NCBI GenBank assembly: GCA_965214835.1
Contig: CBDCCK010000002.1
Coordinates: 1,664,001-1,728,000, forward strand
DNA: 64,000 nt
Direction: 5' to 3'
Origin: Nitrosopumilaceae archaeon
GTDB lineage: Archaea; Thermoproteota; Nitrososphaeria; Nitrososphaerales; Nitrosopumilaceae
This document shows positions 1 to 64,000 of this stretch, piece by piece. Made by a program: the position numbers and the translations under genes. The notes below the pieces were generated by a model that ran no database searches, had not been told where the DNA came from, and saw nothing but the letters and a program-made list of their open reading frames with translations. Within the stretch, counting starts at the first letter, position 1. The number at the start of each line of letters is the position of its first letter.

Positions 1-48
1 CGAGTTAAAGGTGGTAAAGATGAGCAAATGGCTGACGTAGATACTACG
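1..48 (+). mobile_element. 3' end and right terminus of an IS630-family element (continues beyond the window start)
   Basis: Translates ELKVVKMSKWLT* followed by ATACTACG. Nearly identical to the IS630 end at 22545-22592 (EIKVVEMNKWLT*...ATACTACG). Confidence 0.75.
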
Positions 49-146
49 CATGGTCTTCTACACGACAGTGTCGTCCTCAGCCTTCCAAGTGTACGCGATT
101 CACGATGCTGACATACGGATCTGCAGGCAGCATAATTTGAATCATT

Positions 147-1199
147 TTGAATATGGATCTGTCTTGTGGGGCACTTTTGGGAAGGCTTGATCTAGTTTTT
201 ATAACATTTTTTGAACATCTACATATGAACACTAGGCTTGGGGATGACGAGCATCCAACGGAAATTGGTTTAATGATTGATGCTGAGGAAGAAAGAGATG
301 AGGAACTACAAAAATTTGCCAATGATCAAAATGTGGTGTTACTGTCATTTATTGGATCCTATGTAGCACGAAGATATAACCCAGCAACCTCTGCAATGGC
401 TACTATGAATATAGTGGATGAGTTTGGAATAGAAACCATCCTGACAGATCTTAAGAAGAAGATTCCATCATTAAAAGAAAACAAGGCATATCTGTTAGTA
501 AATTCAACAGGTGGTAACGTCAGTTCTGCATATAAAACAGCAAGAGCACTACGTGAAGCATTCAAGGACATTACGGTGTTTGTTCCCCATTATGCTTTGA
601 GTGGGGGAACGATGTTGGCACTGATCGGAAATAGGATTAGAATGGGAATGATGAGTCAGCTTAGTCCGTTAGATGTCCAGCTGTATTATCGCAGTCAGCA
701 GGTGTCCGTTAATTCGTTGTTTAGAGCCAAACAGGCTTTAGATGAAGAATTTCAAACAAAAAAACCCGAGGAGATTCCCTATCCTGACAAGCACATGGTA
801 GAAAGTTTGGATCCCATAATATTACAGGAGTGGGGTGGAATTCAAAAAGAGGGAATGGTTTACTTGGAAGAGATCTTGAAAAGTAGCGGATATAGTAAAA
901 AACAAACCAACGCGTTAGTTGACAAATTAGTTTTTCAATTTCCAACACACGGATATGTAATTCATCGTGATCATGCAAAGACACTAGGGATCAAAGTAGA
1001 GTTTGACGACGAAGATGATGACGCGTGGAAGAAAATGCGATACTGGTTATCAAAATATGTGGTTAGGCAGACTGATCGCCATTTTATTCGATACGTAATT
1101 CCAAAGAAAGCAAAAGAGGCCGAAAAAAATTCCAAAACAGCAAAGGGAATAAAAACAACAAGAGTTGCAAAAACTCGTAGAGCTAAGAATCAAAAATAA
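147..1199 (+). CDS. ClpP/crotonase-fold serine protease (S49/SDH-like) with basic C-terminal tail; true start probably ~225-273
   Basis: Motifs LLVNSTGG, VFVPHYALSGGTMLAL, LSPLDVQ and THGYVI are typical of SDH-family Clp-fold peptidases. Confidence 0.75.
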   Translation: MNMDLSCGALLGRLDLVFITFFEHLHMNTRLGDDEHPTEIGLMIDAEEERDEELQKFANDQNVVLLSFIGSYVARRYNPATSAMATMNIVDEFGIETILTDLKKKIPSLKENKAYLLVNSTGGNVSSAYKTARALREAFKDITVFVPHYALSGGTMLALIGNRIRMGMMSQLSPLDVQLYYRSQQVSVNSLFRAKQALDEEFQTKKPEEIPYPDKHMVESLDPIILQEWGGIQKEGMVYLEEILKSSGYSKKQTNALVDKLVFQFPTHGYVIHRDHAKTLGIKVEFDDEDDDAWKKMRYWLSKYVVRQTDRHFIRYVIPKKAKEAEKNSKTAKGIKTTRVAKTRRAKNQK

Positions 1200-1364
1200 A
1201 TAAAGTTATTTTTTTATCCATTTATCAAACACAATTCTTGCGTCATCATTTAGAATATTCTCCAACTGTGTTTTGAGTTTACGGTTTCCAGAATCCTGCG
1301 AGTGTGTCTTCATTGATTACCTTATGTAAAATAATTATTTAAGAATGTTTGGCACAGGCCGAAC

Positions 1365-1521
1365 CGATTACGCATAAAGTCTATTGTAAAACCGGTTTTT
1401 CTTCCTTGTATGTAGATGGCATATCTGCCCATGATTTTGCCACTAGACTTTATGCGTAATCGACCTGAATGAGATGAATTTGTTCGTAATAATCCCCCAG
1501 ATCTGAACCGATTAAAGTCTA
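1365..1521. mobile_element. Solo termini / tiny MITE remnants of the IS5-like family
   Basis: CGATTACGCATAAAGTCTA (1365-1383), TAGACTTTATGCGTAATCG (1444-1462) and a degenerate end at ~1508-1521 match the TIRs of the element at 12091-13810. Confidence 0.7.
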
Positions 1522-1885
1522 AAGAATATTAAAAATTCAGAAAATAACATAGTTTCTGTATGCAACTGTTTATGATTTAAACAAAAAACATGGAATAGTT
1601 TTGCGCCACGTTTATCCAAATACGCATTGTGTTTAATGAGTGTTGAATCTAAAGTGTTTTATAGATTTTTTAATTGATTGAATTAATGGGAAACGAAATT
1701 GAAACAAGAATATGTGCAAACTATAGAAGTAAAGCAAAAAAACTTGGTCTTGAATTCCTTCAAACGTTTGGATTTTACCTACAGGTTTTGAACAATTACA
1801 AACAAGTGAAGATGTTCTCTATGCTTCTGATTGTGATTTAGTAACAAAATTACTCCGAAAAAAGGAATATCATACTCATTGATGG

Positions 1886-2191
1886 ATGAGAATAAAGACT
1901 CATCCAAAATTAAGTCAGCACGGTTTTGAATTAGTAACTCTTCCATTAATTGCATTTCTAATTGAAAGTATGCAGAACAATTCAGAAATCATCACATCAA
2001 CGTTAAATCCATTAAGCGGGTTTCTTAAGCAAAAAATAAAAAGAGAACCAAATAAAGAAAAGTATATAGTAAAACCAAAGATTGTAAAAGAGATAAAAAA
2101 TTCTAGTTTCAAAGAATATTCGTTTGAAGGATCTCCTGACAAATATGATGATTTCATTACTTTTGTAAAAGAGGATTGCAAGGATGATTGA
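1886..2191 (+). CDS. Hypothetical protein in an AT-rich island, possibly the 3' part of a frameshifted gene starting ~1686
   Basis: ORF track; low GC; overlaps the next ORF like an operon; no motif recognised. Confidence 0.35.
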   Translation: MRIKTHPKLSQHGFELVTLPLIAFLIESMQNNSEIITSTLNPLSGFLKQKIKREPNKEKYIVKPKIVKEIKNSSFKEYSFEGSPDKYDDFITFVKEDCKDD

Positions 2192-2573
2192 AGAAAAAAT
2201 GGTCTTAATTACATTAAAAGATAAGAGACGTTGTTTGTATGTCACTAGGGACATAACAATTCTTGAAGAATGTGAAAATGTGTTAAAAGTACTACAAAAA
2301 GAAATTCTAGAGACGAAACAGCATTTTATTGATGGGCAAAATGAAGAGGAAGCTAACAAATTTTTATCTTTAGAGAACCGGTGTTCGACAATAACATGTG
2401 GAATCCATATCTTTAAACAATTAAAACAAAACAAGCCTTCTGAGGCTTGGGCTAGCCTTGTTGCAGCACAAAACCATGCTCATCGGAGTAATGCCGCATA
2501 TGAATTATCAGGCACATTACAGTGTGAGATCATTATTCATTTTGACAATATAGAAACAGTTGTAATAGGATAA
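2184..2573 (+). CDS. Hypothetical protein, probably truncated by the adjacent IS66
   Basis: 129-aa AT-rich ORF ending at the junction with the GC-rich IS66 sequence. Confidence 0.4.
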   Translation: MIEEKMVLITLKDKRRCLYVTRDITILEECENVLKVLQKEILETKQHFIDGQNEEEANKFLSLENRCSTITCGIHIFKQLKQNKPSEAWASLVAAQNHAHRSNAAYELSGTLQCEIIIHFDNIETVVIG

Positions 2574-4148
2574 CCCATGCCTAGTTAATTTTTCGTGACC
2601 GTCTGATCTATAAACTATCAATACCAAGACAATACATGCCTACAGCCTCGGAATTCAAGACATTAAGCAAGGAGATGGCCTGCGCCAGGGCGAAGCTTCA
2701 GAAGACGCAGGAGGAGCTTGACACAGAAAGGATGGCATCTGCCATAAGGCAGGCCGATGATGCCGCACTAATCTAGATGCAGGTGTCACAAATCAAGCAG
2801 CTCGAACAGCACATCAAATACTATAACCCGCACAGCCTGTCATCACAGAACTCGATACCGACCAAGCAGAAAAAGGCGACTGCGGCAAGGGAATTGGGCA
2901 GGGCACCGGCAAGGCCGGGCCAAAAACCCGGACACAGGGGCGTATCACACAAGAGGCGCCCTACCCAGTACAAGACGCACGTGCCTGACAGGTGCGGCGC
3001 GTGCAACGGGCGCGACCTGACAGATCCGGTTCCCGCCGGAACCAGGATGGCTACTGACATTCCAGAGATCCCAGAGCCGGTCACGACACAGCACTACTTT
3101 ACCCGCCGCAGGTGCCGCGGGTGCGGCGCCGTCACCGAGACAAACGGGGGCGGACTGGTCGTTCCGGACACCGAGTTTGAACCCAACATGGCCTCCTATA
3201 TCTGCACCCTGCACGCCATGCCTGCCTCCATCGGTTCCATCAGTCGCATCGTAAGGGAGGTCTTTGGGATTGACGCCAGCAAGGGAATGATACAGAGCTG
3301 CCTCAAGGCCGCCGCAAAGGCGCTCGATCCGTGCGTGGAGGACATCAAGACGGAGATTGCAGGATGCGACCACGTCCACATGGGCGAGACGGGGATGCCG
3401 TGCAACGGCAGAAGCGGCTACCTGTGGGGGGGGTTGTTTCCTAATTCGCCAGAATTCCTGAAAACCGTTGAGATGCCACATGGATCAGGCGTACAAAAGG
3501 ACAGAAATTCAGAAAACATGCAGATTGAGTCCGGCAGGTGGAATTAGGAAGCAACCCCATCTGTGGGTGGCAGTGGGCGTCAAGGACGGCGCGCCCGTCG
3601 GCGCGCACATGGTGGCGACCGACAGCAGGAGGGCATCCGTACTCGACGAGTACCTTTCATACGTGCCCAGGATCGGGGTGACCGACGGGTACCCCGGGTA
3701 CGAAAAGTTCTTCGGCAAGAACAGGTAGAGGTGCTGGGCCCACATGACCTGGGAGGCAGACGCCCAGAGCGAAAAATCCGACTCTGGAGATCCGGGCCGC
3801 CGGAGGGCGCCGCCCAGTGCGACATGCTCGTGGCCGAGACGCGCGCGCTGGGCGCCGCATTCAGGGAGGCCGGGTGCGAAGGCTTTGCCACAAAGCTTGA
3901 GAGCACATCGGGATTCCTCTACACGTTCGTGCTATGCTAGGACATGGATCCCATCAATAACCCGGTCGCGCGCATGCTGAGGCCCTCTAATTGTGCGCAA
4001 CATACGCCAAGGGCTCCGTACCGAGGAGGACATCGAGATGTTTACCGTACTGATGACGTGCACTGAGCTGGCGCGTCTAGGGGACGGCATAAGGGAGATG
4101 GTCGTCAAGACCCTGACTGGCCACGTCGCCTAGGGGGCAAACCCTTAC
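2562..4148 (+). mobile_element. Degenerate IS66-family element (transposase pseudogene ~2636-4130), interrupted by a MITE
   Basis: Contains PGQKPGHRG, zinc finger CxxC...RCxxC, HxGETG (DETG-like), GYLW-VAVG and VTDGYPGY, with stops and frameshifts. Right end ...CTTAC at 4148; possible left GTAA at 2562 (weak). Confidence 0.8.
3430..3558. mobile_element. MITE family D (~129 bp) inserted in the IS66 transposase
   Basis: 18-bp TIR GGGGTTGTTTCCTAATTC / GAATTAGGAAGCAACCCC (1 mismatch). ~9-bp TSD ACCTGTGGG / ATCTGTGGG. Removal restores GYLWVAVG. Second copy at ~24846-24972. Confidence 0.85.
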
Positions 4149-4203
4149 GTTCAACAGACTACAAGCATACATATTATATTTGGGTTCTAAAACGCATATT
4201 CAA

Positions 4204-4551
4204 ATGACAAGTCAGATAACTATTCGGCTGGCAAAGGATCTCAAAAGGGCCTCAAGGGTAAATGAGGCGCCAATCTGGGGAAAACTGGCAGAATACGCTC
4301 TAAAACCCTCGATTGCCAGAAGAATCATCAACATCAACAGGATTGGAGAGCTGACAAGTGACGGGGACGTTGTCGTATTCCCGGGCAAAGTGCTGGGCAC
4401 CGGAAGCATTTCACACAAAATCACACTGTTTGCATTTTCAATTTCACGCACCGCGGCAGGCAAGATTAACGGCGCCGGCGGAAAGATAGTATCACAAAAA
4501 CACATCATAGAGCAAAACCCGACAGGTAGGGGAGTGGTTTTGCTTGGATGA
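4204..4551 (+). CDS. rpl18e: 50S ribosomal protein L18e
   Basis: APIW...VVVFPGKVLGTG...KITLFAFSIS...AGGK; conserved order with rpl13 and rps9. Confidence 0.95.
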   Translation: MTSQITIRLAKDLKRASRVNEAPIWGKLAEYALKPSIARRIININRIGELTSDGDVVVFPGKVLGTGSISHKITLFAFSISRTAAGKINGAGGKIVSQKHIIEQNPTGRGVVLLG

Positions 4552-5137
4552 AGACACCAAAATCTCGGAAGCCGTAGCTGACAGTCAAGAGGATCTACAA
4601 GGGCAGCCAGGTGATTCAATAACCGAAGACGCCAGGGAGACCGTAGCTGACAGTCAAGAGGATCTACAAGGGCAGCCAGATGATTCGGGTGATGAGAATG
4701 CCAAGGCGGCGCAGGTTGTAGTTGATGGGACGGATCTTATTGCCGGAAGGCTTGCGTCAAACGTTGCAAAAATGCTCCTGCAGGGAACAAGGGTCTCAAT
4801 CGTAAACTGCGAGAACATAATGATTAGCGGTTCTAGAGGCAACATCGTCAAGGAATACAGGGACTTTCTAGAGATTGCAAGCATCCTGAATCCCAAGCAC
4901 GGACCATACCATCCAAGAAGGCCAGATACAATGATTGCCAGGATGGTCAGGGGAATGCTGCCCAGAAAAAAGCCGTCTGGAAAAACCGCACTGAGCAGGC
5001 TGAGGACCTACATAGGGACGCCAAGGGAGGCAAGGTCACTGGAAAGGGTGGAGCTGCAAAAGGCAAAAATAACAAGGACGTCGGCAAACTATACGACCAT
5101 GGCCGACCTGGGCAGAACGATAGGGTGGACCGAATGA
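4544..5137 (+). CDS. rpl13: 50S ribosomal protein L13 with duplicated acidic N-terminal extension
   Basis: VVVDGTDLIAGRLASNVAK, GPYHPRRPD, RMVRGMLPRKKPSGK. Confidence 0.95.
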   Translation: MDEDTKISEAVADSQEDLQGQPGDSITEDARETVADSQEDLQGQPDDSGDENAKAAQVVVDGTDLIAGRLASNVAKMLLQGTRVSIVNCENIMISGSRGNIVKEYRDFLEIASILNPKHGPYHPRRPDTMIARMVRGMLPRKKPSGKTALSRLRTYIGTPREARSLERVELQKAKITRTSANYTTMADLGRTIGWTE

Positions 5138-5580
5138 CGGTAAAGACAGAGATTTACTTTGCGACAAGAAAGACGTCTAGCGCGCACGTATACATCACAA
5201 AGGGCAAGGGAAAGATCAGAATCAACAACATTCCAGTGGAGATGATCCCGCAAGAGCACGCAAGGGAGACAATTCTGGCCCCGCTTGAGGTTGCAGGGGA
5301 CATGAGGGGGAGGATAGACATCTCCGTAAGAGTGAGGGGAGGCGGATTCATGGGCCAGGCAGGTGCTGCGGCAACTGCGATCTCCAGGGCCCTTACCGGA
5401 TGGACGAAATCCAAAAAGGATCCCAGGGATCACCCGCTTTCCAAATCAGCCAGGGAGGATCTGAGAAAAAGAATTTCAGAGTTTGACAAGTATCTGATAA
5501 GCGGCGATGCCAGGCGGAAGGAGCCAAAGAAGTTTGGCGGGCCCGGCGCAAGAAGAAGAAAGCAGAAATCATACCGTTAG
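5134..5580 (+). CDS. rps9: 30S ribosomal protein S9
   Basis: RKTSSAHVYITKGKGKIRIN, VRGGGFMGQA, RRKEPKKFGGPGARRRKQKSYR. Confidence 0.97.
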   Translation: MTVKTEIYFATRKTSSAHVYITKGKGKIRINNIPVEMIPQEHARETILAPLEVAGDMRGRIDISVRVRGGGFMGQAGAAATAISRALTGWTKSKKDPRDHPLSKSAREDLRKRISEFDKYLISGDARRKEPKKFGGPGARRRKQKSYR

Positions 5581-5583
5581 ACC

Positions 5584-6309
5584 GTGAAGGCCATAATCTT
5601 AGCAGGCGGCAAAGGAACCAGGGGCAGGCCCTACACCGATTACTTTCCAAAGGCCATGATACCAGTAGACGGAATGCCGCTGATTCAGTACGTCGTAGAT
5701 CACCTCAGCGCGTTTCCAGTCATAGGGGAGATCATCATAGTTGCCGATTTCAAGGGACTGGGCGCACAGATACGAAACCACTTCCAGGGACAGAGGATCG
5801 CCAAAAGGTTGAAATTCGTGCAGGACTCCCAGAGCGGGACCGGGGGGGATCTGATCCATGCAGCCGGGGCGCTTGGAGGCGCCAGGGAGTTTATCCTGTG
5901 GTTTGTCGACAACTTTTGCGCCCTGGATGTGGACTCTATGAAGAGGCAGTTTGAGGCGCAAAAGAGCATGGTGTGCATTGCCACTAGGACCAAACGGAGT
6001 GAGGAGACGGGTTTTGCCAAGGTAGTCGATGGAAAGGTCGTGGAGTTCAAAGAAAAGCCCGTCATGGATCTGCCGCTGTCAGAGTGCCTGGGAATCTACA
6101 TGCTGGATGCAGGGATCCTGAGTCTTGTAAGAAAGGCCAAAAAGGCAAACGTGGATTTCTCGTTTGACGTGCTGGAGGGCCTTTCAAAAGAGTCGCAGGT
6201 CAGCACCTACGACATCGGGGATATCGGGTGGCTGGACGTCGAGTCGCCGGTCATCATAGACAGGAACAAAAGACAGGTAAGGAGGATCATAAGACAGATG
6301 GGATTCTAG
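5584..6309 (+). CDS. Sugar-phosphate nucleotidyltransferase family protein
   Basis: N-terminal KAIILAGGKGTRGRPYTDYFPKAMIPV; FKEKP motif. Confidence 0.9.
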   Translation: MKAIILAGGKGTRGRPYTDYFPKAMIPVDGMPLIQYVVDHLSAFPVIGEIIIVADFKGLGAQIRNHFQGQRIAKRLKFVQDSQSGTGGDLIHAAGALGGAREFILWFVDNFCALDVDSMKRQFEAQKSMVCIATRTKRSEETGFAKVVDGKVVEFKEKPVMDLPLSECLGIYMLDAGILSLVRKAKKANVDFSFDVLEGLSKESQVSTYDIGDIGWLDVESPVIIDRNKRQVRRIIRQMGF

Positions 6310-6880
6310 ACTCCCTCTCAAAGGAGTCTATTTCCTGCTCGTACTGAAGGGTCAGGGCGATGTCGTCTAGTCCCTCAAGGAGGACCTTCCTTTTGTACGG
6401 GTCTATTTCAAACGGGATCGACTCTCCGGGTACTGAGACGGTCTGGCTCACCAGGCTCACCTCGACGGGCTGCCGCACTTTTTGTATCCTCTGGACGGTT
6501 TGGGCAGGCAGTGATACTGGCAGGATCCCGTTTTTGAAGCAGTTGCTGTAAAAGATGTCGGCAAACGAGGGGGAGATCACCACGTCAAATCCATAGTCCT
6601 GAAGGGCCCAGACCGCGTGCTCCCGGCTTGAGCCGCATCCAAAGTTATCGCCGGTGACCAGTATTCTCGAGGAGGAGTATTTTGGATCATTGAGTACAAA
6701 GTCCGGATTGGGCCTCTCCCCGGAAAGAAACCTCCAGTTGTAGAAAAGATACCGCCCAAAGCCGGACTTTTGGACCAGTTTCAGGAACTGCTTGGGTATG
6801 ATCTGATCGGTGTCGACGTTGACCTTGTCAAGCGGGGTGACAACCGTCCTCACGGTGGCGAATTTTTTCACAGATCCCAC
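6287..6880 (-). CDS. leuD: 3-isopropylmalate dehydratase small subunit
   Basis: [52 protein letters not shown]. Confidence 0.95.
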
Positions 6881-8286
6881 TCCCTTACGTCCACAAAGTG
6901 CCCGGCAACTGCGGCAGCTGCTGCCATTACGGGGCTTACCAGGTGGGTCCTGCCTCCCGCACCCTGCCTTCCCTCAAAGTTTCTGTTCGAGGTGCTAGCA
7001 CAGCGCTCCCCGGGCTGCAGGATGTCGGGGTTCATGCCCAGGCACATGCTGCATCCCGAATGGCGCCACTCAAAGTCGGCATCCTTGAAGATTTTGTCAA
7101 TGCCAAGCTCCTCTGCCTGCCTCCTGACCATCTGTGAGCCCGGCACCACCATTGCCCTGACGCCCGGCAAGACCCGCCTGCCCTTGATCACGCGTGCGGC
7201 ATCCCTGAGATCCTCAAGCCTTGCGTTGGTACAGGAGCCAATAAACACCCTGTCGATCGAAATGTCAGTTATCGGGGTTCCGGACTTGAGATCCATGTAC
7301 TCCAGGGCCTTTTGAACGCCGAGTCTCCGGGATTCGTCACCGGGGGAAACGTCCTCGGGATACGGGACAGAATCGGTCACGTCGCAGGTCATTCCGGGAT
7401 TCGTGCCCCAGCTTACCTGAGGGGCAATGTTGCTGGCATCAAGGGTGTATGACTTGTCAAACCGGGCGTTTGGGTCCGTCCTCAGACCGATCCTCCAGTC
7501 ATCGACTAGCTCGTCATAGTCTTCGGGGGTGAACCTGCGCCCGCGCGAGTACTCAAACGTCTTTTCATCTGGGGCGATCAGGCCCGCGCGGGCCCCGCCC
7601 TCTATGGACATGTTGCAGACAGTCATTCGCTGCTCCATGGACAGCTCCTCAATTGCCTCCCCGCGGTATTCGACTATTGTTCCCGTTCCGCCTGCGGTTC
7701 CGATGTTTTTGATGATTGACAGGATTATGTCCTTGGCAGTAACCGCAAGAGGGTTCCTGCGCCTGCCCTCGACCCTGATCTCAAAGGACCTGGGCTTGCT
7801 CATCCACAGGGTCTGGGAGGCCAGCACATGCTCGACCTCGCTTGTTCCAATGCCAAATGCCAGCGCACCAAATGCCCCGTGGGTGGAGGTGTGGCTGTCG
7901 CCGCAGACGATCGTGGTTCCGGGCAGCGTCATGCCCAGCTGGGGCCCTATTACGTGCACGATTCCCTGGTCCGGACTGCCAATTCCAAACAGCCTTATTC
8001 CAAAATCCCGGCAGTTCTTGGCCAGTGTCTTGATCTGTATTTCCGAGGTCTGATCGACTATCGGCAGCGACCTGCCGGTGGTAGGCACGTTATGATCCAT
8101 GGTTGCAATCGTCAGGTCGGGCCTGCGCACCCCCCGGTTGCTCACCCTCAGCCCGTCAAAGGCCTGTGGGGAGGTGACCTCATGGATCAGATGCCTGTCA
8201 ACGTAAAGCAGCGACGGCCCGCCTTTTTTTTGGACAACGACGTGGCTGTTCCAGATTTTCTCAAATAGCGTCTCGGGCATCTTCAC
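6868..8286 (-). CDS. leuC: 3-isopropylmalate dehydratase large subunit
   Basis: [52 protein letters not shown]. Confidence 0.97.
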
Positions 8287-8768
8287 TCGGGCTTGAACTT
8301 GAACAGACCGCCTGCGGCAATGATCCTTCCGATAATCTCTGAGAACGGCTTCATAGGATATGCCTCGTTTTTTGTAATGTTGGTGATTTTATTTTCATCG
8401 GTGCTGATGTCAAGCTCGTCGCCTGCAGAAATCCTCCCGTACGTGTCCTCGTCAACCTCAATCGGCAGCAAAAACGCGCCGTCAACTGAGTTTCTGTAAA
8501 AAATCCGGGCAAAGGATACGGCAAGCACCGCCCGGATTCCAGAGTGGGACAGGGCTATAGGGGCGTGCTCACGGCTGGAACCGCAGCCAAAGTTTTTGCC
8601 TGCCAGGATAAAATCCCCGGGCCTCACCTTGGAATGAAAGTCTGGATCCAGTCCCTCCATCGCATGGGCCGCCAGCTCCTCATAGTCGTGTACCTTCAGG
8701 TACTGGCCGGGGATTATGACGTCTGTGTCGATGTTGTCTTGCTCGTACTTTATCACGTTTCCCCTCAT
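8283..8768 (-). CDS. Homoaconitase / archaeal IPM isomerase small subunit (LeuD/HacB family)
   Basis: [41 protein letters not shown] at 8768 overlaps the large-subunit stop. Confidence 0.9.
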
Positions 8769-10036
8769 GACAGATCCCTCGGATCGGTGATTCTGCCGGT
8801 TACGGCGGAGGCCGCTGCAACCAGGGGGGACGCAAGGTAGGTCTGAGAGTCCACGTGGCCCATACGTCCGGGAAAGTTCCGGTTGGTGGTGCTGATGCAC
8901 ACCTCGTCTTTTGCCAGGACGCCCATGTGGGCTCCACAGCAGGCGCCGCAGGTGGGCGGTCCCACCGTCGCGCCGGCATCCAGGAATATCTTGATCAGGC
9001 CGTTCTCCACTGCCTGCCTGTAGATGGAGATGGCCGCGGGAAGCACCTCGGTCCTGATCCTGACCCGGCGTCCCTTCAGGATTCTCGCGGCAGCCTCGAT
9101 GTCCTCGTACTTTGCCCCGGTACAGGAGCCGATGTATGCCTTGTCCAGCTCGACTGAGGGGGCCTCCCTGACTATGGAGATGTTTTCCGGCGAGAACGGT
9201 CTTGCAACGACGGGCTCCATCTCGGATCCCTCGTATTCGAGGACTTTTGCATATTGTGCATCATCATCACCCCTGACCGGGACATAGTCTGCAGCCCCGC
9301 GTGCTGCCAGATAGTCAAACACCTTTTGATCAGGCTCTATAATCCCGTTTTTTGCACCGGCCTCTGTAGTCATGTTGCAAAGCGTCAGCCTGCCCTCTAC
9401 TGACATTTCATCTATGCCGGTGCCGCCAAACTGCATTGATCGGTAGGCACCGCCGTCGGTTCCAATGTCTCCGATGATCCTCAGGATGAAATCCTTTGCC
9501 ATCACGTGATCTGGCAGTCCTCCATTGAGTCTAAAGTACACGGTCTCGGGAACCTTGAACCAGATCTGGCCGTTGAGCAGCACGTATGCAATGTCGGTGT
9601 GTCCTAGGCCGCACGCAAAGGCCCCCAGTGCGCCAGTCGTGTTCGTATGCGAGTCACCGCCGACATAGACCTCTCCAGGAAGGACCATGGCCTCCTCATG
9701 GGACAGCGTGTGGCAGATTCCATACTGCCCCATCCCGTACTTGAAGTGCCTTTTTATGCCGTAATTCTTTGTAAAGTTTGACAGCTTTACGATGTTTTCC
9801 GCAGAGATCTTCTCGGCAGAGGGGACAAAGTGATCCTCGGCAACCCAGACACGTGCAGGATCCCAGAGTTTGTCGGTCCGAATGCCCTGCTTTTGCAGCC
9901 TGTCAAATACCTTGAGCACCCCGGGTCCGGATACGTCATGCACCATTACCTTGTCTACCTTGGCAAAGACCACATCGTCAGGGGCCAGGCTCCCTCTTCC
10001 GGAGGCGCGTGCCAAAATTTTCTCTACAACATTCAC
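8765..10036 (-). CDS. Homoaconitase / archaeal IPM isomerase large subunit (LeuC/HacA family)
   Basis: DHFVP, GICH, GGDSHTNTTGALGAF, YIGSCTG, CGACCG, STTNRNFPGRMG. Confidence 0.92.
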   Translation of the reverse strand: MNVVEKILARASGRGSLAPDDVVFAKVDKVMVHDVSGPGVLKVFDRLQKQGIRTDKLWDPARVWVAEDHFVPSAEKISAENIVKLSNFTKNYGIKRHFKYGMGQYGICHTLSHEEAMVLPGEVYVGGDSHTNTTGALGAFACGLGHTDIAYVLLNGQIWFKVPETVYFRLNGGLPDHVMAKDFILRIIGDIGTDGGAYRSMQFGGTGIDEMSVEGRLTLCNMTTEAGAKNGIIEPDQKVFDYLAARGAADYVPVRGDDDAQYAKVLEYEGSEMEPVVARPFSPENISIVREAPSVELDKAYIGSCTGAKYEDIEAAARILKGRRVRIRTEVLPAAISIYRQAVENGLIKIFLDAGATVGPPTCGACCGAHMGVLAKDEVCISTTNRNFPGRMGHVDSQTYLASPLVAAASAVTGRITDPRDLS

Positions 10037-10108
10037 AATCCCAAAATCTTTGCCTAGTGATTAAAAGCTTTTCAGAAGGATAAAAAGACACGATGCTGGA
10101 TCAGGTGC

Positions 10109-10888
10109 ATGGCATTGGAGGCTCATCCGCTAGCTGTTGACAGAAGGTCTGACGAATTCCCGCTGCTTGACGACCTGGTTTTGGCCCTGGAAAAAAACGG
10201 CGTCAGGATGGAGGACGGCGACGTACTGGTCATATCAAGCAAGTATGTTGCAAATTCACAGGGCAGGGTCATAAACCTGGAAAATGTCAGATCATACCCG
10301 GACGGGGCAGGGATCTCAGAAAGGTTCCACATCCCAGAAAGACTTGCAGAGGTGGTTCAGAGAGAGTCGGATTTGGTGCTTGGGGGGATGGCCGGCTTTG
10401 TCATGGCGGCGATCGACGGCATACTGGCCCCCAATGCGGGAATCGATAGATCAAACTCAAAAAGAGACGAGGTCATTTTGTATCCAAACAACCCGTACGA
10501 GACGGCCGAGGAGCTAAGAAGGGGGATCTTCTTGAGGTTCCTGGTCAGCGCAGGGGTGATAATCACAGACAGCAGGCTGATGCCGGCAAGGGTCGGTACA
10601 GTCGGGGTTGCAATCGGGTGTGCAGGAATCGAGCCGGTCAACGACATGAGGGCACAAAAGGACTTGGACGGAAACCCGCTAAAGGTCACCATGCAGGCCG
10701 TTGCAGACAGCCTGGCAACGGTGGCAAACCACAGCATGGGCGAGGGCTCCGAATCAAGGCCGTATGTTGTGATAAAAAAATCAGACGCAAGGCTGACGAC
10801 AAGAAGGATTCCTTCAAACGAGATTTCAATAGCGCACGATCAGTGCATATATGTGCGCAGTTTGAAAAAGCAGTCCAGTTTTAAATAA
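10109..10888 (+). CDS. cofE: Coenzyme F420-0:L-glutamate ligase
   Basis: DGDVLVISSK, APNAGIDRSN, GVIITDSR, GVAIG, D-R---DL-G--L, MGEG-E--P. Confidence 0.9.
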   Translation: MALEAHPLAVDRRSDEFPLLDDLVLALEKNGVRMEDGDVLVISSKYVANSQGRVINLENVRSYPDGAGISERFHIPERLAEVVQRESDLVLGGMAGFVMAAIDGILAPNAGIDRSNSKRDEVILYPNNPYETAEELRRGIFLRFLVSAGVIITDSRLMPARVGTVGVAIGCAGIEPVNDMRAQKDLDGNPLKVTMQAVADSLATVANHSMGEGSESRPYVVIKKSDARLTTRRIPSNEISIAHDQCIYVRSLKKQSSFK

Positions 10889-10910
10889 GGCCCAGGGTAC
10901 AGAAGCTCCG

Positions 10911-11462
10911 TTGGAGTATCATACAAAATATCCAAAAACAATAGTCCTAGAGAAGGGCAGGAAGGAGAGGCTGGCTGCAGATTCCAGGCAAGGGGTAGAG
11001 CAGCTGCACGTCATTGCAAAGGAGAGATTTGAGAGGCTGTACCGTGTTTTTAGGGACGAGGGGTTTACCAGGGTAAAATTTGAGCACAAGCGGCCGCTCC
11101 AGCTGGGAAGCGGCCTTTCATTGAAGCTAGGCAAGCCTTGGGAGATGCATGTAAGGATGTCAAGGATGGACGGGGAAAGAGTCATGATCCATGCAGAGGT
11201 GGAGGTCTCCAGGGACTATATGCAGCATTTGTTTTCCCAGAGGACTCCGGTAGTTTATGAGGTGATAAAAATTCTGGAGGGAAACCAGATAGAGTGCAGA
11301 ATATGGAACCAGAGAATAAAAAAATACGTCTCTGCAGTTATGGAAAACTACAGGATCAGGTTATCCACTCCGAGCCTGCCTGCGTTTGCATGGAAGCCCA
11401 TGGTATTCTCAATCGGAACCGTGGGGCTGTTTTATTTGATAAAGTATCTTCTGACCATTTAA
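10911..11462 (+). CDS. Hypothetical protein with C-terminal membrane anchor
   Basis: 183-aa ORF with core-gene-like composition and a hydrophobic C-terminus. Confidence 0.7.
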   Translation: MEYHTKYPKTIVLEKGRKERLAADSRQGVEQLHVIAKERFERLYRVFRDEGFTRVKFEHKRPLQLGSGLSLKLGKPWEMHVRMSRMDGERVMIHAEVEVSRDYMQHLFSQRTPVVYEVIKILEGNQIECRIWNQRIKKYVSAVMENYRIRLSTPSLPAFAWKPMVFSIGTVGLFYLIKYLLTI

Positions 11463-11465
11463 AAG

Positions 11466-11792
11466 TCAGACGCCAAGGCCTTCGGCTTTGGTCAAGTCAA
11501 GGTATACCTTGTCTCCGACGGAGAGGTTCATCACCTTGTACTCGTGCATGTCAAGCTTGATGGATGTGACGCCGGAGGCCATTCCGGGTCCCCCCATTCC
11601 AGAAAGCATCTTGTTAAGATCCTTCATCATGTCATTCATGTTTGAAAACCCCATTACCTTCGGGCTGCCAAACGGGCTTTGCGGCTGTCCTGACCCCTCC
11701 CGCATGTCCTTTGAAGACATTAACGACACTACGACATAGGGCTGTCCGTCAGGTGCAGAATCGATGCTCTTTACGACGTATTCCTTTCTCAT
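11466..11792 (-). CDS. Hypothetical protein (beta-rich, Gly/Met linker)
   Basis: ORF MRKEYVVKSID...NLSVGDKVYLDL with an AT-rich TATA-like element upstream at ~11816-11826. Confidence 0.7.
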   Translation of the reverse strand: MRKEYVVKSIDSAPDGQPYVVVSLMSSKDMREGSGQPQSPFGSPKVMGFSNMNDMMKDLNKMLSGMGGPGMASGVTSIKLDMHEYKVMNLSVGDKVYLDLTKAEGLGV

Positions 11793-12090
11793 GCCTGTTG
11801 AATGCAAGGTGCCCTTATAATTTTAATTGTATGCAGTCTTCCCAGAAGTTCCCCGTAAGATGGCTCCAAATTCGATGCAACTCGGTTTAGACTGCCTGCA
11901 GATCCACGCACCACCATCCGCACCGCCATGGGCTGGACTACTGGGAAGATGTGGGCCCGCGCCGGGTTCATGTCCGATATGAGACGACACATGACGGCAG
12001 AGGGCGACTGAGAAGCGATTCTTAATTAGCAGATTTTGACCCACTTGGGCACTAATCTATGCCTGACGGATCAAAATACCTGTAAAACCA

Positions 12091-13810
12091 TAGACCTTAT
12101 GCGTAAACGAAATTAGCGGCGATGCCCCCGGCGCACGGGCTACAAATGAGGCAAGTCAGGGCCGGCGCACGCGCGACTGTACCTTACAACGTTGAAAATA
12201 TTTGATCAAAACCACAACTATTTTCAGACGATTGATTTAGATCCGGGATCCATTCTCGCATAAGAGTAATGGCAAAGTCCGAGACCGAGCAGATACGACT
12301 GCTGAAGAAGAGAATCGAGCAGTACGAGAAGGAGAAGGTACAGGACAGGAAGGAGAAGGCGCGGGACAAAAAGAAGATCAAGAAGTATGAGAAGAGGATC
12401 AAGAGGCACGAGAAGAAGAGCAGGCAGGACAGGAAGGAGAAGGCGCGGGACAGGACGGAGAGGATGCAGTACAGGAAGGAGATCAGAGAGTACGAGAAGA
12501 AGAGCAGGCAGGACGGCAGGAGGCAGGAGCGGGATCAGGAGAGGATAGGGCAGCTGGAACAGCAGCTGGACGCCGAGCGCCGGATGTGGCCCGCAACCTG
12601 GGATGACGACAGGCGCTCCGCGGACAACGCCGCCCTCATGCACAGGCTCGAGGTGCTCGATGACATAATCGGTGGCGGGTCCCTGCAGCCCACCACGTCG
12701 ATGAACCTCCGCCAGTTTGACTACATATATGACCGGTTTACGAAGCTTGCCAAAAAGCACACAGAAGGCCCCCTGTTCTCAGAAGACGAGGACAACTTGC
12801 CCGGAAACCGGTGCAAGCTGTCCTACCGCCACGCCCTGCTGATGTCGCTGATGCGCAAGTACGGAAACCCGACACAGGAGCAGCTTGCGGCATTCTTTGG
12901 CATAGACCAGAGCACCGTATGCAGGTACCTCAGGTATTGCGACATGATATTCACCAAGATACTGCCCACGCCGGACGCCGTATCGCGAAAGATACAAAAC
13001 GCCCGCACGATCAAGGAAGTCAAGAAGATCGTCCCGGATCTGACCGTGATTGTAGACGGCACGCACATCGACATACAGCGCCCCACAGACAAGGAGCCAA
13101 GAAAGGAGGCATACTCTGGCAAGAAGAAGAGCTTTACGCGCAACACCCAGGTGATTGCCGACAAGAAGGGACTGGCGATGTATGCAAGCAAGTCGGCGCC
13201 CGGAAGCACGCACGACCTCACCATGATAAAGAACAACCCACCGGATCTGGGAATCCTGACTGCCAGGATGCGCAGCAACAGAAAGCACCCCGAGGACGAG
13301 AAGGTAAAGATGTTCTCTGATCTGGGATACATGGGAATCGAGGAGGTGTATCCCGGGGCCACATCCGTGCAGCCCGACAAGAAGCCAAGGAAAGGCAAGC
13401 TTACAAAGAAACAGAAAGCGCAGAACAGGAGGATAAGCAGCAAGAGGGTGACAGTAGAGCACGCCATAGGACGGATAAAGCAGTACAAGCGGATGCGTGA
13501 TCCGTACGACGGGACCGCCGAGGAGTTCGACAGGGAGTTCCAGGTGACGGCCGGGCTTGCCAACTTTAGGCTGCTGTGGGACAAGCGGAACAAGAAGCTC
13601 ATGCATGGGTTCTGATACCACGATACGGAGCGCATTGCGGCGCCACACGATGCCGCACTATACTGTAGTTTTTACCAGCTGTAATGGCTCGTAGCTGCAC
13701 TATATACGGACTCTGCCGCCCTCATACACGTCATGTGATGCCGTCAGCCTTGCATGTATGGCCGGCCACCGTCGGAATATTTCGATCCGGTCGATTACGC
13801 ATAAGGTCTC
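12091..13810 (+). mobile_element. Apparently intact IS5-like (DDE_Tnp_4 / ISL2-PIF type) insertion sequence
   Basis: TIRs TAGACCTTATGCGTAAACGA (12091) and TCGATTACGCATAAGGTCTC (13791-13810) enclose one intact transposase. Confidence 0.85.
12269..13615 (+). CDS. IS5-like transposase (HTH_Tnp_4 + DDE_Tnp_4) with long charged N-terminal coiled-coil repeats
   Basis: TQEQLAAFFGIDQSTVCR (HTH), VDGTH, YSGKKK, GSTHD, SDLGYMG, RVTVEHAIGRIK. Confidence 0.92.
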   Translation: MAKSETEQIRLLKKRIEQYEKEKVQDRKEKARDKKKIKKYEKRIKRHEKKSRQDRKEKARDRTERMQYRKEIREYEKKSRQDGRRQERDQERIGQLEQQLDAERRMWPATWDDDRRSADNAALMHRLEVLDDIIGGGSLQPTTSMNLRQFDYIYDRFTKLAKKHTEGPLFSEDEDNLPGNRCKLSYRHALLMSLMRKYGNPTQEQLAAFFGIDQSTVCRYLRYCDMIFTKILPTPDAVSRKIQNARTIKEVKKIVPDLTVIVDGTHIDIQRPTDKEPRKEAYSGKKKSFTRNTQVIADKKGLAMYASKSAPGSTHDLTMIKNNPPDLGILTARMRSNRKHPEDEKVKMFSDLGYMGIEEVYPGATSVQPDKKPRKGKLTKKQKAQNRRISSKRVTVEHAIGRIKQYKRMRDPYDGTAEEFDREFQVTAGLANFRLLWDKRNKKLMHGF

Positions 13811-13821
13811 ATGTACAAATC

Positions 13822-14755
13822 ATGTGTTTGATCGATAGACTGACAAAAAACCCACGGACGTTCCGGATGTTTGCAGGAATGACCGAGGCAGAGTTTGACC
13901 AGCTGTGTACCGAGGTGCAAAAGAAATTTCCAGATACCGAGAAGAAGAGGCTCTCAAGGCCCGACCGTGTGCGGGATATAGGCGCAGGCAGGCCCTTTGC
14001 CCTGGATCTGAGGAACCGCGTACTGCTGGTCTTGTTCTACTACAGGACGTACGTCTCCCAGGACGTGGCTGGCGCCATGTTCGGTATAGGACAGGCGTCG
14101 GTCTCGCGCTCCATAAGCCTGACTGAGCCCCTGCTAAAACAATGCCTGCCGATCCCCGAGAAGATCTACAAGGACTCCAAGAGGATCTCCTCAGTCGAGG
14201 AGCTGGCCGAGATCTTCCCGGGGATGGTGTGCCTGACTGACGCCTCCGAGCAGCCCACAAACAGGCCCAAGAGAAAGGACATGGAAAAGTCGCACTATTC
14301 GGGCAAGGCAGGCACGCACACGGCCAAGGTCCAGTATACGGTCAACATACACGGTGCCATAGTGCACAAGACCCCGCACTCGCCGGGGCGCGTAAACGAC
14401 GTCAAGATATACCAGATGAAGCACCCCACGTTCTGGAGCGGTGAGGAGGACGGCGAGGAGCTGCGGCACTATATGGATCGCGGATACCAGGGTGCGCAGC
14501 ACATCGATGCAGGGACGAAGGTTATACTTCCAATCAAGAAGAGTCCTGGCGGCAAGCTGACCGACGATGAAAGAGTACAACAGAACACACTCAAAGATAC
14601 GGGTGTACGTGGAGAATGGCATACGCAGGGTCAAGACATTCAAGATAATGAGCTACAAGTACAGAAACAGGCTCAGAAAGTACGATCTGGCCAACAGTAT
14701 CGTGTGCGGGCTGGTCAACCTGAGGATACTGGAACGGATAGCTGCTGTGGCCTGA
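13822..14755 (+). pseudogene. Second IS5-like (DDE_Tnp_4) transposase, frameshifted near 14570
   Basis: GAGRPFAL, YYRTYVSQD, DASEQ, YSGKAGTH, DRGYQG. The C-terminus RVYVENGIRRVK lies in another frame (14567-14755). Confidence 0.85.
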
Positions 14756-14799
14756 AAAACACGGCAGAAAACAACTGCAACCTGCCACTCGTAATTTAA

Positions 14800-15415
14800 T
14801 TACGGATTGCTTCTCAGGGGAGTCGACTGCTTGCATGGCCGCATACGCCTCGAACCTGCTTGTTCCCTTTTTGTGCTTTGATCGTATAAGGTACTTCATG
14901 TTGTCCTTGTCGTATTTGGGTATCTCGTGCCTAGTCTATTGCAATCATGACCGGGCCTTTTTTGTGAATGCCGCCCTTTTTAGCAGGACTGCAGTCTCAA
15001 TCATGTCAGCGCAGATCTTTCTTATCCCCTCAAGACCCGCGGTTCTGACCTGCCCGTGAAACCATCTTGCGGTGGGCAGGTTCTCGCTGTCTTCAAACTC
15101 CAGCACCGCCTCTGTCGCAGTCTGGCCCGATCTGCACATGGAGGACAGAATCATCACAAACTGGGGTAGTCCGTATAGTGCGTTATGCTGTTTGGAGAAC
15201 TTGATTCTGCCCCTGCCTATGATGTCTGCCAAGGTATTGGGTACCCTGTTGTCCATGTTGATGCGGTGCTTTTGCCCACTTTTGTTCACGCACTATGGCG
15301 GACAGGGGCGCCTTGCAGTTGATCTGCATGATCCAGATTTGCTTGCATTTTTGGTGGATTTTTTTATGCTGTCGTCTGCTAGGCGTGTTTAAAGTAGGTA
15401 CATTTCCATCTACTG
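14800..15415 (-). pseudogene. ISH3-like (IS4 superfamily) transposase N-terminal fragment
   Basis: HNALYG...PTARW...IAIDxHEIPKYD...LIRSKHKKGTSRFEAY spread across frames; homologous to 39182-40430. Confidence 0.7.
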
Positions 15416-15518
15416 AACAATGCAAATTGCATAAAAATTAGGCCTAATTCTAAGAGGGCGTGAATTCATACACCGAATTTTCGTATGTTTATAAAAGGTT
15501 TCTAGGCAGTAAAATTGG

Positions 15519-16304
15519 ATGTCAGCCGAACAAACTCCGGACGGTTTTTCATTGCAGCTTGGTACAGGCCTTCATCCAAAAGAATCTACAAGTGAGCTGT
15601 TCTTAAAAACTGCTACCAACCCTACATTTCCATTTTTACATATGAAAATAATCGAGGATGAAACAATTGGGGACGTTTCGATTGATATCAAAGTAAACAA
15701 AAAAATTTATGAGTTTTTGAAAACATTTGCTCAATCTGAAGACATTGTATTTTATTTTACAAACAATGGAGGATTATCTCAATGGACATTCGATATGATA
15801 GTCACCATGAAGATTCTCTCTGAATTAGAAATAATGCCAAAAATTGATAACTGGACAAAAACTGCACGAGAATGTTTGACTAAAGTAATGAACAATGAAA
15901 AGTTTGATCCTGTTTTTAACAATGAAAATGCATTGGCAAGCTCAAAAGAATTACTATCTTCATTTGAAATTTTAGATCACGTGGAAAAAACCGAGCTGCT
16001 TTTTTTGACAGCTGACGAAGCATTGAAAGAGAGAGTCATGGATTCGGGAACGCTGATTTACAGATTGGCCATGGCCATTTATCATTCTGATCGTGGCGTA
16101 GGCAGATCAATTCTAACTGCGATGGATGAGCCAAGCTCCGTATACCTTAAATTGATCAAAAGCTCCTCATATAGCAAGTGGGAATCAAAGTTTTCCGAAA
16201 TGATGAGTCTGCCACTAGAATCAAGAATAAAAATTACCAAAGTGTTAACCGCGTTTACGGTTGCGTCTTACGTCTATCATAAAACAGTAAAAGGCGATAA
16301 TTAA
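15519..16304 (+). CDS. Hypothetical protein, first gene of an AT-rich three-gene operon
   Basis: 261-aa ORF; TAATG stop/start overlap with the next gene; TATA-like TTTATAAAA at ~15488. Confidence 0.7.
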   Translation: MSAEQTPDGFSLQLGTGLHPKESTSELFLKTATNPTFPFLHMKIIEDETIGDVSIDIKVNKKIYEFLKTFAQSEDIVFYFTNNGGLSQWTFDMIVTMKILSELEIMPKIDNWTKTARECLTKVMNNEKFDPVFNNENALASSKELLSSFEILDHVEKTELLFLTADEALKERVMDSGTLIYRLAMAIYHSDRGVGRSILTAMDEPSSVYLKLIKSSSYSKWESKFSEMMSLPLESRIKITKVLTAFTVASYVYHKTVKGDN

Positions 16305-16990
16305 TGGGTGATAAAACAAAGTTTTCAAACAGAGTTCGACCAAAGGATGTTGAAATTGTTAAAAATACCATTGGCGATGAATTGAATGTGCTCAACGCAG
16401 ATGAAACTGCATGGGAAGGACTAGTTGATCCTCCTGTGGATCCAGCCGTTGAAGGCACTACACCACCACCTATTGACGAATTGCAGTCATTCCATCGCAG
16501 TGTTTTTATTGGATCTGTTTCTGGTTTTAGATACGCACCATCAACCATTCCAGACGAACAAGAAAGTGAAATTGAAAAAATCGTAGATAGAAAAATGGCG
16601 AAAAATATGCCGATGTTTCAACGCATCATGAGTTCTATGGTAGATAAGAAATTACAATCCTTGGAAATGTCTAACACCCGCCTACAAGGCGTGTTTGGTT
16701 CTAGGAATGCATCTCAACACAATGCCGAAACGCTAGAATCCACCATAAGAGACTCGTTTAATGACATGGATTTTATAAAGCAAGTATGCTATTTGGATAC
16801 TGGCGATGATCTCCGATTAATCGTAATTCTTGAAAGTGAAGATCTTGAACCTGCTTTTAGCGCAATAATTGACAGAGTCATAGAACTAGAAGAATTGCTA
16901 TGTGATATCAGCATAGAACCGTGGGTATTGCGTCAATCCGAAGTTGAACCACATCACTTAACCAACGCAAAAACCGTTTTCAAGAAATAA
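16304..16990 (+). CDS. Hypothetical protein with a C-terminal minimal-nucleotidyltransferase-like (antitoxin-like) domain
   Basis: The last ~85 aa show an MNT-like pattern (IKQVCYL...DDLRLIVIL...IEPWVL) and sit directly upstream of a HEPN gene. Confidence 0.55.
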   Translation: MGDKTKFSNRVRPKDVEIVKNTIGDELNVLNADETAWEGLVDPPVDPAVEGTTPPPIDELQSFHRSVFIGSVSGFRYAPSTIPDEQESEIEKIVDRKMAKNMPMFQRIMSSMVDKKLQSLEMSNTRLQGVFGSRNASQHNAETLESTIRDSFNDMDFIKQVCYLDTGDDLRLIVILESEDLEPAFSAIIDRVIELEELLCDISIEPWVLRQSEVEPHHLTNAKTVFKK

Positions 16991-16999
16991 AGTGATTAA

Positions 17000-17347
17000 A
17001 TGACGTCCATGTCTTGGCATGAATCACAAAGTAACCACAACAAAAACACATGTGATTTTCTTCATACTGAAAACCCTAGGCATATAGATTGGGAGGTAAC
17101 CACACTGTTCTATTCTGCATTACATTTAGTTAACAATTATTTTGAAAAAAACAACATTGCACTACCAGAAACCCACAACGCCCGGGAAAAACTAGTAAAA
17201 AAAGAATTACCTTCCATACATCCACACTATCGCAAATTACATTCCTTGAGCCTCAGGGCACGATATACAGTAGGACATAAAATGCAAGATTCTGACCGAC
17301 AAATTGCAACAAATAATTTTTCGTTTTTAAAAACAAACATTCCATAA
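17000..17347 (+). CDS. HEPN-domain protein (putative RNase toxin)
   Basis: DWEVTTLFYSALHLV, PETHNAR and YRKLHSLSLRARY give a typical HEPN helical pattern. Confidence 0.75.
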   Translation: MTSMSWHESQSNHNKNTCDFLHTENPRHIDWEVTTLFYSALHLVNNYFEKNNIALPETHNAREKLVKKELPSIHPHYRKLHSLSLRARYTVGHKMQDSDRQIATNNFSFLKTNIP

Positions 17348-17577
17348 CCTATCACACACTACGTTTGACTGTATGAGACGCTGTATCAAATCTTATCCGT
17401 AGCGGACGCCATATCATCCGCGTTGGGCCCAAGAGCCGAAGTAAACTTGCCACGTATGAGGGCGCGTAAGAGACTGGCTCAGAGTAGGCGGACAACGAAA
17501 TGCAACATAATCGAGGGCGAATGGGAGTTTTCCGTTCAGTCGAGCGCACACGCTTTGATCAAAAAGGAGGTGATATA
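17348..17577 (+). ncRNA. Structured non-coding left end of an IS110 element (candidate bridge RNA)
   Basis: ~230-nt leader with hairpin GCGGA/TCCGC and two long stems with large internal loops (GAGCC 17433 / GGCTC 17476; AGGCG 17486 / CGCTT 17551), directly upstream of the IS110 ORF. Confidence 0.5.
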
Positions 17578-17720
17578 ATGATCAACATAGGAATAGACGT
17601 TCATAAAAAGACGTGCGTGGCAACCATCAAGGGCAGGGCTGCCAAGATCCTGGAACAGACGGAGTTTTCCAACACGGCCGATGGAATAAGGGGATTTATT
17701 GGGCAGATCAGAGAGAAATA
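17578..17720 (+). pseudogene. IS110-family recombinase N-terminal fragment, truncated by IS630
   Basis: MINIGIDVHKKTCVATI...EFSNTADG (DEDD_Tnp_IS110 start); strong SD GGAGGTGA. Confidence 0.85.
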
Positions 17721-18019
17721 CGTAGTATCTAGCTAAGATAATCGCTCATCTCGCAGATCTTGATCTCGCCCCTGCGCAACATGACGCGTATGGACTTCTG
17801 CATCTCGTCGACGGTCTTGTAAAGGCGGTTTGCAGTCGCCTTTTTGAACCCGCGCCACTGCCCCTCTATCTTGTTCAGCTCCGGCGTGTACGGCGGCAGG
17901 AACTTTAGCACCACGTCGCCATTCCATTCTGTTAGCTGCTCCCTGACCAGTGTGGCCCTGTGATACGATGCGTTGTCGACAAACAGCAGCACCTTGTCGT
18001 ACTTGCGGCGTAGCAGCAT
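17721..18019 (-). pseudogene. IS630-family transposase C-terminal fragment with right terminus
   Basis: LLFVDNASYH, FLPPYTPELNKIEGQW; terminus CGTAGTATCTAG is related to the other IS630 ends. Confidence 0.88.
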
Positions 18020-19909
18020 CTACAAAAAATATGGGAAGACAACGAAGGCCTGAAGCATTTTCTAAAATCCACCAGCACGACAAAATCCATACAGGTTTTG
18101 CCCTTCATACAACTAAACCAGGAATCGTTTGAGGGCACTCTGTCTGAGCTGGACAGCCTGATTACGGCTGTGAACGGAAACGACGTGGAATCCGTCAAAG
18201 AAATCCTTCAAACGAATCCGGAAAAACAACACGAATATGTCCTAGAGCTGTGCCGCCTCGCAGAAGAATACATAGAATCCGAAAGAACCGTGGTTGCAAA
18301 CAATACAATCAACGTACTGGTAAACATACACGATGCTGTAGAAGATCCCTCTCGAGAAGGGATCACAAAACTACTTGACAAGTTTATGACGGGCAGTGAG
18401 ATTCTCAGCAACCTGATGATGTTTGATGTTGACATCCTGTTTCCCATCACGCTTTCACTAAATTCGGATGTCGGAGAAACTATCCATAGGAGATATGCGC
18501 AAAACATGTCTGCGCCAAACTATGCTCCAATGATCATCAAGAAGTTTATCGACAACATCGCATCGATCAGCGACTCGGTTTGCCAAGACGTTGACGAGAA
18601 TTTGGGAAAGCTGGGTGGATTGAACCATGTGGAACAGTTCTACTACGTATTGGAGCGGTTGATGGAAAGCAGTACGGCTGCAGAAAAGTTCGCCAAGAAG
18701 AGCACACTGAGGGAGGTGATAAGCCTCATCCATCCCAGTACTGAGGACAGATGGATGTCGGCATATATGAAACTGAAGCACCTTGCCGGCGAAGACAACA
18801 AACTGGCGTTTGTAGAAAAGATGCTTTCCGCAATCAAGACAGAAGAGGGGCAGAACATGCCTCCTGACAGCGAGACAGTATGCAGAAAGCTCATGGAGAT
18901 GACCGCGGATGATTTTGCAGGCGGCGCGGCCAAATACACATACGATTCTCTAAAGAAGCCTGCACTAGACTATGCCGACACAGGCGGGAGGGCACTGGTC
19001 TCAGCGATCATATTAAAGGCATACACAAAACTGGATCATCCAGACAGGGAAGAGTTTGCCACCGAAATCCTTTCCTCGCTGATAGCACAAATCTCCCCAG
19101 AACAAATCTCTCCCATTGTAAAGATCGTCCGGGACGAAAACGTACCAATTCTTGAGTTTGCGCCGGTTGCAGACGCGGTTTTTTCCCTGCTACGCGACAA
19201 CCCGTCACGCGAATCAGTCGATCTCCTGTATGCTGGCACCTCGGAAGACAAGTGGGAGGATCTTGAGGACAGGATAATCAACATACACAGTGAGGATGTC
19301 AGCCGAGTCAGCATCCTCTCGTCTGCATTTGATCTGTCGGCCAGTGCACCCGTGGAATTAAGGGCAAGGATTTTCAGACGGATTCTGCAGTCCTGCGAGC
19401 AGTTTGACCACGATGCCAAGTTGTCGATTTATCAGAATCTGGCGAAAAATCTGGATGGCCTTGGCAAAACCCCAATAGACGCGCTTGCCGACGGATTGCT
19501 GCAGGAGCTCAGGCCGGATGACAATGTACAAGTCGATGCGTGTCTGGAACTGATCAGCGGATGTTTTGGCAAAACCACGGAAGCCAAACAAATGGAGGTG
19601 ATCTCCAATCTCCTAACCAAGGTGCAAGAATACATGCAGTCAAAGCCAAACTTTGCGATAGCCGTAATAAGATTTCTAATATCAAAAAACAAGGATATGG
19701 TCCGGGACGGAAGGGGCCAGTTTGTCGACTTTGCGGTCAAAACCCTTGAAAGTGAAGACAATGTCCCGGTACTGACAGAGATTTTAGACCAATTCGACAG
19801 CATTGAGTTTGGAGACAGGAGGGAATACGCATACGAACTTGTTGCCAAGTTATGCGAGTCGTCAAATGAAGACGTTAAGAGCAAAGCCCAAGAGATCATA
19901 AACGGATGA
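18020..19909 (+). CDS. Large alpha-helical (HEAT/ARM-like) protein, 5'-truncated by IS630; possibly the C-terminal part of a KAP-like NTPase
   Basis: Reading frame is open back to the IS junction (LQKIWEDNEGLKHFLKST...LPFIQLNQ); >600 aa of amphipathic helices; no catalytic motif left. Confidence 0.55.
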   Translation, partial: LQKIWEDNEGLKHFLKSTSTTKSIQVLPFIQLNQESFEGTLSELDSLITAVNGNDVESVKEILQTNPEKQHEYVLELCRLAEEYIESERTVVANNTINVLVNIHDAVEDPSREGITKLLDKFMTGSEILSNLMMFDVDILFPITLSLNSDVGETIHRRYAQNMSAPNYAPMIIKKFIDNIASISDSVCQDVDENLGKLGGLNHVEQFYYVLERLMESSTAAEKFAKKSTLREVISLIHPSTEDRWMSAYMKLKHLAGEDNKLAFVEKMLSAIKTEEGQNMPPDSETVCRKLMEMTADDFAGGAAKYTYDSLKKPALDYADTGGRALVSAIILKAYTKLDHPDREEFATEILSSLIAQISPEQISPIVKIVRDENVPILEFAPVADAVFSLLRDNPSRESVDLLYAGTSEDKWEDLEDRIINIHSEDVSRVSILSSAFDLSASAPVELRARIFRRILQSCEQFDHDAKLSIYQNLAKNLDGLGKTPIDALADGLLQELRPDDNVQVDACLELISGCFGKTTEAKQMEVISNLLTKVQEYMQSKPNFAIAVIRFLISKNKDMVRDGRGQFVDFAVKTLESEDNVPVLTEILDQFDSIEFGDRREYAYELVAKLCESSNEDVKSKAQEIING

Positions 19910-20044
19910 TGGTTCGGACGCATGTGCCAAAAAAAATCAAAGTGAAAGCAGAAAGCCAAGGCAGAAAAGATGTCACAATTCATGCCAAATAACAAGACAT
20001 CTATGCTAAAAACACCCGCTCGTAGGACGGCGATGTTCCTATGC

Positions 20045-20112
20045 TAGGCCTTATGCATAATCGATGCAGATCAAAAAAATCAGGCAGCTTTTGCGTCATT
20101 TTTGGCAAATAC
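20045..20112. mobile_element. Terminus of an IS5-like non-autonomous element
   Basis: TAGGCCTTATGCATAATCGA plus ~50 bp subterminal sequence; near reverse-complement copy at ~24743-24811. Confidence 0.7.
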
Positions 20113-20157
20113 GTATAGGATCTATGGGTTTTGGAATGCTGAGAGTTCAAGTTCATC

Positions 20158-20242
20158 CTATGGCAACGGGCAGAAGTCTTTGAGTCAAAGTAGGTCATAA
20201 CTACACGTAAAAAACCTCAATTATTTCTGCTCGTTGCTATAG
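20158..20242. mobile_element. MITE family F (~85 bp, IS630-derived)
   Basis: TIR CTATGGCAACGGGCAGAA / TTCTGCTCGTTGCTATAG. The same left end (CTATAGCAACGAGCAGAAGTCTTTGAG) precedes the IS630 fragment at 38323. Confidence 0.75.
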
Positions 20243-20250
20243 GGATAGTC

Positions 20251-20550
20251 ATGGAGCATCTTAACACCAACATCGAGACGGCAGAGCTATGTCGCCGCCA
20301 CAACCTAGTCCATAGGACGTTTTATCAGTGGAGGGAGCGCTTTTTGCAGGCCGGACGCGCGTCACTGTCGGGCAGGGGCCACAAGTCAACAGAGGAGCGG
20401 CAACAAAAGGAGATCGAGTCACTCAAGAAAATAGTCGGGGAATACGCCGTGGCCAACGCGGTATTAAAAAAAACCTTGGAGGCAGGCAAAAGGTGATGGC
20501 CGCAACCGAGCTGAAGAGCAAGGGATGGAGCACACGCACGTCACTGCAGA
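20251..20550 (+). pseudogene. IS3-family OrfA (HTH) and start of OrfB, truncated
   Basis: AELCRRHNL...TFYQWRERF...EIESLKKIVGE...NAVLKKTL; A-run near the OrfA end. Confidence 0.75.
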
Positions 20551-21120
20551 GAGTTGATTCGAAATTAACAAACTCTGATTATCTGTGAACGAATCTGCAT
20601 AAATCAGCTCAAAACACCAACAAAATACAGATTATCTGTGAAATTATCCAAAAAATTTGTTTGGTTTCTAATTTCGGATCATCTCTCAGGGGGACGTGAC
20701 CACATACCAAGAATCGTATGTGGTCACCTGCCCCTGCCAATCAGGCACGAATTGGTATGTGCAATTATGATTTCCATGCCTGGCCAGCAAGTGACGGGCC
20801 TAGTCGATACCGCCTACAAGAGAATCACCAAGAAAGGAATCGAACACAGGCACTTTAGAATACCCAAGGGACTGCTTGCGTTGCCGGGCATGCAAAAGGA
20901 GGACGAGTATAGATTGCTGAAACGGATTCTAGGTGGCGTGCAGTTCGTGGTGATCGGCATTGCAGGCCTAGTGCCGCCGGCGCTCCGGACTGTCAATGTC
21001 AGGATGGATCCCGGCTCCGATTCGGATGCCGACCTGTCGCTGACAGGCGCCCTAGTGATGGGCCTGCTCATCGTGGTCATAGGACTCGTGGCAGAAAGGA
21101 TCTATGTGCATGGAAAAAAA

Positions 21121-21213
21121 GTATGTGGTCACGTCCCCTTGCTAGCTAGGCACGAGGATCACAATCATTCATGTTAATTCATGCCTAACTGATGATGGTA
21201 GGTGACCTCGTAC
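21121..21213. mobile_element. MITE family B (93 bp, IS66-like ends)
   Basis: TIR GTATGTGGTCAC / GTGACCTCGTAC; 8-bp TSD GAAAAAAA. Copies at 39072-39164 and 40430-40521; related termini at 20690-20708 and 20726-20750. Confidence 0.9.
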
Positions 21214-21232
21214 GAAAAAAAATAAGGATGCC

Positions 21233-21457
21233 TCAGTCGAGACCCTGTGCTGCCTTGACTGCTTCCCTCAGGCTCCCCGCCGCTATCGACATTTCCTCGT
21301 GGTAGTGCTTGGCAGAGTCTCCTTCGATCAGATACATTCCAGATGTGGGGCCGACCAAGGCATAATTATCACCAGTTATGCCGTCCGGATTTTTCTCCAG
21401 GAGCATTATGACATCATCATTGATCTCGACGTCATGTCTCTCAAATACAGCTATCAC
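21233..21457 (-). pseudogene. 3' fragment of a hypothetical gene cut by IS630
   Basis: 74-aa ORF starting at the IS630 left boundary. Confidence 0.35.
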
Positions 21458-22592
21458 GTAGTATTCACGGCTACCAATTGATCACAAAAAGGACAATTTT
21501 TTTCAACCAAAGGATCCAAGATCTGCCAGTCCCATACATACACATGAAAGGAAAAAAGGAACTGCCGGCGGGAACGCAGTTCCTGTACGGGATAGCAAGC
21601 AAGGACAGGCTTTTTAGGATGCACAAGTCCGAGAAGAACGCCAAGGCGGCCATCAGGCTCCTGGTCTATTATATGAGAAAGTGCGGCATGAGCATATACC
21701 AGATTGCCGAGAAGCTGGACAGGCCGTATGGAACCATACGGTACTGGCTGGTGCGCGCACACGAGCACGGCCTGGAGGGCAGGTTTGACATAAGGCACGG
21801 CGCCCCGTGCAGGCTCGACAGGAAGCAGCTTGGGCAGCTGCGCGCAGACCTGATTGAAGGCCCGCAAAACTGCGGCTTTGAGGCGGCAACATGGACCGGA
21901 CCGCTGGTCATCGCCCACGTCAAAAGGAGGTTCGGCATCACGCATGCGTCCATGGGCATATACGACCTGCTGCACAGAATCGGCTTTTCGTGAAGGCCGC
22001 GCCCAAAACACCCAAAATCATCCACGGAATCCGAGAAAGAGGAGTTCAAAAAAAAAGCTGGGCGGTGCACGGGGTACTATTCGAAGAAGGAATACACGGT
22101 AATGATAGGGGACGAGTCCTCGTTCATCCTGGGATGGAACGTCAAGAACAGCTGGTACCCTGTAGGAGAGCCTGTCTTCACGCCGTCCAACCTGTCAAAG
22201 GAGAGGTTCTATGCCATAGGGGCCCTCTCAAGGAACGGCCTTGACTGCCGCTTTTACAAAAAGGCCGACACGTACACGTTCTTCAAGTTTCTCAAGGCGC
22301 TGCGCCGCAAGTACGGCAAGGTGCTGCTGTTCGTGGACAATGCATCGTACCACAAGTCTACAGAACTCAAGAGAAAGATGGCCGGGTGGAACGGGGATGT
22401 GGTGATACGGTACCTGCCGCCGTACACGCCGGAGCTGAATAACTCGGAGGAGCAGTGGCGCGGGCTGAAAAAGGCGACTGCAAACTGCCTTTACAAGACA
22501 GTCGACGCGATGCAGAAATCCCTGCGCGTCATGCTGCGCAGGGGCGAGATAAAGGTGGTGGAGATGAACAAATGGCTGACGTGAATACTACG
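21457..22592 (+). mobile_element. IS630-family element; transposase split by an in-frame TGA (21991) and an A9 tract (~22048-22056)
   Basis: 13-bp perfect IR CGTAGTATTCACG / CGTGAATACTACG. HTH region followed by GDES, DNASYH and LPPYTPELN motifs. Confidence 0.9.
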
Positions 22593-22721
22593 GCGGTGCC
22601 GTGCCCGGTCTGCAAAAGCACATCTGGGAGCTACCGAGTCCCCGATCTAGCCTGATCAAAAAGGAATACATGGTGGGCGGTATTCGGTTGGCTTTTTATC
22701 TGGAAATTTCTTAACAGTACC

Positions 22722-23363
22722 ATGGCAATGCCGATGGACTATGATGGAGCGCGCACCGATGACTCGGAGCGTACCGACAACCCGACTGACTACAAGCGGA
22801 CCTGCATTGGCTTTATAGAGGACATCTCCCGTGACTACAAGGCATGGGTTGACTATTACCGCCTGCCAGAAGACGAGGACAAAAGGCGCAGATCCGAGAT
22901 TGACGCCACCATAGCCAGATCCAACGAATGGATTGCCAAAGTCGCAACCTCGATAAAATCAATAGACGTTGTCATGAACGACGGAATCCAGAAGATGGCC
23001 GAGGCCACGGCTGGGAGGCCCTTTCAGATCGGCGTGTTTGTAAACGGCAAGTCAAGCTACACCCTTGCAAGGCCCGGGATCATCGATGTCAATGTAAAGG
23101 CGGCAGGCCGGGGGGACAGAAAGACAAGGCTGGGATTCCACTTCAAGGACGACCGCTTTAGGATAGAGTCTACCTGCAGGGCATTCCTAGACGAGGACGG
23201 CCTGCCCGCCGGGGAGCACGACCTGATGGACATCCACCTCAGGCTGCACGCCGAGAAGGCAGCGGCACGTGACGTCATATCATTTACCGTGACTGTCATT
23301 GAGACCGAGAACGGGACCGAATACGACAAGCGCGGCGTCTCTACCATTGTTCACATAACGTGA
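22722..23363 (+). CDS. Hypothetical protein
   Basis: 213-aa ORF with coherent codon usage; no motif recognised. Confidence 0.7.
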   Translation: MAMPMDYDGARTDDSERTDNPTDYKRTCIGFIEDISRDYKAWVDYYRLPEDEDKRRRSEIDATIARSNEWIAKVATSIKSIDVVMNDGIQKMAEATAGRPFQIGVFVNGKSSYTLARPGIIDVNVKAAGRGDRKTRLGFHFKDDRFRIESTCRAFLDEDGLPAGEHDLMDIHLRLHAEKAAARDVISFTVTVIETENGTEYDKRGVSTIVHIT

Positions 23364-23670
23364 CCTCTACGGCGACCCGCCTTTCTCTTGCCCTCTCTTC
23401 CCCGGGATACTTTAGCTCGGAAATCTTTTGCGACAGCGGGCCGTCACCGACTATCCTTGCATCGCCCCGGATCCTCCTGCCCCCAAGCTGGACTGTGACG
23501 CCTGGGTTCTTTGCAATGTTCTTGAACCAGTCACTGTCTGGCCTGTGTCTTGAAAAGTATATCCTGCCGTCGTACATTACCGCCTTTAGCGTCTTGGAGT
23601 GCTCCCTTCCGGTAACCCTGCCAGTTGTAGTCAGAACCGCAATGAATGTAGAACCGTTCTCAGGGCCCAT
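23341..23670 (-). CDS. F420-dependent nitroreductase (DDN-like) / PNPOx-fold protein
   Basis: LTTTGRVTGREH...PDSDWFKNIAKNPGVTV; best start is ATG at 23670. Confidence 0.8.
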   Translation of the reverse strand: MGPENGSTFIAVLTTTGRVTGREHSKTLKAVMYDGRIYFSRHRPDSDWFKNIAKNPGVTVQLGGRRIRGDARIVGDGPLSQKISELKYPGEERARERRVAVEVTLCEQW

Positions 23671-23779
23671 GCCCGGATATGCCCGGTCAAGTAATTTAAC
23701 CCCATTGATGGAAATTTCTAATACTGCCTCAGATAAGCCAACTTCTGGATCCTGTACCATGTCTACAAAGCTAGCAGGC

Positions 23780-24211
23780 ATGTCGCCTAAGATGACCGTG
23801 GCAGACACGTTTACCGGAAAGCGCGTAGTCGACCGCGAGGGCATCAGGTACGGCAGGGTAAAACACATTCACATCAACCAGGATACCCTGAAGGTCTCAG
23901 GCGTAACGGTTCATCAGGGATTCAGGAAGGACTACTTTTTGTCAGACGAGTACATTGACAGGTTCACAGAGGAGACCCTGCTCTTGAGCACCTCGCCGGT
24001 ACGGACCAACGTCGACGTGACCGATATCGACGGACACAAGATCGGCAGGGTCAAAAAGATCCACAAGAATCCACAAACCGGCGATCTCGAGTCAATTGAG
24101 GTGCAAGACGGAATCGTGCACACCAAGGTCGTATCCAAGACCGAGATCTGGGGCGTGGGAGAGAAAATCATTCTCAAGGCCACCCGGGACGAATACAAGC
24201 AGATGGAGTAG
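23780..24211 (+). CDS. Tandem PRC-barrel domain protein
   Basis: FTGKRVVDREGIRYGRVKHI and VTDIDGHKIGRVKKI repeats; the upstream part of the long ORF is antisense to the DDN gene. Confidence 0.85.
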   Translation: MSPKMTVADTFTGKRVVDREGIRYGRVKHIHINQDTLKVSGVTVHQGFRKDYFLSDEYIDRFTEETLLLSTSPVRTNVDVTDIDGHKIGRVKKIHKNPQTGDLESIEVQDGIVHTKVVSKTEIWGVGEKIILKATRDEYKQME

Positions 24212-24243
24212 GGATTTTCCGCTTCTATTATTTTTAAGAAAGC

Positions 24244-24348
24244 CTAGCCCCTGACCTGCCTTTCCAAGCATTCCTTGCAGGTTGGAACGCCCCCCTTGAT
24301 TTCGATATTGACATTTGACGTATTGCACCTGTGACACAATCCCTTCAT
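24244..24348 (-). CDS. Small zinc-ribbon protein (34 aa)
   Basis: MKGLCHRCNTSNVNIEIKGGVPTCKECLE with paired CxxC motifs. Confidence 0.65.
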   Translation of the reverse strand: MKGLCHRCNTSNVNIEIKGGVPTCKECLERQVRG

Positions 24349-24539
24349 GGTCTGAGTCAAGACTCTACGCTTAAATTTTTTATGACGATCGTAACATGCG
24401 TGGCCGTCTCCATTACGATTGCACGCGTTTGCATGCAGCTGTGATCCTTGCGCTTGGCCGGCAATGGACGTGACCACACAATCGGCGATACCCGACACTT
24501 TTCAGACCCGTGTCATGCTGTGATCCCTACAGTAGAGGG

Positions 24540-24735
24540 CACATGTGGCCGTCATAACTCCAGATGAGGTAGACGGGGGTTTTTGTCGGGATCTGCGACG
24601 AGCTAAACGCCTTTTCGCAGGGATAGACGTACGGGGAGATGATGGAGAATATGAGCAATGTAGTAGAGCCTGCAGCAAAAGAAGCCGGCAGCGCTGATGA
24701 TTTTAACGTGCTGGCTGCCCAAAAGTGCAATGAAC
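24540..24735 (+). pseudogene. HicB-like antitoxin remnant
   Basis: One frameshift and one stop give VAVITPDEVDGGFVGICDELNAFSQG*TYGEMMENM, a HicB N-terminal pattern. Confidence 0.5.
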
Positions 24736-24845
24736 CTTGTGTGTATTTGCCAAAAATGACGCAAAAGCTGCCTGGTTTTTTTGATCTGCACCGATTACGC
24801 ATTAAGGTCTAATGACTGGTTCCGAGTATTTCATGCAGTGCAAGG

Positions 24846-24972
24846 GGGTTTCCTAATTCGCCAGAATTCCTGAAAAACATTGAGATGTCACATGGATCAG
24901 GCGTGCAAAAGGGCGAAAATTCAGAAAAACATATTGACTGAGTCAAATAAGTGGAACTAGCAAACAGTCCCC
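24846..24972. mobile_element. MITE family D, second (diverged) copy
   Basis: TTTCCTAATTCGCCAGAATTCCTGAAAA...CACATGGATCAGGCGT...AATTCAGAAAA is shared with 3430-3558; flanked by GTGCAA on both sides. Confidence 0.8.
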
Positions 24973-25151
24973 GTGCAATGACAAAATACCCTGCCAGAGG
25001 TGAACCACACTGGCAGGTGGCACCTTCGGCGTATGGCACATGCATGCCACTCGGCTGCCGCGATTCTGGCATGAGGATCACAAACAGGGAAAAGAGACAG
25101 CCCGTTTTACTGCGATTTGCCGCTACTGGATTCACTGCTTGGCAGACACAG

Positions 25152-25263
25152 CAGCCAAATGAAACGTGCCAGAAAATCGAGCAAAAACAGAACCTAGACG
25201 AGAGGCACGACGCCTCAATAACAAGACAAAAAACAGCAATCCCATTTGAGTTTCACCTAGCTG
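25152..25263. mobile_element. MITE family C (~112 bp, ISH3-like ends)
   Basis: Ends CAGCCAAATGAAA / TTTCACCTAGCTG; homologous to the outer element at 31318-31547; near-TSD CACAG/CACAA. Confidence 0.75.
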
Positions 25264-25290
25264 CACAACCTGATACGAATATATGCCGAC

Positions 25291-25749
25291 ATGATGGGAA
25301 AACACTACTTGGCCACACTCCGACAAATAGCATTTGTTACCGGAATAGCCATATCAATCTCAGTTTTCGGACTGTTTGTCTACTGGTTTCTCCCAGCCCT
25401 GATTTCAGGGGAGCAATGGGACAGGCTTGACCGTGAGGACATTACCGAGGAGAAGCTATACGAGATATTCTCCACACATCCCGGATATGTTGCAATGTAT
25501 GAGAGGTTTCCCGAGGCCCAAGAGCAATTCGGCTTCAATCGACACAGGAATGGTGGCAGCATGATCGTAGGTACCATAAACATCGAGACGGGCAATACAC
25601 TGACGCTGAGCATGCATTATGATTCGCACGGTTCCCGCGTAAACGGCCATGTCACTTGCCAGCATGCAACTGGAAACGAGCACCACCATGGCTATCAGGA
25701 TCTCCTGTTTGCAAAGTCAATCATAGAGGCTACAGACTGTTTGGAGTAG
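25291..25749 (+). CDS. Membrane-anchored hypothetical protein
   Basis: N-terminal TM helix (IAFVTGIAISISVFGLFVYW) followed by a soluble domain with two Cys. Confidence 0.7.
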   Translation: MMGKHYLATLRQIAFVTGIAISISVFGLFVYWFLPALISGEQWDRLDREDITEEKLYEIFSTHPGYVAMYERFPEAQEQFGFNRHRNGGSMIVGTINIETGNTLTLSMHYDSHGSRVNGHVTCQHATGNEHHHGYQDLLFAKSIIEATDCLE

Positions 25750-25837
25750 GGCCTGCAAACAGCCCGGCCGGAGGCAATCAGCAGCATGCCAGATTCCAAC
25801 CAATGTGTATTTAAGGTTCAATGCACAACAAAACCAC

Positions 25838-26329
25838 ATGCCAGCCGAACTGGATACCGCCGATGCCAGCCCGCAGCACGCCGTCCAGATCCAATCCGAG
25901 CGGCCCGCAGACTATTGGTACGAGCTGGGACGGTGGGCCGATCTAGGAGTACAGGAGGATCAGGACACCAAGCATCAGGGCATCGTATATTTTATGGTGG
26001 ACGGAGAGGTGTCTGTCAAAGAGACGCCCACAGACCTTCGCGAGGCCAGGCTGAGGATAGACGGGCTGGGATATGGTGAATATAACCACTTTATCGGCTT
26101 TGTTAACCGGAAGACGTGGACAACGCTCCAGTTTGCTCATTATGACTACGACGGCTGGTATGCTGACGCTCCAATCGCCTCGGGACGTGAATGGGACGGA
26201 TACACGTGGGGATGCCATACCGACAAGGAGTCGGTACTCAACACTGTGGGCCTGTTCTTTGAGGAGATGCGATGGTTTGACTCGCTCCCATTTACGATGA
26301 GGCGGCACACTAGGTGGGCAACAAGATAG
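25838..26329 (+). CDS. Hypothetical Trp/Tyr-rich protein
   Basis: ORF track 25805-26329; ATG at 25838. Confidence 0.6.
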   Translation: MPAELDTADASPQHAVQIQSERPADYWYELGRWADLGVQEDQDTKHQGIVYFMVDGEVSVKETPTDLREARLRIDGLGYGEYNHFIGFVNRKTWTTLQFAHYDYDGWYADAPIASGREWDGYTWGCHTDKESVLNTVGLFFEEMRWFDSLPFTMRRHTRWATR

Positions 26330-26380
26330 TCGATCTCATCTATGACGACGCGATGGTTTGACTCGCTCCCATTTACGATG
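26269..26380 (+). repeat. 31-bp perfect direct repeat, 81 bp apart
   Basis: GCGATGGTTTGACTCGCTCCCATTTACGATG at 26269-26299 and 26350-26380. Confidence 0.9.
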
Positions 26381-26539
26381 TGGAAGTACAAGGCGTAAGG
26401 TGTGGTGGCGACGGCCTCGACCATGCCGGGCCTGCGGTGGGCACTCCTGACTCTTGCCAAACGGGGGCGATTCCCTCGTCTGAGCTGAATTACCCCGGCA
26501 CCTCATAGCAATTTATAACTGAAAAAACCGATCACATCA

Positions 26540-27529
26540 TTGAACTCAATCGAGACCAGATCCGTCTCAAAGTTATTTGGTGATGTAAGGGCCGTAGACG
26601 ACGTATCATTTGAGATCGGCGAGTCCGAGATATTCGGATTTCTGGGACCCAATGGCGCCGGAAAGAGCACGACAATGATGATCCTCACCACCCTTCTAAA
26701 GCCCAGCTCCGGGGATGCCCTGGTTGCCGGATATGATGTTGTAACCCAAGCAAACAGGGTGCGCCAGAACATAGGCTATGTCCAGCAGGAGACTACCGCC
26801 GATGAGTACCTTACGGGCCGGGAGAACCTGCTCTTGCAGGCAAGACTCAACCACATAGACAAAAAGCACATTGACGGCAGGATCGACGAGATCCTGGATC
26901 TAATCGAGCTGTCCGACAAGCAGCATGACGCCGTGATTACATATTCTGGCGGCATGAGAAAGCGCCTGGACATTGCCGGCGGCCTGATGCACAGGCCCAG
27001 GGTCCTGTTTCTAGACGAGCCCACCGTGGGGCTGGACATCCAGACCAGGCGAAAAATCTGGGACTATATCAAGCAGATTCACAGGGAGTACAACATGACG
27101 ATCTTTCTCTCGACCCACTATATGGAGGAGGCCGACCGGTTGTGTGACCGGGTCGGCATCATTGATCACGGGAAGATACAGGCCATTGACACGCCTGCTT
27201 CCATGAAGAGCGCACTAGGCCAGGAAATCATCCAGGTTACCGTCGGTTCTGAGCCTGACTCGGTCATAGCTGCCATCAGGGGCGTCCCTGACGTCAAGGA
27301 CGTCAAAACCCAGAATGAGAAAATCACCATATATGCCGCAAACGGAACCGAGGTGATCCCGCAGATCTTCCAGATCTCTGTGGATGCCGGAATCAAAATC
27401 AACTCCATCTCCCTCACACAGCCCACTCTGGACGATGTCTTTATCTCCTATACTGGACATGAGCTCAGGGACGGGGGGGAGTTCAACCGCAAGCGGGAGC
27501 ATGCGAGGACAAGGAGGATGATGGCGTGA
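26540..27529 (+). CDS. ABC-2 (DrrA-like) exporter ATP-binding subunit
   Basis: GPNGAGKST, YSGGMRKRL, LFLDEPTVGLD, STHYMEEA, C-terminal PTLDDVF. Confidence 0.95.
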   Translation: MNSIETRSVSKLFGDVRAVDDVSFEIGESEIFGFLGPNGAGKSTTMMILTTLLKPSSGDALVAGYDVVTQANRVRQNIGYVQQETTADEYLTGRENLLLQARLNHIDKKHIDGRIDEILDLIELSDKQHDAVITYSGGMRKRLDIAGGLMHRPRVLFLDEPTVGLDIQTRRKIWDYIKQIHREYNMTIFLSTHYMEEADRLCDRVGIIDHGKIQAIDTPASMKSALGQEIIQVTVGSEPDSVIAAIRGVPDVKDVKTQNEKITIYAANGTEVIPQIFQISVDAGIKINSISLTQPTLDDVFISYTGHELRDGGEFNRKREHARTRRMMA

Positions 27530-28302
27530 TTATAGGCGATACGTACTCTGTCTTCTGGAGGGAGATGAAGAGGTACAAAAAATCACGCAGCGGCGTTCTG
27601 ATACGCCTGATCCAGCCTGCAGTCTGGATCATAGTAATCGGAAACACGTTTGCGGGAACCCAGCCCCTGATAGAGTCCGTCGGCTTTGAGGGCGAGTACA
27701 TAGAGTTCATGGCGCCCGGCGTCATAGTCCTGACTGCGATCTTTACCAGCATATTTGGCGGCGTCAACACGCTGTGGGACAGGCGGTACGGGTTCATGAA
27801 CAAGGCTCTGACCTCGCCGATCTCCCGCTCGTCGATTGCGCTGGGCAAAATGCTGGCAATCTCCATGATTGCAGCACTGCAGGCAAGCCTGATAATCGGC
27901 ATCGCCCTTGCAATAGGCGTCACCTTTGAGAATCCTGTCATGATTGCGCCAATCATGGCAATCGTGGTTTTATTCTCGCTGGGCTTTTCGGGGATATCTG
28001 TCACGGTAGCTGCCACCGCAAAGTCCCAGGAGACCTTCTGGGGAGTCATAAACTTTCTCGGCATGCCCCTGTTCATGCTGAGCCCCGCGCTGTTCCCGCT
28101 AGAACTGCTGCCTGACTGGCTGGAGGCCCTTGCCAGGCTCAATCCGGTAACCTATACCGTACTGCTGGTCCGTGAGATGATGACCGGGGTGGGGGAGGGC
28201 GTCTCTGCTGCCCTGAGCATCGGCATCATCGGAGCCTTTGTTCTTGCAATGGTCCTGATAGCAAGCTATGTTTTCAGGCGTGACGTCAACAAGCCATTCT
28301 GA
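27526..28302 (+). CDS. ABC-2 (DrrB-like) permease
   Basis: Six TM segments; YIEFMAPG, DRRYGF, SPALFPLELLPDWL, LNPVTY. Confidence 0.93.
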   Translation: MIIGDTYSVFWREMKRYKKSRSGVLIRLIQPAVWIIVIGNTFAGTQPLIESVGFEGEYIEFMAPGVIVLTAIFTSIFGGVNTLWDRRYGFMNKALTSPISRSSIALGKMLAISMIAALQASLIIGIALAIGVTFENPVMIAPIMAIVVLFSLGFSGISVTVAATAKSQETFWGVINFLGMPLFMLSPALFPLELLPDWLEALARLNPVTYTVLLVREMMTGVGEGVSAALSIGIIGAFVLAMVLIASYVFRRDVNKPF

Positions 28303-28380
28303 ATTCTGCCAAAAAATTGACCAAAAATGCAAAAACTACTGACTCTTGCTGACTTTCTCAAACTTTGAGACCCCATACCG

Positions 28381-29769
28381 TTGAAGGCAGCAGTACCCGT
28401 CATTGCAGTGGTCTTTGGAGTCTTGCTGGCAGGCGGCATTGCGCCCGGTGCCTATTCGCTGTTCAATTACGAGTATGTCTCGGATTTTGGAAGGTTTGGA
28501 ATCCACACCGAGGACAGGTTCTCCCACCCCCAGTCGATAGCGCAGGACGGGGAGGGAAACCTGTACGTCAGTGACCTGGGCAACAAGAGAATTCAAAAGT
28601 TCGATTCCGAGGGCACCTACCTGGATCAGTGGGGCAGGAGCGGCAAGGGCAACAGCGAGTTCCACGAGCCTGCCGGAATCGCAGTACATAAGGGCCTGGT
28701 CTTTGTCGTAGACCGGGATCTGCACAGGATGCAGGTCTTCGATCTTGACGGAAGGTACGTCTCGCAGTGGGGCGAGCGCGGAGGCGGCGACGGGCAGTTC
28801 TCGTATCCCACCGACGTCGCAATCGGGCCAAACGGCACTGTACATGTCGCAGACTTTGGCAACCAGAGAATCCAGTCCTTCTCACCGTCAGGCGACCATA
28901 TAATCTCAATGGGCGCCGCCGGCCCCGACAGCGGGGAGTTTCTGCACCTGGTAGATGTCGCGACCGACTCTGAGGGAAACGTGTATGCGGCCGACAAGGG
29001 AAACGGAAAGATTGAAAAGTTTGACTCCGGGGGGAACCACACTGCCACGATAAGGTTTGATGCAAGCAACTGGAGGTTTGCCCCCTATTCGATAGCCGTG
29101 GCACCTGACGATTCGCTATTCATTTTAAACTCTGCTGATAACCGAATCCTGCACCTGGAACAGGATGCGCACAGTATCCTTATGGTACATGAAAGGCTGG
29201 GCCCGTTCCAGAACTTTCTTGCCTCCGGCTCTGACATTGCCCTGAGCAGTGCGGGCCACCTGCTCACCGTGGATTCGCTGGGACACAAGGTATTCAAGCA
29301 CAACACCCCGTTTGTCGTGGCAGCCGAGCCCTCTGCTGAGGGGGAATCCCGGCAGGCCGCTGAGGATGCGGGGGAGGCCGCGCAAGGGGAGGAGGACCCG
29401 GGCGCAGCATATGACGCGTGCGGCCTGGATGTTGCAAGCTACAACGTGATTACAGGAACCGAGTCAGATGATGTCATAGAGGGAACAGACGGGGACGACC
29501 TGATCTTTGCCCTGGGCGGCGATGACATTGTATCGGGATACGGCGGAGACGACTGTATCTTTGGAGGCGACGGCGACGACATAATATTTGGAAACGAGGG
29601 CTCTGATGGGATATTTGGCGACCGGGGGGATGACATCCTGAGGGGCTCCTCCGGCGATGACGTAATCTATGGAAACTATGGGCTGGATTCCATCGACGGC
29701 GGAGGCGGGGTTGACGCCTGCATGTCTGCTGACACGTCCGATCAGGACATGATCTCAAACTGCGAATAA
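28381..29769 (+). CDS. Secreted NHL-repeat beta-propeller protein with C-terminal RTX-type Ca-binding repeats
   Basis: Signal peptide; about six NHL repeats (F-hP--IA-D--GNLYV-D-GN-RIQKF); GGDGDDII-G nonamers. Confidence 0.9.
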   Translation: MKAAVPVIAVVFGVLLAGGIAPGAYSLFNYEYVSDFGRFGIHTEDRFSHPQSIAQDGEGNLYVSDLGNKRIQKFDSEGTYLDQWGRSGKGNSEFHEPAGIAVHKGLVFVVDRDLHRMQVFDLDGRYVSQWGERGGGDGQFSYPTDVAIGPNGTVHVADFGNQRIQSFSPSGDHIISMGAAGPDSGEFLHLVDVATDSEGNVYAADKGNGKIEKFDSGGNHTATIRFDASNWRFAPYSIAVAPDDSLFILNSADNRILHLEQDAHSILMVHERLGPFQNFLASGSDIALSSAGHLLTVDSLGHKVFKHNTPFVVAAEPSAEGESRQAAEDAGEAAQGEEDPGAAYDACGLDVASYNVITGTESDDVIEGTDGDDLIFALGGDDIVSGYGGDDCIFGGDGDDIIFGNEGSDGIFGDRGDDILRGSSGDDVIYGNYGLDSIDGGGGVDACMSADTSDQDMISNCE

Positions 29770-29857
29770 CACCCAACTATATAGTGGACTGTACGATACC
29801 GTTTCCTCGTAATCTATTATTGAAATATGTATATCTGGATCATTCTGACTCTCTTCA

Positions 29858-31105
29858 ATGACTTTTCGCAAACTGACAGCCGTGTTTGCCATATCTGTGC
29901 TACTGGCCGTTCTGCCTCCGCTAAGCGCCGGTGCGCTGGAGGCTCCAGAGCTGCCGAACCCCTCACAGGAGTTCAGCATCGTCGGGGCAGGCGCCTCGTT
30001 TCCGTATCCTCTGATTGACCTGTGGAGGGTGGAATACAACAAGGAGTTTAGCAACGTGGATCTGAACTACCAGTCAATAGGCAGCGGGGGCGGAATCACG
30101 CAGCACATTGAAAAAACCGTGAATTTTGCCGCCTCTGACAAGCCGCTGGGCAGCGAGGCAAGACTGGCCCCTGGAACACTGCACATTCCCGAGGCCATAG
30201 GCGGCGTCGTTATAGCATACAACCTACCGGAGTTCCAGCAAAGCGGGCTGAAGCTTACCGGCGATGTCCTTGCAGACATCTTTCTAGCCAAGATTACAAA
30301 GTGGAATGATCCCCGCATTGCCGAGACCAATCCCGGCGTAAATCTGCCTGATGAGGACATAGTTACCGTCCAGCGCTCGGACGGCTCGGGGACTACGTTT
30401 GTCTTTACAGATTATTTGACAAGCGTCAGTCCCGAGTTTGACGAGGCCGTGGGAAAGGGCAAAAGCGTCCCCTGGCCTAGCGGTCTGGGCGGCAAGGGCA
30501 ACGAGGGAGTCGCATCCCACGTACGCGATACGCCATATGCGATTGGATATGTCGAGCTGGCCTATGCGTTTCAAACCGGCCTGAACTATGCCTTTGTTGA
30601 GAATGCCGACGGCACCGCATTCATCGAGCCGTCCCTTGATTCAATCTCTGCGGCATCTGCCGGCGTCTCCACGAACCTGCCTGATGCAGACGGCGACTGG
30701 AGCGGGGTTACCCTAGTCAGCGCGCCGGGTTCTGACTCGTATCCCATTGCCAGCTTTACGTACCTGCTGATCTATGACGACCTTGCGCAGGTTGTTGATT
30801 CCAAGGAAAAGGCAAAGGCCATAATCCACCTGATCAACTGGATGATCACCGACGGGCAGGAATTTTCACCAGATCTGCTGTATGTTCCCCTGTCTGATCC
30901 TGTTGTCAAAGTCGGACAGGCCGGACTGTCGATGGTCACCTATGACGGGGAGATTTTATGGGAGCGAGGCACTTCAGAGCCTGAGTACCAGATCCCGTCC
31001 TGGATTAGGGACTCTGCAAATGCATGGGGTCAGGGACTGATCTCAGACGAGGCGTATATCATGGCACTCCAGTGGCTGGTAGATAACGGCATACTCAAAA
31101 TCTAA
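29858..31105 (+). CDS. pstS: Phosphate ABC transporter substrate-binding protein
   Basis: GAGASFPYP, YQSIGSGGG, FAASD, RSDGSGTT, GKGNEGV, IGYVE, YPIASFT; C-terminal IPSWIR...WLVDNGI tail. Confidence 0.95.
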   Translation: MTFRKLTAVFAISVLLAVLPPLSAGALEAPELPNPSQEFSIVGAGASFPYPLIDLWRVEYNKEFSNVDLNYQSIGSGGGITQHIEKTVNFAASDKPLGSEARLAPGTLHIPEAIGGVVIAYNLPEFQQSGLKLTGDVLADIFLAKITKWNDPRIAETNPGVNLPDEDIVTVQRSDGSGTTFVFTDYLTSVSPEFDEAVGKGKSVPWPSGLGGKGNEGVASHVRDTPYAIGYVELAYAFQTGLNYAFVENADGTAFIEPSLDSISAASAGVSTNLPDADGDWSGVTLVSAPGSDSYPIASFTYLLIYDDLAQVVDSKEKAKAIIHLINWMITDGQEFSPDLLYVPLSDPVVKVGQAGLSMVTYDGEILWERGTSEPEYQIPSWIRDSANAWGQGLISDEAYIMALQWLVDNGILKI

Positions 31106-31317
31106 GCCCCATTTTTTTTCATTTTGTGTTTGGAGTAATACCTGAAGAAGACGCCGCATGGGAAGCAGAAAAGATTGCGGCTCACAGGTACACGGCTTGC
31201 TATAGTATGACACCCGTCTGAGTATGAGTTCACCCCTCAGACTACACTGCTAGTCGGAGCCTTCATGATCACGCCTGCCACGCCGTATCTCGAGGGAGGG
31301 GTAGACTCGCGCAGGAA

Positions 31318-31547
31318 CAGCTAAGTGAAATGTGCCAAAAAATGTATCAGGTCGGGCTCTGGAAGCTGCTCATGATTTTAGGCACGAATCTACACGGGAG
31401 GTCTCCCCAAGATAGCAAAATTCACGCCTGGACTTCCAGAGCCCGACCTGCTACCAAAAAATCGAGCAAAAACCGAAACTGGGTAGGAGGTACGACGCCT
31501 CAACAACAAGACAAAAACAGTAATCCAGTTTACATTTCACTTAGCTG
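31318..31547. mobile_element. MITE family C carrying a nested family A MITE
   Basis: 15-bp perfect TIR CAGCTAAGTGAAATG / CATTTCACTTAGCTG; the empty version is at 25152-25263. Confidence 0.85.
31344..31454. mobile_element. MITE family A (111 bp, IS66-like)
   Basis: TIR GTATCAGGTCGGGCTCTGGAAG / CTTCCAGAGCCCGACCTGCTAC; 8-bp TSD CAAAAAAT; second copy at 38658-38768. Confidence 0.9.
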
Positions 31548-31654
31548 TACAATGCCATCCTTCTATATAGACTCCATACCGCTCTGAATCTATATTTTAT
31601 GATTGTAAAGTGTATGGCAAGCCGTTATAGAGCAATCCCCCCGTCTTCCATCTG

Positions 31655-33226
31655 ATGACTAACAACAACGCAATAACCACACTATCTGGCATTGTCGCCC
31701 TGGTAGTTGCCACATCGCTCACATCTGCCGCATTTGCATCTGAGGATCCAAGATACAAGTATGCAGACGGGCTAAGGCCGATCGTTACATTCGAGTTCAA
31801 GGACGGAATGGAGACCCTTGAGTTCCCAGTTTATATCATGGAGGATGATTTTGTTGCCAACGCCGGCTCTCCGGGCTTTACGCTTCAGGGTACAGTTGAC
31901 ACTGCCCCCCACCTGCACGAGGCCCTAGATGAGGCCTTCAAGCACAGGCAGAGCCTCCAGATCCAGTGGGACTACAAGTACTTTGACGTTCAGATCGACT
32001 TTACCCGGGACGATACGGTTGTAGAGACCATCCGCTATCATGACTGCAAAATCGAGGACTATGGAATAGTGACAATCGATGACGACTATGAGTCATATGC
32101 AGGCGGCAAGAGCGGGTTTGGGGTGCTAGACGACATAGAGTTCCTTTGCGGAGGCGTCAATTTTGAGCACCGCGAGTCTGCGCACTATGATCCAAACCTG
32201 GTGACGACCTTCGAGCAGCCGTCCTGGTCCGTCTCTGAGGACGTCAGAACCTTTGTCGAGTTCGAGTTTGATCAGGGCGCGGAGCGGATCGAGTTTCCGG
32301 TATTTCAGATCATCTCCGGATTCGAAGAGTCGACAAGCAGGCTGGCACCTGAGTTCAAGGTCGAGGGCCTTCTCATGGGGCATCCGCTGCTTTCAAAGGC
32401 AATCGACAACGCCAGGAGGATTGGGGGAATCGCAACTGCATCCAACATTGATTTTGAGGCGACAGTCGACTTTGTTCAGGGCGGGACCAGCCTGCGTGGG
32501 CTGGAGTTCCAGGACTGCCGCGTGTCTGAATATGAGATCAGGACACAGTTTGACAAGGAGGAGGGCTGGACCGGCAAGCGCGGGTTTGCCGTTACTGAGG
32601 ACATACGTGTTCAGTGCCTCGGCCTTGAGGGCGCCAACCCCAGGTTCTCAGACAACTTCCCTGGCGGTTATACCTGGCAGAACCACTACCTGGACTATGC
32701 GGCTCCTATGCGCGAGCACCGAATGGCCGACAACATGCAGGTACGTGCCACGTTTGACTTTGACAATGGAAGGGAGGTGTCCTACTTTCCGGAGCTTGAT
32801 CAGCATAACGTCCTGGCAAGGGCCAATCCCACGTTTACCCTGACCGGACTGGTCGGCGATCACCCGCTACTGTACGAGCGCGTCGACGAGAACCTTGACA
32901 TCTCATTTTCTACGGGGGCCCATAACTTCCTTGACATGTTTGGAGTGGGCGTCGAGATAATCAGGGACGATGCCGTGATCAGGGCATTCCAGTACGCTGA
33001 CTGCCGCGTCCTTGACTATGTGGTCAAGACCGAGGAGGACAACGAGGGAAGCTATTTCAAGTCGTTTGCACTGACAAACGAGTTTGACTTTGAATGCCTG
33101 GGCTATCGGCCCCTCAATCCAACGCATGATGCGCTGTTCGAATACGAAAAGCCGCAGCTGAAAAGCTCGCTTGACTATGAGGCAGAACAGCTGGCTCTTC
33201 GTCAGGTGCGGCCCCTATTTGGATAG
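31655..33226 (+). CDS. Secreted protein with three tandem ~160-aa repeats (Hcp / tail-tube-like)
   Basis: Signal peptide, then three copies of F-F--G-E---FP...P-F-L-G----P-L...F-V--------------F-DC-V--Y...F------F-C-G. Confidence 0.8.
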   Translation: MTNNNAITTLSGIVALVVATSLTSAAFASEDPRYKYADGLRPIVTFEFKDGMETLEFPVYIMEDDFVANAGSPGFTLQGTVDTAPHLHEALDEAFKHRQSLQIQWDYKYFDVQIDFTRDDTVVETIRYHDCKIEDYGIVTIDDDYESYAGGKSGFGVLDDIEFLCGGVNFEHRESAHYDPNLVTTFEQPSWSVSEDVRTFVEFEFDQGAERIEFPVFQIISGFEESTSRLAPEFKVEGLLMGHPLLSKAIDNARRIGGIATASNIDFEATVDFVQGGTSLRGLEFQDCRVSEYEIRTQFDKEEGWTGKRGFAVTEDIRVQCLGLEGANPRFSDNFPGGYTWQNHYLDYAAPMREHRMADNMQVRATFDFDNGREVSYFPELDQHNVLARANPTFTLTGLVGDHPLLYERVDENLDISFSTGAHNFLDMFGVGVEIIRDDAVIRAFQYADCRVLDYVVKTEEDNEGSYFKSFALTNEFDFECLGYRPLNPTHDALFEYEKPQLKSSLDYEAEQLALRQVRPLFG

Positions 33227-33236
33227 GCCCATCCAC

Positions 33237-34277
33237 TTATTTTTTAATTATTGACTCTATGTTCTCGTCGATAGCTGCCTCTGCTATGTCGCTTGAGTAC
33301 TCTGCGGTCCTTCTTATGTCCTCCAGGACGAACCTGATGACGCCTGCATTGCTTGTAGAGTCCTTGATCCCCGACATGATGCTTTTTTCCTTGCTGATTA
33401 CATCCTTTACCTTGTCTGCGACCCTTTCTGCCATTTGGTAGTCCTTTTTGCTCAGTGCCGTAACCGCACTGTCGAAGACCTGCAGCGCCGACTCGCTCGT
33501 ACTGATGATTTTTTTTAGCACCCTGCCGTCGATTTTTGTCTCCAGAAACTTTACACGCTTTGCAATCAGCACGGCGTGATCTGCAATCCTCTCTATCCTG
33601 CTTATGACCGTCCTGTACCCAAGACAGTTTGATGCCCTCTCCAGCCCCACATCCTGTAGCACCCTGGCATTCTCTATTGATATCACTAGGTTTCTTCGCA
33701 TGTAGAGGCTGAACCTGTCAACCTCGTCATCCATGGCTATGATCTCCTCGCTGTGTGGAACGTCGGCCTCTGCTAGCGCCTCCATGGCCTCCCTGTGCAT
33801 GTTTACAGACATCAGGTACATCCGCCTTAGCGCCGTATCAAAGGACAGCTCCGGCAGTCTTGTCAGCACCTGGACTATGATCGTCTCCGAGCTTGATTCG
33901 ACTATCTCGGTTCCAATCATTGCAGACCTGACCAGATCCCTTATCGCCCTTGCATGCCCTGCCTGGATTCTCATCCCCTTTGAGCAAATCTGGATTGACT
34001 TGTACCCCCTCAGGTACAATGCGATAATCTTTCTTTTCACCGACTCTGACGTGTCCTTTTGGCTGATCTCTATTGTCGCCTTGGTTTTAGTCTCTGCATG
34101 GCTGCTACTGCCTGGAAGCAGCGTCAGCGAGCTGTTTGGGTTCTTCAGGATAGTCATGTGCTCCCCCACGCCGACCTTTAACTCCTCGATCCAGCTCTTG
34201 GGCAGCGAGATGATGTATGTAGAGCCCCCGCTCAGCTGCAGTCTTCGCGTCTGGCTGTTTTCCAACTCCACTGGCAT
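33237..34277 (-). CDS. Archaeal phosphate uptake regulator (AbrB-like N-terminus + PhoU domains)
   Basis: TRRLQLSGGSTYIISLPKSW; DDEVDRF; IERIADHA; IRRTAEYSSDIAE. Confidence 0.92.
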   Translation of the reverse strand: MPVELENSQTRRLQLSGGSTYIISLPKSWIEELKVGVGEHMTILKNPNSSLTLLPGSSSHAETKTKATIEISQKDTSESVKRKIIALYLRGYKSIQICSKGMRIQAGHARAIRDLVRSAMIGTEIVESSSETIIVQVLTRLPELSFDTALRRMYLMSVNMHREAMEALAEADVPHSEEIIAMDDEVDRFSLYMRRNLVISIENARVLQDVGLERASNCLGYRTVISRIERIADHAVLIAKRVKFLETKIDGRVLKKIISTSESALQVFDSAVTALSKKDYQMAERVADKVKDVISKEKSIMSGIKDSTSNAGVIRFVLEDIRRTAEYSSDIAEAAIDENIESIIKK

Positions 34278-34392
34278 GGGTTTTGTCTAGCTCTGGCCGA
34301 AATTACAATTTGGTTGGTGATCTATATAGCAATACAATCTTCGTATAAAGTATAGTCAGATCCTAGATATCGACTAGTCCTGCCGTAAAGGT

Positions 34393-35355
34393 ATGGCGGC
34401 AGTATCCCGGCGACGCAGTCCGTTGCCTGATCGCATCTTCAAGATGGGTGCCATGCTTGCAGGCGTGTTTGTCCTAGTCATGATTGTCCTGATGGTCTTC
34501 CAGCTGGCCACCGAGTCCTGGCCCATATGGGAGGAGGACGGCCTCTCGTTTATCACAAAGACCGACTGGAACGCAGTCGAGGGGCGGGAGTCTTATGGCG
34601 CGCTGCCGTACATCTTTGGGACGCTGGTAACTGCTGCCCTGGCCATGGCCATAGGCGTACCCATAAGCATTGGGATTGCAATGTTCCTCTCAGACGCGCC
34701 GCCTAGGATTGGCGCCCCGCTGGGGTTTATAGTCGAGCTGCTGGCAGCCGTGCCGAGCGTGATCTACGGGCTGTGGGGTCTGTTTATCTTCCGGGGGTTC
34801 TTCCGGGACAATATCGAGATGCCGCTTTACAGGACCTTCGGGGACACCGTATGGTTTTTGGACTCTAGGCCGTTTGGGCTCGATATCCTGTCTGCCAGCA
34901 TAATTCTGGCAATAATGATCATTCCGACCGTCTCTGCCGTGTCCCGGGAGATAATGAAGGCGGTTCCACAGCAGCAAAAGGAGGCCGCATACATGCTGGG
35001 TGCCACAAAGTGGGAGATGTTCAAACTGGCGGTGTTTCCATACTCCAAGACCGGCCTGATCGGGGCCTCCATCCTGGGGCTGGGACGTGCCGTCGGCGAG
35101 ACCATGGCAGTCACCATGCTGATTGGCAACGCAATCGGGGCAAGGGCCATCGTGGATACGATATTCAGCCCGGGCCAGTCCATTGCAAGCCTGCTTGCAA
35201 ACGAGTTTGCAGAGGCGACCCCCGGGACACTGCAGGTTCCGGCACTGCTCGGACTGGCGCTGATACTACTCGGGCTTGCGATGGGAATCAATGTCGTCGC
35301 ACACGTGCTTGTCACCAGAATGCTAAAGGTAAAGGAGGGCGCAATAAACAATTGA
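34393..35355 (+). CDS. pstC: Phosphate ABC transporter permease PstC
   Basis: YGALPYIFGT, ELLAAVPSVIYGLWG, LGRAVGETMAVTM. Confidence 0.95.
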   Translation: MAAVSRRRSPLPDRIFKMGAMLAGVFVLVMIVLMVFQLATESWPIWEEDGLSFITKTDWNAVEGRESYGALPYIFGTLVTAALAMAIGVPISIGIAMFLSDAPPRIGAPLGFIVELLAAVPSVIYGLWGLFIFRGFFRDNIEMPLYRTFGDTVWFLDSRPFGLDILSASIILAIMIIPTVSAVSREIMKAVPQQQKEAAYMLGATKWEMFKLAVFPYSKTGLIGASILGLGRAVGETMAVTMLIGNAIGARAIVDTIFSPGQSIASLLANEFAEATPGTLQVPALLGLALILLGLAMGINVVAHVLVTRMLKVKEGAINN

Positions 35356-36281
35356 CTGATCAGGTGCGGCGGCAGTTCTACCGCTCGCTGTTTCGGCAAA
35401 ACGTAAGGAATCGGCTGGTTGTCGACAAAATAGTCCGGTCGATAATCTTTGCATCCGTAGTAATCGCAATCATTCCCCTGGGCAGCATTCTCGTAGAGGT
35501 CGTTCAAAACGGCATAGCCGCGCTCAGCATTGAATTCCTGACTGCAATCCCGGGGGCTGCCGGCAGCGGAGAGGGCGGGATCGGGCCTGCAATCCAGGGC
35601 ACCTTCATAGTGGTGGGCATGGCCAGCCTTATCGGCGTGCCCATAGGCGTCATGTCGGGCATATTTCTTGCAGAGTTTGGCGACAACAGGCTTGGAAGGA
35701 TAGTGCGGTTCTTCAACGATGTATTCATGGAGTTTCCCTCCATAGTGATCGGAATCTTCGCGTTTTTGCTGATAGTCCTGCTGCTTGGACACTTTTCAAT
35801 CTGGGCGGGGGCCTTTGCACTTGCGCTAATAATGTTCCCCATAGTCGCCAGGACTACAGAAGAGTCCCTCAAGATGGTGCCATATACGTACAGGGAGGCA
35901 GGAGTCGCACTGGGCCTCCAGCGATGGGTGATCACCACCCGCGTTGTGATCTCTGCTGCAAAAAGCGGGATGATCACCGGAATACTCTTGGCAGTGTCAA
36001 GAATAAGCGGCGAGACTGCACCCCTGCTCTTTACGATACTGGGCAGCAGCCAGTTCTTTGGCGGATTCAACGTCCCCATGGACGCGCTGCCTCTGAGGAT
36101 CTGGGTAATGTCGCTGCTTCCATACGAGCAGGCCCAGCTGCACGGATGGGGCGCCGCACTGATCCTGATCTTCATCATAATGTGCATCAATCTGGCAGTG
36201 CGCTTCTTTGTGCTGGGCGACAACTCCAGATTCGGCGCCGCGGGCAGAATAGTTTTTCTTAGGGCGATGGGAAGAAGATGA
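35352..36281 (+). CDS. pstA: Phosphate ABC transporter permease PstA
   Basis: [35 protein letters not shown]; TTG start overlaps the pstC stop. Confidence 0.95.
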
Positions 36282-37129
36282 TGTCATTGAAGGCAGAAAC
36301 CCAGACACTTGATCCCAGGACAGTAGAGTCCAGCCCGTCACTGAACAACGGCTCATCGAGTGCAGACGGGGCCAGATACAAGATGATCGCAGAAAACGTC
36401 ACCGTATCCTACGGCGGCATCGCCGCAGTCAGGGACGTTACCATGAAGTTCAAGGAGCGTTCCGTGACTGCGCTGATCGGGCCGTCCGGATGCGGCAAAA
36501 CCACCTTCCTCCGGTGCCTGAACAGGATGCATGACATGACAAAAAACGCGACGGTGGACGGCAAGGTAATGATTGACAACATCGACCTGTACTCCAAGGA
36601 GATCGATCCAATCTACCACAGGCGCAAGGTGGGCATGGTATTCCAAAAGCCAAACCCGTTCCCGACAATGTCGATCTATGACAACGTCACCGCGGGCCTG
36701 AGGCTAAACGGGATCCGGGACAAAAAAATCCTGGACGAGATAGTCGAGGACTCACTCAGGATGGCCTACCTATGGGACGAGGTAAAAGACGACCTGAAAA
36801 AGTCTGCCATCGAGCTGTCCGGCGGCCAGCAGCAGAGGCTCTGCATTGCAAGGGCTCTGGCCATCCAGCCCGAGGTCCTGCTGATGGACGAGCCCGCGTC
36901 TGCCCTTGATCCGATTGCAACCCAGAAGATCGAGGAGACTATCACCGAGCTCAAAAAGGACTTTACGATAATCATAGTAACTCACAACATGCAGCAGGCC
37001 GTCAGGGTTTCTGACTATACCGGGTTCATGTATCTTGGCGACCTGATCGAGTTCAGGGAGACAAAAAAACTCTTCACGGATCCAAAGCATGAGTTGACTG
37101 CAAAATACGTCCAGGGTCAGTTCGGCTAG
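36278..37129 (+). CDS. pstB: Phosphate ABC transporter ATP-binding protein
   Basis: [40 protein letters not shown]. Confidence 0.97.
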
Positions 37130-37795
37130 ATGGCGCGTCTGATTGACGAGTCCCTGCAAAAGCTGTCCTTTATCATGGCAGAGATGGGCGACATGGTAAT
37201 CGAGTCAATATCACTTGCGGTGGATTCGTACCTTGACGGGACCAACACCAAGGACAAGGTCCACTCCCTCTCTGATGCGATACGCGAAAAATACTTTGAG
37301 GTCGAGGATCTGACCTTTGACATGCTGCTAAAGTTCCAGCCGGTAGCCGACGACTTTAGGTTCATCCGCTCATCGACTGAGATCTCTTATGCCTTTTCCA
37401 GGTTCGGCCGGTATGCATACGACATAACCCTGGTCCGGGACTCGTTTGGCGACGTAACAGAGTGCAAGAACGCCTCGCTTGTAGAGTCCTCAAAGAAGGT
37501 CAAGCACATGATCAAGGACGCGGTTCTGTCCTTTGCCGAGCTAGACGTGCGCAAGGCAGTCAAAATACGCGAGGATGAGGAGTTTATCGACAAGATCTAC
37601 CGCGACCGCCTTCCAAGACTCATAGAGTCAAACAATACAAGGTGCGCCCTGGCAGAGGCGCTTTTACTGAGATATCTTGAGAGAATCGGCGATCATGCCG
37701 TATTCATGAGTGATGCGATAAACTATATCGTGACCGGCAAGCACAGGCCAAGCGAGGAGCGCATCGCGTCGCACACCAAGGACCGGGCGCCCTGA
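37130..37795 (+). CDS. phoU: PhoU-family phosphate transport regulator
   Basis: FQPVADDFR, RYLERIGDHA, YIVTG; directly follows pstB. Confidence 0.9.
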   Translation: MARLIDESLQKLSFIMAEMGDMVIESISLAVDSYLDGTNTKDKVHSLSDAIREKYFEVEDLTFDMLLKFQPVADDFRFIRSSTEISYAFSRFGRYAYDITLVRDSFGDVTECKNASLVESSKKVKHMIKDAVLSFAELDVRKAVKIREDEEFIDKIYRDRLPRLIESNNTRCALAEALLLRYLERIGDHAVFMSDAINYIVTGKHRPSEERIASHTKDRAP

Positions 37796-37799
37796 TTGC

Positions 37800-38290
37800 C
37801 TGCACGGCCGCCGGCGCCCCTGTCCGCCCGGGGAACAGGCTGACAGGCATCGCCCCGATGCACCCCATGTATGCGGCTCGATGCAGGCCAGCTTGTGCTG
37901 TGGTGGATCTGTGACGCCGGCAGGCCGGAGCCGTATCAGAGGCCCAGCGGATGGATGTTCGCCTACGTCTGTGATCTCTGGCAGCCAACATCTGATCAAG
38001 TACCGAACTCCGAGCCGATCCACTCAAAGACTGGTACATTGGAATGGGGAAAATGTTCTAGCTTGCCGTGTTCGCGCTTGCTCATATATGCCATTGCAAT
38101 CGTAACATAGCCGATCACGTCCTTTTTCTTGTATGCGAAAAGCCACGTCTGGCCAATTTTATTGGCCTGATCATCAAAAGCCCCTTTTTCAAGTAATCTG
38201 CGTACTGCTGCTTGCGGCATTTGAAGAGATTCAGATCAAAACTGATCCTGTCCAATCTATGAATGTGTACGTCCTTGTGAAAATTAGTTG
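37800..38290 (-). pseudogene. Frameshifted GNAT acetyltransferase (TacT/AtaT toxin-like)
   Basis: Fragments DQANKIGQTWLF...VIGYVTIAMA...PHSNVP and LGVRYLI lie in different frames. Confidence 0.55.
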
Positions 38291-38322
38291 AAAAGATGGG
38301 AAATTAGATGCTGTCTGGCTAT

Positions 38323-38657
38323 CTATAGCAACGAGCAGAAGTCTTTGAGCCAAAACAGGGTTCATTCGAAAGGTATGATGATCGCATAACCGGCATAGTG
38401 GGCATGGCAAAAGAAACAGACGGCCTGTCAGAGGTCATGCGCAAAGAAAAGGATGCCAAAGTCTACAAAAAGATCATGGCGTTGACGTCTGTGCCAGAAG
38501 ACGACGTAGGCGTGCCCGAGACCGCAAGAAGGGATCCGGTGCAGCGAGAATTCCGTGCGCAACTGGCTGGCGAGGTTTTCGGAGGACGGCATAGACGGCC
38601 TCCGGGATCTTCCCCGTTCCGGATGCAGGCCAGGGGCGGACAGAAAAAGGATTGCCG
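38323..38657 (+). pseudogene. IS630 left end and HTH fragment, truncated by a MITE
   Basis: TIR shared with MITE F; RKEKDAKVYKKIMAL... then frameshifted VRNWLARFSEDGIDGLRDLPRSG. Confidence 0.7.
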
Positions 38658-38768
38658 GTAACAGGTCAGACTCTGGAAGCTGCTCCTGATTTTAGGCACG
38701 AATCTACGTGGGAGGCCTCCCAGAGATGGCAAAATTCACGCCTGAACTTCCAGAGCCCGAGCTGTTAC
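38658..38768. mobile_element. MITE family A, second copy
   Basis: GTAACAGGTCAGACTCTGGAAG...CTTCCAGAGCCCGAGCTGTTAC; GTAA/TTAC ends typical of IS66. Confidence 0.88.
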
Positions 38769-38817
38769 AAAAAAAGACTGTTTAAATTAAGGTATTATCA
38801 AGGTTGATTGAAAGAAA

Positions 38818-39018
38818 ATGACTACAGAAAACGAGCTTATACTCAAGGAGATCAGGGAACTAAAGGAGCAGGTCAGCCTGAACTGTAGCAAGTTGGACAC
38901 AATTGATAAAAAAATATCCGAGATGCAGGAGCAGGTAAACAGCTTTTACACCGCCTTTGGTAGGGAGATAAACAGGATAGAGAGCCATCTGAAAATGGTT
39001 CCATACCGGCCAGAATAG
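38818..39018 (+). CDS. Small coiled-coil protein
   Basis: 66 aa with a heptad pattern; AT-rich upstream region. Confidence 0.6.
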   Translation: MTTENELILKEIRELKEQVSLNCSKLDTIDKKISEMQEQVNSFYTAFGREINRIESHLKMVPYRPE

Positions 39019-39071
39019 CAATATCCAAGCTGAAGATAACCGGTATTATCCTTGGGGTAATAATAGTAATT

Positions 39072-39164
39072 GTACGAGGTCACCTACCATCATCAGTTAG
39101 GCATGAATTAACATGAATGATTGTGATCCTCGTGCCTAGCTAGCAAGGGGACGTGACCACATAC
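39072..39164. mobile_element. MITE family B
   Basis: Reverse complement of 21121-21213; 8-bp TSD TAGTAATT on both sides. Confidence 0.92.
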
Positions 39165-39181
39165 TAGTAATTTGGTTCATG

Positions 39182-40429
39182 CAGCTAAGTGAAAAGTACT
39201 CCAGATCCTGCGTCATGGAGGGGGCTTGGGCTCCCTGATATAGATCCCCATGCACTCCTTGAACACCAGCATCGTCATGACATTCTGCACCCCGGGCCCC
39301 TCGCTGAGCAGCGCCCTGGCAATTATCCACTCGCTGAACAGTATCATCGAGTAGTAAAAGCACCATGGCGGCCAGGTCGACGGTCCGGGTCTTGGCCCTG
39401 CACTCCTCTAGCTTGGCGTATCCGGTCTCTATGCCCACCTTGACGAGTACAGCTCGATCTTGATCCTAGGACAGTTCGTTGCAAACCCGATGAACTTTTT
39501 CTCCGGCTTTTCCTCCCCTGCCGCGTCTGTCTTCTTGTCTCCATTCCCGGACTTTTTTCTCTTCGTTATTGCCATGAAATACGCAGCCGAGTCGGTATTG
39601 TTCTCGATTATATTTTTGGATACTGCGGGCCTGTCCTTGTGTGCAAACTCGTTGAGTGCTGCGACCACGTTGCCCGTGTTCCTGCACGGCATCAGGAACT
39701 TTACCCCCCTCTCCTGCAGCATGGCAATCACCTCGACTGAGAACTCGCGGTCAAGCAGCAGGAGGCGCACCTTGATGCCGGCCCGCTCAAGCCGGTCAGG
39801 GATCAAACCGGCCGATTCAGGCACGGAATCGAGCCTTTTTACGTACAGTCCGCCCAGGGTCAGGCGCAGCCCGTCGTCGACGCACTGTACGGTGATGTAC
39901 CGCTCGACGTATGTGGTTCCGTCCTTCTTCTTGGAGCGCGACAGGTTCTCGTCGGGCCTTCTGTCATAGCGGGAGATCTTGTGTATGTCCATTGCTATTG
40001 TCAGCCCCCTCTTGGGAATCCTTTTGACCCTGCCCAGTCTTTCACACTGCCGTTTTATCTGCGCAAGGCCTCCTGCACGGCCTCCGGGTTGGTCGCCTTG
40101 AGATTGTAGGCATGCCACCTAGCAGAGGGACCAGCTCCGCTTGTACGCGTCGCGGCGTTGATGCATCCTCCCACCGATGCGTCCCAGAAGGCGCCGCACA
40201 CCATTCCGCGGCTCAGGTCGTCGATCCCGTATGTGGCGTTGTGTTTCCCGGACATTCTGACGCAGGAGAACATGTTCCTTCCGCCATCTGCAACATGTTC
40301 ACATATGCGCGGGTTGTTGTCAAGATCGCGACACTGTCTGGATTTTTGTTTTCTCAACGAAAACCACGGGGCCGCACCCCGACTGATCCGCTTGCATCTG
40401 TCAGTGTTGTCAAGACGGTCTAAATTTCT
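39182..40429 (-). mobile_element. ISH3-like element with multiply frameshifted transposase
   Basis: End CAGCTAAGTGAAAAGTAC at 39182; motifs IAMDIHKISRYD, SKKKDGT, LLLLDREF, FATN, YSSRW-GIETGY. Confidence 0.85.
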
Positions 40430-40521
40430 GTACGAGGTCACCTACCCTCATCAGTTAGGCATGAATCAGATGCATGATTGTGATTTTCGTGCCTAGCTAG
40501 CAAGGGGGCGTGATCACATAC
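40430..40521. mobile_element. MITE family B, diverged copy
   Basis: GTACGAGGTCAC...GTGATCACATAC, similar to 39072-39164; no TSD. Confidence 0.85.
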
Positions 40522-40829
40522 AGGGACAGGATGGTCGCAGTACACATGGCCTGCGTGAGAAAGTGCAGCCTTGGAAAGACACAGGCCTCCTCATAATGTC
40601 AATCGGCTGGGCACACAAATGGGTGAAGCGCTTAGAAGGAAGGCATAGAGGCCCTTCGGCTTTACCTTGGGCGACCTATCGGCGTGCGGTCGATCCTAGC
40701 CCAGCGCCACTCTTCTTGAAGCGCCGCACCAAGCGGCATATCCGGCCTGGCCGGAGTCGTTTCGAGTGGAGCCGTTTTACTGGACGCTTTTGGGAAGACT
40801 GTATATACAGACTATTTCCGGCATTGTAC

Positions 40830-41915
40830 ATGGATATTTTGGGGCTAATACAGGACAATCTTCTCACGCCGATCATCCTGTTCTTCCTGTTTGGCATTAT
40901 TGCAGCCAGGATAAAGTCTGACCTGAGAATACCTGCGGCAATCTCGGAGTTTCTGCCCATCTATCTTCTTGCCGCAATCGGCATTCACGGCGGAATCGAG
41001 ATGCGAAGCACCGGGTTTGAAAACATGCTTATCCCGATGCTTGCCGCAATCGGACTCTCCCTGCTCTTTACGATGAACCACTATCAGATTCTGCGCCGGC
41101 TGGGGAAATTCAACCTCTTTGACTCCTACGCGCTTGCCTCGACCTATGGCGCGGTGGGGGCCGTGCACTTTTCTGTGGGGCTGTCCTTTTTGAGGAACCA
41201 GGGGGTAAGCTCCGAGGGATACATTGCGGCAATCCTTGCGGTGCTAGAGCCGCTTGCGTTCATCTTGGCGATATTTATGACAAACATGGCAGTGGCAAGG
41301 CAGATCAAGGCAAAGAGGCGCCCCTTTGCCGATTCCGGCCCTGCCGACGTCGATCTCGGGCTGGATCAAACCAAGACAAAGCTGTCCCGGGTGCTGCACG
41401 AGTCCATTACCGGAAAGGCAATCGTAATCCTCCTTGGCAGCATCGTGATAGGCTACATCATAGGCAAGGACGGCTTTGAGCCGATCAAGATCGTATTTGA
41501 CGACATGTTTACCGGGGCGATAGTGATCTTCATGATTGAGATGGGCATAATCGCAGGCCACAGGCTCGATGACATCAAAAGGGTGGGCGTATTTCTTACC
41601 GCATTTGCCATAGCCGTACCCCTATTCAACGGAACCATCGGCGTCCTGGTCTCCACCGCACTGGGGCTGAGCATAGGAGGGGCAGTCATGTTCGGACTGC
41701 TGATGGCCAGCGCCTCGTTTATCGCAGCTCCTGCGGTCTTGCGCCACGCCATACCGCAGGCAAAGCCGAGCCTGTACATAACGTCTGCCCTGGGAATAAC
41801 GTTCCCGTTTAACATAATCATCACCCTGCCGGTCCTCTTTACGATATCGACGTTTGTCCATGCCGGAGAGGGGACGATAAACTTATTCAACCTCGTTGCG
41901 GGGGGTTTACAATGA
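40830..41915 (+). CDS. sbtA: Sodium-dependent bicarbonate transporter SbtA family
   Basis: ILFFLFG...KSDLRIP, IYLLAAIGIHGG, YGAVGAV, ASASFIAAPA, LGITFPFNI; about 10 TM. Confidence 0.9.
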   Translation: MDILGLIQDNLLTPIILFFLFGIIAARIKSDLRIPAAISEFLPIYLLAAIGIHGGIEMRSTGFENMLIPMLAAIGLSLLFTMNHYQILRRLGKFNLFDSYALASTYGAVGAVHFSVGLSFLRNQGVSSEGYIAAILAVLEPLAFILAIFMTNMAVARQIKAKRRPFADSGPADVDLGLDQTKTKLSRVLHESITGKAIVILLGSIVIGYIIGKDGFEPIKIVFDDMFTGAIVIFMIEMGIIAGHRLDDIKRVGVFLTAFAIAVPLFNGTIGVLVSTALGLSIGGAVMFGLLMASASFIAAPAVLRHAIPQAKPSLYITSALGITFPFNIIITLPVLFTISTFVHAGEGTINLFNLVAGGLQ

Positions 41916-42214
41916 AGTTATACGGCGCCAAGCTGCTTGCCGTCACCTGCGAGATTCTGGCCCGGGAGAGCGTCATCGACATCCTCAAAAAGCATGGCAT
42001 CACAGGATATACGACCTATGAGGTAGACGGGAGGGGCGCACGCGGCCTGCGCGGACAGGGACTCAAAAACGAAAGGAACGTCAAGGTCGAGGCAATCATG
42101 AGAGAAGAAAGCCTGTCCGGCGTGGTGGAGGAGATATCCCGAACCCTCTTTGCAAACTTTGCCGTCGTGCTTTATGTCAGCGACGTCGGGGTGCTGCGGC
42201 CCGAAAAATTCTAG
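41912..42214 (+). CDS. sbtB: P-II-like regulator SbtB
   Basis: GITGYT--EV-GRG-RG, C-terminal VLRPEKF; translationally coupled to sbtA. Confidence 0.88.
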   Translation: MKLYGAKLLAVTCEILARESVIDILKKHGITGYTTYEVDGRGARGLRGQGLKNERNVKVEAIMREESLSGVVEEISRTLFANFAVVLYVSDVGVLRPEKF

Positions 42215-42510
42215 CAGCAAGAGTCATCTGAGCACAGGGCCGGCATCCTCTGACTTGCATCTGCGACCATTGATATCAGATCTGAGAGCCGATCGCTTGA
42301 GATGGCATACACTGCCCTTTTTCCCTCGTCCCTTGACCTTACAATCCCGCATCTTTTGAGCGTCCTGAGATGGTGTGAGACCAAGGGCTGATCCCTTTCG
42401 AGCCTTTCTACAAAATCGCTTACGCACAGCTCTCCGTTTTTTTGCAGCAGCTCCAGGATCTCAAACCTTGTCTCGTCACAGATGCACCTCAAAAGGTCGA
42501 CCCCATTCAT
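42211..42510 (-). CDS. arsR: ArsR/SmtB family regulator
   Basis: DETRFEILELL, ELCVSD, QPLVSHHLRTLK; C-terminal CC. Confidence 0.88.
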   Translation of the reverse strand: MNGVDLLRCICDETRFEILELLQKNGELCVSDFVERLERDQPLVSHHLRTLKRCGIVRSRDEGKRAVYAISSDRLSDLISMVADASQRMPALCSDDSCC

Positions 42511-42550
42511 ATCAATCTAGATTTATATAAACTGATATTTATATGAATTC

Positions 42551-42955
42551 ATGCCCGAAAATGACGTGATCTTCGTCTGCGTGGAGAATGCCGGACGCAG
42601 CCAGATGGCAGAGGCGTTCCTTCGAAAGTATGCAAAAAACCTCAGGGTTGCCAGCGCCGGGACAAGGCCGGGCTCGCAGCTGGATCCGACGGTCGTCGAG
42701 GCGATGAGCGAGGTCGGCATAAGCCTAAAGTCCCAGAGCCCAAAGGGCATCTCAAGCGACCTGATAGCAAACTCCAAGACAAGGGTGAGCATGGGATGCA
42801 TGGACAGGGAGTCCTGCCCCGCGCTGTTTGTAGACGGCGTTATAGACTGGAACATTGCCGATCCAAAGGGAAGATCCCTTGACGAGGTAAGGAGGATCCG
42901 CGACGAGATCGAGCTACAGGTAAGACGGCTTGCAGAGTCCATGCAGGAAACATAG
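42551..42955 (+). CDS. arsC: Arsenate reductase (LMW-PTP fold)
   Basis: CVENAGRSQMAE, SAGT, MGC...CP, W-I-DP. Confidence 0.88.
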   Translation: MPENDVIFVCVENAGRSQMAEAFLRKYAKNLRVASAGTRPGSQLDPTVVEAMSEVGISLKSQSPKGISSDLIANSKTRVSMGCMDRESCPALFVDGVIDWNIADPKGRSLDEVRRIRDEIELQVRRLAESMQET

Positions 42956-42956
42956 G

Positions 42957-43652
42957 ATGGACTCGTCAAACAAAAAGATCTTCGCCGCCGAGCTGATCGG
43001 AACCTTCATCGTCGTTGTCTGCGCCACCGGCTCCGTCGTACTCGATGCCCGGTACGGCGGCGCGCTGGGAATCTCCTTTGTCGCGTTTGCCCCCTTTGCA
43101 GGCGTGGCAGCCGGCGTCTACCTGTTCGGCAGGATATCCATGGCCCACTTTAACCCCGCAGTCACTATCGGCTATTTCATTACAGGACACATAACGAAGA
43201 TCCAGATCCTGTACTATTTTGCAGCCGAGCTGATCGGCGCCGTGCTAGGCTCGCTGTTTGTCCTGTCTGCCATTGGACCTGATGCAAATCTTGGTGCCAA
43301 TGCCCCCGATTACGCCCACCCGATGGAGCTGATTTTCCCCGTGGAGGCCCTTGCCACCGGGCTGCTGATGGCCGTGATCTTTGCCGTCGTGTACACCAAG
43401 GGCCTGAGGGGATTCGGCGGAATCGCAATCGGGGGGATCATAGGGCTGGACATCCTCTTTCTGGCCTTTGTCTCGGGGGCGTCCATGAACCCCGCACGCG
43501 CCCTTGCGCCCGCCCTGGTCTCGGGCTTTTTTGACGACTTGTGGCTGTACTGGAGCGCCACGTTCGTTGGATCCTCCGCCGTCGCCCTCATGTTCAGAAA
43601 AAAATTCGCCCCTGTGAGGCAAAAACCACCGTTTACGAATAATAAAGGCTAG
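42957..43652 (+). CDS. Aquaporin / MIP channel (likely arsenite efflux)
   Basis: AELIGTF, AHFNPAVT, GASMNPAR; in an operon with arsC. Confidence 0.9.
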   Translation: MDSSNKKIFAAELIGTFIVVVCATGSVVLDARYGGALGISFVAFAPFAGVAAGVYLFGRISMAHFNPAVTIGYFITGHITKIQILYYFAAELIGAVLGSLFVLSAIGPDANLGANAPDYAHPMELIFPVEALATGLLMAVIFAVVYTKGLRGFGGIAIGGIIGLDILFLAFVSGASMNPARALAPALVSGFFDDLWLYWSATFVGSSAVALMFRKKFAPVRQKPPFTNNKG

Positions 43653-43667
43653 CCCCCGGGTCTATCA

Positions 43668-44945
43668 TTGTCAAAATCCAAAAAGCTGTTCTCTGATGCA
43701 AGAAGGGTGATCCCATCCGGGGTGAACAGCCCGGTTCGGTACTTTGAGCCGTACCCGTTCTTTGTAAAAAAGTCAGACCGAAGCTCGATCTGGGATGCCG
43801 ACGGCAGGCACTACATCGACTTTTGCAACGGATACGGCGCGCTGCTCCTTGGCCACCGGAGGAGGGAGGTGATCTCTGCCGTCACAAGGCAGCTGTCCCG
43901 GGGGACGCTGTACTGCGCGCCGACCGAGCAGGAGATCCAGCTCTCAAGGCTGATCAAGAACAACTTTTCATCCATGGACAAGGTACGGCTGGTCAACACC
44001 GGCTCTGAGGCCACAATGACTGCAATCAGACTGGCCCGGGGCTTTACAAAAAAGAAAAAGATTGTAAAATTCGAGGGGTGCTATCACGGCGCGCATGACT
44101 CCGTGCTGGTCAAGGCCGGATCCGGATCCGCGCACAACGGGATTTCCGTCTCAGACGGGGGACTAGACGAGGTATCCAGGAACACCCTTGTCGTGCAGTA
44201 CAACAACTCCCAAGAGCTCAAAGACGTCCTTTCAAAGGATACGGACGTTGCCTGCGTCATCGTGGAGCCAATCCTGGCAAACATGGGCCTGGTTTTGCCC
44301 AAAAAAAACTTCCTTGCCGACGTACGAAGGACTACGAAAAAACACGGCGTTCCGCTGATTTTCGACGAGGTTGTGACCGGCTTTCGAGTCTCTCCAGGGG
44401 GCGCACAAGAGTACTTTGGAATAAAGCCTGACATCACAACGCTTGCAAAGGCGTTAGGCAACGGGTTTGCAATCGCCGCCGTCGGGGGAAGGCGGGACAT
44501 GATGGATCTGCTCTCCCCCGCAGGCAGGGTCTACCAGGCAAGCACCTTTGCGGGCAATCCCGTGGCGGTCTCCGCGGCAGTCAGCTCGATTCAGACTATG
44601 AATAAAATAAAGAACAGGATGTACCCGAAGCTCGAGCGGTACTGCGCCCGGCTCTCAAGGGCAATAGGTGATGCCGCAGCAGACCTGGGGATTCCACACC
44701 AGATCAACTCTGCGTCCTCGATGATGCAGATATTCTTCTCAGAGATGCCCGTTGTCGACTATTCCAGCTCAAAGGCAGCAGATGCAAAAAAGTTCCAAAG
44801 GATGTTCCGCTCGCTTCTCGGGCAGGGCATATTTGTCGCCCACTCGCAGTTTGAGACCGTCTTCCTCTCTGATGCGCACACCGGTGCGGACTTGGACAAG
44901 GCAGCCGATGCATACCGGGCGGCCCTCAAGGCGGTGAAGGGTTGA
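43668..44945 (+). CDS. hemL: Glutamate-1-semialdehyde 2,1-aminomutase
   Basis: PSGVNSPVR, TGSEATMTAIRLARG, FEGCYHG, LIFDEVVTGFR, TFAGNP. Confidence 0.96.
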   Translation: MSKSKKLFSDARRVIPSGVNSPVRYFEPYPFFVKKSDRSSIWDADGRHYIDFCNGYGALLLGHRRREVISAVTRQLSRGTLYCAPTEQEIQLSRLIKNNFSSMDKVRLVNTGSEATMTAIRLARGFTKKKKIVKFEGCYHGAHDSVLVKAGSGSAHNGISVSDGGLDEVSRNTLVVQYNNSQELKDVLSKDTDVACVIVEPILANMGLVLPKKNFLADVRRTTKKHGVPLIFDEVVTGFRVSPGGAQEYFGIKPDITTLAKALGNGFAIAAVGGRRDMMDLLSPAGRVYQASTFAGNPVAVSAAVSSIQTMNKIKNRMYPKLERYCARLSRAIGDAAADLGIPHQINSASSMMQIFFSEMPVVDYSSSKAADAKKFQRMFRSLLGQGIFVAHSQFETVFLSDAHTGADLDKAADAYRAALKAVKG

Positions 44946-45877
44946 ACTTCAAGGTTGGCACCCGCGGAAGCAGGCTGTCTGTGGCCCAGACAAACCAGGT
45001 CATAGGACAGCTACGACAGAAAAACCCCGGGCATGACTTTGCCGTGCGGACCATTACCACAAGGGGGGATGCCGATGCGCGTCCGCTGTTTGCCATAGAT
45101 CAGAGGGGAATCTTTGAAAAGGAGGTGGACAGGGCAGTCTCCGACAGGGAGGTGGACTTTGCCGTTCACAGCCTAAAGGACATTCCCTCGCAGCTGCCTT
45201 CGGGCTTGAGGCTGGCGTGCGTTCCAAGGCGGGAGCAGGCCAACGACATCTTCATCTCAAGGAGCGGCGATACCCTGGAGTCGATCCCGCCGGGATCAAC
45301 GGTGGGTACCAGCAGCCTGCGCCGCGCAGTGCAGGTATCCATAAAGCGCCCCGATCTTGAGGTAAGGCCCGTCCGGGGCAACATCGAGACCAGAATCCAC
45401 AAGTCCCAGAACGGTGACTTTGATGCCATAGTCCTGGCAAAGGCCGGCGTCTCCCGGCTGGGAGTAGACATAAAGTATCACGTGCTGGACACAAAGGACT
45501 TTTCCCCCTCGCCCGGCCAGGGAGCCCTGGCAATCGTATGCCGCGAGGATGACCGGGACATGATGGATATGCTCAGATCCATCGAGGATCCTGACAGCAG
45601 GCTGGAGATAGAGGCAGAGCGTGCCCTGTCCGGCGTCGTAGACTCTGGATGCAGGTTTCCCGTGGGCGCCTATGGGCAGGTCACGGGCAAGACGCTGACC
45701 CTGCAGGCATCTGCCTTTTCGGCAGATGGCAAGGCGTCCATTTTTGTAGAAAGATCCGGTGCCAGGGAGGATGCAGTTGCAATCGGGAGGCAGGCAGGCA
45801 AGGAGATGCAAGACGGCGGGGTCGGAGACCTTGCATTAAATTGGAGGCAGAATGTAGAGGAGTGGAACAGGAAATGA
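44942..45877 (+). CDS. hemC: Hydroxymethylbilane synthase
   Basis: GTRGSRLSVAQT, AVHSLKD, GTSSLRR, RGNIETR, PGQGAL, GCRFPVG. Confidence 0.96.
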   Translation: MNFKVGTRGSRLSVAQTNQVIGQLRQKNPGHDFAVRTITTRGDADARPLFAIDQRGIFEKEVDRAVSDREVDFAVHSLKDIPSQLPSGLRLACVPRREQANDIFISRSGDTLESIPPGSTVGTSSLRRAVQVSIKRPDLEVRPVRGNIETRIHKSQNGDFDAIVLAKAGVSRLGVDIKYHVLDTKDFSPSPGQGALAIVCREDDRDMMDMLRSIEDPDSRLEIEAERALSGVVDSGCRFPVGAYGQVTGKTLTLQASAFSADGKASIFVERSGAREDAVAIGRQAGKEMQDGGVGDLALNWRQNVEEWNRK

Positions 45878-46620
45878 GCGGCAAGGTATACCTGGTCGGC
45901 GCCGGCCCCGGCGACCACAGGTTGATGACAGTGCGGGCAGTCGAGCTGCTGCAAAAGGCCGACGTGGTCCTCTATGACAGGCTTGTCGGCAGGAGGATAA
46001 TCTCCATGATTCCCAAGACTGCCGAAAAGGTGTATGTAGGCCGTGCGGTAGGCGATGATGCGGCGCATCAGGATGCCACAAATGACCTGATGGCAGGGTA
46101 TGCCAGATCCGGACGGCACGTCGTGCGCCTAAAGGGCGGGGATCCGTTCATCTTTGGCCGCGGGGGCGAGGAGGCCGAGTTCCTAAGGGGCCGCAAAATA
46201 AAATACGAGATAGTCCCCGGAATAACCTCCGGGATCGGCTCTGCAACGTATGCCGGCATTCCGCTGACCCACAGGAGGCACGCATCCTCTGTTGCCTTTG
46301 TGACGGGCCACGAGGATCCAGAAAAGAAAAACGAGGCCGTAAGGTGGAAAAGACTGGCAAAGTCCGTAGATACCATCGTTATAATGATGGGGCTGTCCAG
46401 AATCGACACCATATGCAGGCAGCTGATCGCCGGAGGCATGGATGAAAAAACGCCGGTTGCGGTAATCCAGGACGGAACGACCCCCAGGCAAAAGATGATC
46501 ACGGGAACAGTGGCAAGCATCGCCTCCAGGGTCAGCTCAAGCAAGATCAGGCCTCCTGCCAACATCATTGTGGGCAGGGTCGTTGATTTGTCAAAAACGG
46601 TGGGCTGGAGACGATGCTAG
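45874..46620 (+). CDS. cobA: Uroporphyrinogen-III C-methyltransferase
   Basis: VYLVGAGPGD, LYDRLV, VRLKGGDPFIFGRGGEE, GIPLTHR. Confidence 0.96.
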   Translation: MSGKVYLVGAGPGDHRLMTVRAVELLQKADVVLYDRLVGRRIISMIPKTAEKVYVGRAVGDDAAHQDATNDLMAGYARSGRHVVRLKGGDPFIFGRGGEEAEFLRGRKIKYEIVPGITSGIGSATYAGIPLTHRRHASSVAFVTGHEDPEKKNEAVRWKRLAKSVDTIVIMMGLSRIDTICRQLIAGGMDEKTPVAVIQDGTTPRQKMITGTVASIASRVSSSKIRPPANIIVGRVVDLSKTVGWRRC

Positions 46621-47411
46621 AGGGCAAGACCATAGCAATCACCCGCCCAAGGGAGGACTCTGAGGAGTTCATCAGGCTGATGAAGGGCCACAACGCCAAC
46701 CCCGTGCCGCTGCCAACGATCCAGCTTGTGAGCAGGGGGGAAAAAATCGTAGGCGAGTTCCTGAATTCCATTGAAAGTTACAAGCCTGACTATTCCGTAT
46801 TTATGAGCTCAAAGGCGGCAAAGCTCCTCTTTGATACTGCAAGGGACGTCTCCCGGCTAGACGAGCTGGTTCTGGCCGTGTCTGGAACCATCGTCGTGGC
46901 AGTCGGACCCAAAACCGGGGCTGCCCTGGAAAAGTACGGCATCAGGGTGGCCCACGTGCCGGGGACGTACTCCTCGGTCGGCGTCGGCGAGCTGTTCACC
47001 GGGCTTGGCGCCGTTGGCAAAAAGGTAATCGTGCCCCGGAGCGGCGCTGCGACCCCGTTTCTCAGGGAGCTTTTGAACAAAATCGGGCTGGACGTCAGGG
47101 AGGTGCACCTTTATGACGTCTGCGCGTTTAGGGACACCGCCCAGTGGAACGGGTTTAGGCAGCTGTTTTCTCAGAACAGGCTAGATGGCATGGTCTTTAC
47201 AAGCGCCTCGTCGGTCCGCGCGTTTTTTGAAATCATGGAAAAGGACTATTCCAGGGAGCAGCTGCTCTCGGGCCTGGAGGCAGTCAGGATCGTATCCATC
47301 GGCCCGTTTACGGCCGACGAGCTAAAAAAATTCAGCGTGCAAAACGTCATCTCCGAGGTGCATACGGTTCCGGGGGCCTTTGATGCAGTAAAGGGCATGT
47401 TTTCGGCTTGA
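46614..47411 (+). CDS. hemD: Uroporphyrinogen-III synthase
   Basis: IAITRP, AVGPKT, VFTSASSV, SIGPFTA. Confidence 0.92.
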   Translation: MLEGKTIAITRPREDSEEFIRLMKGHNANPVPLPTIQLVSRGEKIVGEFLNSIESYKPDYSVFMSSKAAKLLFDTARDVSRLDELVLAVSGTIVVAVGPKTGAALEKYGIRVAHVPGTYSSVGVGELFTGLGAVGKKVIVPRSGAATPFLRELLNKIGLDVREVHLYDVCAFRDTAQWNGFRQLFSQNRLDGMVFTSASSVRAFFEIMEKDYSREQLLSGLEAVRIVSIGPFTADELKKFSVQNVISEVHTVPGAFDAVKGMFSA

Positions 47412-47471
47412 ATTAGTTAGCTCTACCTATTTTTCCTCATGTATTTATAACATAGAAGAGTCTTGACTTTC

Positions 47472-48872
47472 ATGGCAACAGAAAACCTCGAGATCGACTA
47501 TTCAAAATACGACTTTAAGGACTCGACTGAGATGTATGTCCATCTCAGCAAAAAGGGCCTCTCAAAGGAGACGGTAATCGGAATCAGCAAGATGAAAGAC
47601 GAGCCGGAATGGATGCTTGACTTTAGGCTGAGGGCATACGAGCAGTTCATGAAGTTTCCAATGCCCAGCTGGGGAGGGGATCTGAGCGCGATTGATTTTC
47701 AGAATATCTACTATTATGCAAAGGCATCTGACAAGACGGAGAAGAGCTGGGACGACGTTCCAGCAGACGTAAAAAACACGTTTGACAAGCTTGGAATCCC
47801 AGAGGCCGAGAAAAAGTTCCTTGCAGGCGTCGGCGCCCAGTACGAGTCCGAGGTCGTCTACCACAACCTGAGGGAGGACCTGCAAAAGCAGGGCGTAATC
47901 TTCCTGGATACGGACTCTGCGCTAAAAGAGTACCCAGACATCTTTAGAAAATACTTTGGAAAGATCATTCCACCCGAGGACAACAAGTTTGCCGCACTCA
48001 ACAGCGCAGTATGGAGCGGCGGCTCGTTTATCTACATTCCAAAGGGGGTCTCAGTCGACATGCCCCTGCAGGCGTACTTTAGGATTAACGCAGAGAACAT
48101 CGGACAGTTTGAGAGGACCCTGATTGTCGCAGACGAGGGCGCCAACGTGCACTATATCGAGGGGTGTACCGCACCGGTCTACTCCTCAGAGTCGCTGCAC
48201 TCCGCAGTAGTGGAACTCGTAGCCCACAAGGACGCACACCTGAGGTATACGACCATCCAGAACTGGAGCAGCGACGTGTACAACCTAGTCACAAAGCGCG
48301 CATATGCATACGAGGGCGCCACCGTGGAATGGATAGACGGAAACATTGGAAGCAAGCTGACCATGAAGTATCCGGGGATCTACCTTATGGGGGAAAAGGC
48401 GTACGGCGAGACGCTGTCCATAGCCTTTGCAGGCAAGGGCCAGCACCAGGACACGGGCGCAAAGATGGTACACCTGGCGCCCAACACCACCTCAAAGATC
48501 ACATCAAAGTCTGTAAGCCGGCTCAACGGAAGGTCTACCTATCGCGGACTGCTCAACGTTGCCAAGGGCGCGACAAACGTAAAGAGCACGGTAAGGTGCG
48601 ACGCCCTGCTACTAGATGACACCTCCAAGACGGACACCTACCCGTACATGGAAATCAACCAGGAGGATGCGACCATCACGCACGAGGCAACGGTCGGAAA
48701 GATCGGAGACGAGCAGATCTTCTACCTCATGACGAGGGGATTCTCCGAGGAGGAGGCGCTGACCCTGATTGTAAACGGATTCATGGAGCCGTTTGTAAAG
48801 GAGCTTCCAATGGAGTATGCCGTGGAGCTGAACAGACTGATAAAGCTGGAAATGGACGGCTCTGTGGGATAG
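47472..48872 (+). CDS. sufB: Fe-S cluster assembly protein SufB
   Basis: [47 protein letters not shown]. Confidence 0.97.
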
Positions 48873-48898
48873 CCCCTAGACCGGTTAGACGTGATATA

Positions 48899-50299
48899 AT
48901 GTCCCAGGTCGCCTTGTCAACGATTGACTCAGGTCACATAGACGAGATATCATCATCGAGAAACGAGCCCCCGTGGCTGGCCCAATACAGGAAGGACTCC
49001 CTCTCTGTCTATGAGGATCTGCCCATAGAGACGTCCCCGCTTTACAACAAGTACACCGATGCCAAGCGAATGGATCCCGAGCAGGTCTCGCTTTCTGTGA
49101 CCTCCGATGCAACCGTTCCGCCCTTTCTGAACAGGCGGCTTGCGGAGCTTGAGGGCGAAAACCACATAATTCAAATCGGAACCAACGTCGGCCGCATCAG
49201 AATAGGCGACGAGCTGAGCTCAAAGGGCGTCATCATATCATCGATGAGCGACGCGCTAGCAGATCATCCGGATCTGGTAAGAAAGGCGCTTGATGCATCT
49301 GACTCTAGGGAGGACAAGTTCACCGCGCTAAACAACGCGGCCTTTAACACCGGGATCTTCGTCTATGTTCCAAGAAACGTCCGGCTGGAGAGCCCCATTC
49401 ACGCCCTCTCGTGCCTGTCCGTGGACGGCGTCTCTGCCATATCCCGAAATGTAGTCATTGCCGGGGAAAACAGCAAGTCTACGATAGTCCAAGAGCTGTA
49501 CTCGCCTGAGGCACCAGGGCAGCAGGCGTACCTTGAGCTGCTCAACGTCATGGCCGGTGCCGGTGCGCAGGTTGACGGGACCACGCTTCAGATGTTTGAT
49601 CAAAGCTCGGTCAACTTTTCGACCAGGAGGACCGATCTTGCCGGGGATGCAAGGCTGAACTGGTACCTGGGGCTGTTTGGCGCCCTTGTCTCAAGGTATA
49701 GGACCGACTATTACCTCAACGGGGGCGGTGCGTCTGCCAACGACTCTGAGGTGGTGTTTGGAAACGGCGAACAGTCATTTGACCTGCAGACCAACGTCAA
49801 CCACGAGAGCCGGTTCACCGAGGGGAGGGTCATCGAAAAGTCAATCCTCCAAGACAGCTCAAAGTCGCTGTTCAAGGGGATGATCAGGATAAAGGAGGAT
49901 GCATCAAAGTCAAACTCGTACCTTTCCGGACGCTCGATCCTGCTTGACAAGGACGCAAAGTCCGACGCGATTCCCGGCCTTGAAATCTTCACAAACGATG
50001 TAAAGGCCACGCACTCTGCCTCCGTGGCCCAGATCGACGAGGAGCAGATATTCTACCTCGGGACAAGGTGCCTCAGCCGCTCTGAGGCCGAGCGCACCAT
50101 TGTGGAGGGCTTTCTAGAACCGCTGTCCCGGAAGATGTCCATCCAGGTGCGTGCGTGGATTGCATACCTGATCGAGTCAAAATGGGAGGGGCGCGAGCTG
50201 TCCATTAACACCGACGAGGAGCTCAAGAAATTCACGGAAATCGAGGAGACCCGCTACAACGAAAACTCGGAGATCGAGCAGCACTACAAGTACAGGTGA
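48899..50299 (+). CDS. sufD: Fe-S cluster assembly protein SufD
   Basis: FKGMIRI, DAIPGLEIFTNDVKATHSASV, FYL-TR. Confidence 0.92.
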   Translation: MSQVALSTIDSGHIDEISSSRNEPPWLAQYRKDSLSVYEDLPIETSPLYNKYTDAKRMDPEQVSLSVTSDATVPPFLNRRLAELEGENHIIQIGTNVGRIRIGDELSSKGVIISSMSDALADHPDLVRKALDASDSREDKFTALNNAAFNTGIFVYVPRNVRLESPIHALSCLSVDGVSAISRNVVIAGENSKSTIVQELYSPEAPGQQAYLELLNVMAGAGAQVDGTTLQMFDQSSVNFSTRRTDLAGDARLNWYLGLFGALVSRYRTDYYLNGGGASANDSEVVFGNGEQSFDLQTNVNHESRFTEGRVIEKSILQDSSKSLFKGMIRIKEDASKSNSYLSGRSILLDKDAKSDAIPGLEIFTNDVKATHSASVAQIDEEQIFYLGTRCLSRSEAERTIVEGFLEPLSRKMSIQVRAWIAYLIESKWEGRELSINTDEELKKFTEIEETRYNENSEIEQHYKYR

Positions 50300-50613
50300 T
50301 CGGACTGGGCGAGTGGATCAAGGCATGCACTGCTGATCAGGTGGGCGACGGGCAGCTCTTCGGCTTTGTGCATGACGGCAAGAGGATACTGCTTGCCAAC
50401 CTGGGCGGCAGAATACACGCCACGGATCTCATCTGCACCCATGCCGAGGCGGATCTTTCCACCGGATTCCTCTCAGAGGAGGGTGTGCGCTGCCCGCTGC
50501 ATCTCTCGGTCTTTGATCTGGAGGACGGCAGGCCGCACAACCCCCCCGCCGAGGAGGCACTCAAGGTCTACAATGTTAAAATAGAGCAAGACGGGGTCTA
50601 CGTGGAGGTCTAG
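50296..50613 (+). CDS. Rieske-type ferredoxin
   Basis: CTH...CPLH Rieske ligand motifs. Confidence 0.92.
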   Translation: MIGLGEWIKACTADQVGDGQLFGFVHDGKRILLANLGGRIHATDLICTHAEADLSTGFLSEEGVRCPLHLSVFDLEDGRPHNPPAEEALKVYNVKIEQDGVYVEV

Positions 50614-50615
50614 GC

Positions 50616-51857
50616 ATGCAGAGCGCAGAGTTATCAAGCCAGGTAAGAAAGGACTTTCCAATCCTGGACAGGACTGTACGCGACGGCAAGCCGCTTGTCT
50701 ATCTTGACAACGCCTCAACCACGCAAAAACCAAACCAGGTCATTGATGCCATATCTGGCTATTATCAGAATCACAATGCAAACATCCACCGCGCAGTCTA
50801 TGCGCTGGCAGAAGAGTCTACTGAGGCCTACGAGTCTGCAAGGGACAAGGTTGCCGGGTTCCTCAACATCGGCGACAGGCAGGAGATCATCTTTGTGCGC
50901 GGTACCACTGAGGCAATCAACCTGGTCGCATACGCGTGGGGAAGGGCCAATGTCGGGGAGGGCGACGTCATCGTAACGACGGAATACGAGCATCACAGCA
51001 ACATCGTGCCATGGCAGCTGCTTGCCCAGGAAAGGGGCGCAAGGCTCGAGTACATTGAAATCGATGACAACGGGGAGCTGAAACTGGAGCAGCTGGACGG
51101 ATATCTCCGGACCGGAAGGGTAAGGCTTGTCACGTTCAGCCTGATGTCAAACGTGCTGGGAACCATAACCGATGCCCGGGCCGTCATATCAAAGTGCAGG
51201 GAGGCAGGGGCGCTTGTCCTAGTTGACGGCGCCCAGGCGGTTCCCCACATGGGGGTGGACCTGTCCGCGCTGGGGTGTGACTTTTTTGCATTCTCCGGCC
51301 ACAAGATGCTGGGCCCCACAGGAATCGGGGTACTGTGGGTGAAAAGGGAGGTACTTGAGACCATGAGCCCGTTTCACGGCGGCGGGGATATGATAAGGGA
51401 GGTCCACAAGCATGAGACGACCTGGAACGACCTGCCGTACAAGTTCGAGGCGGGAACCCCCAACATTGCAGACGTAATCGGCCTTGGCGCGGCAATCGAC
51501 TATCTGGCACGAATCGGCATGGAAAACGTCCGGGAGCACGAGGTCGGGCTGACCCGGTACGCCCTTGACCGGCTGTCGGGGGTCAGGGGCCTGACGATCT
51601 ATGGGACCCCGGACATCTCAAAGCGGGGCGGCGTCATATCGTTTAACTTCTCAGACGTCCATCCGCACGACGTAGCCCAGATCATGGATGCAGAGGGCAT
51701 CGCGGTGCGTTCGGGGCACCACTGCGCCCAGGTTCTGATGGAGAGGCTCAACGTCGCTGCGACCTCGCGGGCCAGCTTTTACATATACAATACAAAAGGC
51801 GATATCGACGCGCTGGTCGGTTCATTAAATAAGGTAGCAGAGGTGTTCAAGCTGTGA
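50616..51857 (+). CDS. sufS: Cysteine desulfurase SufS
   Basis: LVYLDNASTTQKP, EHHSNIVPW, FSGHKMLGPTG, RSGHHCA. Confidence 0.96.
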   Translation: MQSAELSSQVRKDFPILDRTVRDGKPLVYLDNASTTQKPNQVIDAISGYYQNHNANIHRAVYALAEESTEAYESARDKVAGFLNIGDRQEIIFVRGTTEAINLVAYAWGRANVGEGDVIVTTEYEHHSNIVPWQLLAQERGARLEYIEIDDNGELKLEQLDGYLRTGRVRLVTFSLMSNVLGTITDARAVISKCREAGALVLVDGAQAVPHMGVDLSALGCDFFAFSGHKMLGPTGIGVLWVKREVLETMSPFHGGGDMIREVHKHETTWNDLPYKFEAGTPNIADVIGLGAAIDYLARIGMENVREHEVGLTRYALDRLSGVRGLTIYGTPDISKRGGVISFNFSDVHPHDVAQIMDAEGIAVRSGHHCAQVLMERLNVAATSRASFYIYNTKGDIDALVGSLNKVAEVFKL

Positions 51858-52291
51858 GCAACGCGGACATTTACCACGAGATGATCATCGACTATTTCAG
51901 AAACCCCGTCAACTATGGAAAGATGGAGGATCCTGATGCTACCTACCATGATGCAAACCCGCTCTGCGGGGACAGCATTGACATTGATCTCAAGATCGAC
52001 GAGGACAAAATCAATGACATAAAGTTCCACGGCAAGGGCTGTGCAATCTGCATGGCCTGCTCGTCTGTGCTGACCGAAATAGCCAAGGGCAAGAGCCTCG
52101 AGGAGGCAAGGCAGCTGACAAAAAACGACATATTGGGAGAGCTGGGACTTGAAAACCTACAGGCAGTCAGAATAAAGTGCGCGCTGCTGTCGCTCAAGGT
52201 CCTAAAGTTTGCCCTGTACTCCTACCTTGCCAAGCATGTTGAGGGCTCTGACGTTGAAAAGCTAAAGGAAGACGCGGCAAACCTGTACTGA
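51854..52291 (+). CDS. sufU: Fe-S scaffold SufU/IscU
   Basis: NPLCGD, GKGCAIC, RIKCALL. Confidence 0.9.
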   Translation: MSNADIYHEMIIDYFRNPVNYGKMEDPDATYHDANPLCGDSIDIDLKIDEDKINDIKFHGKGCAICMACSSVLTEIAKGKSLEEARQLTKNDILGELGLENLQAVRIKCALLSLKVLKFALYSYLAKHVEGSDVEKLKEDAANLY

Positions 52292-52292
52292 C

Positions 52293-52634
52293 ATGTCAGA
52301 CTTTGTCCCCAAGGTGCCCATATCGCTGCAGATACGGAGGATAATCTTTGAGAACTATAACGATGAGGAGGGCAGGTTCAACAGCGACGACATTTTCGAC
52401 CATCTGAGGCAAAACGGCGACATTGATCCGGACTGGATTATAGATGATCTGGAGCCTGCAATAAACGAGCTCTGCGAGGCCGGTGCGGCCCGGAACATCG
52501 CCCAGAACCTTACTACGATCTGGCTCAGGCTGTTTGAAAAGCTGGAAAAGGCTCACTGCGGCTCGTGCGGCAACGACGTCTTTCTGGGGCCCTCCGAGGA
52601 CAGGGCCTGTCCGGGCTGCAGGTCCGCACTCTGA
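52293..52634 (+). CDS. Hypothetical protein with C-terminal zinc ribbon
   Basis: CGSC...CPGC; last gene of the suf run. Confidence 0.75.
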   Translation: MSDFVPKVPISLQIRRIIFENYNDEEGRFNSDDIFDHLRQNGDIDPDWIIDDLEPAINELCEAGAARNIAQNLTTIWLRLFEKLEKAHCGSCGNDVFLGPSEDRACPGCRSAL

Positions 52635-53851
52635 GCCCTCGATGCGGCCTCCTCCAGGGAGCGAATCATGGGCAGCTTTTCGCCTGTAAGGTACAGGACC
52701 AGGGCCCCGCCTGCCGTACTGATGTGGTTGATCCTCTCGGCCAGCCCATATCTTTTCAGCGCGGAGGTAAGGTGCCCCCCGCTCACTATTGTGGTGGCCA
52801 TCGAGTTTGCAACCCCCTCAAGTAGCGCCCTGGTTCCAAAGCTAAAGTTCTCCCTCTCAAAGAACCCCGCAGGCCCGCTGATGAACACCGTTCCGGCCCC
52901 GGCGATTATCCTGTTATAGTGCTTCACGGTCTTTGGCCCAAGGTCGTAGATCAGCTCCCTGGGGTTCAGCTCCCTTACGTCAAGCTCCACCCTTTCGCCG
53001 TCCTTGTCTATTGCCACATCCACCGGCGTGGAGAACACGTCCGGATACTCGCCAATCAGCGTGTGCGCCTTTGCGACCACCTCCTCCTCCCTTTTGATTC
53101 CCAACTCCGACCTGATCCTTCCCTGCGCCCTCATGAACACGTTTCCAATCAGCCCCGTGAGCAGGACGTGGTCTGCCCGCCCGTTTTTGATCAGCATCTT
53201 GATCGCCTCTAGCCTGTCTGGCACCTTTGAGCCGCCCAGAACAACAACATGGGGAGCCTTGGCCACGGTCATGATTTCGTCCAGGTTCCGAACCTCGCGC
53301 TCGACTATCCTTCCTGCACAGGCAGGCAAAACGTGCGGGAATCCCACGATCGACGGGTGCGACCTGTGCGCGCTGGGAAACGAGTCTAGGACGCACAGAT
53401 CAAACAGCCTGGACAGCCTTTTGACCATTATGGTCTTTGCGGCCTCCTGCGGCGCAAACTCGTAGTTTTCCTCCGCACACAGCCTGAGGTTGTCCAAAAG
53501 CAGAATCTCCCCGTCCTTCAGGCCTTTTATCTCGTTTTGGGCAGCCTCCCCGATTACGTCCTCGACATACTTGATCTCCCTGTTTAACATGCCTCCGATG
53601 GCCTTTGCATGCCTGTCCATTCCGCTATAGTCCGTGTTTCCGACCCTTCCCTGGTGCGAGGCGACGACTACCTTTGCGCCCTGCAGGTCCCTGATTGTCT
53701 GGATTGCCTCCTCGATCCTCTTTGTTCCCGAAATCTCCATTGACTCTGGATCGATTGGGCAGTTCATGTCAACCCTCAGGAACACCGTCTTGCCCCCTAG
53801 GTCAAAATCATCTAGCGTGAGAAACTTCACAGGCTTTCTACTTTTTACCAT
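52553..53851 (-). CDS. pgk: Phosphoglycerate kinase
   Basis: LRVDMNCP, SHQGR, LLDNLR, AHRSH, LGGSKV, SGGH, HISTAGGA; start MVKSRK at 53851. Confidence 0.95.
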   Translation of the reverse strand: MVKSRKPVKFLTLDDFDLGGKTVFLRVDMNCPIDPESMEISGTKRIEEAIQTIRDLQGAKVVVASHQGRVGNTDYSGMDRHAKAIGGMLNREIKYVEDVIGEAAQNEIKGLKDGEILLLDNLRLCAEENYEFAPQEAAKTIMVKRLSRLFDLCVLDSFPSAHRSHPSIVGFPHVLPACAGRIVEREVRNLDEIMTVAKAPHVVVLGGSKVPDRLEAIKMLIKNGRADHVLLTGLIGNVFMRAQGRIRSELGIKREEEVVAKAHTLIGEYPDVFSTPVDVAIDKDGERVELDVRELNPRELIYDLGPKTVKHYNRIIAGAGTVFISGPAGFFERENFSFGTRALLEGVANSMATTIVSGGHLTSALKRYGLAERINHISTAGGALVLYLTGEKLPMIRSLEEAASRAQSADLQPGQALSSEGPRKTSLPHEPQ

Positions 53852-54055
53852 CTTAAAATCTTTGAGCCGATCCAAAGCGGAGGACCGGGCCGGTGCAACA
53901 TGCAGGCGCGAATCTTGTTGCAGGGGAATAGGTGTGGATGAAAGCCGAGGCTGCCAGACCTGCCACGATCCAGACATGGCCTGCCATACACCTGAGAAAA
54001 AAATCCAAGCTAAACCCATATACCTGCCGGCATCAGACGTAGAGGAGTGGGATAG

Positions 54056-54724
54056 TTGCAGAAATGGATTTTTGATATTAGATCAAGGCCGTTTCTGGCC
54101 TTATCTGCGGCATCGATTGCTGTCACCCTGCTGGTCTACACCGAGGTCACTGCCGAGCTTGATGACTCGATATCTGGATATTTTGAGTCAGTGGTGGGCA
54201 ATTCGCCCCTTGACGTTATGATGCAGTATGCCACCGAGACGGGGGACGTCTTTAACATGCTGGTCTTTGCAGTAATCATAATCCTGCTGAGGCGGACCAG
54301 AAGAATTGGCATTTCCCTGATGATCCTGCTTGTAATCACGACCCTGCTGACCGGCTATGTAAAGTGCGGCGTGGACAGGGACAGGCCGGACGCTGATTAT
54401 GAGGGCCCGGACTTTCCTATACCTATCAGCCGTGACACCTTTGCCCTGTTCTGCGAGGGGAGCTTTTTTGCGTCCTATCCGTCCGGCCATGCTGCCAGAA
54501 CAATGGTGTTTGCCATAGTACTGGGCTATGCGTTATCACAGCGGTTCCCGCACGGATGCCATCTGATCCTGCTGTACCCTGCAATAGTGGGGTTCAGCAG
54601 GGTGTACCTCTTGGAGCACTATCCGATGGATGTAATCGGGGGAGTAGTCATTGCGGCGCTGCTTGCAGGCGCGCTTGCAAAGAAGACAAGGCTCTATACT
54701 ATCTTCCAGCCATCAAAAGTCTAG
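54056..54724 (+). CDS. PAP2-family membrane phosphatase
   Basis: K----R-RP, SYPSGH, SRVYLLEHYPMDV. Confidence 0.92.
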   Translation: MQKWIFDIRSRPFLALSAASIAVTLLVYTEVTAELDDSISGYFESVVGNSPLDVMMQYATETGDVFNMLVFAVIIILLRRTRRIGISLMILLVITTLLTGYVKCGVDRDRPDADYEGPDFPIPISRDTFALFCEGSFFASYPSGHAARTMVFAIVLGYALSQRFPHGCHLILLYPAIVGFSRVYLLEHYPMDVIGGVVIAALLAGALAKKTRLYTIFQPSKV

Positions 54725-55027
54725 GCCTTCTACCACGTCGGCGTTTATCAGTACAATCGCATAATGCGCATCATCATGGTGGTATGTCCAGTACCTGACA
54801 CTTCTGTGCTGGCTGGCCTTTCTCAGCCCTATGTTAATCGACGTGGTAAGCGTGTATCCTATCCTCCTTGCCAGTTTGGCCTCCTTTGGCATCAAAACCT
54901 TGAATGCCTCCCGGCGATCCCTGAACCCCATCCTTACAATCTCGTCTGCCGCATCGGATGCCTCGCCTTCGCTTTTTACGTCAAATGTCTTGCAAACCGG
55001 CAGTTTTGAGGGATGAAACTCCTCCAT
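54713..55027 (-). CDS. Hypothetical protein
   Basis: 104-aa ORF with a plausible start, convergent on the PAP2 gene. Confidence 0.65.
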   Translation of the reverse strand: MEEFHPSKLPVCKTFDVKSEGEASDAADEIVRMGFRDRREAFKVLMPKEAKLARRIGYTLTTSINIGLRKASQHRSVRYWTYHHDDAHYAIVLINADVVEGLDF

Positions 55028-55151
55028 GATTCTGCCACGGATCCGTTCTCTAATATTTCTAAGCCAAAAACCATGTTAATTTTCTTAACAGATAAGTCAA
55101 ATCATGATTATACTAATAATTTAACCGTATCCTTGATCTGAATAATACTAG

Positions 55152-56444
55152 TTGGGAACGCTTCAAAAGACCGTAATCAGGCTACAGGCAAAAAAACAGG
55201 AGGCCTCTAAGATTAGGCGCCAGACTGAAAAACAGCTGAAAAACGCAAAATCCACACTGCGCCGCTCAAAATCCGGTCTTGCATCTGCAGACAGGAGGAT
55301 CGAGTCGGCAAGGGAGGAATTATCCGACGTATCCCTAGTTTTAAGCCAAAAGTCCGCCCAAAAAGACAGCATTTTGAGGCTGATTGGCGGCGCCGAGCAG
55401 CGCCTTGGCCAGGAACGGGACGCAAAGGGGCAGGCCGAGCAGGACGCCGAGTTTGCCGATACTGACGACGAAAGGCTTGCCGCACAAAGGAGACTGCACG
55501 GGATTTTGGAGAGGATATCCGACATAGAACTTGAGATTAAGAACCGTAAGAAAACGGCCAAAAAACTGGAAGACGAAATCAGCAGCTGTTCTGCCTCTAG
55601 AGACAGGATTTCAAGCCAAATCAAAAAAACCAGTCAAACAAGGCCTGAACTAAGGAAACTGCTAAGATCCAGCACCAAGGACTCTGATGAGCTGTCCGTG
55701 CGAATGGAACGCTCATCCCGGCAGGAGATTAATGCCAAAAGGAGCCTCAAAAGGGCTGAAGAAAGGCTAAAGGATCAGCTCTCTAAAAAGCCTTCAAGCC
55801 CCAAAAAGACCGCACCCAGGGCCGTCAGGAAAACAAAGCCTTCAAGCCCCAAAAAGACCGCACCCAGGGCCGTCAGGAAAACAAAGCCTTCAAGCCCCAA
55901 AAAGACCGCACCCAGGGCCGTCAGGAAAACAAAGCCTTCAAGCCCCAAAAAGACCGCACCCAGGGCCGTCAGGAAAACAAAGACTCCAAGCCCCAAAAAG
56001 ACCGCACCCAGGGCCGCCAGGAAAACAAAGCTTTCAAGCCCCAAAAAGACCGCACCCAGGACACCCAGGGCCGCCAGGAAAACAAAGCCTTCAAGCCCCA
56101 AAAAGACCGCACCCAGGGCCGCCAGGAAAACAAAGCCTTCAAGCCCCAAAAAGACCGCACCCAGGGCCGTCAGGAAAACAAAGACTCCAAGCCCCAAAAA
56201 GACCGCACCCAGGGCCGTCAGGAAAACAAAGACTCCAAGCCCCAAAAAGACCGCACCCAGGGCCGTCAGGAAAACAAAGACTCCAAGCCCCAAAAAGACC
56301 GCACCCAGGGCCGCCAGGAAAACAAAGCTTTCAAGCCCCAAAAAGACCGCACCCAGGACACCCAGGGCCGCCAGGAAAACAAAGCCTTCAAGCCCCAAAA
56401 AGACCACGGCCAAAAAAGCAACAAAGAAATCTAGAAAACGATAA
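55152..56444 (+). CDS. Coiled-coil protein with histone-H1-like SPKK repeat tail
   Basis: ~210-aa coiled coil followed by 12 full and 1 partial KPSSPKKTAPRAVRKT repeats. Confidence 0.85.
   Translation: MGTLQKTVIRLQAKKQEASKIRRQTEKQLKNAKSTLRRSKSGLASADRRIESAREELSDVSLVLSQKSAQKDSILRLIGGAEQRLGQERDAKGQAEQDAEFADTDDERLAAQRRLHGILERISDIELEIKNRKKTAKKLEDEISSCSASRDRISSQIKKTSQTRPELRKLLRSSTKDSDELSVRMERSSRQEINAKRSLKRAEERLKDQLSKKPSSPKKTAPRAVRKTKPSSPKKTAPRAVRKTKPSSPKKTAPRAVRKTKPSSPKKTAPRAVRKTKTPSPKKTAPRAARKTKLSSPKKTAPRTPRAARKTKPSSPKKTAPRAARKTKPSSPKKTAPRAVRKTKTPSPKKTAPRAVRKTKTPSPKKTAPRAVRKTKTPSPKKTAPRAARKTKLSSPKKTAPRTPRAARKTKPSSPKKTTAKKATKKSRKR
55786..56410 (+). repeat. 48-bp coding tandem repeat (two units 57 bp)
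   Basis: AAGCCTTCAAGCCCCAAAAAGACCGCACCCAGGGCCGTCAGGAAAACA repeated with few variants. Confidence 0.97.
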
Positions 56445-56452
56445 CCCTAGAC

Positions 56453-57067
56453 ATGCCGATGAATAAACGGGGTCTCATAATCATAGGAATTGGCGTACTG
56501 CTAGCCTCAATATCGTTTGGCATTGCGTTTACTGTGTTTCCTGATTCTGATCCCACCGTAAACAGCGAGCTGTTTGTCCCGAGTCTGCTTGAGGGAATGT
56601 TTGATCAAATATCTGATCAATCCGTGGTTTTTCCCGGCGACAGCTATGTTTTCAGCTATTCAGCTAAAAACTCAGGAGTTCCCCTGATGTGGGGGGCCCA
56701 GATTGTCGACTTTGAGTCAGGTGACGCAATCCAGGTGAGGGTATCTGACATCTATGGTGATGATCTTGGTTCTGTGCAGACCGGCGAGCCTGTTATTTTT
56801 GACGTGTTTATGACTGAAAACAACGGATCATATAACTTTGAAATTACAAACATCGGGGATCGCAGCATGGCTGTCATGATGATGTTCGTCGAGGATCCCG
56901 AAAACTCTGACATACTAAACGATCCTGACTCCCCACTGGTCAGCATTGTCGTGCCTCTGGCAATATCTGGCATTGTTCTGCTGGTGGGGGTTATAGTAAT
57001 CATTGCGGGTGCAGTTTTACTTGTAATGGATTGGAAAAAAGAGAAAAATCGGCCTAGATACTATTAG
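56453..57067 (+). CDS. Membrane protein (two TM, extracytoplasmic beta domain)
   Basis: N- and C-terminal hydrophobic helices. Confidence 0.8.
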   Translation: MPMNKRGLIIIGIGVLLASISFGIAFTVFPDSDPTVNSELFVPSLLEGMFDQISDQSVVFPGDSYVFSYSAKNSGVPLMWGAQIVDFESGDAIQVRVSDIYGDDLGSVQTGEPVIFDVFMTENNGSYNFEITNIGDRSMAVMMMFVEDPENSDILNDPDSPLVSIVVPLAISGIVLLVGVIVIIAGAVLLVMDWKKEKNRPRYY

Positions 57068-57357
57068 GAAATTTTTTCCATTTCGCCAAACTTGCCTTTT
57101 GTAAGAGCAATCTCGCCCTTGAAGGAGTTGATGTATCCGTTAGTAATCTTGACTTTGTCGCCGTCATTTACCTCTTTAATGTCCTCTGCCCACAATGTGA
57201 GCTTGATTTCGCCGGCCTCGTCAACAAGGTATGCATCACAAACATCAATGGATCCGCCTGATTTCATATTTACAGTTCTTGTTTCGCCCTTTCTTTGTAT
57301 GGTACCTTCAATGTCGACTTTGCTCCTCATGTTTTTTGCTTCTTCAGTCGTGACCAT
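57064..57357 (-). CDS. Single-OB-fold ssDNA-binding protein (SSB/RPA-like)
   Basis: L-DE-GEIKLTLW, GDKVKITNGY, F-GEI-L--GKFG. Confidence 0.9.
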   Translation of the reverse strand: MVTTEEAKNMRSKVDIEGTIQRKGETRTVNMKSGGSIDVCDAYLVDEAGEIKLTLWAEDIKEVNDGDKVKITNGYINSFKGEIALTKGKFGEMEKIS

Positions 57358-57517
57358 GAAATGACTGACTCCTAGCGCAATTATAAAGTTTAGTTTTGGG
57401 GGTTCTGTGTAATCTTCGGGACATGAAACCCAGATCTTCTTTGGGTTGGAATTTTGTGCCCAAGTAGAATCCTAGGATGGCGGGTGGACGGAACCCCATA
57501 CGTCTACTAGTCCATCA

Positions 57518-57618
57518 GGGGACCGCACCGTAATTGATCTGTTTGCATCTGCCGGTTTTGTCAAGATGGTCTAAATTCCTTGATTTTCTGCCTGACTGGG
57601 GTACTTTTCACTTAGCTG
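57518..57618 (-). mobile_element. Left-end fragment of an ISH3-like element, truncating the adjacent gene
   Basis: 57518-57580 matches 40368-40429; GTACTTTTCACTTAGCTG is the inverted TIR of 39182. Confidence 0.75.
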
Positions 57619-58468
57619 ACCAATATACGTAAACTCCCCAGTGAGAGTACGGCCATACATACGACAATGTCTCTGGATTTGGTTCTTCATTTTGTACAGT
57701 GTATGAAAAATCGTTGTTTATTCCAGCATGATCACGGAATGCCCCGGCATCGCACAGCCCTCCATAGTTGCTGCTTGGAACAACTTTTGTGAAATCGTAC
57801 GGTTGCGATGCTGCGCCAGTCCAGGATGCATATTCGGCAGTCATATGATATCCGTTATTTCTCAGAATCTGCTGAGTGCTACTTAGTGTGCTTCCAGCAT
57901 CATAGGTAGTTGGTGTTGGGTCTAGCATGTGTGGATCCAAGAAATTGCCACCGCACCAAGTAGGCCATGAGTCATGATGCACAGGTGTGATTTTACCATG
58001 TAATGTGTCTGGTATCACACTTGGTGTTGTTCCAACATGACCTCCATCGCTGTCAGAAAATAGCTTTCTGAACTCCCCTGATTCAAAATCAGTCATGATG
58101 TCATGAATTTGCTCATCGATGTCGGTTTCTAGCTCATTTACCTGGCCAACGGGACCGCCATCCACATCCATAAGACGGTCATTATACAGTACATATCTTT
58201 GTGATATTTGGATGTCCAATTCGCTAATGCGTGGATCGTTTTGAGCGGATTCCATGTCTATGTCAAAGTGATAATCTTCGTCTATTGAGATGTGTTCTTC
58301 CATGACATTGAACGCGTGAAGAATGTCTGATTTTTCATATGCCGTAGTTTTTTGCGTGTCGTCTTCAACGCCCCCCGGAGCTTCTTGTGCCACTGCATTT
58401 GTCATTCCCACAGGAGCCAGCAGTGCCGGTACCAAGAGAGGCATTACGGATGTTGTTTTGCTGTTCAT
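57608..58468 (-). CDS. Secreted preproprotein A (signal peptide, acidic pro-region, Cys/Trp/Tyr-rich C-domain); C-terminus cut by an IS end
   Basis: MNSKTTSVMPLLVPALLAPVGMTNAVA signal; acidic region; ITPVHHDSWPTWCGG... domain. Confidence 0.75.
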   Translation of the reverse strand: MNSKTTSVMPLLVPALLAPVGMTNAVAQEAPGGVEDDTQKTTAYEKSDILHAFNVMEEHISIDEDYHFDIDMESAQNDPRISELDIQISQRYVLYNDRLMDVDGGPVGQVNELETDIDEQIHDIMTDFESGEFRKLFSDSDGGHVGTTPSVIPDTLHGKITPVHHDSWPTWCGGNFLDPHMLDPTPTTYDAGSTLSSTQQILRNNGYHMTAEYASWTGAASQPYDFTKVVPSSNYGGLCDAGAFRDHAGINNDFSYTVQNEEPNPETLSYVWPYSHWGVYVYWSAK

Positions 58469-58494
58469 GTTCTCACCAGTCACTATGCGCCTTC

Positions 58495-58539
58495 GTTATA
58501 TAACAATTGATATCGGTTTGCGGCATGCTTCTTTTTTCG
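58495..58539 (-). promoter_or_regulatory. Conserved promoter copy 1 (TATA box plus upstream operator-like sequence)
   Basis: Reverse strand reads CGAAAAAAGAAGCATGCCGCAAACCGATATCAATTGTTATATAAC; ATG at 58468. Confidence 0.75.
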
Positions 58540-58605
58540 AGGCCGGGACGCCCAAAGTGCCGAAAGCCGGCAAGCATTTTTACCGTCCCGGACACACATG
58601 CCTTG

Positions 58606-59853
58606 ATGAAGGCAGTCCACAAGGTGACGGTGCTGGTAGCGCTGCAGATAGTCATGACACTTGCAAGTTTTGTTATGATCATACACCTCGAGTCCCAGAC
58701 GGCGCTTACCGGCAACATCGTAAACGTTGCCGGAAAGAACAGGATCCTTGCCAGCGCGGTCCTGGTGGAGCTGAATCACGTGTTGTTTCACAACCAGACG
58801 CAGGATGCACTGTCGGGATCGCTGGATGCCCTGCATGAGAACATCCGGTTTCTAAAGTCTGGGGGAACGTCATCGCAGCTGGAGATAGCCCCGCTCTCTG
58901 CACGGTTTGCAGGGGACTGGGACCGCATACGGGAAAAGGCGTCCCAGTACGGATCCCAGGTTCACGCGCTGATGGGGCAGGATGCGGTGCACTACAGGGA
59001 CATCGAGGGGATAGAACAGACGGCCAGGGAGCTTACCGAGCTCTCAGACGCCCTCACAGAGAGGCTGGGCCGCGACGTCGATGCGCTGTCATCCCAGCTT
59101 GTGGCACTGCAGGCGGCGCTTGGCGTCATCAACGCGGCCTCGCACTTGCTGGTGATCTGGGTGGTATGGAGGATTCTTGACAGACACGCGCGACAGGTGG
59201 CCGGGGTCGAGAGGATGGCCGTCCTGGGCGAGTTTGCCGCAGTCATGGCGCACAACCTGAAAAACCCGCTGGCTGCCATAATGAACGCCTCCAACAGGAT
59301 CCGGACGCACGGCGGCGGCCACGCAGTCATAGGCGGCGAGGCAGACAGGATAGACAGGTGTGCTGCCCGCATGTCGCAGCAGATCGACGGTGTGATGAGC
59401 TATGTGCGGACCAGGCCGCCCTCCATGGAGGAGTGCTCCGTGCTGGAGATGCTGGGGCAGGCAGCGGACATGGTGCAGATTCCGGGCAACGTGGATCTGA
59501 GGGCACTCGAAGGCGACGTGACGGTACGGTGCGACCGAGAGGGGATGCAGACGGTCTTTGCCAACCTGATACAGAACGCGGTGCAGGCCATCGGCGCCTC
59601 TGCCGGGCACGTCACGGTCAGGTGCGAGGAAGGCGGCGGCCACGCCACTATAACGTTTGAGAACTCGGGGCCGCCGATACCCAAAGGAGACCTGGACAGG
59701 ATATTCGAGCCGCTGTACACCACGAAGATCCGGGGGACCGGACTGGGCCTGGCCGGCTGCAGGAACATACTGGAGGCCCACGGCGCGACGATTGCGGCAT
59801 GCAACGATCCGGTAACATTTACAATACGCCTTGAAAAACATCCTGACACGTGA
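58606..59853 (+). CDS. Membrane sensor histidine kinase with PilJ/NarX-like four-helix sensor
   Basis: TM, NIVNVAGKNRIL, TM; then H-box MAHNLKNPL, NLIQNAVQA, ENSGPPI, IFEPLYTTK, GTGLGL. Confidence 0.92.
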   Translation: MKAVHKVTVLVALQIVMTLASFVMIIHLESQTALTGNIVNVAGKNRILASAVLVELNHVLFHNQTQDALSGSLDALHENIRFLKSGGTSSQLEIAPLSARFAGDWDRIREKASQYGSQVHALMGQDAVHYRDIEGIEQTARELTELSDALTERLGRDVDALSSQLVALQAALGVINAASHLLVIWVVWRILDRHARQVAGVERMAVLGEFAAVMAHNLKNPLAAIMNASNRIRTHGGGHAVIGGEADRIDRCAARMSQQIDGVMSYVRTRPPSMEECSVLEMLGQAADMVQIPGNVDLRALEGDVTVRCDREGMQTVFANLIQNAVQAIGASAGHVTVRCEEGGGHATITFENSGPPIPKGDLDRIFEPLYTTKIRGTGLGLAGCRNILEAHGATIAACNDPVTFTIRLEKHPDT

Positions 59854-60218
59854 TGGAGTCCAAGAAGATCCTGGTGGTGGACGACGATTACGATGTGCTC
59901 GAGTCGTGCCTGCTCATGCTTGCCGACGAGGGGCACCGCGTAGTCGACGCCTCAAACGGCTCGGAGGCCGTAGAAAAATACTTTGAGTTCGAGCCGGACA
60001 TCGTGTTCATGGACATACGCATGCCGGGCATGGACGGATACGAGGCGTTCCTTAGGATCCACAGGCGCGACGGCGATGCGCGCGTCGTCTTCACGTCAAG
60101 CTACGCGCTCAACGAGCAGAGGCATGAGCACGTGCGGAGCATCGCGTCGGTGGGGATGATCGACAAGCCCGTGGCATGGCGCGACCTCAAGCGGATGATG
60201 GGAAGGCATTCTCGGTGA
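59850..60218 (+). CDS. Single-domain response regulator (CheY-like receiver)
   Basis: ILVVDDD, DIVFMDIRMPGMDG, IDKP; coupled to the kinase. Confidence 0.95.
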   Translation: MMESKKILVVDDDYDVLESCLLMLADEGHRVVDASNGSEAVEKYFEFEPDIVFMDIRMPGMDGYEAFLRIHRRDGDARVVFTSSYALNEQRHEHVRSIASVGMIDKPVAWRDLKRMMGRHSR

Positions 60219-60225
60219 CGCTGCA

Positions 60226-61116
60226 TCACGGAGGGGTGCCAGAGTTCATGGCCGCGAGTCTTTTTTTGCAGTGATCCCCTGCCTCGTCAAAAAACCCCCG
60301 GTACCACGCGCGCATCTCCGGGTTCTTCTCAAACACCCTCCTAGTCCGCCCCGCGGCGTTCCTCCTTGCCTGCACGGATCTGGACGGGTGTGCATGGTAC
60401 AGGAGGTAGGTGTAAAACCAGTACGATATCTGCTCTGCCAGATCGGACTCGGATATGACCTCAAAGTTCCTCCTGTACTTTGTGTGCACGAACGACATCA
60501 GCTCGTGTACCGGGCCGTCGGCGCGTCCTGCCGCGGGCGTGTCCAGAAACAGGGCCTGGGAGAGCACCCGCAGACAGTACACGTTGTCCCCCAGCGCGGA
60601 CTTTAGCTCGTTCCACATTCCAAATATCCTGGGAAGCGTGCCCGCATACACCGATGCCATCCTGTCTATGCCGTTCCCGTCAAGATTCATCGCGTCAAGG
60701 CAGTACAGGATGCCGTGCAGCGAAAGCCTGTACTCCCAGGAATTCTTCCTCCCTGTCGTCTTTTTCTCCCTTACGGCCAGCCCCGTGTCCAGGATGCCGC
60801 CGGTGTACCTGCCCCTGTCGCGCCGCCCCACAAAGAACCGCCGGTACTCCATCTCCTTTCTCCGGACGTCGTTTATGTTGCGGAGCTCCAGCCTTGCCAT
60901 GTCCCACGTGGTGCATGCGCCATGGGCCGCCAGCAGTCCCAGCATGTGCTGCACGCTGCTCTGGTACTCTGTCCTCGTCTTTGCAAAATGGCCGCATCGC
61001 GCATGCGCCATGGGCCTCGTATGGATCTTGTACGACATGAGGTTGCCGTAGCTGTGCCAGTCCTCCATCAAGGGGGGCATGGCATGTCCCGTATTTTTTC
61101 CTATGTGTCCGCGCAC
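60226..61116 (-). CDS. Hypothetical basic protein, putative winged-helix regulator (start may be 61038)
   Basis: LLAAHGACTTWDMAR helix pair and wing-like YRLSLHG; convergent on the receiver gene. Confidence 0.6.
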   Translation of the reverse strand: MRGHIGKNTGHAMPPLMEDWHSYGNLMSYKIHTRPMAHARCGHFAKTRTEYQSSVQHMLGLLAAHGACTTWDMARLELRNINDVRRKEMEYRRFFVGRRDRGRYTGGILDTGLAVREKKTTGRKNSWEYRLSLHGILYCLDAMNLDGNGIDRMASVYAGTLPRIFGMWNELKSALGDNVYCLRVLSQALFLDTPAAGRADGPVHELMSFVHTKYRRNFEVISESDLAEQISYWFYTYLLYHAHPSRSVQARRNAAGRTRRVFEKNPEMRAWYRGFFDEAGDHCKKRLAAMNSGTPP

Positions 61117-61225
61117 GATGCAAGGGTATTCCCCACCGGATCACCTTTGCCCTGCCGGTCACGGATTTACAGCGCATGCCCGATCTGTCAGGCCAGGCGG
61201 CTTTTGGCGCCCTAGCTCCCCTGCC

Positions 61226-61271
61226 CGAAAAAAAGAAGCATGCCGCAAACCGATATCAATTGCTATATAAC
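61226..61271 (+). promoter_or_regulatory. Conserved promoter copy 2 (inverted relative to copy 1)
   Basis: CGAAAAAAAGAAGCATGCCGCAAACCGATATCAATTGCTATATAAC; same spacing to ATG 61298. Confidence 0.75.
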
Positions 61272-61297
61272 AAAGGCACATAACTACCTGTAAGGAC

Positions 61298-62166
61298 ATG
61301 AACAACAGAGCAAAAAAACCGCACTGATCCTGTCCGGTTCGCTGATCGCCGCGGCGGTTCTGCCGCTCGGCGTGGCCAGGATGGCAGATGCGGCCGCAGA
61401 CAGGGAGCAGACCAAGGAGGGATTCAAAAGCGACGTAAAGCAGTGGCTGCAGAGCCTTGGTGCTGACAAGCAGTCAAGGGCCGAAAAGACCGAGGAGCTA
61501 AAGCAGAGCTATAACGAGTTCCTGCTAGACACGATAGAGCACGTACGCGTCTTGACCGACACCGGCGATCTAACGCTTGAGGAGAAAAAGGCCGCAACGC
61601 AGTACATCGTGGATGAGACGATAAAGGACGAGCGGTTCAAGCTTGCAACGGACGGCGGCGACAGGCTCGATTCGGCGTTTCTGGACCTGCTTGGGATACA
61701 GACGGCCCAGGCCACGTGTCCGGCCACCACCAATCCTGCGTACCGGCAGCTGGCAATCGACATCGACGGCGGCACGTATGGAGGATATGCGTTTAACGGA
61801 GACAACGGCCTGTACCCTGTCCTGTACGAGGACGATCCGGGCAGCTGCGGGAGGACGTTTACACTTTCGTTCTACGACGAGGACCATCCTACATTTGACG
61901 CATTTTATGACGGCCTGAGATTCTTCCTGTTCAACAGGGTGTTTGACATCGAGTCATTCACTATCCGGAACAACAGCCAGATAATATTCGACGATTCCCG
62001 GAGCTCCGGTAATCAATATGGATGTCTAGCTGGGGCTGAAGGGTGCCACGACAGCGGCACGCTGAGCTACGCCCCGGGCCAGACGGTCTACGTAAGCAAC
62101 ACCTGGAACCACATGATGAGTATGTCTGATACAAACCCGTCCCTGGCAAAGGTCTCTGTGCCTTGA
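61298..62166 (+). CDS. Secreted preproprotein B with Cys-containing C-domain; ATG is out of frame by one base at an A7 tract
   Basis: Adding one A at 61312-61318 gives MNNRAKKTALILSGSLIAAAVLPLGVARMADA fused to ORF 61372-62166 (…QTAQA-TCP…YVSNTWNHMM). Confidence 0.7.
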
Positions 62167-62185
62167 CCCACTTTTTATTTTAGAA

Positions 62186-62539
62186 TTGCCGTTTGGAGCC
62201 CACAGGCTGGTCCGATTCTTTACGGAGAAAAAGACAAACCTGCTGTATGTCATAATGCCGGCATACGGATCTTCAGTGCCACCGCTTTTGGATCTTTTTG
62301 GAAAGGTCAATCCCGTGCTGAACCCTGTCACACTGAACCCTGCAACCGTGGTTACGCTCATCCTTTTGGAATTGAGTAGGATATATGGAATATATGTTGA
62401 CTATCCTTTCGAATTCTTTTTGGTGATAGTGATCTCGAACCTGTTGTTCTGGGTTCCAATGGCCCGCTATGTCATGATTCCGTTGCTGAACAGGGTGTTT
62501 TATCCCAAACGCAAGGATGGTAGGTGGACTAGACCCTGA
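62186..62539 (+). CDS. Small membrane protein
   Basis: Two to three hydrophobic segments and a basic C-terminus; 19 bp after preproprotein B; start uncertain. Confidence 0.5.
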   Translation: MPFGAHRLVRFFTEKKTNLLYVIMPAYGSSVPPLLDLFGKVNPVLNPVTLNPATVVTLILLELSRIYGIYVDYPFEFFLVIVISNLLFWVPMARYVMIPLLNRVFYPKRKDGRWTRP

Positions 62540-62840
62540 TTTTCACATCCTGTGCGTGACTCAGACTCGAACCCTTCCTAGTTAAGACCCAATCCCAGAA
62601 CGGGCTTGTTGGGCAGCCTGTGCCTTATGGGTCTGTCAAATTCGACGGCACAAGAGTTTACCTAGCCAGCATTTGCACTGGTGACGGATGACGGTGTCAT
62701 GCCTGCCCACAACCTAAACACAAGGTACTGGCATCTGGTGCGGACCGACCTTGCACACTCGGAGAAGGGATGAACTGCTTTTTGGACTATACACGTTTCC
62801 ATTAGAAATTCAAAAATACGGGCGCCCTTGAAATATCGTT

Positions 62841-62941
62841 GCAGGGGTATCGAAGCCCGGTCAACCGAGGGGGACTCAAGATCCTAAAAATAGGAAATCC
62901 CCTCTCTTAGGAGTTCGTGGGTTCAAATCCCACCTCCTGCA
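62841..62941 (+). tRNA. tRNA-Leu(CAA) with a 16-nt intron at the canonical 37/38 position (62881-62896)
   Basis: Acceptor GCAGGGG/CTCCTGC-A; anticodon stem GGGGA/TCCCC with CTCAAG; long variable arm; GTGGG-TTCAAAT-CCCAC T-arm; intron hairpin TCCTA/TAGGA. Confidence 0.92.
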
Positions 62942-63163
62942 TACTTGACCTTCAAAAGTAAATTTCTGCAACTGTGGCTTTTGCCATGATCGCACATGTT
63001 TTGCAATTTGTGTTGTTCCCTGCGAGGGATCTACTCATGTCCGTCCCCACTGGTCATTGTCTCCTAGGGCAGCCTCAAGATCCCCGGTTATCACGACGAG
63101 CATTCCATAGATCTTGCTCTGGGGACTCGTCTGGATCCTGAGGCTGATTTGTCAAATTCGGGA

Positions 63164-63334
63164 GACTTTGAAGACTTTTGGCGCCTGAAGGCCCTGTTTT
63201 GACTACTTTGACTACTTTGACTACTTTGACTACTTTGACTACTTTTGGCGCCTGAAGGCCCTGTTTTGACTACTTTGACTACTTTGACTACTTTGACTAC
63301 TTTGACTACTTTTGGCGCCTGAAGGCCCTGTTTT
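63164..63334. repeat. Nested tandem repeat: (GACTACTTT)x5 blocks separated by three copies of TGGCGCCTGAAGGCCCTGTTTT (67-bp period)
   Basis: GGCGCCTGAAGG at 63180, 63247 and 63314. Confidence 0.95.
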
Positions 63335-63415
63335 ATCTGAAGATTTGACAAGCCATCTAGCCATTCACATGACTTTTAATTATGGATCACTTCTCTGGCC
63401 GGCAGGCACGTAACC

Positions 63416-64000
63416 TCACACGTCGTTTTCTGAGCCTCGACCCCTTAAGAGATATTCTCTAAACAGCGGTATTGGAAACCGGTATGCCCCGCGTCTGGGC
63501 CTGTGGATGAGGCCCTTTTCTTCCAAGCGCCTCAGATGGCTTGACAGTGTACCCTTGACGATCTTCGATGATTTCTGAATCGAAGAGAGTGTGGTTTCTT
63601 CCTTCTGTAGGGATGCTATGGCATGCAATACGCGTATCTGACCATCGCTCAATGGCTCCACCCGGCGATCAAAGAAATCACGCCACACCTTCTTTTTTAT
63701 CAGATTTTTAACTGACCTGTAGTCATCCAGGTCTATGTCCTCCTTGCTGATGCGGCTTATGATCTCACTACAAAAAAACTGGATAAAGTACGGATACCCG
63801 TCCGTGTCCTGCACGATCGATGAGACCAGCTCATCGGAAAACCTCCAATTGGTCTTTTTGAGCGGCTCTAATATCGCTTTTCGGGCGCCGTCATCGCCGA
63901 GATTGCCTATGAGAAATGACGTGAACATCCTCTGAGTAGGAACGTGCGATCTTGATGTTCGCTGACAGGGCCGGGAGCCCGGACAAGACAAACGAGTACC
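63416..64000 (-). pseudogene. 3' part of an AAA+ ATPase with C-terminal winged helix; frameshift near 63930; continues beyond the window
   Basis: VLSGLPAL...ARSYSE/RMF, TDGYPYFIQ, LSSHLRRLEEKGLIH...GAYRF-IPLFREYL. Confidence 0.75.

Follow-up and report, generated by a model that had tools for sequence, protein, structure and literature searches.

About three quarters of the thaumarchaeal response regulators are bare receivers, and the route by which they reach transcription is an open question (PMC5847659). In the parts of that survey used here (Galperin et al. 2018, PMC5847659), thaumarchaeal REC-only genes adjoin ArsR/HTH_20 genes (arCOG03067), the REC-HTH interaction is described as yet to be demonstrated, and most REC-only genes have no conserved neighbourhood. 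For the MA4377-MA4376-MA4375 locus of Methanosarcina acetivorans, the sections consulted propose a relay to the transcription factor (bioRxiv 10.1101/2021.03.04.434021); later preliminary data, as given in part of a second source, excluded the neighbouring Msr regulators (PMC11784639). As for DNA binding, the sections used of a further source state that archaeal activators bind upstream of BRE/TATA, and that downstream-bound regulators block RNAP (PMC5937170).

The window analysed here, a stretch of 64,000 nucleotides from a Nitrosopumilaceae archaeon, carries a kinase-receiver-regulator trio that offers a testable answer to how archaeal receivers reach DNA. We propose, with moderate confidence, that the best explanation is a split two-component transcription switch of the Nitrosopumilaceae, in which the signal passes from the kinase to the receiver (REC), then to a separately encoded regulator (REG) and to its operator.

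The cassette reads as gene A (leftward), promoter P1, kinase and REC (rightward), REG (leftward), promoter P2, gene B and a small membrane ORF (rightward), and reading of the ORFs and of the sequence bore out this order as first given for 57608..62539. Gene A (57608..58468, minus strand) encodes a secreted protein of 286 aa; the kinase gene (58606..59853, plus strand) encodes a membrane histidine kinase of 415 aa; the REC gene (59853..60218, plus strand) encodes a stand-alone receiver of 121 aa; and the REG gene (60226..61080, minus strand) encodes a regulator of 284 aa. Gene B (61298..62166, plus strand) is a secreted-protein gene, frameshifted near codon 7 and open from 61372 to 62166. Behind it lies the gene of a small membrane protein (62186..62539, plus strand; likely start ATG 62255), a candidate immunity or accessory protein. 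P1 (58496..58530, minus strand) drives A, and includes the candidate operator CATGCCGCA at 58527-58519 and a TATA box at 58501-58496; P2 (61236..61270, plus strand) includes the candidate operator CATGCCGCA at 61239-61247 and a TATA box at 61265-61270. Pfam matched HisKA and HATPase_c in the kinase and Response_reg in the receiver, and gave no match for A, B, REG or the membrane ORF.

The left edge of the cassette is formed by two abutting short repeated elements, MITE-like (57398..57619; 57398-57529 and 57516-57619), and the right edge by a tRNA gene, Leu-CAA with an intron (62841..62941, plus strand), which was found by Rfam, missed by ARAGORN and assigned by homology to genome G076. In G076 about 280 bp separate this tRNA from ssb, and the cassette is absent from that interval. 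A second copy of the whole cassette, 91% identical and with three promoters, is located about 308 kb away. The copy in the window is a duplicate that was inserted between ssb and the tRNA and has partly decayed: its trio is intact, both flanking targets are damaged (B frameshifted, A truncated), and one gene is deleted. The last codons of A fall within a ~103-bp repeated element (57516-57619) present in more than 20 copies, and A has no C-terminal W-W-H, kept in 8/8 homologues. In B, the poly-A run 61312-61318 carries a frameshift, so that the frame read from ATG 61298 meets a stop at codon 10.

The kinase presents a transmembrane segment (TM), a four-helix PilJ/NarX-like sensor with G43-x-x-R46, a second TM, HisKA (His216) and HATPase_c. 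Both catalytic domains score above the Pfam cut-off, and His216 and the N and G2 boxes are present; the residue after the His is Asn and the G1 box reads ENSG, two variants that relatives share. The REC active site is intact (D10/D11, D54, T/S, K105-P106), with D10, D11, D54, K105 and P106 invariant in 15 aligned receivers. These motifs and the gene linkage suggest that the membrane kinase would autophosphorylate on His216 and pass the phosphate to Asp54 of REC.

In the sensor, G43, N45 and R46 are invariant in 10/10 aligned sequences, and the G-x-x-R directly follows the first TM. The full N-box [IVL][ND]xAGxQRML[ST]Q is matched at 6 of its 10 fixed positions, and the PilJ score of 20.8 bits falls below the cut-off of 26.6; three of the ten aligned sensors match PilJ at E<=0.1. 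McpN (6GCV, E 0.1) is the only sensor domain among the PDB sequence matches; matches to apolipoproteins were taken as generic four-helix bundles. The likeliest signal would be nitrate or nitrite, a suggestion from sequence that we rate a little short of even. In the majority of the family's trios the sensor is of another, longer kind, and sensor type did not map onto one single REG clade.

The trio is conserved across the Nitrosopumilaceae, as the preliminary description had left to be checked. Of the 37 full REG genes in relatives' loci, all but one (36) lie within 900 bp of a REC gene; REC and REG are convergent (tail-to-tail), abutting or overlapping, in 35/37; and the kinase lies directly upstream in 31/37. 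The system with its predicted regulon occurs in 49 of the 161 family genomes searched, roughly one third, and the named source organisms include Nitrosopumilus ureiphilus, Nitrosarchaeum and Nitrosotalea. In the source genome, no intact receivers were found other than those of its two trios. We infer from gene linkage that the receiver acts through the regulator, a linkage that cannot separate direct binding from shared physiology, and control of REG by the receiver is judged probable. Prediction of the REG-REC complex scored 0.01 against a mark of 0.32 and was given no weight either way.

The main competing explanation is that REG is a one-component regulator sensing its own ligand, with the kinase operon among its targets, and that the receiver signals to another protein. 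In several genomes (L030, L034, L037, L106 and L115) the motif serves as promoter of the kinase gene or of the operon it is in, which could by itself hold the trio genes together; a scan of 33 distant or long homologues, out of 150 listed, showed no REC-REG fusion; and the C-domain of REG could be a ligand-binding domain. Against these points, REG stays with the receiver where the kinase has moved or gone (L026, L027, L031 and L125), the tail-to-tail, abutting or overlapping arrangement recurs, and no other output partner is conserved in the loci read. A one-component REG is thus considered unlikely.

P1 and P2 are inverted copies of each other over 95 nt, with 82% identity (58453-58547 and 61219-61313), by far the longest among 35 inverted pairs in 50000-64000. 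Their near-identical core holds one mismatch, as first described, over 43 bp rather than 37 bp, and both ATGs stand at identical offset, in agreement with the equal spacing noted earlier. The palindromes GCATGC, GATATC and CAATTG, first noted within the core, are not the operator: GATATC and CAATTG lack conservation across the family, and the promoter element that is kept there is GGCATRCCRCA, 17 bp ahead of the TATA box. Positions that were not part of the search are also conserved in the site alignment (AAGG at -4..-1 and ATT at +20..+22). At +19..+22 there is a weak second element, lying over the BRE position; at target-gene promoters the BRE itself is without the consensus AA. The ATG is found at +52/+53 in 55 of 100 sites. 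On strong genomic support, REG would bind GGCATRCCRCA at promoters with a weak BRE, some 17 bp ahead of the TATA box, and activate the short-leader transcripts made there.

There are nine copies of the promoter in the source genome, so P1 and P2 are no private pair. All nine stand at a fixed distance ahead of an ATG, where dispersed copies unrelated to gene starts would mark a MITE; this position, together with the tracking of REG presence and clade, sets aside the concern that the motif belongs to such an element. The symmetry of the cassette was also considered as a mere by-product of deletion, and this idea was dropped because outward-facing sites occur on the kinase side in at least 13 of 37 loci and because a cassette of equal symmetry, flanked on either side by secreted genes, is also present in G076 and G094, both of another genus; G094 has A homologues.

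The motif was found in 14/14 genomes with REG and 7/47 without it, in a partly circular set. An independent set comprised 126 genomes outside the motif derivation, 35 with REG and 91 without. Two or more sites occurred in 31/35 and 5/91 of these, respectively, with site densities of 2.63 and 0.19 per Mb, and the reversed-pattern control gave 4 and 4. Of 10 mixed genera, 9 show this trend individually. Three of the 35 new REG-positive genomes have no strict site, two of which carry a variant motif, and two REG-negative genomes have 3-4 sites. The motif also varies with the regulator: REG with an ARGK hairpin is accompanied by A at motif +6 in 29/29 nearby sites; the remaining group, mostly with a DRG[KR] hairpin, by G in 37/37; and a third clade by CAC[TG]CC in 8/8 sites. 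This pairing of hairpin and +6 is also valid inside genomes with two REG types; as an exception, 2/9 source-genome sites have A at +6 though REG is DRGR-type. The covariation between clades represents only two evolutionary events. Taken together, these comparisons make it very likely that REG reads the GGCATRCCRCA motif.

Alternatively, the motif might be read by a basal factor (e.g. an alternative TFB) or be a copied REG promoter, with the twin promoters as duplication by-products and the cassette as a decaying passenger. The source-genome copies do have as many as 160 bp in common, leader and first codons included; P2 is a deletion/recombination chimera of two promoters from the second cassette copy; A, B and C are each damaged in one or other copy, in a genome where repeats are abundant throughout; and the CAT of the motif is the REG start codon in many relatives. 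On the other hand, sites in other genera share the motif and the spacing and differ in their flanks, some lie far from REG, sites fall near background level in REG-negative congeners, and they vary with the REG hairpin sequence, so that this explanation appears improbable.

REG consists of an N-terminal winged helix (residues ~18-136) and an all-helical C-domain. Its predicted model (pLDDT 87) has helices at 38-53, 58-65 and 69-84 and a wing at 102-119, and supports the winged-helix fold that had been put forward for this protein. Nearly all of the top-50 rows of the structural search are winged-helix domains over 18-136 (Z 7-8.6), the best with Z 8.6 and rmsd 1.5 over 62 residues; Foldseek returned nothing for the model at E<=0.001, and no family was named by Pfam (E 0.1), NCBIfam or Atlas. 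From the gene linkage, REC would alter REG activity, most likely by binding the helical C-domain. In at least 19 loci out of 37 the site extends over the start codon of REG; bound there, on the other strand, REG would also repress its own gene in most relatives. This arrangement fits a predicted activator and autorepressor; in the window the motif is 158 bp away from the REG ATG, so this autorepression geometry is not directly applicable. That REG is instead a pure repressor at every site, released from DNA by the phosphorylated receiver, is very improbable: the overlap with its own start, the weak element over the BRE position and the many MarR, ArsR or PadR repressors among the top structural rows would agree with it, but the core target site is upstream of BRE/TATA, the position of an activator according to the sections used of PMC5937170, with a BRE without consensus AA, and a common fold does not give the sign of regulation.

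Each of the nine promoters in the source genome fronts a signal-peptide gene, and many of these genes have a small membrane gene behind them; joint induction of a secreted toolkit by the switch is therefore probable. With these nine sites, and up to 13 per genome in relatives, the regulon is not self-contained, as it had been supposed to be. A role of the targets in competition or host interaction has an even chance. Only some lineages typically have secreted targets.

The architecture first proposed for the secreted proteins stands in part. A presents a signal peptide, an acidic pro-region and a C-domain with two invariant Cys and an EPNPE motif. In the window, the long ORF of B (61372-62166) has no signal peptide of its own; secretion of B finds support in the intact paralogue of 292 aa in the second cassette copy. 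Halocin C8-like preproproteins carry a small Cys-rich C-terminal peptide. The C-domains here have 120-150 aa and are not Cys-rich, with two Cys in A and four in the intact B, leaving the earlier halocin-like reading without support. Atlas gave one weak row only for A (0.81). For the B model, Foldseek returned nothing at E<=0.001, and a wide structural search with the whole chain was filled by its N-terminal helices. The only rows over the C-domain (144-292) were NLPs, at Z 3.9-4.4 (values that common arrangements also reach), with rmsd 3.4-4.1 over 100-109 residues, 7-12% identity and Foldseek E 1.3. NPP1 was absent from the best 25 of 42 families shown for 33 B-family members, and no NLP was among the PDB profile matches of B. 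An NLP (Nep1-like) fold for this domain is therefore a lead only, from the model.

The trio is found in many ammonia-oxidising archaea together with its DNA tag, which lies ahead of genes that the trio probably switches on. It supplies a candidate output protein, a likely operator, a predicted regulon and base-level specificity predictions. If true, one regulatory module has been rewired from small intracellular to secreted proteins in some lineages. In its widest form the proposal is doubtful: a family-wide archaeal output route in which the phosphorylated stand-alone receiver would switch a new winged-helix activator that is dedicated to it and has a defined operator, the route being wired in some lineages to a nitrate/nitrite-type sensor, so that the cells' own product of nitrification would be a density or niche cue inducing secreted effector-immunity pairs.

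The literature searches, which covered papers without their supplements, found none describing the trio or its operator; the supplements of Galperin et al. 2018 (PMC5847659) may list the present genes. In the parts used of that source, the arCOG03067 pairs resemble the trio in lineage and in having REC beside an HTH gene; they are divergent and ArsR-type, whereas REG has 284 aa and is convergent with REC in 35/37 loci. Assignment of REG-REC to these pairs was rejected, as REG has no HTH_20 or other Pfam match at E 0.1 and the loci are convergent. In the sections used of the respective sources, NarX, NarQ and McpN share the TM, four-helix sensor, TM order and the G-x-x-R after the first TM (PMC8199190, PMC6381276), from which the present sensor differs in its 6/10 N-box, its score below the PilJ cut-off and HisKA rather than HisKA_3. 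QarABC of Haloferax volcanii is likewise an archaeal three-gene two-component locus with a transcriptional outcome, described there as two response regulators and a kinase (PMC13464002), while the third gene of the present trio has no receiver domain. Activators of the TFB-RF1 type, as far as described in the parts used of PMC5937170, also have a binding site whose distance to the weak BRE and good TATA box downstream of it is fixed, and which was recognised by its conservation between genomes. TFB-RF1 has no two-component input, auto-activates (whereas the REG site covers the REG start), and binds a palindrome with a spacer, unlike the pseudo-palindrome with one-sided extension of REG. The MA4377 (hybrid kinase), MA4376 (REC-only) and MA4375 (Msr HTH-DUF1724 factor) genes of M. 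acetivorans, the nearest precedent, likewise place a kinase, a stand-alone receiver and a separate factor side by side. That system has another factor family and a hybrid kinase, and no operator is defined in the sections used of its source, whereas the present trio has family-wide conservation and an operator.

The cassette encodes a membrane histidine kinase (HK), a stand-alone receiver (REC) and a 284-aa winged-helix regulator (REG), a trio which we interpret as a form of two-component signalling in which both the regulator family and the operator are new. The gene order is as in the preliminary description: the secreted-protein gene A diverges across promoter P1 from HK and REC, and the convergent REG diverges across P2 from the secreted-protein gene B, followed by a membrane ORF. 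Pfam matches support the sensor kinase and the receiver, both with intact catalytic residues. P1 and P2 share the near-identical core reported earlier, with one mismatch and equal ATG offsets, but over 43 bp instead of 37 bp; they belong to an inverted repeat of 95 nt and 82% identity (the runner-up among 35 pairs has 28 nt). Two secreted preproproteins do flank the trio, but neither gene is whole. The reading frame of B from the ATG at 61298 ends at codon 10 through a frameshift just after the start, and the end of A runs into a repeated element, which removes a W-W-H motif that is retained in 8/8 homologues.

REG was found in 14/61 relatives, in 49/161 family genomes, and in 31/73 family genomes versus 0/47 genomes of other families in the class. 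The co-occurrence with HK/RR pairs that had been proposed for testing is evident in the 37 full REG genes, which come from fetched loci and are a subset of the matches: a receiver lies within 900 bp of 36 of them, REG and REC are tail-to-tail in 35/37 loci, and the kinase is upstream of the receiver in 31/37. The sensor domain differs from trio to trio. The suggested wHTH nature of the regulator agrees with its structural model (pLDDT 87, winged-helix matches); residues 18–136 matched winged-helix domains with Z 7–8.6, a middling score in a uniform list. REG has no name in any family library searched, and no REC-REG fusion was seen among 33 scanned of 150 listed distant homologues. Distant relatives of 260–600 aa, outside trios and without Pfam domains (L118:3426-4049 and 14198-15601; P0188-P0310), suggest a wider unnamed winged-helix family that includes REG.

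Upstream of REG in relatives, the pattern CATRCCRCA, 17 bp, WWATAW is present, and its CAT is the start codon of REG itself on the opposite strand in at least 19/37 loci. In the first genome set, a partly circular test, the motif occurred in 14/14 genomes with REG versus 7/47 without it. The search in further Nitrosopumilaceae showed that sites track REG in genomes new to the motif: among 126 such genomes, a set that omits one genome with a weak split REG match, at least two sites occurred in 31/35 genomes with REG versus 5/91 without it, with totals of 167 versus 27 sites (reversed control, 4 and 4). This contrast was kept in 9/10 mixed genera, whose members are kin and not independent; the exception, genus g2, uses a variant motif. 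A comparison of 100 sites revealed conservation at unsearched positions, AAGG before the motif and ATT at +20 to +22, and an ATG peak at +52/+53 (55/100 sites), i.e. leaderless or short-leader promoters. Genome G066, in which REG was not found, has two near-identical promoters before secreted genes (L132, L137), possibly a regulon remaining after regulator loss.

The REG hairpin ARGK is paired with A at +6 in 29/29 cases, and the other hairpin group with G at +6 in 37/37; the sites of a third clade read CAC[TG]CC in 8/8. This covariation, which represents two evolutionary events, is also seen inside genomes with two REG types; exceptions to the +6 rule are two of the nine sites in this genome. 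Activators are positioned upstream of BRE/TATA and regulators bound downstream block the polymerase (PMC5937170). Given the site position relative to BRE/TATA and to the REG start, REG would activate its targets from upstream of BRE/TATA and repress its own gene through the site on its start codon. The kinase would phosphorylate the receiver, which would then contact REG. The main rival, in which REG is a one-component regulator merely controlling the kinase operon, is unlikely in our estimation; sites do precede this operon in some genomes, and the REC-REG pairing persists without the kinase in 4 loci.

Returning to two-component signalling, the window kinase presents a four-helix sensor with VNVAGKNRILAS following TM1, and G43 and R46 are invariant in 10/10 sensors. 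It has the G-x-x-R motif with which NarQ, NarX and McpN bind nitrate (PMC8199190, PMC6381276), but agrees with the nitrate-sensor N-box at only 6/10 positions, and its PilJ score is under the cut-off. Sensing of nitrite or nitrate is plausible in a nitrite producer, although the odds lean slightly against it.

In G013, G018, G030, G032, G087 and similar genomes, sites precede either the kinase operon or small proteins, many of which contain CxxC pairs. They precede signal-peptide proteins in G004, G021, G036, G066, G076 and G094 as well as in this genome, and these lineages would be host-associated, judging from genome size and repeat load. At 23 sites of hand-chosen loci, 17/19 ORFs have signal peptides; for 15/25 such ORFs the next ORF has a TM helix predicted by crude hydropathy, with a choice biased towards TM and no control. 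The full two-sided cassette is present in G076 and G094, the latter with A homologues on both sides. Secreted proteins nearby include a matrixin-type peptidase in G036 (above cut-off), a sub-threshold metallopeptidase match in this genome, and in G076 a protein with what we take to be trypsin-like motifs, read from the sequence. No informative relative of A was found; the C-domain of B has invariant D-E-D-H-P and N-T-W-N-H motifs and aligns weakly, with NLPs only. Our preferred reading of the targets, at roughly even chances, is that a secreted effector is paired with a membrane protein serving as immunity or accessory partner. In compact genomes, a family of ~50-aa proteins ending D-L-x-G-L-[ST]-W is a recurrent motif target (L098, L100, L102, L110, L117). 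A REG fragment of this genome adjoins AsnC-like and ABC permease genes (L042:7269-10204), and in G016 (L107) the motif precedes a similar permease gene, a hint of an older regulon member.

This genome has nine promoter copies; one of them precedes the broken B, and the ORFs behind the other eight have a hydrophobic N-terminus. A second cassette (C2:2029585-2037735), ~91% identical to that of the window, has an additional promoter and gene between REG and B, the gene being interrupted by a multi-copy insertion. The window P2 matches the first of these two promoters upstream of the TATA box and the second downstream of it, therefore the window copy lost the extra gene through recombination. Decayed pieces of kinase, receiver and REG lie next to other promoter copies or isolated, and the only intact receivers found by profile are those of the two trios. 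The B frameshift was checked by read depth in contigs from 4/10 listed runs: paralogue-type contigs explain the whole depth in X1, but only 57.9 of 166.3 in X2 and 58.7 of 121.9 in X5, so the window allele is probably real, though further promoter copies could contribute to X2 and X5 depth. In X2 and X5, kinase-receiver-REG contigs (window 58700-61000) bear the letters of the second copy at ~2x flanking depth, which may reflect gene conversion between the cassettes.

Only ~280 bp separate ssb from tRNA-Leu(CAA) in G076, therefore the cassette of the window was inserted between them. The corresponding window tRNA (62841-62941), with an intron, was matched by Rfam and missed by ARAGORN; its G076 homologue is called tRNA-Leu(CAA). 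In loci from the other three genomes having the flanking gene, this tRNA was not seen within the covered stretch. The cassette is bordered on both sides (57398-57619 and 62731-62798) by several short, MITE-like elements, all multi-copy; of one, 103 bp long, the genome contains more than 20 copies. Nearby, 55152-56444 encodes a 430-aa protein of histone-H1-like composition, with an N-terminal coiled coil and ~14 Lys/Pro-rich 16-aa repeats (PSSPKKTAPRAVRKTK; DNA repeat 48 bp). An array of 9-bp GACTACTTT repeats (63156-63340; higher-order unit 67 bp) lies just past the point where an ATPase-like ORF (63416-64000), which carries an HTH at its C-terminus, ends; pieces related to it occur at C2:1338000-1343700.

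No description of the trio or operator was found in the literature searched, most subscription papers being outside its scope. According to Galperin et al., a conserved neighbourhood is absent for most REC-only genes, and the trio is not a member of their ArsR-REC pairs (PMC5847659). The operator arrangement resembles TFB-RF1-type promoter logic, and the working scheme would be like that of the kinase-REC-Msr relay proposed for M. acetivorans (10.1101/2021.03.04.434021) and since questioned (PMC11784639).
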